DNA of 64,000 nt from Macrostomum lignano (GCA_002269645.1 NIVC01002752.1:62001-126000), one strand, 5' to 3'; positions 1 through 64,000 are shown, counted from the stretch's first letter. Translations and numbers: made by a program. Notes: generated by a model from the letters alone, not told the origin.

Positions 1-64
1 GTATCCTGTTCCAAGTTGCGCACCGATCCACCTCCGCCTTGCAGACCTGCTCCCCGCAGCAATA

Positions 65-505
65 ATGGTGTCGAAAATCATGAAAGCCGGTCGCGTCGTG
101 GTGGTGCTGTCCGGCAGGTACGCCGGTCGGAAGGCCTTCATCGTGAAGAACTACGACAAGTCCGGCTCTGACGAGAGCAGCGGCAAGTCCGGCCAGGACA
201 AGCGCAACTACTCGCACTCTCTGGTTGTGGGAGTGGACCGCTATCCGCGCAAAATCACCAGGAGCATGGGCAAGAAGAGGGCCGCCAAGAAGACCAAGCT
301 GAAGCCGTTCATCAAGATTATGAACCACAACCACGTGCTGCCAACTCGCTACGTTGTGGACACCACCTTCGACAGTAAAGTCGTGAACAAGGAGGCGTTC
401 AAGGACGCCGCGGCCAAGCGCAAGGCAATGGCACTTGTCAAGAGCCTGGAGGAGAAGTACAAGGCGGGCAAGAACAAGTGGTTCTTCACCAAGTTGCGCT
501 TCTAA
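65..505 (+). CDS. RPL27: 60S ribosomal protein L27 (eL27), coding region without introns
   Basis: 146-aa ORF with KOW-type N-terminus ([16 protein letters not shown]), [20 protein letters not shown] and the conserved C-terminus [12 protein letters not shown], matching recalled eL27 sequences end to end. Confidence 0.98.
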
Positions 506-559
506 CTTAATTGACTGGCTGATTTATTGACAAATTGTTGTTTGCTCCAGAGGGCTCAG

Positions 560-565
560 AATAAA
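560..565 (+). promoter_or_regulatory. polyadenylation signal of RPL27
   Basis: AATAAA 55 nt after the stop codon. Confidence 0.65.
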
Positions 566-706
566 ATTGATTTGTAAAAGCAGCGTTGATAACTGTTGGC
601 TTCGACTGGATTGAAATGCTTCTTTTGGAAAGAAAGGCTTCCTTCCGCGTTTCGACTTCTTTGCTAACGTTAGCCGATAGTTAGCAATAAAAACCCTAGT
701 TTCGAT

Positions 707-1042
707 CACAGATACTAAAATAACTAGATGGGCCCACTGAGGCAAATATACTTAGTAAAACAGAAGCTTTCTACTTTCAGTTCAGTAGCAAAGAAGAATA
801 CATAATCTATTTTATAAAAATAAAGGCAGCTGAAATGACTTAATAATGTACATTAGCCAGTCCGAGAAAGGCAATAAAATTTGGGGCGGGGTGGGGGTAG
901 TTTATAAAGGGGGGGTCAGAGCCAATAAATGAGCCTTGGCTTTAAAATACATTAAAAGGCTTCTGTTTAACCTACTACTGAACTGGAAGTAGCTTACACG
1001 CAAATGTGCTGAGTGGCTTATCTAGTTATTCTAGTATCTGTG
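707..1042. mobile_element. MITE copy 1 (CACAG...CTGTG termini, ~35-bp imperfect TIR, 8-bp TSD; hAT- or P-like)
   Basis: Left end cacagatactaaaataactagatgggcccact; reverse complement of right end cacagatactagaataactagataagccact. Flanks GTTTCGAT / GTTCGAT. Interior homologous to 6120-6511. Confidence 0.8.
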
Positions 1043-2152
1043 GTTCGATGCAATAGTCATTCAGTTAATTTAGATTGCTTTTGCTTTAGACCACTTCAGT
1101 CCTACGAATACAGATCAGCCCCTTGCTCATGAGCCGTTCCAATTCAAAGGTATGAAAATGTCTTGCATTTGTGTCGCCGGAGTTATTTCGAGTTTATTAT
1201 CAACCAGACTGACAAACATTCGCAATCTTCACTTATTCGTTGGCGAATCGAGTCGGCATATACAACTGATTCTTTATATATTTGCTATGAAAGAAATAAG
1301 ATGCGAAATGAAAAGTTAGCTAAGTGCTTGCTTTAGGTGCTTCCGGCCTCCGGCTGTCCGTCGGTTCTGGTGCAGTATCGTATACAGAGTTTTGCTAGCA
1401 ATCAAAATGACACAGAAAAGTAAATATTCACAATGGGACACATTGTATTGCACTGTACTCAGTGTAAAAATAGCCTATGCTTATATCCCTAGTTTGTTTC
1501 ATCTGGTTTAGAATAAAATTTAGTATATAAGGATAACAAATGACAATGCTCCATGAACTTTATCTTCAATTATAATTATGTACTCGTAACAGAATATCCT
1601 AGAATAGATGAACAACAGAAATATTATATTTGTAAGCATTTTCATGAGCCACGGTTACGGAACGCAAAAAATAAGTACGAATGAATGTGCAGTTTGAGAA
1701 TTTAAAGTAGGGGTCCGATTGGCAAACTTTACCTCAAGGGCCAGGTTAGGAATCTTGCTTAAATAAGAGTTGGGATGAGAGAGAAGATGAGAGGAGCTGA
1801 GAAACGAGAGAAGAGGGGAGAAAAGGTATTACAGAGCTGAGAAGAGGATTGCTAATGTGAAGTTTCAAAGGATCCGAGGGCCCGATACAGAGGCTTCGCG
1901 GCCGAAGTTTACCGACCCCTGATTTAAAGCCAGTCAAATTGTCTCAAATCGCGTTGTAATCTTGTGCAAACGGGACCGGACACTTGTCTTGAATACTCAT
2001 TGGGGTTTTCTCAGCAGGGAAATGGGAATGACCAGCTCTTTATAAACGGATCGTGCTTGAAGACGTTGGGAATTTCTAGTCTTGGTTTTTAGTGTCGCAT
2101 GCCTACACAAGTTAGCTGACTAGGGAGATTCCGCTATATGCGAACGGTATGA

Positions 2153-2158
2153 TTTATT
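2153..2158 (-). promoter_or_regulatory. polyadenylation signal of the RhoGEF gene
   Basis: AATAAA on the minus strand ~220 nt past the stop at 2378. Confidence 0.55.
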
Positions 2159-2377
2159 GTAAAACTAAACTGGTCCTAAATCCTAATGACGCTAAACAAT
2201 GTATTAGATTGAAGATAATATCGTTAACAATATTGATCGGCCTTTGACTGTGTGTGCAGCGAATAGTTGGCCTCTCCGTCAGCCTTGCCTCCGTTAAACT
2301 TGTCTGAAATCGGTGTTGATTAGTTTTTGATAATTCGGCTGCAAGAGGCCCACTGCAGTGCGCACGCAATTCACGAC

Positions 2378-5300
2378 TTACGATGACTCGCGCCCATCGG
2401 ATCTTGAGAGGCTTATCAGCAGCCGCTGCCGTTCTGGCGTCAGCTCCTGGCTGGCCGGGAATGTCCCAACCTCCCCGCCGTTGTTGTCCCCGCCGCCTCC
2501 GCTATCGTCTGCTGAGCTGCTCCTCGACTGCTGGTGGTGTTGCTGTTGATAAAGTGTAGACTCCGAGTCTAGCCGGATTGGCTGTGAAGACTCCGCTGCG
2601 GCCGTCGCGCCGCGCAGGCCGTCCAGTTCGCTGCTGCTGTGCGCGCAGTGCAGCGTCGGTCTGGTCCGAGCGGCCGGCTCTGAGAGCCACCGTTCCGGCT
2701 GCGACGGCGGCGGCGGCTTCGGCGAAACTGGCCGCGCCGCAATCGCCGAGTCGAAAGAATGATGATTACAACGTGGACAAGTCGCGGCGCTTGCCTGCTG
2801 CAGGGCGCTCGACTTCGGCGGCGGCTGCGGCAGGAGCTGCAGCTGGCGCAGCAGGGCCTCTCGGGCGCGCCGGAGCCGCTCAAGCCAGTCGTCGCACTGG
2901 CGCTGGTCCTGGGCGGCCAGGCACAGCAGGCTGTCGATGCTGCCAAAATCCGACAGTACGGCGGCTACGAACGAGTCTGATGATTGAATCAAGGATTACA
3001 TGTAGTTGGCTATATAGCCACAAGAACCGCTGACAATCTGCAAGAACCAACAGTTTGCTTACCAAGCTCAAAACTGCTTACTCAAGAGTCTTGCGTACAT
3101 CATAAAATGAGATGCGCTTCACACACGAGCGTAAATCCGTAGAAGTGAAACAGTAAACAGTAATAGAATTACTTGATTTTCAAGCTATTCGGACCGCTAG
3201 TAGATAGTAGGAAAATTATCGACAAAGAATTACTCTTATGCTGTGCATAAACATTTCTCTAATCACTCACTGCTGCCGTCGCCCAGTCTGTGGGTGACCA
3301 GTTTGTCCAGTCGGATCGGAGACCTCAGCGGGCGCAAACTTGGCCTCTTAGAGCCGCGGGCCAGCAGCAGCATGTCGGTGAACAGCAGGCACCGCGCCTC
3401 GCTCCACTGCGGATTCGGTGGGAACCGGGTTGTGAGACTTAAGGTAAATGAATATAATCAAAGACCTGACCTACATACGCGATCCAACATGTGACACCTC
3501 TATCTTACAGGTGACTCCCGTGTCTAACATGTGACACCTTTATCTTACAGGTGACTCCCGTGTCTAACATGTGACACCTTTATCTTGAAGAGGACTCCCG
3601 TGTCTAGCAAGTGACACCTTTATCTTACAGGTGACTCGATCCCGTGTCTAACATGTGCTTTTCTCTTAGAGGCAAAATCCATTTTAACTGGTGTTGGGGG
3701 GGTGTCACTTGTAGCACGTGAGCCATGAAGCCACCCACATCAGATGCAGTAGCCATCCAATACCTTGCCTCGCTCGTCCTTCAGCCGCAGGTCGCCCTCA
3801 AATATCTTTCTACGCTGCTGGCCATTGTGCTGCATGGGCCTCAGCAGGCTGAGCCGGTACCGCTCCATAAGGCTTGAACAATCCTCGCCAAACGAGTCTA
3901 TCGCATCCTGTAGCTTGGCGTCTTCCTCGAGCTTATCGGCCACCACTCGAACCTCGTCTTCGTCCGTCTTTTTCTGGTAGCGACTGTTCAGCTGGCTGCA
4001 GAATTCCGTTACTTTGAGGATCTGCAGCAGTTTAGTTGCAGAAATCTGCACTACGAGTATACAGTACAACTGCGAACACGTTGCAATGCTTTTAATGCGA
4101 TCAAAACTCAACCTTGACCTCCCCCAAAGCTATAGGCTGTCTTACCCGCCACCCCATCACTCACCCTCTCCAAAGCCATGCTGTCTTACCCGCCACCCCA
4201 TCACTCACCCTCTCCAAAGCCATGCTGTCTTACCCGCCACCCCATCACTCACCCTCTCCAAAGCCATGCTGTCTTACCCGCCACCCCATCACTCACCCTC
4301 TCCAAAGCCATGCTGTCTTACCCGCCACCCCATCACTCACCCTCTCCAAAGCCATGCTGTCTTACCCGCCACCCCATCACTCACCCTCCCCGATGCTAGG
4401 CTGTCTTACCCGCTACCCCCGTCTCTCACCCTCCCCGATGCTAGGCTGCCTCACCCGCCACCCCATCACTCACCCTCCCCGATGCTAGGCTGCCTCACCC
4501 GCCACCCCAACACTCACCCTCCCCGATGCTAGGCTGCCTCACCCGCCACCCCATCACTCACCCTCTCCAAAGCCATGCTGTCTTACCCGCCACCCCATCA
4601 CTCACCCTCTCCAAAGCCATGCTGTCTTACCCGCCACCCCATCACTCACCCTCTCCAAAGCCATGCTGTCTTACCCGCCACCCCCATCACTCACCCTCCC
4701 CGATGCCATGCTGTCTTACCCGCCACCCCATCACTCACCCTCCCTAAAGCCATGCTGTCTTACCCGCCACCCCATCACTCACCCTCTCCAAAGCCATGCT
4801 GTCTTACCCGCCACCCCCATCACTCACCCTCCCCGATGCTAGGCTGTCTTACCCGCTACCCCCGTCTCTCACCCTCCCCGATGCTAGGCTGCCTCACCCG
4901 CCACCCCATCACTCACCCTCCCCGATGCTAGGCTGCCTCACCCGCCACCCCAACACTCACCCTCCCCGATGCTAGGCTGCCTCACCCGCCACCCCATCAC
5001 TCAACCTCTCCAAAGCCATGCTGTCTTACCCGCCACCCCCATCACTCACCCTCCCCAAAGCCATGCTGTCTTACCCGCCACCCCATCACTCACCCTCTCC
5101 AAAGCCATGCTGTCTTACCCGCCACCCCATCACTCACCCTCCCCGATGCTAGGCTGTCTTACCCGCTACCCCGTCTCTCACCCTCCCCGATGCTAGGCTG
5201 CCTCACCCGCCACCCCATCACTCACCCTCCCGATGCTAGGCTGCCTCACCCGCCACCCCAACACTCACCCTCCCCGATGCTAGGCTGCCTCACCCGCCAC

Positions 5301-7825
5301 CCCATCACTCACCCTCCTCGGGGCTAGGCTGCCTCACCCGCCACCCCACCACTCACCCTCCTCGGGGCTAGGCTGCCTCACCCGCCACCCCATCACTCAC
5401 CCTCCTCGGGGCTAGGCTGCCTCACCCGCCACCCCACCACTCACCCTCCCCGATGCTAGGCTGCCTCACCCGCCACCCCATCACTCACCCTCCTCGGGGC
5501 TAGGCTGCCTCACCCGCCATCCCATCACTCATCCTCCTCGGGGCTAGGCTGCCTCACCCGCCACCCCATCACTCACCCTCCCCGATGCTAGGCTGCCTCA
5601 CCCGCCACCCCATCACTCACCCTCCTCGGGGCTAGGCTGCCTCACCCGCCACCCCATCACTCACCCTCCTCGGGGCTAGGCTGCTGCACAGTGAAAAAAG
5701 ATAAAAAGCATTGGGCCCAAAACACCCACCATGATCTCAAGCGACTCCCTATCGCCGGGCTCCTCGGTGTGCCTGAGAATCTCCTGCAGCAGAAGGCCGT
5801 ACTTGGTGATGCGCTGGAACGGTGTAGTTAGCAGCGATTTCAGCTGCAGATCGACCGATCCCTCGTCGGAGCTGTAGTTTCTGGCGCTGTACTTTTGCGC
5901 CCACTGCCAGGAGTGTTGAAGAGTTTAAAGAAAGTTCAAGTTGCTCAAGTGAGATATAAATGACACTCACTGACTGAGACATCATGCACTACGCACAGCA
6001 ACTGTGAGAGATTCAATTTAGACTACGAGCTACTGAGAAAGTAGACGAATAAAGATTTGAATCGTAAAATCTATCAAATAGCCCAAAAATGTCGTCATGA
6101 AAGAAATGTCTGTGCACACCACAAATACTGAAGTAACTAGATGGACACTCAGGTATATAGCAAAGAACACATAAGCTATTTTTTTAATAAAGGCAGCTGA
6201 AATGACTTTGATAAGTTTAGAAGCCCAAGCTTGCAGGCGTAAACAACTTGCTAATTTGTTCAGCAGTAATGTACATTGGCCAGCGCCACTGAAATGTACA
6301 TGGCAGCTTTAGGCTGGAAGTCCGAGAAAGGTAATAAATAAAATTGGGTGGTGGGGCGGGGGTGGAAAGGCTCGGGGGTTTAAGCTGGGGGGAGTAAGTG
6401 CCAATAAACTGAGCCTTGGCTATAAAAATACATTAACCTACTACTGAACTGAAAGTAGCTTACACGCAAATATGCTGAGTGGTCCACCTAGTAGTTATTC
6501 TGGTACCTGTGGTGCCACACTGAGAGTGGTGGCAGAGGACGGCGTGTGGCTGTTGCTGACTGACAAAGGCAAATAAGCCAGAAACCGGTCTCACACCAGC
6601 AGCCAACACAATCAAAATCCAGTCTCACCTTGACAAATTCATTAAATGCATCGTTCTTCTCCTGCAGCCGCAGGTACTCCTTGCAGTCGCTAATGCTCAA
6701 GCAATAGTCCACTGACGGCTGGAAAATCTGGGGGAAACCTTCGAAACCCGATTGAAAGTCGCTCGGCCTGATGAAGCCGCCTCGCTGCTTGGCGACCAGC
6801 AGGGCGGGCTTGAGGTGCAGCGACCACAGTGTATAGTGAGCCTGGAACACGGCAGACAGGCAGGGGAACAGCCGCTGGGTGCTCACGTCTGTTAGCAGGC
6901 CGGCACTGGACTGCAGGTGCTGCAGCACGTTCGCGTACACCTGGGTAGGATATGATAGGGGGTGCTAGAATATTAAGAATTAATAATAATAACTGATTAC
7001 ACCTGCCCCAATGAGCAGATGTGCAACCGACAGCTTAACCGCAGCTATTGCACGGCGCATCTGAAGGCTGCGTACGGCTGTTCAGTCCAAGGACACCCTC
7101 AATTACCCCAGCTAATGCTGGCACCCATTTTACAGCTGGGTGAACTGAAGCAATGCAGAGTTAAGTGTCTTTCTCAAGGACAAATTATTCCGAGTGGATC
7201 GGGAATCGAACCCCCGATCTTAAGGTTATTTAGGCCTTGCTTAGGGCTTGTGAAGTTTAGAGCTTAACATTGCCATTCGCGATCTTGTTTCTAAGCTAAT
7301 TCGTATTCAGCGGAATCAATGGTCGATAAAATGAGTCGACAGTTTAAAAAACTTTTAAAAATCTCACCTCAATGATGGTCTTAAGGTGGCGCAGTATGTT
7401 GAGCTCTGTGTGGCACAGCTCCCATATTGCCGCCTGCTGTTTCACAATTTTGCCGCTCGCCTGGCCAGAGGAGTTCTGCAATTGAAATCTTGGCAGAGTA
7501 ACGGAGGTTTGGTTTTCAATGACTAACTTACTGACTGACTGACTGACTGACTGACTGACTGACTGACTGACTGACTGACTGACTGACTGACTGACTGACT
7601 GACTGACTGACTGACTGACTGACTGACTGACTGACTGACTGACTGACTGACTGACTGACTGACTGACTGACTGACTGACTGACTGACTGACTGACTGACT
7701 GACTGACTGACTGACTGACTGACTGACTGACTGACTGACTGACTGACTGACTGACTGACTGACTGACTGACTGACTGACTGACTGACTAACTAACTAACT
7801 AACTGACTAACTAACTAACTAACTG

Positions 7826-7860
<35 letters not shown>

Positions 7861-7861
7861 G

Positions 7862-7904
<43 letters not shown>

Positions 7905-7905
7905 G

Positions 7906-7948
<43 letters not shown>

Positions 7949-7949
7949 G

Positions 7950-7986
<37 letters not shown>

Positions 7987-10900
7987 TAAACAAACAAAAC
8001 CAAACCAATCAACCAACTCACCCCGGGCAGATCCGAGACGCTGAGCTGCCAGACGGCCTGCAGGTCGGAGCTGACGGCCTCCAGCTGCGGGTTGTCCTGC
8101 CTGGGCAGGCTCTGCTCGCACTGCCGCAGCTGCTCAGCCAGGCGCTCGCGACTGTCCTGCGGAGCCAGCAAGGCGGGGTGGCGGGTGCACCTGCTGGCTC
8201 CGCCTGTCCCTGAAACTCGCTCTCGGATTTCCTGTCAGCCCATTGCTCAGCGCTTTCCTTCAGTTCTCATTCACCTTCTCTCCCCTTGATCTATATCACA
8301 CCTCTCCTCATCCCATCTCTCCCCTCATCCCCTCTCCCTCATCCCATCTCTCCCCACATCCCATCTCTCCCCTCATCCCCTCTCCCTCATCCCATCTCTC
8401 CCCTCATCCCATCTCTCCCCTCATCCCATCTCTCTCCCTCATCCCCTCTCCCTCATCCCCTCTCCCTCATCCCATCTCTCCCCTCATCCCATCTCCCCCT
8501 CATCCCATCTCTCCCTCATCCCATCTCTCCCTCATCCCCTCTCCCTCATCCCATCTCTCCCTCATCCCATCTCTCCCCTCATCCCATCTCTCTCCCTCAT
8601 CCCCTCTCCCTCATCCCCTCTCCCTCATCCCATCTCTCCCTCATCCCATCTCTCCCTCATCCCATCTCCCCCTCATCCCATCTCTCCCTCATCCCATCTC
8701 TCCCCTCATCCCCTCTCCCACATCCCCTCTCCCTCATCCCCTCTCTCTCATCCCATCTCTCCCTCATCCCATCTCTCCCCTCATCCCCTCTCCCTCATCC
8801 CATCTCTCCCCTCATCCCATCTCTCCCCTCATCCCATCTCTCTCCCTCATCCCCTCTCCCTCATCCCCTCTCCCTCATCCCATCTCTCCCTCATCCCATC
8901 TCTCCCCTCATCCCATCTCCCCCTCATCCCATCTCTCCCTCATCCCATCTCTCCCCTCATCCCCTCTCCCACATCCCCTCTCCCTCATCCCCTCTCTCTC
9001 ATCCCATCTCTCCCTCATCCCATCTCTCCCCTCATCCCATCTCCCCCTCATCCCATCTCTCCCTCATCCCATCTCTCCCTCATCCCATCTCCCCCTCATC
9101 CCATCTCCCCCTCATCCCATCTCTCCCTCATCCCATCTCCCCCTCATCCCATCTCCCCCTCATCCCATCTCCCCCTCATCCCATCTCCCCCTCATCCCAT
9201 CTCTCCCTCATCCCATCTCCCCCTCATCCCATCTCCCCTTCATCCCATCTCCCCCTCATCCCATCTCCCCTCATCCCATCTCTCCCTCATCCCATCTCCC
9301 CCTCATCCCATCTCCCCTCATCCCATCCCATCTCGCGCTCTCTCATATTTAACCATCTATCCGATTGCATTTATTACCGCATAAGTTTAAGACTAAAATC
9401 ATAGCTAAAAACGAAAATCCAAAAAAAGTTAATTTACACAAACAGACAGCGGCTTCACTTATTAATCACTGCAGCGGGATAGAACGATATGATATGATAT
9501 AATCTGTCAGCTATTGCGTTTACTAAATTGGATTTGACAATTCTGAACTCCCAACTTTAATAGTACATGTATGCTCATACTTGTGGCCGCGAGTTCAAAA
9601 ACGAAAAAAGACAAATTTTCTAGAAAAGAAATAGAAATAATATTTTACAACAAGAATTAGTATCAAGGAAGCCGACGCCTAATTTTTAGACTCAAGATCG
9701 CTGCATATTGGTGAACATGCTCAGTGATCTGGTGTACTGATTGTGTGCACAATAATCACGATGACCTTTTCATATTCTTGACTACTGTAAGTAGGATAAT
9801 AGCATTCATAAGTGCAGTTTATCAGATTGGGTTTCACAACATTGCTGCAGCTACTGTCTGTCGTGTACTTTTTGTGTCTGATAATTAGTAATATTTGACC
9901 GCAATAATCCATGAAGTATGAAGATGGAAATTTGCCTGTTGAATGGGCGCTTTAAGAGTTTTAAAAATCTGATAGCATCCTTAAAAGCTGTAAGAATCTG
10001 TAAAATAGTCTGTAAGATTCTGTAGAATTGGCTAAGAGACTGTAGAATTGTCTGTAAACGTCTGTAAGATTGTGCAAAATAGTCTCTAAGAGTCTGTAAA
10101 AGATTCTGTAGAATTTTCTGTAAGATACTGTAGAGAAGCCTGTAAGATTCTGTAAATCAGGCTGTGAAATTATGTAGAGCAGACTTTTAAGACTTAAGAG
10201 TCTGTAGAAGATTCTGTAAGATTTTGTAAAATACTTTGCTAAATTTTTTAAAATGGTATAAGTCTGTCGTCTGCTAATATAATTTACAAGAGCCATTAAA
10301 GAGTCTGTAGACAAGTCAAGAAGTCTGTAAAACCTGGCGGTCAGTACTGTGCACATAAGTATAGGTATTCTACAGATCCAAGCCATGCAGGGGTTGGGGC
10401 TTCTAAAGGTAGCGGAGGGCGCTAATTATTGTCAAACCTCGCCTCCCTCGCTGTCCCTTGCGCCCGGGAACAGCATCGTGAAGGAGTTCCTGCGCGGCTT
10501 CGACGCTGCCGGCGGTTTCAAACCGGACGACATCGCTTTCTGGTTGCCACCGGAGCAGATTGTGATCACCTGGCGTGTACGTTGGCAATTTAAGTATTTG
10601 AATCATCCAAGGCAACTGTCACCTCGATTGGCGTGTAGCAGTTCATTGTGGAGTCACTGTGAGGCCGACTGAGTCGCTGCTTCACTGGAGTTAATTGGCT
10701 TCTGCAGACCTAATCCTGCTTCGCAATCCCCAAGCTTCGCTCACGATCCCCAAGCTTCGCAATCCCCAAGCTTCGCTCACGATCCCCAAGCTTCACAATC
10801 CCCAAGCTTCGCAATCCCCAAGCTTCGCTCACGATCCCCAAGCTTCACAATCGCCAAGATTCACAATCCCAGGCTTCACAATCCCCAAGCTTCACAATCC

Positions 10901-12912
10901 CCAAGATTCACAATCCCCAAGCTTCACAATCCCCAAGCTTCACAATCCCCAAGCTTCACAATCCCCAAGATTCACAATCCACAAGATTTACAACCCTCAA
11001 GCTTCACAATCCCCAAGCTTCACAATCCCTAGGCATCACAATCCCTAGGCTTCACAATATCTAGGCATCACAATCCAAAGCTTCACAAAACCAATGGCCA
11101 ATTTCTCCAGTTGCCAAGCTGAGCATCTCGCAACTCACCCCTGCTGAGAGTCGCTTCTCGTTCCGTCGATCTCGACCTCTCACTCGGTCGGCATCACGAT
11201 CTGAGCAAGGATTTTTGAGTCAAAGATCTCGATCAGATGAGGTCAGGGGTCAGGTCGGGTCAGAGTTGTCCCTGTCACGCAATGTCCCTGGGGTTTAGTC
11301 GCTATTTAGGGAAACACTTTGCTAACTTGGGTGAAAAATCCATATACTAAAATGACCAATTAGCTTCTTCCATTGCTGTTTCTTTTATTTTTATTTCCCC
11401 AGCACTCAGCTCAGGTGTCACCTGATCTTTCACACGTCATCCAGGGGCCACCTCGATCTCAGCAGCATCTTGTTTGGGTTCACTTGGGGTCGCGATTCTT
11501 ATGGACCACCAACTGCTCTTTCCAATTTCAAAGAAATCGAGTTGGTGTGCAAGTTTATTAAATTATATTGGCTCAGCCTTGGTTCTAAAGTACAAAAGCT
11601 TGGATAGATACTTCTTTATCGCAGGTAAAGAAAAATTTATCTAAAAAGCCACCTCAGCAGATCATTAATTAATTAAAGTCCCTTCCTTACACAAGCATCT
11701 GAAGGATTCTAATACATAATTAACTATGCATGGGATGTCGCTTGACTTCAAACCTGGCTCGCTCGTATTCCTTGGCAAGCAACTTTTTGCTTAAAAAACT
11801 CTGCAACCAAATCTTTTTTTAAGACCTACAAAAAGTCAGTTTGCGTGATGGTTCGAAATGCTCAGGAAATTTGGAGATCGCTAGACCCTATTGAAGAAAA
11901 AATTCAAATAAAATATCAATATTAGGAAACCTGCTATTTTGCCTTTTGCCGGCTTTCAATAAAATAGTTTTATTAATTATTATTTTCCTTGAATTTGAGG
12001 AAAACAAACATGTTTTTTTTCGATTTGGAGAAGTCTGAAAACAGAAACTGCCTTTTTAATTGCCTAACAGGAAATTTTCCTAACTGAAAAATCTATGTGC
12101 CAGCAGTGACAGCAGTGACAGCAAGAGGAACAGCCAGCAGTGACAGCAGTGACAGCAGGGAACAGCCAGCAATCACAGCAGGGAACAGCCAGCAATCACA
12201 GCAGGGAACAGCCAGCAATCACAGCAGGGAACAGCCAGCAATCACAGCAGGGAACAGCCAGCAATCACAGCAGGGAACAGCCAGCAATCACAGCAAGGGG
12301 AACAGCCAGCAATCACAGCAGGGAACAGCCAGCAATCACAGCAAGGGGAACAGCCAGCAGTGACAGCAGGGAAACAGCCAGCAGTGACAGCAGGGAAACA
12401 GCCAGCAGTGACAGCAGTGACAGCAAGGGGAACAGCCAGCAGTCACAGCAAGGGAACAGCCAGCAATCACAGCAGGGAATAGCCAGCAGTGACAGCAAGG
12501 GGAACAGCCAGCAATCACAGCAGGGAATAGCCAGCAGTGACAGCAGCGAACAGCCAGCAATCACAGCAGGGAACAGCCAGCAGTGACAGCAAGGGGAACA
12601 GCCAGCAGTCACAGCAGAGAACAGCAAGGGGAACAGCCAGCAGTCACAGCAGAGAACAGCAAGGGGAACAGACAGCAGTGACAGCAGGGAACAGCCAGAC
12701 CTACCCGCAGACAGGTTCATATCCAAAGGCCGGTTGAAAAACTGCTGAGCAAAGATCTCAGCGACATTCATGGGAACTCCAGCGCTGGTAGGTGGGCAGT
12801 CCCGCTGTGACTCTCCGATCCCAGACTTTGATGCTTCATCTGTGCTCTGCAGAGCCTCAGTGGCCGGCCTGCTGGGCTGCATCTCCGGTTCAAGCGAAAA
12901 CTTTGGAAGGGC
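2378..12912 (-). CDS. PLEKHG5: PLEKHG5-like (Syx/GEF720) DH-PH Rho guanine nucleotide exchange factor, core exons
   Basis: Exons 12705-12912, 11139-11200, 10443-10569, 8022-8209, 7368-7475, 6629-6940, 5730-5903, 3764-4021, 3271-3406, 2378-2976. Phases are consistent, with one GC donor assumed at 10442. DH motifs: KQQAAIWELCHTE, RLFPCL...LHLKPALLVAKQRGGFIRPSDFQSGF, LKSLLTTPFQRITKYGLLLQEILRHT. PH motifs: IFEGDLRLKD, RCLLFTDMLLLA, PIRLDKLV, DDWLERLRRA. These align block by block with recalled human PLEKHG5. Confidence 0.92.
3487..3657. repeat. 40-bp minisatellite, ~4 units
   Basis: Unit aacatgtgacacctttatcttacaggtgactcccgtgtct. Confidence 0.9.
4120..5680. repeat. 44-bp minisatellite, ~35 units (RhoGEF intron)
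   Basis: Unit gctgtcttacccgccaccccatcactcaccctctccaaagccat, shifting to a gctgcctcaccc...cggggctag variant. Confidence 0.95.
6120..6511. mobile_element. MITE copy 2 (RhoGEF intron)
   Basis: Termini cacaaatactgaagtaactagatggacactcag / ctgagtggtccacctagtagttattctggtacctgtg. Flanks GTGCACAC / GTGCCACAC. Shares aaggcagctgaaatgact and ctactactgaact..aagtagcttacacgcaaat blocks with copy 1. Confidence 0.8.
6981..7220 (-). mobile_element. CORE-type tRNA-derived SINE, head partly lost
   Basis: Near-identical to 58111-58405. On the minus strand: B-box GGTTCGATTC, CORE-like block ending CAGCTGTAAAATGGG, and a (TTA)n tail. Confidence 0.8.
7530..7985. repeat. compound microsatellite (ACTG)n then (ACTA)n
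   Basis: Direct inspection. Confidence 0.97.
8300..9330. repeat. 16-17-bp pyrimidine-rich minisatellite
   Basis: Unit ~ccctcatcccatctct. Confidence 0.95.
9970..10360. repeat. degenerate ctgtaag/ctgtaga tandem repeat
   Basis: Recurring tctgtaagat / tctgtagaa words. Confidence 0.7.
10720..11090. repeat. 16-bp minisatellite (cacaatccccaagctt), same family as 41845-43300
   Basis: Direct inspection; contains a HindIII site in most units. Confidence 0.92.
12100..12700. repeat. ~23-bp minisatellite
   Basis: Unit gcagggaacagccagcaatcaca, with variants. Confidence 0.92.
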
Positions 12913-13179
12913 CTAACAAGCTGGCAATGACTTGCGTTGATTCGCGTCTTCTCCCAGTTCTGTTTAGCTCCCCCTAATGTTGAGCTTTTTGTCCCCTTAT
13001 TATAGCTGATGGGATTTGGAGGATTGGATTGGAGCGGCCCAGCCAGCGCCAATCAACCCGAGTGTGCTCTGTCAGGCATCTGACTGTCTCGGCCTCTCTT
13101 GGGGTGTTATTTAAGCTCGTGTGCTTTATATTGCTGTTTGATGTTCTGCCTTAGTGCTTCTGCACTGCGCTGTCAGGGA

Positions 13180-14430
13180 GGTTTCGGGATTAGAGGACGT
13201 TTTCGGGATTAGAGGACGTTTTCGGGATTAGAAGACGTTTCCGGGATTAGAATGAGTTTTCAGGATTGAGGGGAGTTTTCGGTATTGAGGGGAGTTTTCG
13301 GTATTGAGGGGAGTTTTGGAATTACATGTAAAGGGAGTTTTCGGGATGAGGGGGAGTTTTCGGGATTGATTGGAGTTTTCGGGATTGATTGGAGTTTTCG
13401 GGATTGATTGGAGTTTTCGGTATTGATTGGAGTTTTCGGGATGAGGGGAGTTTTCGGGATGACGGGGAGTTTTCGGTATTAAAGAGAGTTTTCGGTATTG
13501 ATTGGAGTTTTCGGGATGACGGGGAGTTTTCGGTATTAAAGAGAGTTTTCGGGATTGAGGGGAGTTTTCGGGATTGAGGGGAGTTTTCGGGATGAGGGGA
13601 GTTTTCGGGATTGAGGGGAGTTTTCGGGATGAGGGGAGTTTTCGGTATTAAAGAGAGTTTTCGGGATGAGGGGAGTTTTCGGGATGAGGGGAGTTTTCGG
13701 GATGAGGGGAGTTTTCGGGATTGAGGGGAGTTTTCGGGATGAGGGGAGTTTTCGGGATTGAGGGGAGTTTTCGGGATTAAAGAGAGTTTTCGGGATGAGG
13801 GGAGTTTTCGGGATGAGGGGAGTTTTCGGGATGAGGGGAGTTTTCGGGATGAGGGGAGTTTTCGGGATGAGGGGAGTTTTCGGGATGAGGGGAGTTTTCG
13901 GGATGAGGGGAGTTTTCGGGATGAGGGGAGTTTTCGGGATGAGGGGAGTTTTCGGTATTAAAGAGAGTTTTCGGGATGAGGGGAGTTTTCGGGATGAGGG
14001 GAGTTTTCGGGATTGAGGGGAGTTTTCGGGATTGAGGGGAGTTTTCGGGATGAGGGGAGTTTTCGGGATTGAGGGGAGTTTTCGGGATTGAGAGGAGTTT
14101 TCGGGATGAGGGGGAGTTTTCGGTATTAAAGGGAGTTTTCGGGATTAAGGGGAGTTTTCGGGACAAGGGGGAGTTTTCGGGATGAGGGGAGTTTTCGGGA
14201 TGAGGGGAGTTTTCGGGATGAGGGGAGTTTTCGGGATGAGGGGAGTTTTCGGGATGAGGGGAGTTTTCGGGATTGAGGGGAGTTTTCGGGATGAGGGGAG
14301 TTTTCGGGATTGAGGGGAGTTTTCGGGATGAGGGGAGTTTTCGGGATGAGGGGAGTTTTCGGGATTGAGGGGAGTTTTCGGGATGAGGGGAGTTTTCGGG
14401 ATGAGGGGAGTTTTCGAGATTGAGGGGAGT
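13180..14430. repeat. 18-19-bp G-rich minisatellite
   Basis: Unit gagttttcgggatgaggg. Confidence 0.95.
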
Positions 14431-14771
14431 TTTTGGGATTTGTGTAATTTTCGAGTTAGTTAATAATTTTTCAGTGTCGCCAAAATTTTTCTTAATTGAA
14501 GAAGAGATTTGATTGGAATTCGGATCTTTTAAAAGCCTCAGTCAGATCAGTGCAGCGGCAGCTGGATCTGCTGCATGTTGGAAAACGGCAATTGCTTGTG
14601 CTCAGCGTGGAGACAGTAGCACACCTCTCTTCGAATACAATTGGTTCTATGCAAGCCTTTTACCCTGAACCCGTCAGTTCAAAATGCGTCAGTTCATGCA
14701 TTTTTTGCTTTGTCTCCTCTCTGCCTTCCCTGCTCGGGATTTTCTGCTTTTTTGTTTAAATTCACTCATAC

Positions 14772-25090
<10,319 letters not shown>

Positions 25091-25659
25091 CGCTCCGTCA
25101 GGGTTATTTTCCTTAGCAACTATCAGATCTGGAGTGCAAATTTGACTGTCAGAAAGAGTTCCTTCGGCAATAAATACGAGTATATAAAGGGATTTTTAAA
25201 GGGGATTTCTGTGAAAGTGGAATTTCTGTCAAAGTGGGATTTCTATCAAAGTGGGATTTCTGTCAAAGTGGGATTTCTGTCAAAATGGGATTTCGTCGAA
25301 TCGTGTTTTTGTTAGGGAGGGATTTCTCAAATTCTCGAGCTTCTCGAGCAGTGCCGAGCTGCCTCTGAGCAGGCTGAGCTTTTCAGTTTCAATCGCTTTA
25401 TTTTGTTTTTATGCGGGAAAATTGACAGATTGCAAATCGCTCAGAATCTGTTTAGCATAGATGGATGGCAGGTGTCTGACTCAGATCCCTCAAAAGCGTT
25501 GGCTCACAATTTATCACTATCTCAAAGTCGTCCAATCTATCTTCATAAGGCTGACTTGTACTTTTTTAATTTTTCGTTGAAATGCAGAAAAGCGTTGCCG
25601 TATCAAAATCCCTAGCTTTTGAGTCCTACTCGTGATGGAGCGTGAATCAATGACCCAAA

Positions 25660-25990
25660 CTGTCTGACATGAACAGCCTATGACTCAAACTAATTGACAC
25701 AGTCTATGACTTAAACTGTCTATGATTCGAGCTGTCTGACTTAAACTGTCTATGGCTCAAACTGTCTATGACTCAAACTGTCTATGACTCAAACTGTCTA
25801 TGACTCAAACTGTCTATGACTCAAACTGTCTATGACTCAAACTGTCTATGACTCACACTGTCTATACCTCAAACTGTCTATGGCTCAAACTGTCTATGAC
25901 TCAAACTGTCTATGACTAAAATCATCTGACTCAAACTATGGCTCTAATTATCTATGACTCAATCTGTCTACATGACTTAAACTGTCTAAA
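25660..25990. repeat. 16-bp minisatellite
   Basis: Unit tgactcaaactgtcta. Confidence 0.9.
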
Positions 25991-26419
25991 AGATAAAAAA
26001 AATCATGACTCATATTTTTCAAAATCAGCGTTCGACTATCAGAAACTCCAGACCAAGTCAGCAGAAGTGTACTTTTATAAGTCGAGGCATTTGCTTTTTA
26101 AAATTGACATCCGCTTCCTGTTGACTGCCAAAGACTGGCTTGGGGGCTCAAATTCTGATCTGCACATCCGCCTTGCTTTATGGCCGGCACTTATCTTTTG
26201 GTGTGGGAGTTTGGACTGGTTTGAGCAATGCGAGAAGTGGCTATAGGTGAGAAGTGACGGAGAATAAGTTCAGACGATCCGTTCGACAGGAAAGGATAAG
26301 TGATAAGGAAGTGATGAATTGAATAATCAATCCAGTTTCGTAGCTCGCAACAGAGACTGGGAGAATTTCCCCTTGAGTTCTTCGAAGTAGGTGAGAATGG
26401 TAGTATTTATCAGGTTAGT

Positions 26420-26770
26420 GATAGAGGTAGACATTGGGAGAGAGGTAGTTTTGGGATGAGAGGCAGACATAGAGATAGACATACCGAGAGAGGTGGACTT
26501 GGGTTGAGAGGTAGACATAGAGCGAGAGGTAGACATAGAGGGAGAGGTAGACATAGAGCGAGAGGTAGACTTAGGGAGAGAGGTAGACTTGGGGTGAGAG
26601 ATAGACATACAGGGAGAGGTAGACTTGGATTGAGAGGTATACGTACAGGGAGAGGTAGACTTGGGGTGAGAGGTAGACATAGAGGGAGAGGTAGACATAG
26701 GGAGAGAGGTAGACTTGGGTTGAGAGGTAGACTTGGGTTGAGAGGTAGACTTGAAGGGAGAGGTAGACAC
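26420..26770. repeat. ~18-bp minisatellite
   Basis: Unit ~gagaggtagacatagagg. Confidence 0.88.
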
Positions 26771-27729
26771 ACCGAAAGGAAAAGTTACAGGCAGACATGG
26801 GGTAAGAAGTAGACAGGAGGCAGCTAGACAGAATGTGAGAGGCAGTTCTGACAGAGCAGGGTCGACTAGCAACTAGAAGAGATCGCAAGGGGAATCCAGG
26901 TAAAGAGCAACGCTTTCTTTCGTTGCCCAACAGAAAAGTGTGCTAGAATTTTAGGCGCGTTGCACTTTCAGAACAGTTGGAGTGGTAGACCGGGCCGGGG
27001 GCGAGGTCAGGCAGCATGAGCTCGCACTCACTCAGGTGAACTTGTCCTCCTGCCGAGGCGAACAGAAATAGAAAGTCGGTGTTCGCGGCTTGAGCTTTTC
27101 ACCTTCTTTTCGTTGAGCGGGAGGGAGCTTTATTTTAGAGGCAAACAGACACGGGGAATGGGGTGGAGCAGAGCTGGGAAGTGAAGGGGGAAGCCCCTGC
27201 TTCCGGACTTTTTTGTTAGGCTAAGGGGGAGCATTTAGAGTGAAGGATCCAGGGGGGGGGGTACATTAGCACCTCATTGGTCATTGGGGCAGAAGCAGCA
27301 ATATCATTGGAGAGCCTGGGAGTTGCCATGCTTGTCCGATTCGAATTCTCGCACTTTCCTAGAATTCTCGATCTCTGTGTCTCTCTGACTTAAGTGTCAG
27401 CATAATTATCTAAGAGCGACATCTGCGTCCAGTGTGCGATAGAGTGAGTGCAGTTTTATTTATGCTAATTCAATGCTCCCTCAACACTCCAGACCGCTTT
27501 TCGAAGAATAACATTCGGCCGAGTTGTTAGGTGGTCACTTTCTGCTTTCTGTGGCGAATTCCATAGAAACGAAATTTTTGTCTGTCAAGAACTAACAAAC
27601 TATTTGAAATTTGATATTTGTTAAACTTTTACTGAACTGTCGTAACTCGCGTGGGAGTTTTCTGTTAAGCACGATTTTAAAAAAGAGGGTGACTGTGGAA
27701 AACAAGGGGAGAAAAGAAAGAAGTAGGAA

Positions 27730-28570
27730 ATATGAGTTCATAAGTTTATGAGCGATTCCATGAGAGAGTTCATGATTTACTTTATGAGTGAGTTTAAGTG
27801 AGTTTATGAGTGACTTCCCACATACTAAAAATGGTCTGTCTGTGTCTTTATGACTGACTTTATGAGTGAGTTTTTGAGTGACTTTATGAGTGATTTTATG
27901 AGTGAGATTATGAGGGAGTTCATGAGTTTATGAGAGAGTTCATGAGTGAGCTCATGAGTGAGTTTATGAGTGCATTTATGAGTGACTTTATGAGTGATTT
28001 TATGAGTGAGATTATGAGGGAGTTCATGAGTGAGCTCGTGAGTGAGTTTATGAATGAGTTAATGAGTGAGTTAATGAGTGAGTTAATGAGTGAGCTCATG
28101 AGTGAGTTTATGAATGAGTTTATGAGTGAGTTAATGAGTGAGTTAATGAGTGAGCTCATGAGTGAGTTTATGAATGAGTTTATGAGTGAGTTAATGAGTG
28201 AGCTCATGAGTGAGTTTATGAATGAGTTTATGAGTGAGTTAATGAGTGAGTTAATGAGTGAGCTCATGTGTGAGTTTATGAATGAGTTTATGAGTGAGTT
28301 AATGAGTGAGTTAATGAGTGAGCTCATGAGTGAGTTTATGAATGAGTTTATGAGTGAGTTAATGAGTGAGTTAATGAGTGAGCTCATGAGTGAGTTTATG
28401 AATGAGTTTATGAGTGAGTTAATGAGTGAGCTCATGAGTGAGTTTATGAATGAGTTTATGAGTGAGTTAATGAGTGAGTTAATGAGTGAGCTCATGAGTG
28501 AGTTTATGAATGAGTTTATGAGTGAGTTAATGAGTGAGTTAATGAGTGAGCTCATGTGTGAGTTTATGAA
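27730..28570. repeat. 12-bp minisatellite
   Basis: Units atgagtgagttt / atgagtgagtta / atgagtgagctc. Confidence 0.95.
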
Positions 28571-28681
28571 CGCATCGCGAGTAATTAGTTAGTTGGCGAG
28601 TGAATAAAAAGGTTCTTGAGCTTTTAAAGCTTTCTCAGAAATAAATATAGAGAAACAACTGACAGTCTCAGTAAGCAAGAT

Positions 28682-28687
28682 TTTATT
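28682..28687 (-). promoter_or_regulatory. polyadenylation signal of the beta-lactamase-like gene
   Basis: AATAAA on the minus strand ~115 nt after the stop at 28803. Confidence 0.6.
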
Positions 28688-28802
28688 TTCGTGTCAAGCA
28701 CGTACATGTAATTATCCCATCTAAAAAAGTTTGAGTCTTGTATCATCTATCATCTATCACATCCCTGTTGCATCAAAATGTCAGGCGCCAGGCGTAGCCA
28801 GT

Positions 28803-31800
28803 TCAAATGGCTGCCAGAGCCGAGAAGCCCCCGGCAACCGCCAGAGCGACAATGGCTGACAGGCTGGCAGCGAGTTTCATGCCTGACTTTGGCGGGTCCG
28901 GGCACAGCTGGGGCGGCGTCCAGCTGCCCGGGTCCAGGCCCTTCAGTAGCAGCGTCTCCTGCTCGAAGACAAATGACTGCATCACCAGCTGGCTGGCGTT
29001 GACACTGTCGCGTCTGACAGTCAGGAAGGACAGCGGGTTGGCCCAGACCGCATACGGCACCGTGATGCTGTCGGCTGTCCGCTCGATTATGTTGCCAGGA
29101 CTGGAGGACTCCTGCGGCTCCAGCAGGTTCACGAAGAACTGATAAGGCTCCGGTTCGGCCGTCAGCGAGACAGGGATCAGCTCCAGCTTGCCTATGCCGT
29201 ACAGCAGTGTCAAACTGCCAGCGGTCTCGTTAGGGTGCACACGCACCTGACCAAATCCAAAGTTGGCGTACCTGCCACAGGTGGGAAATGTTCGATGGGT
29301 CTTTTATCTACTGCGAGATGAGGGGTTTGGGAAAGCTCTGAATCCGTGATATTAATTATTCTATTCACCTCACTCCCGCACCCACCTCACTCCCGCACCC
29401 ACCTCACTCCCGTACCCACCTCACTCCCGCACCCACCTAACTCCCGCACCCATCTCACTGCCGCAACCACCTCACTCCCGCACCCACCTAACTCCCGCAC
29501 CCACCCCACTCCTGCACCCACCTCACTCCTGCACCCACCTGAAACCTGCACCCACCTGAAACCTGCACCCACCTGAAACCTGCACCCACCTGAAACCTGC
29601 ACCCACCTGAAACCTGCACCCACCTGAAACCTGCACCCACCTGAAACCTGCACCCACCTCACTCCTGCACCCATCTGAAACCTGCACCCACCTCACTCCT
29701 GCACCTACCATCGTCCTGCACCCACCCCACTCCTGCACCCACCTCACTCCTGCACCCACCCCACTCCTGCACCCACCTCACTCCTGCACCCACCTCACTC
29801 CTGCACCCACCTCACTCCTGAACCCACCTCACTCCTGCACCCACCTCACTCCTGCACCACCCCACTCCTGCACCCACCCACTCGTTCACCCACCTCACTC
29901 CTGTACCCACCTCACTCCTGCACCCACCTCACTCCCGGACCCACCTCACTCCCAGCCCCACCTCACTCCTGCACCCACCTCACTGCTCCTTCTATTTATT
30001 CCACCCACCAATTCTAAATGGCAATGCCCTATATTTAACATCACTCTTCGATAATGTCATCACACTGCAAGCTAAAGGACAAGCAAAAATTCAATAATAA
30101 TTGCTTCTATGAGCAGCGCACCTGCCGGTCAGTAGATTAACCTCGTCACTGGTCAATTTTCGTCGCTGCATTTTGTACACCCTGGGATCGGCTGGTATTT
30201 TATTGAATATCTCGCAGACGTTGTCCTCTGTCACGAATGAGTGGTTTCTTAGCAGCAAGTCAGCGATGTACTTATTGATAACAGATGCGTAAGCGACTTG
30301 AAGGGGGGCACTGTCCACCTGTTCCAGGGTCATGTGATTGAAAACGGCCAGGTTCTGACTGGGGAAGATGTCCAACTCGCAGCGCACACCTAGCAGAGAG
30401 CCACCGTGACTGAAATCCAGGTGCCCTGTGCAGGTTGAAAAGCTGCTTTGTGCAACGCTTGAAAATCGTTTTGTTAGCTTGCAAAAGTACAAGGACAAGG
30501 TGGGTGAACGAGTGGGGTGGGTGCAGGAGTGAGGTGGGTACAGGAGTGAGGTGGGTGAACGAGTGGGTGGGTGCAGGAGTGGGGTGGTGCAGGAGTGAGG
30601 TGGGTGCAGGAGTGAGGTGGGTACAGGAGTGAGGTGGGTGAACGAGTGGGTGGGTGCAGGAGTGGGGTGGTGCAGGAGTGAGGTGGGTGCAGGAGTGAGG
30701 TGGGTGCAGGAGTGAGGTGGGTGCAGGAGTGAGGTGAGTGCAGGAGTGAGGTGGGTGCAGGAGTGAGGTGGGTGCAGGAGTGAGGTGGGTACAGGAGTGA
30801 GGTGGGTGCAGGAGTGAGGTGGGTGCAGGAGTGAGGTGGGTGCAGGAGTGAGGTGGGTGCAGGAGTGAGGTGGGTGCAGCAGTGAGGTGGGTGAACGAAT
30901 GGGGTGGGTGCAGGAGTGAGGTGATATAGGAGTGACGTGGGTGCAGGAGTGGGGTGAGTGCAGGACGGAGGTGGGTGCAGGAGTGAGTTGGGTGCAGGAG
31001 TGGGGTGGGTGCAGGAGTGGGGTGGGTGCAGGAGTGAGGTGGGTGCAGGAGTGGGGTGGGTACGGGAGTGAGGTGGGTGCAGGAGTGGGGTGGGTGCAGG
31101 AGTGGGGTGGGTGCAGGAGTGGGGTGGGTGCAGGAGTGAGGTGGGTGCATATACGAGTAATATGAGAAAAGACTCACTTCCATACCAGGTCCGCTTCCAG
31201 CCACGGCCGTAGGACTCGATCTCCCAGTCCGGCAGGTCGCTGACCACGCTGGCATTGTACAACTGCGGGTTGAACAGGGCGTTCCCAACTCCTGCTGCCA
31301 AGGCGTTCAATGGTCGAAACTGTCCCGGCGCCGGCTCGTAGACGGAGTGTTTGGGGCTGGCGAGGTGGCGCATGTACCGCGACATGTCCGGCAGCGAGGC
31401 CAAAATGCCGCCGGCAGCTTCAACAAACCTTGTAGCTCTATGCAATACATTAATTTAGTGACGCTTTGTCTTACTAGTAGTAGGATGATAAACGTTTTTC
31501 ACTTGTTTTTAAGATATTGATCAAAAAATTGAAAAATAATGCCAAAATCGTGTCAAGTTAGCCTGGCGTCGCAACTCATCACAGCTTAACTAGAATTTAA
31601 AGCCCAGACTCACCGCTCCATCTTGGACATCTCCAGCGGCACTTCCAGCCGCTTGTACTGCTGATTGATGACGACTCGGTCCAGCAGTTGCTTCTGCTTG
31701 ATCTCTGAGCTGCCGTGAGTGTCCGTCATGCCCAGCGGTTGCCAGAGAAACTCGCGCATGTACTGGACGAAGCTGCGGTTCGTCAGGCGTTGCACAGCCA

Positions 31801-33231
31801 TATCAGCGATTGTCCATACCAGGTTGTTGTAGACGAACGAGCCGCGGAATTCTGAGGCCGTCTTGAGTCGCCCGACGTGTCTAAAGATGGGAAACAGGAT
31901 TTGGGGAACTCGGGGTAATCTGCTCAAGGTGTCTCAGGTAGGGTGAGAGGAGGACTCAATGTAATCTGCTCAAGGTGTCTCAGGTAGAGTGAGAGGAGGA
32001 CTCAATGTAATCTGCTCAAGGTGTCTCAGGTAGAGTGAGAGGAGGACTCAATGTAATCTGCTCAAAGTGTCTCAGGTAGGGTGAGAGGAGGACTCAATGT
32101 AATCTGCTCAAGGTGCCTCAGGTAGGGTGAGAGGAGGACTCAATGTAATCTGCTCAAGGTGTCTCAGGTAGGGTGAGAGGAGGACTCAATGTAATCTGCT
32201 CAAGGTGCCTCAGGTAGAGTGAGAGGAGGACTCAATGTAATCTGCTCAAGGTGCCTCAGGTAGAGTGAGAGGAGGACTCAATGTAATCTGCTCAAGGTGC
32301 CTCAGGTAGAGTGAGAGGAGGACTCAATGTAATCTGCTCAAGGTGTCTCAGGTAGGGTGAGAGGAGGACTCAATGTAATCTGCTCAAGGTGTCTTAGGTA
32401 GGGTGAGTGGATCAGGACTCAATGTAGTCTGCTCAAGGTGCCTCAGGTAGGGTGAGTGGATCAGGACTCAATGTAATCTGCTCAAGGTGCCTCAGGTAGG
32501 GTGAGTGGATCAGGACTCAATGTAGTCTGCTCAAGGTGCCTCAGGTAGGGTGAGTGGATCAGGACTCAATGTAGTCTGCTCAAGGTGCCTCAGGTAGGGT
32601 GAGAGGAGGGCTCAGTGCAAGGATAGGAGTACACTTACTTGGCCAGATCCTCTTTGCTCTGCCACTCATTCAGATACCACATGCTGTCGTGTCTGGACAG
32701 TCCAGTTCTATGGCTCAGCATGTCGTCAATGGTGACAATCTCGCTGAGTCCGTGATCGGCAAACCAGAAGCTCTGATCTCCAATCAGCTGTTTTATTGGA
32801 GTGCTGAACAAGCTGCAAGATAAATACCGAATGAAATTTGTACTTTTAATTACTTTGTCTCCGGCCGGCTACCGATTTTAGATTTGCTTACCTAAACGAC
32901 TGATTCTTAAGTTGTTCGCGAAGGTGCTTCTCCACTTGAACCAGTGCCGTGCCAAACATTCCTTGCTAACGGAGGCCAGGTACAGCAGCCGTACATCAGT
33001 GTCGGCAATGTCTTTGATCTCGCCGCTAGCCAGCTTCTCCAGTTTGACGCTGAAAATCTCCTGGTTAGCGTGCACCACTGCTGCGTGCAGCTGCGGCACC
33101 GACTGACAGCGCATGGTGCGCTCCAGCACCCGGCGGACTGCCGCGGTGTCCAGCGGGTAATAGGAGGCACCCGCCGCCACCAGCTGCAAGCAGCACAGAA
33201 GGACGAATGCCAGGTTCCACACAGACTGCAT
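28803..33231 (-). CDS. secreted serine beta-lactamase / class C-AmpH-PBP family protein with DUF3471-like C-domain and hydrophobic (GPI-like) tail; ~604 aa after fixing one frameshift
   Basis: Exons 32892-33231, 32639-32812, 31614-31880, 31178-31437, 30122-30425, 28803-29271, all GT-AG. Signal peptide MQSVWNLAFVLLCCLQLVAAG. Motifs: S-V-S-K (Ser codon 32971-32973), TIDDMLSHRTGL, FVYNN (YxN), PLGM, AAGGILAS, FSHGG, GRYANFGFGQV. Ends LAASLSAIVALAVAGGFSALAAI*. Phases need +1 nt near 32960. Confidence 0.9.
29366..29985 (+). repeat. 17-bp minisatellite, arm A (intron 5 of the beta-lactamase-like gene)
   Basis: Unit cacccacctcactcctg. Confidence 0.95.
30499..31149 (-). repeat. 17-bp minisatellite, arm B, inverted relative to arm A (intron 4)
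   Basis: Plus-strand unit gtgggtgcaggagtgag is the reverse complement of arm A. Confidence 0.95.
31915..32610. repeat. 46-bp minisatellite, ~15 units (intron 2)
   Basis: Unit ctcaatgtaatctgctcaaggtgtctcaggtagggtgagaggagga. Confidence 0.95.
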
Positions 33232-33569
33232 TATGCCTAGTTTTGTTGTTTCAGCTGACTGAGTCTTGGACTTTTACTCTGCTAATTGAACAGCTCTAAA
33301 AAAGGTTCTTTTAAGAAAGCTCGTTCGGCAGTGCGGCTTATCTTTTGAGATCTTTTGACTCACTCTTTGTGCTTTGATTGAGTCCAATACGAACTAGAAG
33401 ATAAGATACCAACGAGAGAGCAGCTCACCTTGTGGTACTTTCTCCATTTTATAACCAATTAAATATTTTAAAGTTCAACTTGGTAGTGACGGTTTTGCTG
33501 CTACTAAAATTGACGTGCATAGCTTATGCATTCCATGTAGACGCCTTCGGTTCGCCCTTGTGCCTTTTT

Positions 33570-35830
33570 TGTTTGAAATCTGCCTCTCTCCGCTCTTTTT
33601 GACTTTGAATCTGCCTCTCTCCGCTCTGTCTGACTTTCAATCTGCCCCTCTCCGCTCTGTCTGACTTTCAATCTGCCCCTCTCCGCTCTTTTTGACTTTG
33701 AAATCTGCCTCTCTCCGCTCTTTCTGACTTTCAATCTGCCTCTCTCCGCTCTTTCTGACTTTCAATCTGCCCCTCTCCGCCCTTTCTGACTTTCAATCTG
33801 CCCCTCTCCGCTCTGTCTGACTTTCAATCTGCCCCTCTCCGCTCTTTCTGACTTTCAATCTGCCCCTCTCCGCTCTTTCTGACTTTCAATCTGCCCCTCT
33901 CCGCTCTGTCTGACTTTCAATCTGCCCCTCTCCGCTCTGTCTGACTTTCAATCTGCCTCTCTCCGCTCTTTTTGACTTTGAATCTGCCTCTCTCCGCCCT
34001 TTCTGACTTTCAATCTGCCTCTCTCCGCTCTGTCTGACTTTCAATCTGCCCCTCTCCGCTCTGTCTGACTTTCAATCTGCCCCTCTCCGCTCTGTCTGAC
34101 TTTCAATCTGCCCCTCTCCGCTCTTTTTGACTTTGAATCTGCCTCTCTCCGCCCTTTCTGACTTTCAATCTGCCCCTCTCCGCTCTGTCTGACTTTCAAT
34201 CTGCCCCTCTCCGCTCTGTCTGACTTTCAATCTGCCCCTCTCCGCTCTGTCTGACTTTCAATCTGCCTCTCTCCGCTCTTTTTGACTTTGAATCTGCCTC
34301 TCTCCGCCCTTTCTGACTTTCAATCTGCCTCTCTCCGCTCTTTCTGACTTTCAATCTGCCCCTCTCCGCTCTGTCTGACTTTCAATCTGCCCCTCTCCGC
34401 TCTGTCTGACTTTCAATCTGCCCCTCTCCGCTCTGTCTGACTTTCAATCTGCCTCTCTCCGCTCTTTTTGACTTTGAATCTGCCTCTCTCCGCCCTTTCT
34501 GACTTTCAATCTGCCTCTCTCCGCTCTTTCTGACTTTCAATCTGCCCCTCTCCGCTCTGTCTGACTTTCAATCTGCCCCTCTCCGCTCTTTTTGACTTTG
34601 AATCTGCCTCTCTCCGCCCTTTCTGACTTTCAATCTGCCTCTCTCCGCTCTTTCTGACTTTCAATCTGCCCCTCTCCGCTCTGTCTGACTTTCAATCTGC
34701 CCCTCTCCGCTCTTTCTGACTTTCAATCTGCCCCTCTCCGCTCTTTCTGACTTTCAATCTGCCCCTCTCCGCTCTGTCTGACTTTCAATCTGCCCCTCTC
34801 CGCTCTTTCTGACTTTCAATCTGCCCCTCTCCGCTCTGTCTGACTTTCAATCTGCCCCTCTCCGCTCTTTTTGACTTTGAATCTGCCTCTCTCCGCCCTT
34901 TCTGACTTTCAATCTGCCTCTCTCCGCTCTTTCTGACTTTCAATCTGCCCCTCTCCGCTCTGTCTGACTTTCAATCTGCCCCTCTCCGCTCTTTCTGACT
35001 TTCAATCTGCCCCTCTCCGCTCTTTCTGACTTTCAATCTGCCCCTCTCCGGTCTGTCTGACTTTCAATCTGCCCCTCTCCGCTCTTTCTGACTTTCAATC
35101 TGCCCCTCTCCGCTCTTTCTGACTTTCAATCTGCCCCTCTCCGCTCTTTCTGACTTTCAATCTGCCCCTCTCCGTCCTTTCTGACTTTCAATCTGCCTCT
35201 CTCCGCTCTTTCTGACTTTCAATCTGCCTCTCTCCATCCTTTCTGACTTTCAATCTGCCCCTCTCCGCTCTGTCTGACTTTCAATCTGCCCCTCTCCGCT
35301 CTTTCTGACTTTCAATCTGCCCCTCTCCGCTCTTTCTGACTTTCAATCTGCCCCTCTCCGCTCTTTCTGACTTTCAATCTGCCCCTCTCCGCTCTTTCTG
35401 ACTTTCAATCTGCCTCTCTCCGCTCTTTCTGACTTTCAATCTGCCTCTCTCCGCTCTTTCTGACTTTCAATCTGCCTCTCTCCGTCCTTTCTGACTTTCA
35501 ATCTGCCTCTCTCCGCTCTTTCTGACTTTCAATCTGCCTCTCTCCGCCCTTTCAGTCCTTAACTCTGCCTCTCTCCGCCCATTCAGTCCTTAACTCTGCC
35601 TCTCTCCGCCCTTTCAGTCCTTAACTCTGCCCCTCTCCGCCCTTTCAGTCCTTAACTCTGCCTCTCTCCGCCCATTCAGTCCTTAACTCTGCCTCTCTCC
35701 GCCCTTTCAGTCCTTAACTCTGCCCCTCTCCGCCCATTCAGTCCTTAACTCTGCCTCTCTCCGCCCTTTCTGACTTTCAATCTGCCTCTCTCCGCCCTTT
35801 CTGACTTTCAATCAGCCTCTCTCCGCTCTT
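33570..35830. repeat. 31-bp minisatellite, ~70 units, with higher-order structure
   Basis: Unit tctgactttcaatctgcccctctccgctctt. Confidence 0.96.
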
Positions 35831-36008
35831 TCAGTCCGTAGGGTTTCGACCATAGAATAAGCAAACGCTAGCCAAACAATAATGCTATACCTATAGATTC
35901 AAAACGATCAAAACGATTTTTCATATCTGCACGTCTTGATTAAAGTTGAATAGCTCATATCCGCCAGCCGCAATTCACGCTATGAACTTCATCGTTGCCC
36001 CTATGATA

Positions 36009-36355
36009 TTAAATCAGAGTGCAGCAGGCTTGGTCATCAGCCTGGTCACCATCTGCGTCTGCTGTTGCTACCTGACTGGCGTAATTCTGCAGCTTGGCAT
36101 TGAATCCGCCAAGGTGCATCTTCAGCTTGCAGACAGAGCAATAGTTGGACCTTCAATATCGTTGAGCGCCGCTCTGACTCTCTCTTTGACCTGCAACTCT
36201 CTGCTGCTCTGCTGTCTGCCAGTCTGCCTGCTGCTTGGCATCCTCTGGCGTCAGCAAGTCGTCGCCTCGTCGACTACGGCACTGCAGACGGACGCAGATG
36301 CCGATGAAGCTGATACCACAGCTGATGATGACGGGCAAGGCGACTCCTGAGTCAT
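36009..36355 (-). pseudogene. broken small ORF ending in a CaaX box (ACCTLI*)
   Basis: GC-rich, coding-like island. Acceptor ttgacag precedes an ATG at 36355. Coding-like segments fall in alternating frames, and the last ends gcc tgc tgc act ctg att taa. No family recognised. Confidence 0.4.
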
Positions 36356-36859
36356 GCTGTCAACGCATTTTTGATGATGCTGAAGTATTCTCTTACCTGT
36401 GGTTCCCATCCACCCCTCCGGTCACCGAGAGTTTCTGTCTATGGCTGCAACTTCAGGCTAAAATTGATGTACAAAGACTTAAATAGGCTCAAATCTGTTT
36501 AAAGTCGCCGATTCTATATTCTTGTACTTTTGAGCTACAAATTTCTATGAATAGAAATCGCAGTGACTAGAGGGGTGGGTTGGGTTATAAAACCGAGCAT
36601 CGGCTCTTCTGTGCAATTAACTGCCCTTAATTGGGCAATTTGGTTTGCTCACTAATTGGCCATTTTACGGTGACCAAGTGATTTGTGTGTCAAATGCCCA
36701 TTTGCCTTGGGCAAGTTGTTTTTTGTGTTAGTCTCAAAGCGATGACAGATAATTTCTCTGATTGAGTTTTGAGCTTCTCAGCTGCTTATTAACGTGTGAA
36801 AAGGGACTGACTGCTGGGTGTCTGTCACGTGCCTATGAAATGTCACTGTGGTGTCTGAA

Positions 36860-37320
36860 GGGTCTGTGAGGTGTTTGTAAGGTGTCTGTGAAGTTTCTGT
36901 GAGGTTTCTGTGAGGTGTTTGTAAGGTGTCTGTGAGGTGTCTGTGAGGTGTCTGTGAGGTGTCTGTGAGGTGTCTGTGAGGTGTTTGTAAGGTGTCTGTG
37001 AGGTGTCTGTGAGGTGTCTTTTTGGTGTCTCTGATGGGTATGCTGAGTGTCTGTGAAGTTTCTGTGAGGTGTCTGTGAGGTGTCTGTGAGGTGTCTGTGA
37101 GGTGTCTGTGAGGTGTCTGTGAGGTGTCTGTGAGGTGTCTTTTTGGTGTCTCTGATGGGTATGCTGAGTGTCTGTGAAGTTTCTGTGAGGTGTCTGTGAG
37201 GTGTCTGTGAGGTGTCTGTGAGGTGTCTTTTTGGTGTCTCTGATGGGTCTGCTGGGTGTCTGTGAGGTGTCTGTAGAATGTCTGTGGGGTGTCTGTGAGG
37301 TGTCTATCAGGTGTCTGTTT
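36860..37320. repeat. 11-bp minisatellite
   Basis: Unit tgtgaggtgtc. Confidence 0.92.
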
Positions 37321-37969
37321 GTATCTGTCTGCTGAGTGTCTGAGGGATTCTGCTGAACTGGATGGAGTCTCCTAGAACTGAACGCTGACTCCATCCCGTT
37401 TTTGATGGGTCGAGCATTCAATTATGCGACTTTATAATTTGAAATAAAAATTCTGTTCATCATCAAGAATTTTATTTGGTACTGACAGGTAATTCATACA
37501 ATCGACTCCCAATATCAGGTCCTACCGATCTGATTTTTGTCAATGTCAGTAAAAATCAACTTTGTAGTAAGAATGAAAAAAAAAGTTGCACTCATTCCCA
37601 AATCCCGGGCTCCTGTGCTTGTGGACAAGAAATTTTCGATACAATGGACCCCCTGTGGAGAGCGGCGCAAATGCGGTGGGTGCAACAGCAAGTGTTACGC
37701 AATCAATGCTTGAAGACCGAAGTCTTCATTCGAAGTTGTGTGTTTCTGTCTCCCTCCCCAAGTCTGTCAGTTAAACGGGCCTGCAAGTCCTCAGTCAGTT
37801 TAGTGTCTTTAAAAATTAAAATTCAAAACTACATATTGACGCGGTTCTCTTGCAGTTTTTCCTTAAAATAATCGTCCATAAAAATATCGAATTGTGAGGG
37901 GGGGCAAGCCCCTCTTGTTAATAGAGGATTTGGTTTGACTTTAAAGGTTAAAAGTTTGTTCCGCAGTCA

Positions 37970-38055
37970 ACAACAACAATGACAATAAAAACCACAAGGA
38001 CGACTGCATAAACGAAAGCGACAACAACAACAACAACAAAAACTAAAATTACAAT

Positions 38056-38087
<32 letters not shown>

Positions 38088-38100
38088 AAACAACAAACAG
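37970..38100. repeat. (AAC)n-rich microsatellite upstream of the LINE fragment
   Basis: Direct inspection. Confidence 0.9.
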
Positions 38101-38101
38101 C

Positions 38102-38545
38102 AATGAGAGAGCTGAGTACGCCAAATTCAGAGTTGGACACAGCACAGGCCTTAGAGCCTATGCCAACCGGCTGGGCCTGTACGACTCCGATACCTGCAGA
38201 CTTTGTATGATGGCACCGGAGACTAACACCCACGTAGCGCTGGAGTGCGCCAAGATGGAAAAGGATCGCCGACCCCTCGGTATCACGTGCCTCGCAGACC
38301 TGTGCAGCAGCCCCGACGCCGGTCGAAAACTTTGGACGGAGTTTAAGGAAAGAGTTAGAGAGGTGGATGGAGCGACTTCCCACGACTAAAAAAAACAACA
38401 ACAGCAACAACAACAACAACAATAGCAACAACAGTAGCAACAGCAACAAAAATAGCAACAAAAACAACAGCAACAAAAACAACAATAACAACAACAACGA
38501 CAACAACAACAACAACAATAAAAAATACTACAACAATGACAACAT
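38102..38545 (+). mobile_element. 5'-truncated non-LTR retrotransposon (LINE, I-group-like) 3' end with (AAC)n tail
   Basis: Frame reads AEYAKFRVGHSTGLRAYANRLGLYDSDTCRLCMMAPETNTHVALECAK...SHD* (stop 38389). It has the RxGH motif and a CX2CX8HX4C zinc knuckle typical of LINE ORF2 C-termini, followed directly by A7 and AAC repeats. Confidence 0.85.
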
Positions 38546-39124
38546 TAGCTTCTTTCCATCGAGCTTCGGGCTCTCAATCCTCCAAAAAATAAAATAAAAA
38601 TGAGTTCAATTATGACTCCCGTGCTGACAGCTCAGGTCCTGGCCCATATTCAGTATTCAAAAGAACAGGAAGATTGGATCGAGAGCTTCATAAAGTCGAG
38701 TCCGAGTCAAGAGGATTGGAATTAGTTGCCAGGGCAGTCTTAATGAAAAATCCCCAGTTTTTTAAGTGGACTGACTATCAGTGCTCTAACCAGCTTTAAG
38801 TGGTTAGGAAATTAATTTATATGGATATTGGTTGACTTCATTTCGATAATTTTTTAGGTGAAGAGGGACCAGAACCTGGCACCGACTGTCCCACCAGGTG
38901 CGAAATTTTGCTATTTATTGATAAGCAGAACTGTGATCCTAAAATGGGAGGATAGGCCATTAGCAACTTTTTTATCAATCATTCCCCTAAGATGCCGCCA
39001 TCGTGAGTGGTTAGTGGTTTCTAAGGCAAAAACAATGCATTGATGAGAAATCTGATACAACTTACTCGCAATGACATAAGCTAGCGCCTTCTGAATAATC
39101 TCTCTCAAAGGTAGATTAAAGTTC

Positions 39125-39541
39125 AGAATAGAATAGAATAGAATAGAATAGAATAGAATAGAATAGAATATAATAGAATAGAATAGAATAGAATAGAATA
39201 GAATAGAATAGAATAGAATAGAATAGAATAGAATAGAATAGAATAGAATAGAATAGAATAGAATAGAATAGAATAGAATAGAATAGAATAGAATAGAATA
39301 GAATAGAATAGAATAGAATAGAATAGAATAGAATAGAATAGAATAGAATAGAATAGAATAGAATAGAATAGAATAGAATAGAATAGAATAGAATAGAATA
39401 GAATAGAATAGAATAGAATAGAATAGAATAGAATAGAATAGAATAGAATAGAATAGAATAGAATAGAATAGAATAGAATAGAATAGAATAGAATAGAATA
39501 GAATAGAATAGAATAGAATAGAATAGAATAAAATAGAATAG
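39125..39541. repeat. (AATAG)n pentanucleotide microsatellite, ~83 units
   Basis: Direct inspection. Confidence 0.98.
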
Positions 39542-40109
39542 TGGTGGTGAGTCAGAACCCTTCTCCTCATCATTAAGCATCCAACCAGCGAAGCATAATA
39601 GCTGAGATCGGAATTCATGAGCAACTCAAACTCGCAACTGGAATTAACGCGAGTAACAAAGCCAATCTAAATAAGTGAGCGAGCGAGATCGAGTGGGCAC
39701 TCTATCAAACTGAATGTTTAGTCTGATTCAGATAGCTAATTTAATAGTAAAGTCAGTTAATTGCATCCCCAATTTTAGCAAGCCGCCCTGCCAGACAAGG
39801 GTGTGCTTGATTTTGCTCTAGTTTAATCACTGCTGACAAATAAAGTTTGACGTCAAAACACACAACGCAACGGGGATTGCTGTTAGCTTGAAAACGCAAA
39901 ACCGCTGTGGGCTTAATTCGGCACCTTTTTGAGCTGAGGGGAGGCGTTTACCTTTTATGGTTAGCACTGACACCTTTTTGACAATCGAAAGGAGCTGCTG
40001 CTCTTTTGAGGCTGGAAGCCAAAAATCGGAAGGTGTGAAGCGAGAGGTGTGAGCACCGCTGGCAAACAAGCGGGGAGAGGAGAGCTTTGGTGCAGAGTTG
40101 ACCACTGAG

Positions 40110-40810
40110 AAGGATGGGGGAATTAGGAGTAGAATGATAAGATATGAGAAAGAGAAGGGGACAGAGAATGCAGAGGGGAGAAATGTAGAGGAGGGAGAGA
40201 AAAGAGAGATGAGAAAGGAGAGAGGGAGAGGGGAGAGGGGAAAGACGGAGAGGGAGAGAGGGGAGAGAGGAAGAGAGGAGAGGGGGAGAGGGGAGAGAGG
40301 GAGAGGAGGGAGGGGGTGAGGGGAAGGGGAGAGGGGAGAGAGGAGAGAGGAGAGAGGAGAGAGGGAGAGGGAGAGGGGAGAGGGGAGAGCGGAGAGAGGG
40401 AGAGGGAGAGGGGGAGAGGGGAGAGAGGAGAGAGGGAGATGGGAGAGGTGGGAGAGGGAGAGGGGGGAGGGGGTGAAGGGAGAGGGGGAGAGGGGAGAGA
40501 GGAGAGAGGGAGAGAGGAGAGAGGGAGAGGGAGAGGGAGAGGGAGAGGGGAGAAGGGGAGAGAAGAGAGAGGGAGAGGGAGAGGGAGAGGGGAGAGGGGA
40601 GAGAGGAGAGAGGGAGATGGGAGAGGTGGGAGAGGGAGAGGGGGGAGGGGGTGAAGGGAGAGGGGGAGAGGGGAGAGAGGAGAGAGGGAGAGAGGAGAGA
40701 GGGAGAGGGAGAGGGAGAGGGGAGAGGGGAGAAGGGGAGAGAAGAGAGAGGGAGAGGGAGAGGGAGAGGGGAGAGGGGAGAGACGGAGAGGGGAGAGGGG
40801 AGAGGAGGGA
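40110..40810. repeat. GA-rich polypurine tract
   Basis: gagaggggagaggga-type low complexity with an internal ~180-bp duplication. Confidence 0.9.
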
Positions 40811-41625
40811 GAGTCCTCAAACCCCAAAGCGCTGACACGGTAACGCAGATGTTTTTAAGCGAAGTGCCGATATTTCGAGTTCGGTTACTTTTCGTCAGGG
40901 CAGAATGCGAGTAAAATTTATTTGGCACAAATTGCCGCCAATATTTAAAGTCGATAACGTCAGGGAGAAGAGGGAGAGGGTTTGAGGGAGAGAAGGAGAG
41001 GGAGGCGCATGTACAATCCACGATAAATAGCCGAATGAACAAAAAGAAGAGGAGCCGATATTCTAATAAAAGGAATTTTCAATATTTGAAGAAAAGAGAG
41101 ATAGCATTGGGAGAGAGGGGGAGAGATGGTTTGAAAAGAGGCCAGGGCAGAGAAAGAGAGGAGAAAAAGTAAAAATTTTAGAAGAGAATAAAACAGTTTG
41201 GCTATTTCCCAATTCCCTGTGTCAGCTCTAGAGATGAAGAGAGCATAAGATGGTATTTTTTAACAAGCAGAGAATTTGCAGCAGCCCTCAATTACACGAA
41301 AGCAGCTGCACAGCAACCTATCGAAAACCAAGGATACAGAATAAAGGCATGTAATTAAAAGCCAATTTCAGAACCATGGCCTCACGATGAAATTCGAGGG
41401 CTATTCGAATAGAAGAAGCCTGACTGTCTTGACAAGTCGCGTGACCGAGAAGGGGTCTCAGGCGGATTCTGAAACAAAAATTTCTTAACCTTCACTGAAC
41501 CCCTAGGGGCATGATTTGTGCAGACACACACACACACGCACACAAGATAAAGCTACTTTGCTATCAGGACCTGCAGTCAGGCAAAACAAAACAAGTAATT
41601 ATGATTGGATTTTCAGACTTCATTA

Positions 41626-43431
41626 TTATATAAAAGACTTTTTTCGCTTGATTTCAAAACTTTGCCACTGCAGGGTCCTGCAGCTGAGACACCACAGCTC
41701 ATAGCCTGAGGGCGGGATGGGCTCGATTTGGGGCGGAGCAGGCAGGTCCTCCGCCATGTGGAAAATCTTCCTCTTACACAAGCGCTGCCTGTTCGGGGAG
41801 TCCTGTATGGAGTAAAATGGTTGGAGCGGTTGGACGCTTAACACTCAACACCCAAGCTTCACAATCCCCAAGCTTCACAATCCCCAAGCTTCACAATCCC
41901 CAAGCTTCACAATCCCCAAGCTTCACAATCCCCAAGCTTCACAATCTCCAAGCTTCACAATCTCCAAGCTTCACAATCCCCAAGTTTCACAATCCCCAAG
42001 CTTCACAATCCCCAAGCTTCACAATCCCCAAGCTTCACAATCCCCAAGCTTCACAATCCCCAAGCTTCACAATCCCCAAGATTCACAATCCCCAAGCTTC
42101 ACAATCCCCAAGCTTCACAATCCCCAAGCTTCACAATCCCCAAGCTTCACAATCCCCAAGCTTCACAATCCCCAAGCTTCACAATCCCCAAGCTTCACAA
42201 TCCCCAAGCTTCACAATCCCCAAGCTTCACAATCCCCAAGCTTCACAATCCCCAAGCTTCACAATCCCGAAGATTCACAATCCCCAAGCTTCACAATCCC
42301 CAAGCTTCACAATCCCCAAGCTTCACAATCCCGAAGATTCACAATCCCGAAGAGTCACAATCCCCAAGCTTCACAATCTCCAAGCTTCACAATCCCCAAG
42401 CTTCACAATCCCCAAGCTTCACAATCCCGAAGATTCACAATCCCCAAGCTTCACAATCCCCAAGCTTCACATCCCCAAGCTTCACAATTCCCAAGCTTCA
42501 CAATCCCGAAGATTCACAATCCCCAAGCTTTACAATCCCCAAGCTTCACAATCCCCAAGCTTCACAATCCCCAAGCTTCACAATCCCCAAGATTCACAAT
42601 CCCGAAGATTTACAATCCCCAAGCTTCACAATCCCCAAGCTTCACAATCCCGAAGATTCACAATCCCCAAGCTTCACAATCCCCAAGCTTCACATCCCCA
42701 AGCTTCACAATCCCCAAGCTTCACAATCCCCAAGATTCACAATCCCCAAGCTTCACAATCCCCAAGCTTCACAATCCCCAAGCTTCACAATCCCCAAGCT
42801 TCACAATCCCCAAGCTTCACATCCCCAAGCTTCACAATCCCGAAGATTCACAATCCCGAAGATTCACAATCCCCAAGCTTTACAATCCCCAAGCTTCACA
42901 ATCCCCAAGCTTCACAATCCCCAAGCTTCACAATCCCCAAGCTTCACAATCCCCAAGCTTCACAATCCCCAAGCTTCACAATCCCCAAGCTTCACAATCC
43001 CCAAGCTTCACAATCCCCAAGCTTCACAATCCCCAAGCTTCACAATCCCCAAGCTTCACAATCCCCAAGCTTCACAATCCCCAAGCTTCACAATCCCCAA
43101 GCTTCACAATCCCCAAGCTTCACAATCCCCAAGCTTCACAATCCCCAAGCTTCACAATCCCAAGCTTCACAATCCCCAAGCTTCACAATCCCGAAGATTC
43201 ACAATCCCCAAGCTTCACAATCCCCAAGCTTCACAATCCCCAAGCTTCACAATCCACAAGCTTCACAATCCCAAGCCTCACAATCCCAAGCTTCACAATT
43301 CAAAGCCGAATTCAAACCAAACACATGGGCGGGTCAGCCATGCAGTCCAGATTGTCTCTCCAGTACTCCATGACCTGACGCTTCCTCTCAGTCCTTCCCC
43401 TTCCATATTTGTCTGACTTCATCGGCCGCAT
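41626..43431 (-). CDS. candidate two-exon (or more) gene of unknown family, head-to-head with inscuteable
   Basis: Exon 43318-43431 (MRPMKSDKYGRGRTERKRQVMEYWRDNLDCMADPPMCL, acceptor attcag directly before, donor gtttga) joins in phase 0 to an exon starting at 41802 (catacag|DSPNRQRLCKRKIFHMAEDLPAPPQIEPIPPSG...). The intervening intron is filled by the 16-bp satellite. Confidence 0.4.
41845..43300. repeat. 16-bp minisatellite (cacaatccccaagctt), ~90 units
   Basis: Direct inspection; source of the spurious 518-aa ORF. Confidence 0.97.
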
Positions 43432-43719
43432 ACTGAATTAGAGTTGCGAATGGAAGGTGAATGAATTGAAGCGCAAGGCTATTTGGGATCGTGAATAATT
43501 ACTCGCGTCCCGGATTTCGGATTTTGCGGGCTCATTGCCCAGCCTAAGGGGATGGCTCAGCCGCTGCAGCTCTCGCCTAGCATTAGACAGTGAAAGTCAG
43601 TGAGAAGGGAAAAAGAAAATCTTCCTATCTAAGAGAGGCTTTCAGGGAGTGGATATAGGGAGTATTCTCTATGCTATGAGATTTTTTAGGATAAGATTCT
43701 CCGTTCTTACAGGCAAGAT

Positions 43720-44200
43720 TCTCTGGTGTAAGACTCTCAGATTGAATACTATCTAAGGGGTGAGACTCTCAGATTGAAGTCCAAGGGTGAGACTCTCAGA
43801 TTGAAGTCTAAGGGTGAGACTCTCAGATTGAAGTCTAAGGGTGAGACTCTCAGATTGAAGTCTATTAAAGAGTGAAACTCTTAGATTGAAGTCTAAGGGT
43901 GAGACTCTCAGATTGAAGTCTGTCTAAGGGGTGAGACTCTTAGGTTAAAGTTTATCTAAGAATGAGACTCTCAAATTCAAGCCTGTTTCAGGGGTGAGGC
44001 TCTCAGATTGAAGTCTAAGGGTGAAACTCTCAGATTGGAGTCTATTTAAGGGTGAGGCTCTCAAAGTAAACCCCATCTAAGGGTGAGACTCTCAGGTTGG
44101 AGTCTATTTAAGGGTGAGACTCTCAGGTTGGAGTCTATTTAAGGGTGAGGCTCTCAAAGTAAACCCCATCTAAGGGTGAGACTCTCAGATTGAAGCCTCT
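43720..44200. repeat. ~27-bp minisatellite with internal palindrome TGAGACTCTCA
   Basis: Unit taagggtgagactctcagattgaagtc. Confidence 0.9.
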
Positions 44201-44404
44201 ATAAGGGGGGAGATTCGGTGATAAAGTATCCTCTGAGGTGAAGACTATTACGAGTAGTAGGTAAGCAAATCTGGCCATCAGTCTGCAGCTGCAACTCCTG
44301 AGCTCAGTGAAGCAATTAACTGAGTGAGAAAACAGTTGACAAGCAACTCGTATCGGTGTCAATCAGTGTGTTAAAGTTTTTCCAAATTAGCCAGGTGGCA
44401 AAGC

Positions 44405-44530
44405 CCCAGCCCCCACCCCCTGCTGCGAATTGACAGGCCTGAGGCCGCAGCCGGCCATTGGCCAGACTGACTGGCCAATAGAAGCCTGCCTGTCTTATCT
44501 AATAAATAGGCGCAGAGCTGGCAGTGTCTC
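44405..44530 (+). promoter_or_regulatory. putative inscuteable core promoter
   Basis: CACCC box ~44411-44420, ATTGG 44457-44461, CCAAT 44475-44479, GATA site (CTTATCT) 44494-44500, TAAATA ~44503-44508, about 100 nt before the ATG at 44610. Confidence 0.5.
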
Positions 44531-44609
44531 TCGCACTTCAATACAGAAACCGATTGCCTGTTTTCTGTTTCACAGTCTTTTTTACTGATCTTTCTTTAAG
44601 CAGCAACCA

Positions 44610-47600
44610 ATGCAGGAGATGCCGCCGCAGGAGCTGGAAATTCGGCCCTGGAAGATGCACAAGCAGCAGCAGCAGCAATTGCGGAGGAAGCGGCGTCTCT
44701 CCTGTGTTTCCCGATGGTTGACGGAGCTGCGCTGGTACGCTGAGTCCGATTGCTCTAACGTACTTCACGGCAAGGCGCTGCCTTCGGCGACAGCGGCGGC
44801 CGCGGCGGCGGCTGCTGATGCGGACAGGCGGCGGCGAAGGCAGCGGCTGCCGGCCGCGGCCAGAGGTGAGGAGGGTCTGGTCCACCTCATATCTACTCAA
44901 CTCTCCACCTCATATCTACTCAACTGTCCACCTCATATCTACTCAACTGTCCACCTCATATCTACTCAACTGTCCACCTCATATCTACTCAACTCTCCAC
45001 CTCATATCTACTCAACTCTCCACCTCATATCTACTCAACTCTCCACCTCATATCTACTCAACTCTCCACCTCATATCTACTCAACTCTCCACCTCATATC
45101 TACTCAACTGTCCACCTCATATCTACTCAACTATCCACCTTATATCTACTGAAATTCCATCTCATATCTACCATACCATCGATTTCAGCCTCAATCGAGC
45201 TGCTGGACGTCAAGGCTCGAATTGCGCTAACGGAATTCAAGGAGCTTTATGAGTGAGTCGACTTGGCGTTTTTTCGGATGAAAAACCTGATGTACATGTA
45301 CCTGATGAACAACCCTAACTATCATTACCCACTAAAACCTCCAAACCTCGAGCAGCAAGGCGGATCACCTGCCCGCGGCAAATTTAGCGGAAGCTGTACA
45401 GACAGTTTGCGGCTCCGCTGACAGCTTCATCAACGAGACCCTGGCTTTGTTGTTGCCATGCGGTGGAGCCGACATAGACTGTGTGAGTGCCTAATGCGCT
45501 TGCTCACCCACCCGCCTGTAGTCACACACTCAGTTCACACAAGTGTTCAGCATTCACACTCTGCCTTTCTTTGTATTTTAATTAAACTGTTCATCCTTCC
45601 TCTCCCTGCCTCCCCATTCACTCTTTTCTCTCACTCTCTGTCTCCCATTCACTCTCTGTCTCCCATTCACTCTCTGTCTCCCATTCACTCTCTGTCTCCC
45701 ATTCACTCTCTGTCTCCCATTCACTCTCTGTCTCCCATTCACTCTCTGTCTCCCATTCACTCTCTGTCTCCCATTCACTCTCTGTCTCCCATTCACTCTC
45801 TGTCTCCCATTCACTCTCTGTCTCCCATTCACTCTCTGTCTCCCATTCACTCTCTGTCTCCCATTCACTCTCTGTCTCCCATTCACTCTCTGTCTCCCAT
45901 TCACTCTCTGTCTCCCATTCACTCTCTGTCTCCCATTCACTCTCTGTCTCCCATTCACTCTCTGTCTCCCATTCACTCTCTGTCTCCCATTCACTCTCTG
46001 TCTCCCATTCACTCTCTGTCTCCCATTCACTCTCTGTCTCCCATTCACTCTCTGTCTCCCATTCACTCTCTGTCTCCCATTCACTCTCTGCCTCCCATTC
46101 ACATTACCATAGCCAGGTTTGCATGTCCACCTTCATCATCAGGCCTGTCTCTCTTTGGAGCAGACTATTTTAATTAGTCCAGCTACATCCCATCCCTTCA
46201 TCGCCAGGTTTTATTCCCGAATCCCCCCAGTCTGCCCCCCCCCCCGATTGTAGCGAAGTGAAAATTACTGTTGGCAAGAAAGAGAAAGAATCTTCCGTTG
46301 AGAGGCAGCTGGGGGTTTAAACAAAAATCTCTTGATGAAGACGAACTGGCCTCGAATATGGATTCGTCAGACTTCTATCTAATTCTATGCAAAATAAATT
46401 CGGTCTGTCTGAGCAGGCACGAGACAGCGCTGCAATATGCTCACTCTTGCCCAATAATTCCTCTTCACTTTTCTGTCTTCTCCCAAAAATAATCTTGGCA
46501 ACGATGGTCCAGTCACGACGTCAGTGCCCCTGTCGCTGAGATGAGGACTGAGAACTGAGATGCGGAATTCGGGAACTCATCAGGCGTGTTGCCTGCATCC
46601 CTCCTCTCTCTCAAACACACACATCCACACTCTCCCAAGCATCTCATCAACTCCATTGGGCTTAATCAAAATATTTTATCTGTCTTTTTCTCTGCCCCTC
46701 ATCCCCTCTCCCCTCATCCCCTCTCCCCTCTCCCCTCATCCCTCTCCCCTCTCCCCTCATCCCCTCTCCCCCTCTCCCCTCATCCCCTCTCCCCTCCCCT
46801 CTCCCCTCTCCCCCTCTCCCCTCATCCCTCATCCCTCATCCCCTCACCCTTCATCCCTCTCTCCCCCTCTCTGCCCTCCCTCTCCCCTCACTCCCTCTCT
46901 CGCCTCTCCCCCTCTCCCCTCATCCCCTCTCCCCTTCCCCCTCTCCCCCTCCCCTCTCCCCTCATCCCTCATCCCTCATCCCCTCACCCTTCATCCCTCT
47001 CTCCCCCTCTCTGCCCTCCCTCTCCCCCTCACTCCCTCTCTCGCCTCTCCTCCTCTCCCGCTTTTAATGTTTCCCCTCTTTATCTCTCCTCCTTCTCCCT
47101 CTCCCCCTCCTCCCTCTGCCCCTCTCCCTCTCCATCTCTCATTCGCCCCTCCCCTCATCTTCTCCTCCCACTTTCCTTCTCATCATCCCTCTCTTCCCAT
47201 CTCTAACTTTCGTTCACGTCGTCGCCCCCTCTCTCACAAGGCCGCCCATCTCTTCTTTTTATTTTCCCTAGCAAATCAGCCCCCCCCCCCTGAAATCCGA
47301 ACATTCCCAATGCCACTAAGCTATTAGTGTTGCTCACTCCAGCCCAGCACATGGTCCCCGTAGAAACTGGGCATCTGCAATCGAAAGTTCAGTTTGGCCA
47401 GCTGTAGGCTTACCCACTAGTGCTCGGGCAACTTCGGGCCACTCAGCTTCACCGAATGGTAAAGTCCCTCACCCTCTCCCATCATTTCCGAGCTCCCCAC
47501 GCGCCAATCCCACTGTTGGGTTCATCCGACGCCCCTGTCTGCACGGCCCTCGCTTGATTCGCATGGACTGCTCCAGCGCTGGGGTCCATTTCCTATTGAC

Positions 47601-50600
47601 TGGAAATAGAGCAGCCCGCCTGCCTGCCACCCACCGGGTCTGAGCACTTGTGCAGAACCTCCTCGAGCTAGCAAAGCTTTACTTAACTTGGTTGCTTTCG
47701 CTCTCTCATTCCACTCTCCGCTCTTCTCCTATCGCCTTCCTTCTCTCCTCTTTCTTCAGTCTCTTCACTGGTTTGTGCAATCTACTAATGGGAGTGTCTC
47801 TGAGAGACCATGTTAGACGCTCATTGTGAACATGTTAGACACATAGCGAGACAATGTTAGATACTCACTGAGATAATGTTAGACACTCACTGAGATAATG
47901 TTAGACACTCACTGAGATAAGGTTAGACACTTGTTAGACAATTTTAGACACTCACTGAGATAAGGTTAGACACTCACTGAGATAAGGTTAGACACTTGTT
48001 AGATAATGTTAGACACTCACCGAGATAATGTTAGACACTCACCGAGATAATGTTAGACACTCACCGAGATAATGTTAGACACTCACTGAGATAATGTCAG
48101 ACACTCACAGAGATAATGTCAGACACTCACAGAGATAATGTCAGACACTCACTGAGAAAATGTTAGACACTCACAGAGATAATGTTAGACACTCACAGAC
48201 ATAATGTTAGACACTCACTGAGAAAATGTTAGACACTCACAGACATAATGTTAGACAGTCACTGAGAAAATGTTAGACACTCACAGACATAATGTTAGAC
48301 AGTCACTGAGATAATGTTAGACACTCACAGAGATAATGTTAGACACTCACAGAGATAATGTTAGACACTCACTGAGATAATGTCAGACACTCACTGAGAT
48401 AATGTCAGACACTCACTGAGATAATGTCAGACACTCACTGAGATAATGTCAGACACTCACTGAGATAATGTCAGACACTCACTGAGATAATGTTAGACAC
48501 TCACTGAGATAATGTTAGACACAAATTTGGAGTCGTTCACAGACAATTTCTTCACAACTCCGCGCTCCCTTTCAGATGAAGACTTTGGTGCATCAGCACT
48601 GCTGCAAGCTGCAACGTCAGGTCTCAAAAAGGTGAGCTCATTGACGATGTCCCTGCTTTTGCCAGGACTTAAGAACGGTCAACTTCCCTACTTAATTTCC
48701 CCTTTGATTTCGGAGAAATTAAGCACCACAGCCTTCCAGCATCCCCATTACTGATCTCCTACCGGATCTCCTTCATCTTCTAAATAGGCTTCTCTGCTCC
48801 TAAGCCGAAGCCTCTCTTTTTTGGCCGGCAGTTTCTCACCGACACCCTCGCCAAGGAGAAAAATTTATCGAGAGCTTTCGGCTTGGGGGGGGGGGGGGCT
48901 CTCGAGAGAGAAGCAAGACAGAGCGGACCGGAGAAGTTGGGCCAGTGTTTCCTTCCGTCTCCCTTTCACGCCTCCCCCCATTTTCTTCCCAGCGAGGTCC
49001 GGCGTAAATCACACAGAAATCCCCCTTGAAAAGCATTATCCCCTTTCTATCCCAAGGCCTAGACCCTCCCTGTCTTTAGTTACTGATTAATGATGGTTGG
49101 TTGGCTGAGACTATTTTGCTGCAGTTCCGTACTCACTCCGATACTTTATAGGGTTGGAATGCATTGTTGTTCTTTTTTTCGTTTCATTGAAAGACTCGTA
49201 ACCTTAAAAATATGATTATATCGTTGTATAGACAGGCTTGTAAGTTTTTATCAGTTCTCAGTTAGACACAGGGGTGTCAACTCTTAGGCACAAGGACAAG
49301 GCTCTATCATGTTAGACACAGGTTGTCCCAAATTTTAGACACTGGCCTCTTACCTGTTGTTAGACATTTGTTCTCACCTGTTAGACCCAGGGCCTTCCCT
49401 GTTTTTAGACATATTATTCTCACCTGTTGGACACAGACGTCTCACCTGTTAGATACAGATACATCACCTGTTAGACAGAGACATATCACCTGTTAGACAC
49501 AGACATATCACCTGTTAGACACAGACATATCACCTGTTAGATACGGAAATATCACCTGTTAGACACAGACATATCACCTGTTAGACACAGACATATCACC
49601 TGTTAGACACAGACATATCACCTGTTAGATACGGAAATATCACCTGTTAGACACAGACATATCACCTGTTAGACACAGACATATCACCTTTTAGACACAG
49701 ACATATCACCTGTTAGACACAGACATATCACCTGTTAGATACGGAAATATCACCTGTTAGACACAGACATATCACCTGTTAGACACAAACATATCACCTG
49801 TTAGACACAGACATATCACCTTTTAGACACAGACATATCACCTGTTAGACACAGACATATCACCTGTTAGATACAGACATATCACCTGTTAGATACGGAA
49901 ATATCACCTGTTAGACACAGACATATCACCTGTTAGACACAGACATATCACCTGTTAGACACAGACATATCACCTGTTAGACACAGACATATCACCTTTT
50001 AGACACAGACATATCACCTGTTAGACACAGACATATCACCTGTTAGATACGGAAATATCACCTGTTAGACACAGACATATCACCTGTTAGATACAGACAT
50101 ATCACCTGTTAGATACAGAAATATCACCTGTTAGACACAGACATATCACCTGTTAGACACAGACATATCACCTGTTAGATACGGAAATATCACCTGTTAG
50201 ATACGGAAATATCACCTGTTAGACACAGACATATCACCTGTTAGATACAGACATATCACCTGTTAGATACGGAAATATCACCTGTTAGACACAGGAATAC
50301 GAGCTATCACCTGTTAGACACAGACATATCACCTGTTAGACACAGACATATCACCTGTTAGACACAGACATATCACCTGTTAGACACAGACATATCACCT
50401 TTTAGACACAGACATATCACCTGTTAGACACAGACATATCACCTGTTAGATACGGAAATATCACCTGTTAGACACAGACATATCACCTGTTAGATACAGA
50501 CATATCACCTGTTAGATACGGAAATATCACCTGTTAGACACAGACATATCACCTGTTAGATACGGAAATATCACCTGTTAGACACAGACATATCACCTGT

Positions 50601-53600
50601 TAGATACAGACATATCACCTGTTAGATACGGAAATATCACCTGTTAGATACGGAAATATCACCTGTTAGACACAGACATATCACCTGTTAGATACAGACA
50701 TATCACCTGTTAGATACGGAAATATCACCTGTTAGACACAGACATATCACCTGTTAGACACAGACATATCACCTGTTAGACACAGACATATCACCTGTTA
50801 GATACGGAAATATCACCTGTTAGACACAGACATATCACCTGTTAGATACAGACATATCACCTGTTAGATACGGAAATATCACCTGTTAGACACAGGAATA
50901 TCACCTGTTAGACACAGACATATCACCTGTTAGACACAGACATATCACCTGTTAGATACGGAAATATCACCTGTTAGACACAGACATATCACCTGTTAGA
51001 CACAGACATATCACCTGTTAGACACAGACATATCACCTGTTAGACACAGACATATCACCTGTTAGATACGGAAATATCACCTGTTAGACACAGACATATC
51101 ACCTGTTAGATACGGAAATATCACCTGTTAGACACAGGAATATCACCTGTTAGACACAGACATATCACCTTTTAGACACAGACATATCACCTGTTAGACA
51201 CAGACATATCACCTGTTAGACACAGACATATCACCTGTTAGATACAGACATATCACCTGTTAGATACGGAAATATCACCTGTTAGACACAGGAATACGAG
51301 CTATCACCTGTTAGACACAGACATATCACCTGTTAGACACAGACATATCACCTTTTAGACACAGACATATCACCTGTTAGACACAGACATATCACCTGTT
51401 AGACACAGACATATCACCTGTTAGATACAGACATATCACCTGTTAGATACGGAAATATCACCTGTTAGACACAGGAATACGAGCTATCACCTGTTAGACA
51501 CAGACATATCACCTTTTAGACACAGACATATCACCTGTTAGACACAGACATATCACCTGTTAGATACGGAAATATCACCTGTTAGACACAGACATATCAC
51601 CTGTTAGACACAGACATATCACCTGTTAGACACAGACATATCACCTTTTAGACACAGACATATCACCTGTTAGACACAGACATATCACCTGTTAGATACA
51701 GACATATCACCTGTTAGACACAGACATATCACCTGTTAGACACAGACATATCACCTGTTAGACACAGACATATCACCTTTTAGACACAGACATATCACCT
51801 GTTAGACACAGACATATCACCTGTTAGACACAGACATATCACCTGTTAGATACGGAAATATCACCTGTTAGACACAGACATATCACCTGTTAGATACAGA
51901 CATATCACCTGTTAGATACGGAAATATCACCTGTTAGACACAGACATATCACCTGTTAGACACAGACATATCACCTGTTAGATACGGAAATATCACCTGT
52001 TAGACACAGGCGTATCAACTGTTAGACACAGACGTCTCATCTGTTAGACACATACATATCACCTGTTAGACACAGACATATCACCTGTTAGATACGGACA
52101 TATCACCTGTTAGACACAGACATATCACCTGTTAGATACAGATACATCACCTGTTAGACACATATATCACCTGTTAGATACAGACATATCACCTGTTAGA
52201 CACAGACGTCTCATCTGTTAGACACGGACCTCTTACCTGTTGTTAGACATTTGTTCTCACCTGTTAGAGGCATAACTCTCACCTGTTTACTGCTTTCTAA
52301 ACCCTGGCGCCAAACTCAGCCGCGGCGCCGCCTGTCTTTCTGGCGCCAAAAACGGCCACCAGTGTCGCGCCGTTCGCACCCGGCTCTCGCAAGCAGCCGA
52401 GGCCCTGGCCGGATTAGCGCGTCAGGCCATCCTGCAGCTGCTGGCCGGACTGTCAGATGGCCTGGCCGAAGGCCAACTGGCGGCGGACGAAAACTGCGGA
52501 CAGCGAAAATTCGGGGAGTTGACAGATCTGCACGCTCTGGCGCGGAAAGGGGAGCGATTCTGCGACCTAATTGCACAGGTGCGACATTGAGACCTTGGCT
52601 ATCTAACATGATCTGTCATGCACCTGTTTTGTGTCTCTAATCTAATCATGCACCTGTTCTGTGTCTCCAATCTAATCATGCACCTGTTCTGTGTCTCTAA
52701 TCTAATCATGCACCTGTTCTGTGTCTCTAATCTAATCATGCACCTGTTCTGTGTCTCTAATCTAATCATGTACCTGTTCTGTGTCTCTAATCTAATCATG
52801 CACCTGTTCTCTGTCTCTAATCTAATCATGCACCTGTTCTGTGTATCTAAATCTAATCATGCACCTGTTCTGTGTCTCTAATCTAATCATGTACCTGTTC
52901 TGTGTCTCTAATCTAATCATGCACCTGTTATGTGTCTCTAATCTAATCATGCACCTGTTCTGTGTCTGTAATCTAATCATGCACATGTTCTCTGTCTCTA
53001 ATCTAATCATGTACCTGTTCTGTGTCTCTAATCTAATCATGCACATGTTCTCTGTCTCTAATCTAATCATGTACCTGTTCTGTGTCTCTAATCTAATCAT
53101 GTACCTGTTCTGTGTCTCTAATCTAATCATGCACCTGTTCTGTGTCTCTAATCTAATCATGCACCTGTTCTGTCTCTAATCTAATCATGCACCTGTTCGA
53201 ATTTTCAGTCCGGCACGCTGGAGGCCTTGCTGAACTTCTGCGGTAGCCTCTCCAATTCAGCGGGTTGGCCGCTGGCCCTCCGCACCGTGTGCATCGTGTG
53301 CTGCACAGAGGAGGCGGTGCGCAGTTTTCATCAGGTATCGAGACTATTCGATCTTTTATGAAAGTTCATTCACGCTTTTTTGTAATTTTAAACCAGAAAT
53401 CGATACTCACTTCTTTAAGTAGCTGTCTTAACCCTCGGTAATTACCTATAAAATGGAGCGCAAAATCTCTAAGAATCGTCTTCCAGTCTCAATGAGAATC
53501 GCCCTCCAGTCTCAATGAGAGTCGCCCTCCAGTCTCAATGAGAATCGCCCTCCAGTCTCAATGAGAGCCGCCCTCCAGTCTCAATGAGAGTTGCCCTCCA

Positions 53601-56600
53601 GTCTCAATGAGAATCGCCCTCCAGTCTCAATGAGAGCCGCCCTCCAGTCTCAATGAGAGCCGCCCTCCAGTCTCAATGAGAATCGCCCTCCAGTCTCAGT
53701 GAGAATCGCCCTCCAGTCTCAATGAGAATCGCCCTCCAGTCTCAATGAGAGTCGCCCTCCAGTCTCAATAAGAGTCGCCCTCCAGTCTCAGTGAGAGTCG
53801 CCCTCCAGTCTCAATGAGAATCGCCCTCCAGTCTCAATGAGAGCCGCCCTCCAGTCTCAATGAGAGCCGCCCTCCAGTCTCAATGAGAATCGCCCTCCAG
53901 TCTCAATGAGAGCCGCCCTCCAGTCTCAATGAGAGCCGCCCTCCAGTCTCAATGAGAATCGCCCTCCAGTCTCAATAAGAGTCGCCCTCCAGTCTCAATG
54001 AGAGTTGCCCTCCAGTCTCAATGAGAGCCGCCCTCCAGTCTCAATGAGAGCCGCCCTCCAGTCTCAATGAGAATCGCCCTCCAGTCTCAATGAGAGCCGC
54101 CCTCCAGTCTCAATGAGAGCCGCCCTCCAGTCTCAATGAGAATCGCCCTCCAGTCTCAATGAGAGCCGCCCTCCAGTCTCAATGAGAGCCGCCCTCCAGT
54201 CTCAATGAGAATCGCCCTCCAGTCTCAGTGAGAATCGCCCTCCAGTCTCAATGAGAATCGCCCTCCAGTCTCAATGAGAGTCGCCCTCCAGTCTCAATAA
54301 GAGTCGCCCTCCAGTCTCAGTGAGAGTCGCCCTCCAGTCTCAATGAGAATCGCCCTCCAGTCTCAATGAGAGCCGCCCTCCAGTCTCAATGAGAGCCGCC
54401 CTCCAGTCTCAATGAGAATCGCCCTCCAGTCTCAATGAGAGCCGCCCTCCAGTCTCAATGAGAGCCGCCCTCCAGTCTCAATGAGAATCGCCCTCCAGTC
54501 TCAATAAGAGTCGCCCTCCAGTCTCAATGAGAGTTGCCCTCCAGTCTCAATGAGAGCCGCCCTCCAGTCTCAATGAGAGCCGCCCTCCAGTCTCAATGAG
54601 AATCGCCCTCCAGTCTCAATGAGAGCCGCCCTCCAGTCTCAATGAGAGCCGCCCTCCAGTCTCAATGAGAATCGCCCTCCAGTCTCAGTGAGAATCGCCC
54701 TCCAGTCTCAATGAGAGTTGCCCTCCGGTCTCAATGAGAGTTGCCCTCCAGTCTCAATAAGAGTCGCCCTCCAGTCTCAGTGAGAGTCGCCCTCCAGTCT
54801 CAATAAGAGTCGCCCTCCAGTCTCAATGAGAATCGCCCTCCAGTCTCAATGAGAATCGCCCTCCAGTCTCAATGAGAATCGCCCTCCAGTCTCAATGAGA
54901 GCCGCCCTCCAGTCTCAATGAGAGCCGCCCTCCAGTCTCAATGAGAATCGCGCTTCAGTCTCAGTGAGAGTCGCCCTCCAGTCTCAATAAGAGTCGCCCT
55001 CCAGTCTCAATGAGAGTTGCCCTCCAGTCTCAATGAGAGCCGCCCTCCAGTCTCAATGAGAGTTGCCCTCCAGTCTCAATGAGAGTTGCCCTCCAGTCTC
55101 AATAAGAGTCGCCCTCCAGTCTCAGTGAGAGTCGCCCTCCAGTCTCAATAAGAGTCGCCCTCCAGTCTCAATGAGAGCCGCCCTCCAGTCTCAATGAGAG
55201 CCGCCCTCCAGTCTCAATGAGAGTTGCCCTCCGGTCTCAATGAGAGTTGCCCTCCAGTCTCAATAAGAGTCGCCCTCCAGTCTCAGTGAGAGTCGCCCTC
55301 CAGTCTCAATGAGAGCCGCCCTCCAGTCTCAATGAGAATCGCCCTCCAGTCTCAATGAGAATCGCCCTCCAGTCTCAATGAGAGCCGCCCTCCAGTCTCA
55401 ATGAGAGCCGCCCTCCAGTCTCAATGAGAATCGCCCTCCAGTCTCAATGAGAATCGCGCTTCAGTTTCGGGCGCACGCATTTGAACTCAGTTAGTGTTAC
55501 AACGAGTTCAGCTTTGACTCAAAGTCATTATTCGCCTTTGACGCAAAATGAAGCCGGAATTAACATTAAATTAAAGGAATTAATCAGTTCATAGAGAAGG
55601 AATAATAATAATGACAGAAAGGGCCCAGAGGCAGAGAGACGAGAGGAGAAAAAACCGGCCAGCGTCCCCAAGAAAAGGAAGACCCAGTTTTAACTAGAAG
55701 TCCCATGGGAAAATCTACCCAAGGGAAGAACCGTACGGAAGGCGACCTACGGCTGTCCATTTTGGCCCAAATCTTCTCATGGCTGCTCAAAGGACTTTAA
55801 GAATATGAATTTTCTGTTTAAGATTGGATTGTGAAGGAATTGGTTTAAAACGTTGGGGAGAAACTGGTTGCAGAATTAGTTGCTGGGGCAATTTAGTTAG
55901 TTGCAAAAGTTCGACGAACATTTTTGTGCCGAAATATTCTTGCATGCTACGAGTAGTGCAGATCACTGCAACCCAAAGTTGTAGCCGCATCTAGAGATCT
56001 AGTTAGATCTAGACGGGATGATAATATTTTGAAGAGATTAGATTAAGAGATCGAGATGGTCGAGAGATTCGGTTTGGGAATAGATTTTGTGAGATCTCGA
56101 GAGCTAGGGGAGAAATTAGATGTGAGAATATTTTTCAATATCTAGAGAGAAAATTGTGAGATTAGATGAAGCGATCTAGTTGCTACAGGAATCAAGCATG
56201 GATGCTGATGCAGCCAGCTGAATAGGCTGCTGCGGGAACAAAAGTGCAGCTTCATTTAGATCCCCACTCGAGCTGCTCTCCCCTCCCCTTCCCAATTCCC
56301 GCGCCCCACCCTCTGACTCAATTTCCCCCTCGCCTGGTCCCGCTCCCAGTTCCAGACGGCCTCTCGTTTGCCCCCCCCCCCACCAGCGCGCCCTCAATTG
56401 ACATTTCAAATCTTTCAAGCCAAGGAGCTCTAGATACAAATATCTGGACTGTGAGCTGTTCAAATGCTTTGTTTAAAGAAACACGAATGCAACTTATTTG
56501 TTTGTCATTTGTCAGCCTTTTCCCCTTAACATCTAAGCGATCGATAATTTACAACTGACCCAACTCCAGAATGCAGAACTGGGGGATCTCCAGCTTGATC

Positions 56601-59174
56601 TGCTGGTCCCAATTTGTAGTCGGCTTGTCCACGCGGATGCAATTCCATTTTCTGTGTCCGCACGCGCTGCTGGGGTTTTTTTAAATCCCCGGGAGGGAGG
56701 AGAAGGGAAGCTGGAAGCTTGCAGCTGGAGAATCCGGTAGGATTATGTCTGATCGGAGGGATCGGGGGGCATGGGATGGGATGGAACATATTCGGGATAT
56801 TAGCTGCAGCGGCCTCGGGATTCAAATGGCAGAGCATCGTGCTGACTGCGGCCCCGTTTGACCCCGGTGGATATGATGGGGAAAAGCCGCTGCCTAATCC
56901 CCGGGAGCTGTAGCTAGCGGCCTTTGAAAATTGACTCTTTCCCCGGCCCCAGACAGCTCGTGAGCATAGCGCAGCCCTCGGTGAATAAAAGCAAGTGCAG
57001 CAGACACCCCCGCAGACAAATCAATTTGGTTTTGAGCTGCCTGCCCTCTGAGCTGCCATGCTCAAGTAGTATTCTCAGAAAGATTATCTCTAGCGGAGAT
57101 GGGACAGCCAGCTGAATTCCAATACATGTGCTGACAAACTTGTTATGTAAATTGATTTTTTACTAAGATTACCTTGCCCAGCTGAGCGAGAGGCAAGTAG
57201 TTTCTATATATAAGAATCTTCTTGCGAAAACAGAGTGTACATGCCCGACGATTAGAAAGTCAGGGGCCGCTGTACACCCCGTGTGAGCGTCTGCATGCCC
57301 ATCGAAATAAGTAAATAGCTGTAAACTAATAAAATTTTGAGTTTAACCAGACATTTGCAAACAAAAATTCAATACTAGTTTATTCTTTCATTTGTTTGTT
57401 TTAAAATGCAAAAATTGTTTGGCGCAAATTTAAAGCTGAATTGCTAGTCGCGTCGAATAAATTACCTATAAGTAATAAATCCATTCTAGTCCAACGGCTT
57501 GGCCCGAGTCGCAGCGTTGCTTAGCAACCAGGCCAGCTCGGAGTCCGTCCGAGCCGAAGCAGCCGGAGTTGTCGCCCAGGTGAGCCAGCCGGGACTGCCG
57601 GGCCGCTGCCAGGACCTCCTGCTGGGCGCACTGGTGCCCGACACCGACAGGCTGATCCGGGCGCTCACCAGTGAGTAAAAGTGCACTGGCAGCATTTTTT
57701 CAAATACGATTTGTGCCGATATGTATCGAAACAAGGAAGAACATTTCGGCACTTTCTGGACAAGAAAGCTTTTTTTCTGTTCATAGCATGGTATATTCTT
57801 TGTGCATCAGAGTAGAAATCTTGATATTGAGCAGTTAGCCACTGCTCAACAATGGCCTCCTATTGATACAACACATGAAGACTTCTAATTAATAATTAAT
57901 CAGATGCCCGGGATAAAACCCATATTATCTAGAATTGCCGTCGTAAATTTCGTGTGGAGAATACTATAATAGTAATAAGATAGTGGATAGGAATATATTG
58001 AAGACTCTTAGCTCTTTAGTTGGAATCGTTGGAACCCTTGCGCTCCTTGTGCAGACGTTCTTGGAGTTCAGTAAGCTGCTTTCAGTGGTCTATAGTAACG
58101 GCGGATCTGTTAATAATAACTGATTACACCTGCCCCAAAGGGCAGATGTGCAACCGACAGCTCAGCCGCAGCTATTGCGTGGCGCATCTGAAGGCTGCGT
58201 ACGGCTGTTCAGTCCAAGGACTGGGGGGTCGCCACCCTCAATTACCCCAGCTAATGCTGGCACCCATTTTACAGCTGGGTGAACTGAAGCAATGTAGAGT
58301 TAAGAGTCTTGCTCAAGGACACAAATTGCTCCGAGTGGATTGAGAATCGAGCCCCGACCTTTCACTCGTTAGTCCGATGCTCTAAACCACTAGGCTACAA
58401 CCCCCTTGGTATTATAATGTTACCCACAGAGACTACTCAAACACTTTGAGTAGTCCCTGGTTACCCGTTGCTAAGCCGTAGCTGCGCGGTAACAGCACAA
58501 CGATTGCTAAGCTGTAACGATTGATAGAATCGCGGATATCATAGCAAAATCGCACATTTACTTTTAACTCTGCCGCAGGACTGTGCCAGCAGACAGCCAG
58601 TCCGGAAGCTTTCCTACTTGGCGCGGCCGCTCTGGCTAACATCAGCCAAGTCAGCCTGGCCAGTCACGATTACATGCGGCGTCATGCTACTGTCCGAGTG
58701 TTGGTGTTGGCATGCCAGCAAGGCAAGGCTAGCAGTGCTCAGGCCCGCGACCAGGTGGCGGCGGTGCTCGCCAACGCGGCATCCATCAGCGGCCAGGCCA
58801 GCGAGCTGACCAGAGCAAATGCGGCCGAACTGTTGCTGCAGTTCCTCAGCGAGCCGTCGCTGTCAGCGGCCTGCGAACAGCTTCAACAGAGAGCAGCTAC
58901 CGCGGTCGGCCGGCTAGCGAAAGATCCTGGCAGCGCGCAGGTTCTGCTAGAGCTGGGCGCGCACAGACGACTCGTGCAGCTCTGTCGCCATCCCGAAGAG
59001 CGGCGTTGCTCCGATTCCGTCCTGCTGGCCGCTCTGGCCGCCCTACGGCTGCTGCACGACGCCTGCGGACCGGCGGCCTTCCGTCGACGCGATCTGGCCG
59101 AATTGGTGCGGCCACGTCTGCTTGGAGCGCTGGCTTCTTGCTCCCAGCTGCAGGAGTCCCTCTGCCACTCCTAG
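44610..59174 (+). CDS. INSC: inscuteable (spindle-orientation adaptor, ARM-repeat protein), 554 aa, 8 coding exons
   Basis: Exons 44610-44865, 45189-45252, 45356-45482, 48576-48631, 52320-52578, 53209-53334, 57490-57670, 58579-59174; all GT-AG, all phases consistent (1665 nt). N-terminal [25 protein letters not shown] matches the LGN/Pins-binding peptide (human SVQRWMEDLKLMTECECMCVLQAK). [85 protein letters not shown] and QES all match recalled INSC. Confidence 0.95.
44880..45170. repeat. 23-bp minisatellite (INSC intron 1)
   Basis: Unit ccacctcatatctactcaactct. Confidence 0.93.
45620..46095. repeat. 18-bp homogeneous minisatellite (INSC intron 3)
   Basis: Unit cattcactctctgtctcc. Confidence 0.96.
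46690..47200. repeat. CT-rich polypyrimidine tract
   Basis: cccctcatcccctctc-type units. Confidence 0.88.
47810..48525. repeat. 22-bp minisatellite
   Basis: Unit gagataatgttagacactcact. Confidence 0.94.
49250..52270. repeat. 22-bp minisatellite, ~130 units (INSC intron 4), each carrying CACCTG
   Basis: Unit cacctgttagacacagacatat, with a tacggaaatat variant and degenerate edges. Confidence 0.97.
52600..53200. repeat. 30-bp minisatellite, ~20 units (INSC intron 5)
   Basis: Unit atgcacctgttctgtgtctctaatctaatc. Confidence 0.96.
53470..55465. repeat. 23-bp minisatellite, ~85 units (INSC intron 6)
   Basis: Unit gagaatcgccctccagtctcaat. Confidence 0.97.
58111..58405 (-). mobile_element. full-length CORE-type tRNA-derived SINE (INSC intron 7)
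   Basis: Minus strand: GGGGGTTGTAGCCTAGTGGTTTAGAGCATCGGACT (A-box), GGCTCGATTC (B-box), TGTGTCCTTGAGCAAGACTCTTAACTCTACATTGCTTCAGTTCACCCAGCTGTAAAATGGG (resembles the MIR CORE domain), then a (TTA)n tail. Confidence 0.85.
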
Positions 59175-59559
59175 CCTTTGACAGCCTGGCAAATTACTTG
59201 TACATTATTATCTGTTTTTTGGATTCCCCGCACGAGCATGGGCGTAGCATAATGAAAGCGTACATGTAAGTGGATCGGACGTATGTACGAATTCCAAATT
59301 TAGTGCAAGTGAAACTATATAATCATTTTGTATAGCATGTATACATGTAGCATGTAGTATTTTTATTTTTTTCATCGAGAGATTCCAGTGTGTGCTCCAT
59401 CGTGTCAACTGTCAAGATATACTCATCCATATTCGCAAGCACGATCTACATGTCCATGAGCTGCATGTAGCTACAACACCTGACCTATTATACTTCAGTC
59501 ATTACCCTGCAGTCATTGCCAAAGCTGTGAATTTTAGCGCGTATAAAGTATTTCTTTTG

Positions 59560-59565
59560 AATAAA
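59560..59565 (+). promoter_or_regulatory. polyadenylation signal of INSC
   Basis: AATAAA ~385 nt after the stop. Confidence 0.5.
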
Positions 59566-60959
59566 GTTGCGATGCACTTTGCGATGCGATTGCAAACGAG
59601 AATTTACAACTTTATGTAAATTCTTTTTTTTTCAACAAAGAAACACTGTAAAAATTACGCGTGATTAATTAAAAGAATGGACGAAACTTTATTTAAATGT
59701 CTTTTCGAACTTCATTTATTATTATAGTTTTTATCAAAAAGTTTGTTGGGACCTTCATAGAGAAAATATAATTAGCCATTATAATTTTCCCAAAAGTTTC
59801 TGGTCTGAAAGTAGCTATAGTCTTCACGAATTAAAGTTATAGTTATGGAAAGCCAACGCCAAAATAACGGAATTTTCTTTACATGGATGAGATGAAGTGG
59901 CCAGAAATTCAAGCAAATTAATTAGGATTATAGTTGTAGTTAGCTAGCTATAAATCTTGCAGAGTTAGCTACATTGTAGCTATTTAAAAGCTTGAATCAT
60001 GCAGTTCGAGATGAACTCCACCAAACTGAGGTGAAGGCCACTTCGGCAAAGTGATTCACTTAGTTAAGTTGTCAAAATTTGATAAACAAATCAAAACAAA
60101 TTCTTCTATAACAAGGTAATTAATTCTCAAAGAAACATATTCAGTAAATTCGTTGAAGTGTTCAGACATTTAGATTCTTCAAGCAATTTTAATATGCATG
60201 TTTCTTAAAGTTAATGGTAAATTTTACTTTTTTCAAAATACGCCAAGGTGCAGCCGAGTTTCGATGTAATGCGCACCTAATGATCTCGCATAGAGAATGG
60301 AAGCCATATTCCGCGATACTTTGAAGCAAGTCGCAGGCTCTAACCATTAAGCTTCTAGCACGCGTACCTTGTGAAGTCTGAGCTCTAGTCCTGTATACTA
60401 AAATCCATATACTAAAAAGCTGAACTAAAAAGGTAAGAAATGAAATGATACATTTCAATAAGTAGACCTACAATACAATACAAGAGACTGTAATGAATTA
60501 AATTCTTGTGGTCATCATTCCAATTCTCCGTAGGGGCCTACTGGAGTTAAGTAAAAGAAATTGAAACAAAGACGCTGCCAGGGCAATCAGGTTTAATATT
60601 TGCGAAGGTTAATAATAATATCTAGGTCAACTGTATATATTATAATATTAATGATCCAGTTACATTAGGTGGCACGCGCTGGCTATAACTATTATATTTT
60701 GGATAATAGTAGTATTGGGATGGGCTAATAATAGCAATAGTAGTTGGATATTAACTATGCTCTAAGTAAACTTAAAATAATGTAATATTCTAGTATAAGT
60801 CCATGTCTATAGTGGGTAGTGTGATTTCTGTGTCTATTATAAAGTGTCTAAAGGTTAGGGCCTACTGGCAGCCACCTGAGAGACCAACTGCACAATGCAC
60901 ACCTAACCAGTTTAAACTTGTTTTACCTTATATTTGCCTACAAAACACTATTTATAACA

Positions 60960-61190
60960 AATAATAATAATATAATATAATAATAATATAATATAATAAT
61001 ATAATAATATAATATAATATAATATAATAATATAATTAATATAATTATATAATTATAAAATTAATTAATTTCTAAATAATAAAATTTTAAATTTTAAATC
61101 TAAAATTTAATTAATTAATTAATTAAATAATAATTATATAATTATATAATTATAATTATACTTAATATAATAATAATTACAATAAGTAAA
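60960..61190. repeat. AT-only low-complexity tract
   Basis: (AAT)/(ATA) repeats. Confidence 0.9.
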
Positions 61191-61517
61191 TAGTTGGTAC
61201 ATTACATTCCTAGAATATGTAACATTAGTATAAATTCTTTAAAAAAGTGACAAAACAAATATAAACACATATTTCATTACATCATCCTCCTCTGCAAAAA
61301 ATTAATGTCCTCATTACCAAAAACATTATAAGACTAAGATTTAAAAAATCATTCAATGTAAGAGTTATAAAGTTTTGATTATTATGAATACCTATGTAGC
61401 CTATTGCCTATTATAGGCCTATAATAGTCTAACCTGGAAAATGAAGGATTGTTATTTATTGGAGGTTGTAGGCCTAGTTATTTTATCAACTGAAACCTTT
61501 AACCTTGCCATATTCAG

Positions 61518-62747
61518 GGTGCCACTGAATTTGTCAACATTTAATTTGTCAACTCTATTGACGAATTCAGCTACCTTAATAGGCATTGTTGACAAATTTG
61601 GTTATCTGAGTAGGCCTGTCCAATATACATGCAGTCTCAAAAATATACCAAAGAAATGAAATTAAAAAAAGATGAAAGCCAATTTCAAAAGTAAAATGAA
61701 GGCAAATGCATGGTTATACAAACCCATGGTTATTTGTGTATTCATTGTTTATGTGAAAATATAAAGTTAAAATTGCAGTTAAAACAAAACGAAAAGAGTT
61801 CTTAGAAATAAGATTATTTTTTAGAAACAAAAAAAGTCCAAAGAAATAAAAAAAACTAAAAATTCAATGCAGCATGCTGCACCTTCGGAGAAACTCCATA
61901 GGTGTCAGCTCCTAATCGTCATACCTGCAGTATAGTGATTTCAATCAATCGTCTATTCGAAGATATTTAGCACGCTTCACTTGGCCATTTTTGCCCTGCA
62001 GAACGAGCTGGGCCTGTACATCTGCCAACAGAGCCTCTCTGTGGAGCAGTACAGTTCAAATAGCACGTACAGCTATAACTGGCCTCTGTAGACTGTAGGT
62101 GCGGGTCTTCAAATGATGGTGCCAGCTTCAACCTCATTGTTTGTTCACGTGCTCCGCTTGTGAATGCTAACATCATCAACACTCCAAATCAAGTGGTCCA
62201 GCCAAGTGGCTTCTGCATATTCATATACCCGGCGCACCTGTAGGTCCTGTGTCAACTGCACTAAATAGCCAAATGTTGCGCATGGCATTGCCAGGCAAAA
62301 AAGGCAGGGATATCAGCTGCTTTAGCGAGTCCTTTACTGCCTGGTCAGTTGAAAATGCCTGTTAATCCATTTTAATTACGCTGTACAAAACGTACAAAAG
62401 TACAAAATGAAGGGAGAGAGAGAAAAAATAGGCACGGCATTGCTCACAAAACTCAATCAGCTCACGCTCTATCCCATTGCCAGCTAGTTGCACATTCAAG
62501 TTGGGTTTGTGTATTGTGATGTACAAAGGCTCTTCAATCTTCTAAATATACTATCTTTCTATATACTAAATCTTTAAATTTAAAAGAAATTTACATTATT
62601 GAGATACAAAACAACTTTTAGTAATTCTGCCTCATTTTTTTGATGAATTTTCTCAGCTTGTTTTAACTGTTGATGAATTCAACTTCCTCTAATTTCTCAA
62701 ATTTTAGGTCTATTGACGAATTAGATGTTGACAAATTCGGTGTAACC
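61518..62747 (-). mobile_element. internally deleted Mutator-like (MULE) DNA transposon with transposase remnant
   Basis: TIRs ggtgccactgaatttgtcaacatttaatttgtcaa / ggttacaccgaatttgtcaacatctaattcgtcaa. 10-bp direct repeat CCATATTCAG at 61508-61517 and 62748-62757. Minus-strand remnant 61864-62345 reads LKQLISLPFLP...YEYAEATWL...*TNNEVE/WHHHL...LHREALLADVQAQLV with stops and frameshifts (MULE RTNNxxEGWH motif). Confidence 0.85.
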
Positions 62748-63099
62748 CCATATTCAGGCTCTAAGGGGGGGCTAGATTTGAAGTTGTCAAAGTAGCTGGC
62801 TTTATCATGGCTATTTTATCAATTACAGACCTTTAGTAGGGCCTAAACCAAGCTATTAAAACCTGCTCAATTTCAATTGGATTAAAGTCATTTTGGTGAC
62901 AAGATGTTTTGGTGATAGTCCTTTTGGTGACAAGCAAAAGTCATCAAAAAGTCACCAGCTTATTCTTGCTGATGACAAAAAATATCCTTTTAGTGATATC
63001 CATTCTATTCTTTGTGCCATATACTAGCACTTAGGGTTGTCAAATTTGAAAAACAAAGTTAAAACTATTTATAAATTTATTGTTATTCTTGGATTCAAT

Positions 63100-63720
63100 C
63101 ATTTACAATGACATGAGAAGACAGGAGGGAGTACTTGTAGAGCCAAAAGACAAGGGATAAGAGAGTAGAGATGAAGGAGGAGAGAGAAGCAAGATGAGAG
63201 GACAGAGGAGAGAGAAGAGAGAGGAGAGGAGAAAAGAGGGGAGAGAGAAGAGGAGAGAAAAGGGGAGAGAGGAGAGAGGGATAAAAGAGAGAGAAGAGGG
63301 CACATTCAATCTCAGGCCTTGACACAGTAGAAAAGACTGAAAAAAAAGTCAATTTAGTTGGATTGCTGATATTTCAAATTAGATAAATTCTTTGTCAGGG
63401 CTGGAAGCAAGTAAAATTTATTTGGCACAAATTGCCATCAATATATAATGGCGATATCAATAAATGGGTGTGCTCAAACACTTAAAACTGTTTGCATGGC
63501 CAAACATTAAAACGAGTCTGAGACTGAGAGATGAGATGAATGGGAAAGAGAGGAGAGAGTAGGGAGGAGAGATGAAAGAGTAGAGAGGAGAATGTAGTGA
63601 GAAGAAAGAAGAGAGGAGATATAGGAGCAAAGAAAGATGAGAGATGATAGATGATAAATAAAAGCAGAGAGAAGAGAGGAGAGATTAGAGATGAGAGACC
63701 AAAGAGGAGAGAGGAGACAT
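63100..63720. repeat. two GA-rich tracts
   Basis: Direct inspection (63100-63300, 63520-63720). Confidence 0.85.
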
Positions 63721-63771
63721 GAAAGAGTCTCAGTCTGAGCAATGGCAATGGCAGGAGGTGCTGCTACTTAC

Positions 63772-64000
63772 GTTGCAGGCACCCTACCGGCGGGGACAGG
63801 CGAGGACTCGGCGCTACGTCGACTGTCTGCTGGCTGACGCCGGCGCCCCGGACTCTGCCGGCGGTGCGGCCTTTGTTCGCACCCAAGCTTCGAAGCGAGC
63901 CATCTGACGCTGCTTTTGCGAACTGACAGCGTACTCTGTTGTTGTTGTTGTTGGGCCTGATCCATGCTGACATAGGGGCCCTTGGCCGGATGTCGCACCG
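63772..64000 (-). CDS. exon of a gene continuing beyond the window edge; frame uncertain
   Basis: GC-rich island with a strong donor caac|gtaagt at 63771. One frame (...QKQRQMARFEAWVRTKAAPPAESG...ST*, stop 63814) looks like a C-terminus; the other two frames are open to the donor. Confidence 0.35.

Follow-up and report, generated by a model that had tools for sequence, protein, structure and literature searches.

A spliced Macrostomum lignano gene of the S12/PF00144 family predicted to encode a cell-surface serine hydrolase of an animal gigasin-6-like clade

Gene structure and genomic context

What would an animal do with a protein built on the fold that penicillin-binding proteins share with beta-lactamases, where would that protein act, and can the assembled copy of its gene still encode it? 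These questions are raised by locus BOX15_Mlig019427g1 in the 64,000-nucleotide stretch of DNA that we analysed (the window), which is identical to the Macrostomum lignano contig NIVC01002752.1. The locus is a real, spliced M. lignano gene, whose features are collected in Table 1. All five introns have GT..AG borders, and from the junction of exons 1 and 2 onwards the splice junctions agree exactly with those of the RNA-guided public model PAA55447.1 (P0014); the annotation method behind such models is described in PMC5730564. The introns hold host-type tandem repeats and the adjoining genes are host genes. Three paralogues are found in M. lignano, one of them 43% identical to the window protein. 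The gene is already present in public databases, and its family is an uncharacterised one of marine invertebrates. The C at position 33133, in exon 1, is specific to the window.

Table 1. Positions of the gene and its features, counted from the first letter of the window
Feature	Position	Strand	Remarks
Whole gene, start codon to stop codon	28803-33231	minus	six exons, five GT-AG introns
Start codon	33231-33229	minus	
Exon 1	32892-33231	minus	start codon, signal peptide, beginning of PF00144, SVSK, frameshift site
Predicted signal peptide, codons 1-21 (MQSVWNLAFVLLCCLQLVAAG)	33169-33231	minus	likely cleavage after AAG; hydropathy heuristic only
S87-V-S-K90, SxxK motif	32962-32973	minus	nucleophile Ser and general-base Lys; family catalytic columns
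GG run (GGG in other copies)	32961-32962	minus	1-nt gap directly 3' of SVSK
ATG of M92	32957-32959	minus	start of the deposited 513-aa PAA55447.1
Exon 2	32639-32812	minus	conserved SHRTGLSRHD segment
Exon 3	31614-31880	minus	Y189-N-N191 motif (31831-31823)
Exon 4	31178-31437	minus	AAGG...D segment, omega-like region
Exon 5	30122-30425	minus	H354-G-G356 (30408-30400), end of catalytic domain, then linker
Exon 5 linker	within 30122-30425	minus	N408-H-S and Cys418 (30216-30214)
Exon 6 as a whole	28803-29271	minus	
Exon 6, first part	28887-29271	minus	beta-rich C-terminal domain (diverged DUF3471/lipocalin-like) and Pro-rich stalk with Cys572
Candidate GPI-attachment signal, S578-I604	28806-28886	minus	S-G small residues, short spacer, 23-residue hydrophobic end, no cytosolic residues
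Stop codon	28805-28803	minus	

Domain architecture and relatives

By its sequence, the protein is a predicted two-domain serine hydrolase of the MEROPS S12/PF00144 fold, the one that penicillin-binding proteins share with beta-lactamases. An HMM search matches residues 33-374 to PF00144 at 73 bits (cut-off 27; E 3.3e-20), and the paralogue at 71 bits. This bears out a first-pass annotation of the locus, which had read the protein as a PF00144 enzyme with the motifs SVSK, YNN and HGG: S87/K90, Y189/N191 and H354/G356 fall in invariant or near-invariant catalytic columns of 12- and 148-sequence alignments, and these columns are conserved: all three M. lignano paralogues keep them, as do about 95% of the 148 relatives.

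The same annotation had pointed to the gigasin-6-like proteins of invertebrates, correctly. In an exhaustive HMMER search animal proteins rank first, the nearest relatives coming from molluscs, annelids, brachiopods, nemerteans and hemichordates under the labels 'gigasin-6-like', 'protein flp-like' and 'uncharacterized'. A profile built from the animal members scores animals at 421 bits or more and bacteria at 326 bits or less. For the window protein the animal HMM gives 212 bits and an HMM of bacterial PF00144+PF11954 proteins 133, and for the paralogues the values are 196 versus 112 and 171 versus 116; held-out animal, bacterial and fungal controls were correctly classified by this pair of models. 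Cys42 and Cys418, the latter in a post-catalytic W-[LI]-N-x-[ST]-x-C linker, occur in each of the three M. lignano paralogues as well as in 22 of 23 and 23 of 23 tail-bearing members, respectively; in most bacterial sequences they are missing or fall in gaps. On these sequence comparisons the window protein belongs to an animal-specific clade comprising molluscs, annelids, brachiopods, nemerteans, M. lignano and hemichordates; no vertebrate, nematode or echinoderm protein appears among the 120 best matches of the clade profile. With members such as Pecten maximus gigasin-6-like, Physella acuta XP_059148723, Lingula anatina XP_013409911 and Saccoglossus kowalevskii XP_002732829 it shares a predicted signal peptide, PF00144 with S-x-x-K, Y-x-N and H-x-G, the cysteine pair, a beta-rich C-terminal domain and, as in most of them, a terminal hydrophobic tail. 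The M. lignano proteins nevertheless stand apart from the other members: they are about 20-25% identical to them, score about 200 bits with the clade HMM where those reach 400-500, carry two further conserved cysteines (C363 and C572) and lack even a sub-threshold PF11954 signal. In a simple neighbour-joining tree rooted at its midpoint, they form a long branch outside the animal group and outside any small clade.

Outside animals, the closest relatives of the family are serine hydrolases of bacteria with PF00144+PF11954, a point in favour of contamination by bacteria or of horizontal transfer from them in very recent time. Against such an origin stand the GT-AG introns with their host-type repeats, the host genes on the flanks, the paralogues, the higher score on the animal than on the bacterial HMM and the animal-specific cysteine pair, and we consider it effectively refuted. 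The first-pass annotation had likewise called this a host gene with five spliceosomal introns.

The second domain, which that annotation described as DUF3471-like, is a less direct case. Neither the window protein nor the paralogue, searched at full length and by C-terminal region, matches PF11954 (DUF3471) at E<=10, so that the HMM search went against the description and what speaks for it is transitive and structural evidence. PF11954 signals in the animal relatives are sub-threshold (E 1e-5 to 4e-2), with Haliotis at 59 bits. In hhalign, the C-terminal domain aligns with the start of the animal domain at a probability of 94% (E 1e-7), and in the same register with the bacterial domain at an insignificant E of 0.028. 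The predicted model places a helix and eight strands after the catalytic domain, with pLDDT falling to 33-48 over the latter half of the C-terminal domain; the AlphaFold models have pTM values of 0.71 and 0.74. The best Foldseek matches, with alignments of 409-589 columns, are enzymes of two domains (Lip3 9sn1, SurE 6ksv, Pab87 2qmi, IS11 7spn and Ulm16), the top ones covering 409-490 of 513 residues. The modelled domain thus resembles a diverged lipocalin-like barrel of the kind found in Pab87, Lip3 and SurE.

Of the relatives with solved structures, the nearest are D-stereospecific enzymes of two domains: peptidases, cyclases and esterases (Pab87, Lip3, SurE and IS11). Pab87 of Pyrococcus abyssi (PDB 2qmi), at 148 bits on the animal-clade profile, is the best solved sequence relative of the clade; like bacterial CubicO peptidases it has an S12 domain followed by a helix and an eight-stranded lipocalin-like barrel (PMC2651629), and it shares the three motifs, H-x-G included. 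It is, however, a cytosolic, self-compartmentalising archaeal octamer with neither signal peptide nor membrane anchor, and the C-terminal domain of the window protein has diverged from that of Pab87 and the CubicO peptidases below PF11954 detection. Pab87 is D-stereospecific and takes the terminal D-Ala off muropeptides (PMC2651629); Lip3 cuts D-L peptide bonds of lipopeptides (PMC12903863). The top structural matches over both domains, namely the DL-peptidase Lip3, the PBP-type cyclases SurE and Ulm16, the esterase IS11 and the D-aminopeptidase of Ochrobactrum (1ei5), are without exception serine enzymes, and what they recognise are D-configured residues or esters. They differ in being bacterial and either soluble or NRPS-associated, and are 14-19% identical to the window protein, a distance over which specificity is not transferable.

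Staphylococcus aureus Flp and FmtA (4gdn, 5zh8) are near in the catalytic domain (Flp 142 bits) and are the origin of the NCBI name 'flp-like', but are single-domain bacterial proteins without a C-terminal barrel. LACTB, too, is found in animals, descends from low-molecular-weight PBPs of bacteria and has kept its catalytic motifs. The spiralian/hemichordate clade was not sampled in the survey of metazoan lineages by Peitsaro et al. 2008 (PMC2266909). With its mitochondrial presequence, LACTB is a filament-forming protein that lacks a C-terminal barrel and secretory or GPI signals, whereas the N-terminus of the window protein is signal-peptide-like by our heuristic; at 88 bits on the clade profile versus 142-148 for Flp and Pab87, LACTB was rejected as the identity of the protein, in line with the distinction drawn by the first-pass annotation. 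Its description of the layout as that of AmpH and class C enzymes proved imprecise. E. coli AmpH and AmpC share the PF00144 fold with SxxK and YxN, but have neither the C-terminal domain nor a eukaryotic anchor signal. The AmpH equivalog model (NCBIfam NF007943) gives 28 bits against a cut-off of 266, and a class C identity fails on the third motif, which is H-G-G in place of the K-T-G of AmpC, and on the clade profile, where class C enzymes and R61 reach 65-72 bits.

The interrupted reading frame

The first-pass annotation took the locus to encode the full protein and overlooked a frameshift directly after SVSK, because of which the assembled copy in the window does not encode it. The exons add up to 1814 nt, two more than a multiple of three; the stretch from the start codon through SVSK is in frame 0, the remainder of the protein lies in another frame, and translation of the assembled sequence from the ATG ends after about 119 codons. 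At 32964-32957 the window reads AAG-GA-ATG, against AAG-GGA-ATG (SVSK-G-MFG) in a sister copy (L001) and in UniProt A0A1I8IWF8, in both of which an uninterrupted coding sequence joins the nucleophile serine to the rest of the domain. Since one G is missing after SVSK, the deposited PAA55447.1 begins at the next methionine, M92, and lacks both the signal peptide and Ser87.

The one-base gap is probably a homopolymer consensus error of the Mlig_3_7 assembly, and the real locus therefore probably encodes an intact protein of 605 residues. It may instead be a real deletion, which would make the window copy a genuine pseudogene, redundant after recent genome duplication and with its function carried by other copies. 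Mlig_3_7 is a PacBio-based assembly polished with Illumina and RNA-seq reads by Pilon, so that an indel surviving in the deposited sequence could be real. Redundancy is on hand, because blocks duplicated with >=95% identity make up 180 Mb of the M. lignano genome (PMC5730564). A different lesion is seen in the sister copy L001, a 28-nt deletion in exon 3 that is hard to ascribe to sequencing, and gene copies may therefore be decaying in this neopolyploid genome. The lesion in the window is nevertheless a homopolymer contraction by one base, a typical long-read error, and a lesion of the same type (CCCC to CCC) occurs in a paralogue copy within 380 nt otherwise 100% identical to an intact copy. 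Moreover, GGG is present in an ML2-derived model that carries the window-type substitutions and so represents the same allele type. Comparison of the window copy with L001 gives 13 synonymous changes, 3 non-synonymous ones and a dN/dS of 0.07, which indicates purifying selection up to very recent time. Short reads with the true GGG would be expected to align to L001, from which exon 1 of the window copy differs by a single substitution, leaving the error unpolished. On balance we consider a genuine pseudogene rather unlikely, though the most serious of the alternatives.

Probable surface anchoring and proposed function

Apart from the frame, the first-pass annotation had proposed a signal peptide and a GPI-type tail with a possible omega site near KSG; the layout is conserved, and the site itself is atypical. 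The protein has two segments only that lie above the hydropathy threshold, residues 1-21 and 582-604, the second of which ends at the last residue (...FSALAAI), as well as six N-x-S/T sequons. A signal-like N-terminus combined with a C-terminal hydrophobic run that lacks a cytosolic tail is the GPI-type layout. It recurs in about 20 of 28 animal relatives and in the 43%-identical paralogue, whose N-terminus is equivalent, and the hydrophobic tail is missing from bacterial relatives. S578-G-M is the best-placed omega candidate, with an atypical Met at omega+2; among the alternatives A583 and S585, A583-A-S satisfies the residue rule with almost no spacer. We conclude from these features that the protein is probably secreted and GPI-anchored, and anchoring looks ancestral in the animal clade because so many of its members combine signal peptide and tail.

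By analogy with its relatives, the protein most likely functions as a serine hydrolase at the cell surface, with D-amino-acid peptides or esters as its substrates. The protein would enter the endoplasmic reticulum by way of a cleaved signal peptide and there be N-glycosylated and disulfide-bonded, the likely disulfide being the animal-specific pair Cys42-Cys418. A GPI anchor would replace the C-terminal hydrophobic peptide near S578 and leave the enzyme attached to the cell's outer surface. An acyl-enzyme would form at Ser87 with the aid of Lys90 and Tyr189, the H354-G-G strand lining the oxyanion hole and the lipocalin-like domain perhaps capping the site. Substrates, by analogy with Pab87, Lip3, the D-aminopeptidase, SurE and FmtA/Flp, would most likely be D-amino-acid-containing peptides or esters, among which the stem peptides of peptidoglycan, D-alanyl esters and lipopeptides of bacteria are candidates, with beta-lactams less likely.

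Other readings of the tail and of the active site have to be weighed against this one. The tail could be a retained type I membrane-spanning anchor without a cytosolic tail, or the protein could simply be secreted: the 23-residue segment has the length and hydrophobicity needed to cross a membrane (KD ~2.2), the omega region is imperfect, and the tail is wholly missing in Capitella, Saccostrea and Pecten gigasin-6-like. Yet the segment runs to the very end of the protein and no charged stop-transfer residues follow it, and small residues, a spacer of 6-10 residues and a terminal hydrophobic run recur across phyla. The tail of the paralogue, K-A-A-G followed by an Ala-rich and weakly hydrophobic run, fits the omega rule well and is typical of a GPI signal but would make a poor transmembrane helix. 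We therefore regard a transmembrane or purely secreted form as unlikely. Distinctly unlikely, in our view, is a secreted or surface protein whose main role is binding or structural, whether it captures D-peptides or fragments of peptidoglycan or serves, like oyster gigasin-6, as a glycoprotein of a matrix or cue. Gigasin-6 occurs in glycosylated form in the shell matrix and is part of a larval settlement cue (PMC9456362), one paper suggests that it may be an inactivated lactamase relative (PMC5854119), and some clade members, such as P0025, have lost catalytic residues (Gly for Ser, H-x-D for Y-x-N). The six catalytic positions are, however, kept not only in the M. lignano paralogues but in nearly all of the 28 animal members, Pecten 'gigasin-6-like' included, and catalysis is favoured because this conservation extends over bilaterian time. 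A role as a true beta-lactamase, in which beta-lactam antibiotics from the environment are detoxified at the surface of the animal, would fit the PF00144 fold with SxxK, YxN and HxG, and class C enzymes are present among the structural matches. It is nonetheless highly improbable, given that class C enzymes and R61 lie so much further off than Pab87 and Flp and that the third motif is H-x-G as in D-peptidases. The usual fate of S12 peptidases with beta-lactams is acylation and inhibition, not turnover.

The complete explanation, in which a spliced gene of the animal clade encodes a GPI-anchored, two-domain S12/PF00144 surface hydrolase of D-amino-acid substrates and the frameshift is an artefact, thus seems to us moderately probable. 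For such an enzyme in M. lignano, a surface role at the host-microbe interface would be reasonable.

Exon structure and reading frame of the locus

BOX15_Mlig019427g1 is encoded on the minus strand and consists of six exons, with GT..AG boundaries at all five introns. The top database matches of its protein are Macrostomum lignano proteins. The locus of the deposited 513-residue product PAA55447.1 (P0014), once reverse-complemented, is identical to positions 25803-35959, which identifies the window as part of NIVC01002752.1 in assembly Mlig_3_7 (GCA_002269645.1). The exon junctions of the deposited protein agree with ours residue for residue and, since Mlig_3_7 gene models derive from RNA-seq-guided transcripts and TransDecoder (PMC5730564), the splicing pattern has RNA support. 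The locus tags gave no match in the full-text literature.

Features of the gene and its surroundings (window coordinates)
Feature	Position	Strand	Basis or remark
Exon 1	33231-32892	-	eye reading and script
Exon 2	32812-32639	-	eye reading and script
Exon 3	31880-31614	-	eye reading and script
Exon 4	31437-31178	-	eye reading and script
Exon 5	30425-30122	-	eye reading and script; 304 nt
Exon 6	29271-28803	-	eye reading and script
Stop codon	28805-28803	-	TGA
Intron 2 array	31915-32614		46-nt unit, 15 copies, 96% identity
Intron 4 array	30498-31149		17-nt unit, ~39 copies
Intron 5 array	29366-29984		17-nt unit, ~37 copies
Downstream array	27847-28569		12-nt unit, 60 copies
Upstream array	33577-35832		31-nt unit, 73 copies
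Upstream exon in P0002	36344-36198	-	joined behind ATG-CAG
ATG-CAG with AG acceptor site	33231-33225	-	AG acceptor lies directly behind ATG-CAG
DH (RhoGEF) gene region	6632-24061	-	joined to part of exon 6 in P0004
Open frame near window start	2-502	+	presumably resembles ribosomal protein eL27

The first-pass annotation had described a protein with all three catalytic motifs. Its observation is partly confirmed and its interpretation partly supported: a spliced PF00144 gene is present and the motifs occupy the catalytic columns, but the translation silently crosses a frameshift behind SVSK, and the frame is broken in the assembly. The exons total 1814 nt, not a multiple of three; frame 0 covers the ATG through L-A-S-V-S-K, and all downstream sequence lies in a different frame. 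One G of a GGG run is absent at 32962-32961, right behind the catalytic SVSK. Positions 32964-32957 read AAG GA ATG, where the sister genomic copy L001 and the ML2-derived UniProt model A0A1I8IWF8 (P0002) have AAG GGA ATG, encoding SVSK-G-MFGTALV. Translated from its ATG, the assembled copy stops after about 119 codons. The deposited protein begins at the Met right after the gap and has neither signal peptide nor Ser87. We rejected programmed frameshifting and a micro-intron as explanations for the GG site, as it offers no GT..AG and the other copies merely contain one extra base.

We consider the one-base gap probably an assembly error, although it is plausible that it is real and reflects the decay of redundant copies in a neopolyploid genome. 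Mlig_3_7 is a Canu PacBio assembly that was polished with short reads, which speaks for a genuine lesion. So does L001 (NIVC01000623.1, BOX15_Mlig033915g1), 98% identical and intact at the GGG site: 28 nt are missing from the beginning of its exon 3 (L001 9900-9960, corresponding to window ~31880-31838), which shifts the frame and accordingly makes its deposited protein start at MAVQRL, and its exon 4 has a 3-nt in-frame insertion (ATT). Such indels make real decay plausible. The lesion in the window gene, however, is a homopolymer contraction by one base, and P0002, which shares D144, K342 and the absence of the Ile insertion with the window copy, is intact at the GGG site. The same kind of contraction separates L003 and L004, two contigs of a 43%-identical paralogue: a single CCCC->CCC in exon 1 (L003 ~3956-3962, L004 ~4240), the rest of 380 nt being identical, truncates the deposited PAA65751.1 to the Met behind its S-I-S-K motif, and its error signature is that of the window gene. 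Exon 1 differs from L001 by only one substitution, from which we infer that short reads of a true GGG allele would align to L001 and the error would persist through polishing. A synonymous C/T difference between the copies, in codon 33 (window 33133), lies 172 nt from the GG run. Between the window copy and L001 there are 13 synonymous and 3 non-synonymous changes (dS 0.032, dN/dS 0.07, with codons 172-186 masked at the exon 3 indel), indicating purifying selection on the gene until very recently. PAA55447.1 is the N-terminally truncated product of this gap and, in our assessment, quite likely artefactual; functional or phylogenetic work on the locus should use the intact allele instead.

Tandem arrays and fused gene models

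The introns consist mostly of tandem arrays, a 46-mer in intron 2 and a 17-mer (37-39 copies) in introns 4 and 5, and similar arrays are present across the entire 64-kb window (44 TRF rows at a score threshold of 300, several rows representing one array at different periods). The two 17-nt arrays have opposite orientations, so that exon 5 sits between inverted arrays of about 620-650 bp. Pairing of two 200-nt pieces is predicted at -335 kcal/mol, and the arrangement could favour exon-5 skipping or circularisation. L001 has the 17-nt array in intron 4 only. Intron 2 is nearly all 46-nt unit; it appears to be missing from the paralogue on L003/L004, where the counterparts of exons 2 and 3 form a single unbroken tblastn block. 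The flanking arrays start ~230 nt beyond the stop codon and ~350 nt upstream of the ATG.

Older ML2-based UniProt models join the gene to its neighbours: P0002 links an upstream exon to an AG acceptor right after ATG-CAG, and in P0004 a piece of exon 6 is fused with the DH (RhoGEF) gene downstream. These fused models may represent polycistronic transcription units that are separated by trans-splicing of a spliced leader, a common process in M. lignano (PMC5730564). The Macrostomum leader reportedly has ATG as its last three bases (PMC10468722), so the true start of the gene could come from the leader.

Family affinity and domain composition

PF00144 matches the window protein at 73 bits (cut-off 27), as the first-pass annotation had supposed. 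S87, K90, Y189, N191, H354 and G356 lie in invariant columns of alignments with distant relatives. Of 148 relatives, about 95% keep these six positions, as do all three M. lignano paralogues. The proposed AmpH/class C layout is imprecise: the AmpH equivalog model scores only 28 bits (cut-off 266), which rejects orthology, and class C membership is rejected by the animal-clade profile, on which AmpC reaches only about 70 bits. By sequence, Pab87 (148 bits) and Staphylococcus aureus Flp (142) are nearest to that profile, with LACTB (88) and R61 (66) also well behind; LACTB membership is likewise rejected, in agreement with the earlier claim.

Word-indexed searches returned only M. lignano proteins and distant matches at 24% identity, and animal relatives surfaced only in an exhaustive HMMER search, in which a profile of M. 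lignano proteins recovered 4268 relatives. The top non-Macrostomum matches were animal (Solemya, Haliotis, Physella "protein flp-like", Mactra, Lingula, Saccostrea, Owenia, Lottia, Elysia, Ylistrum, Tubulanus and the hemichordate Saccoglossus); the highest-ranked bacterium with a name (Bryobacteraceae) reached 104 bits. A profile of animal members matched Pecten "gigasin-6-like", Gigantopelta "AmpH-like", Capitella, Octopus, Glandiceps and Ptychodera at 421 bits or more, followed after a gap by bacterial PF00144+PF11954 "CubicO group peptidases" at 326 bits or less; no vertebrate, nematode or arthropod protein was among its best 120 matches. Neighbour-joining did not resolve the position of the M. 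lignano branch, which is long. In HMM competition, which sorted held-out animal, bacterial and fungal proteins correctly, the window protein scored 212 bits against the animal-clade HMM versus 133 against the bacterial one, which rejects contamination and upholds the assignment to the host. Cys42 and Cys418 (W-[LI]-N-x-[ST]-x-C post-catalytic linker) are found in essentially all animal members and missing from most bacterial relatives. The competition and this signature together indicate that the gene, though divergent, belongs to a long-standing animal clade and is not a recent transfer. An earlier classification of metazoan PBP-like proteins into LACTB, LACTB-like 1 and 2 and esterase-like groups sampled no spiralian or hemichordate members of the clade (PMC2266909). 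Among P0021 (Solemya), P0022 (Haliotis) and P0025 (Logan) are tandem fusions of 985-1052 aa, each with two complete catalytic-plus-barrel units, and the nucleophile is lost in at least one clade member (P0025, with Gly in place of Ser and H-x-D in place of Y-x-N); both multi-unit proteins and likely pseudoenzymes thus belong to the clade.

The C-terminal region had been called DUF3471-like. Even at E<=10, PF11954 matched neither the window protein nor the paralogue. Animal relatives show sub-threshold matches at the equivalent position (E 1e-5 to 4e-2), and Haliotis reaches 59 bits. Aligned by hhalign to the animal alignment, the M. lignano region meets the start of the PF11954-like domain (probability 94%, E 1e-7); against the bacterial alignment the register is the same, at an insignificant E of 0.028. 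AlphaFold models of the intact paralogue P0003 (pLDDT 66.7, pTM 0.71) and of the 513-residue window ORF P0014 (pLDDT 70.5, pTM 0.74) both place a helix and then about eight strands behind the catalytic domain, the second half at low confidence. Their top Foldseek matches cover both domains and include the DL-peptidase Lip3, SurE, Pab87, Ulm16, IS11 esterase and D-aminopeptidase. The label is right in spirit, given the helix-plus-strands and two-domain matches, but Pfam membership is not demonstrable.

Surface location and possible function

By hydropathy, the window protein has only two hydrophobic segments, residues 1-21 and 582-604, the second reaching the last residue, together with six N-x-S/T sequons and four conserved non-signal cysteines. 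The paralogue ends in ...EPKAAGAVTGTLLATAAAAVAATAAFSG, a textbook GPI-signal layout. About 20 of 28 animal members have both a signal peptide and a hydrophobic C-terminus that follows small residues and a short spacer; in bacterial relatives the last strands are hydrophilic. The proposed GPI tail draws its strongest support from this conservation, although the best-placed omega candidate of the window protein, S578-G-M, is imperfect. Judged from sequence, a conserved GPI signal in the window protein and its clade is probable. We found nothing specific in the literature on GPI anchoring of mollusc beta-lactamase-domain proteins.

The only clade member with experimental knowledge is oyster gigasin-6, a glycosylated shell-matrix protein and settlement-cue component (PMC9456362) noted as carrying a beta-lactamase domain (PMC5854119). 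The structural relatives that have been characterised use D-configured substrates: D-Ala-pNA is preferred by Pab87, which also removes the terminal D-Ala of muropeptides (PMC2651629), and Lip3 cleaves D-L bonds in lipopeptides (PMC12903863). By analogy with these relatives, we favour a Ser87-dependent surface hydrolase of D-amino-acid-containing peptides or esters; a true beta-lactamase or a non-catalytic binding role is less likely.

The discovery is modest, because the gene and domain were already annotated (beta-lactamase-domain protein) and the family is named in databases, though uncharacterised. Three points are worth carrying forward: the frame is broken in the reference, the clade spreads over several phyla, and a probable GPI signal is conserved. 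Animals are not known to make peptidoglycan, yet members of this clade in several phyla retain an intact PBP-type active site together with a secretory and a probable GPI signal, which implies a conserved extracellular enzymatic job. M. lignano is transparent and amenable to RNAi and transgenesis, which, with its three paralogues, makes it a practical animal in which to find that job. A broader proposal, which we regard as rather unlikely, is that this is an ancient bilaterian family (Spiralia and hemichordates) of GPI-anchored, catalytically competent, D-stereospecific serine hydrolases on epithelial surfaces that target bacterial D-amino-acid molecules. Proposed targets would be peptidoglycan stem peptides, D-alanylated teichoic acids and non-ribosomal lipopeptides. 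If true, such enzymes, with their origin in bacterial PBP-like proteins and separate from LACTB, would give animals a layer of digestion, defence or microbiome sensing, encoded in their own genomes, that has gone unrecognised.
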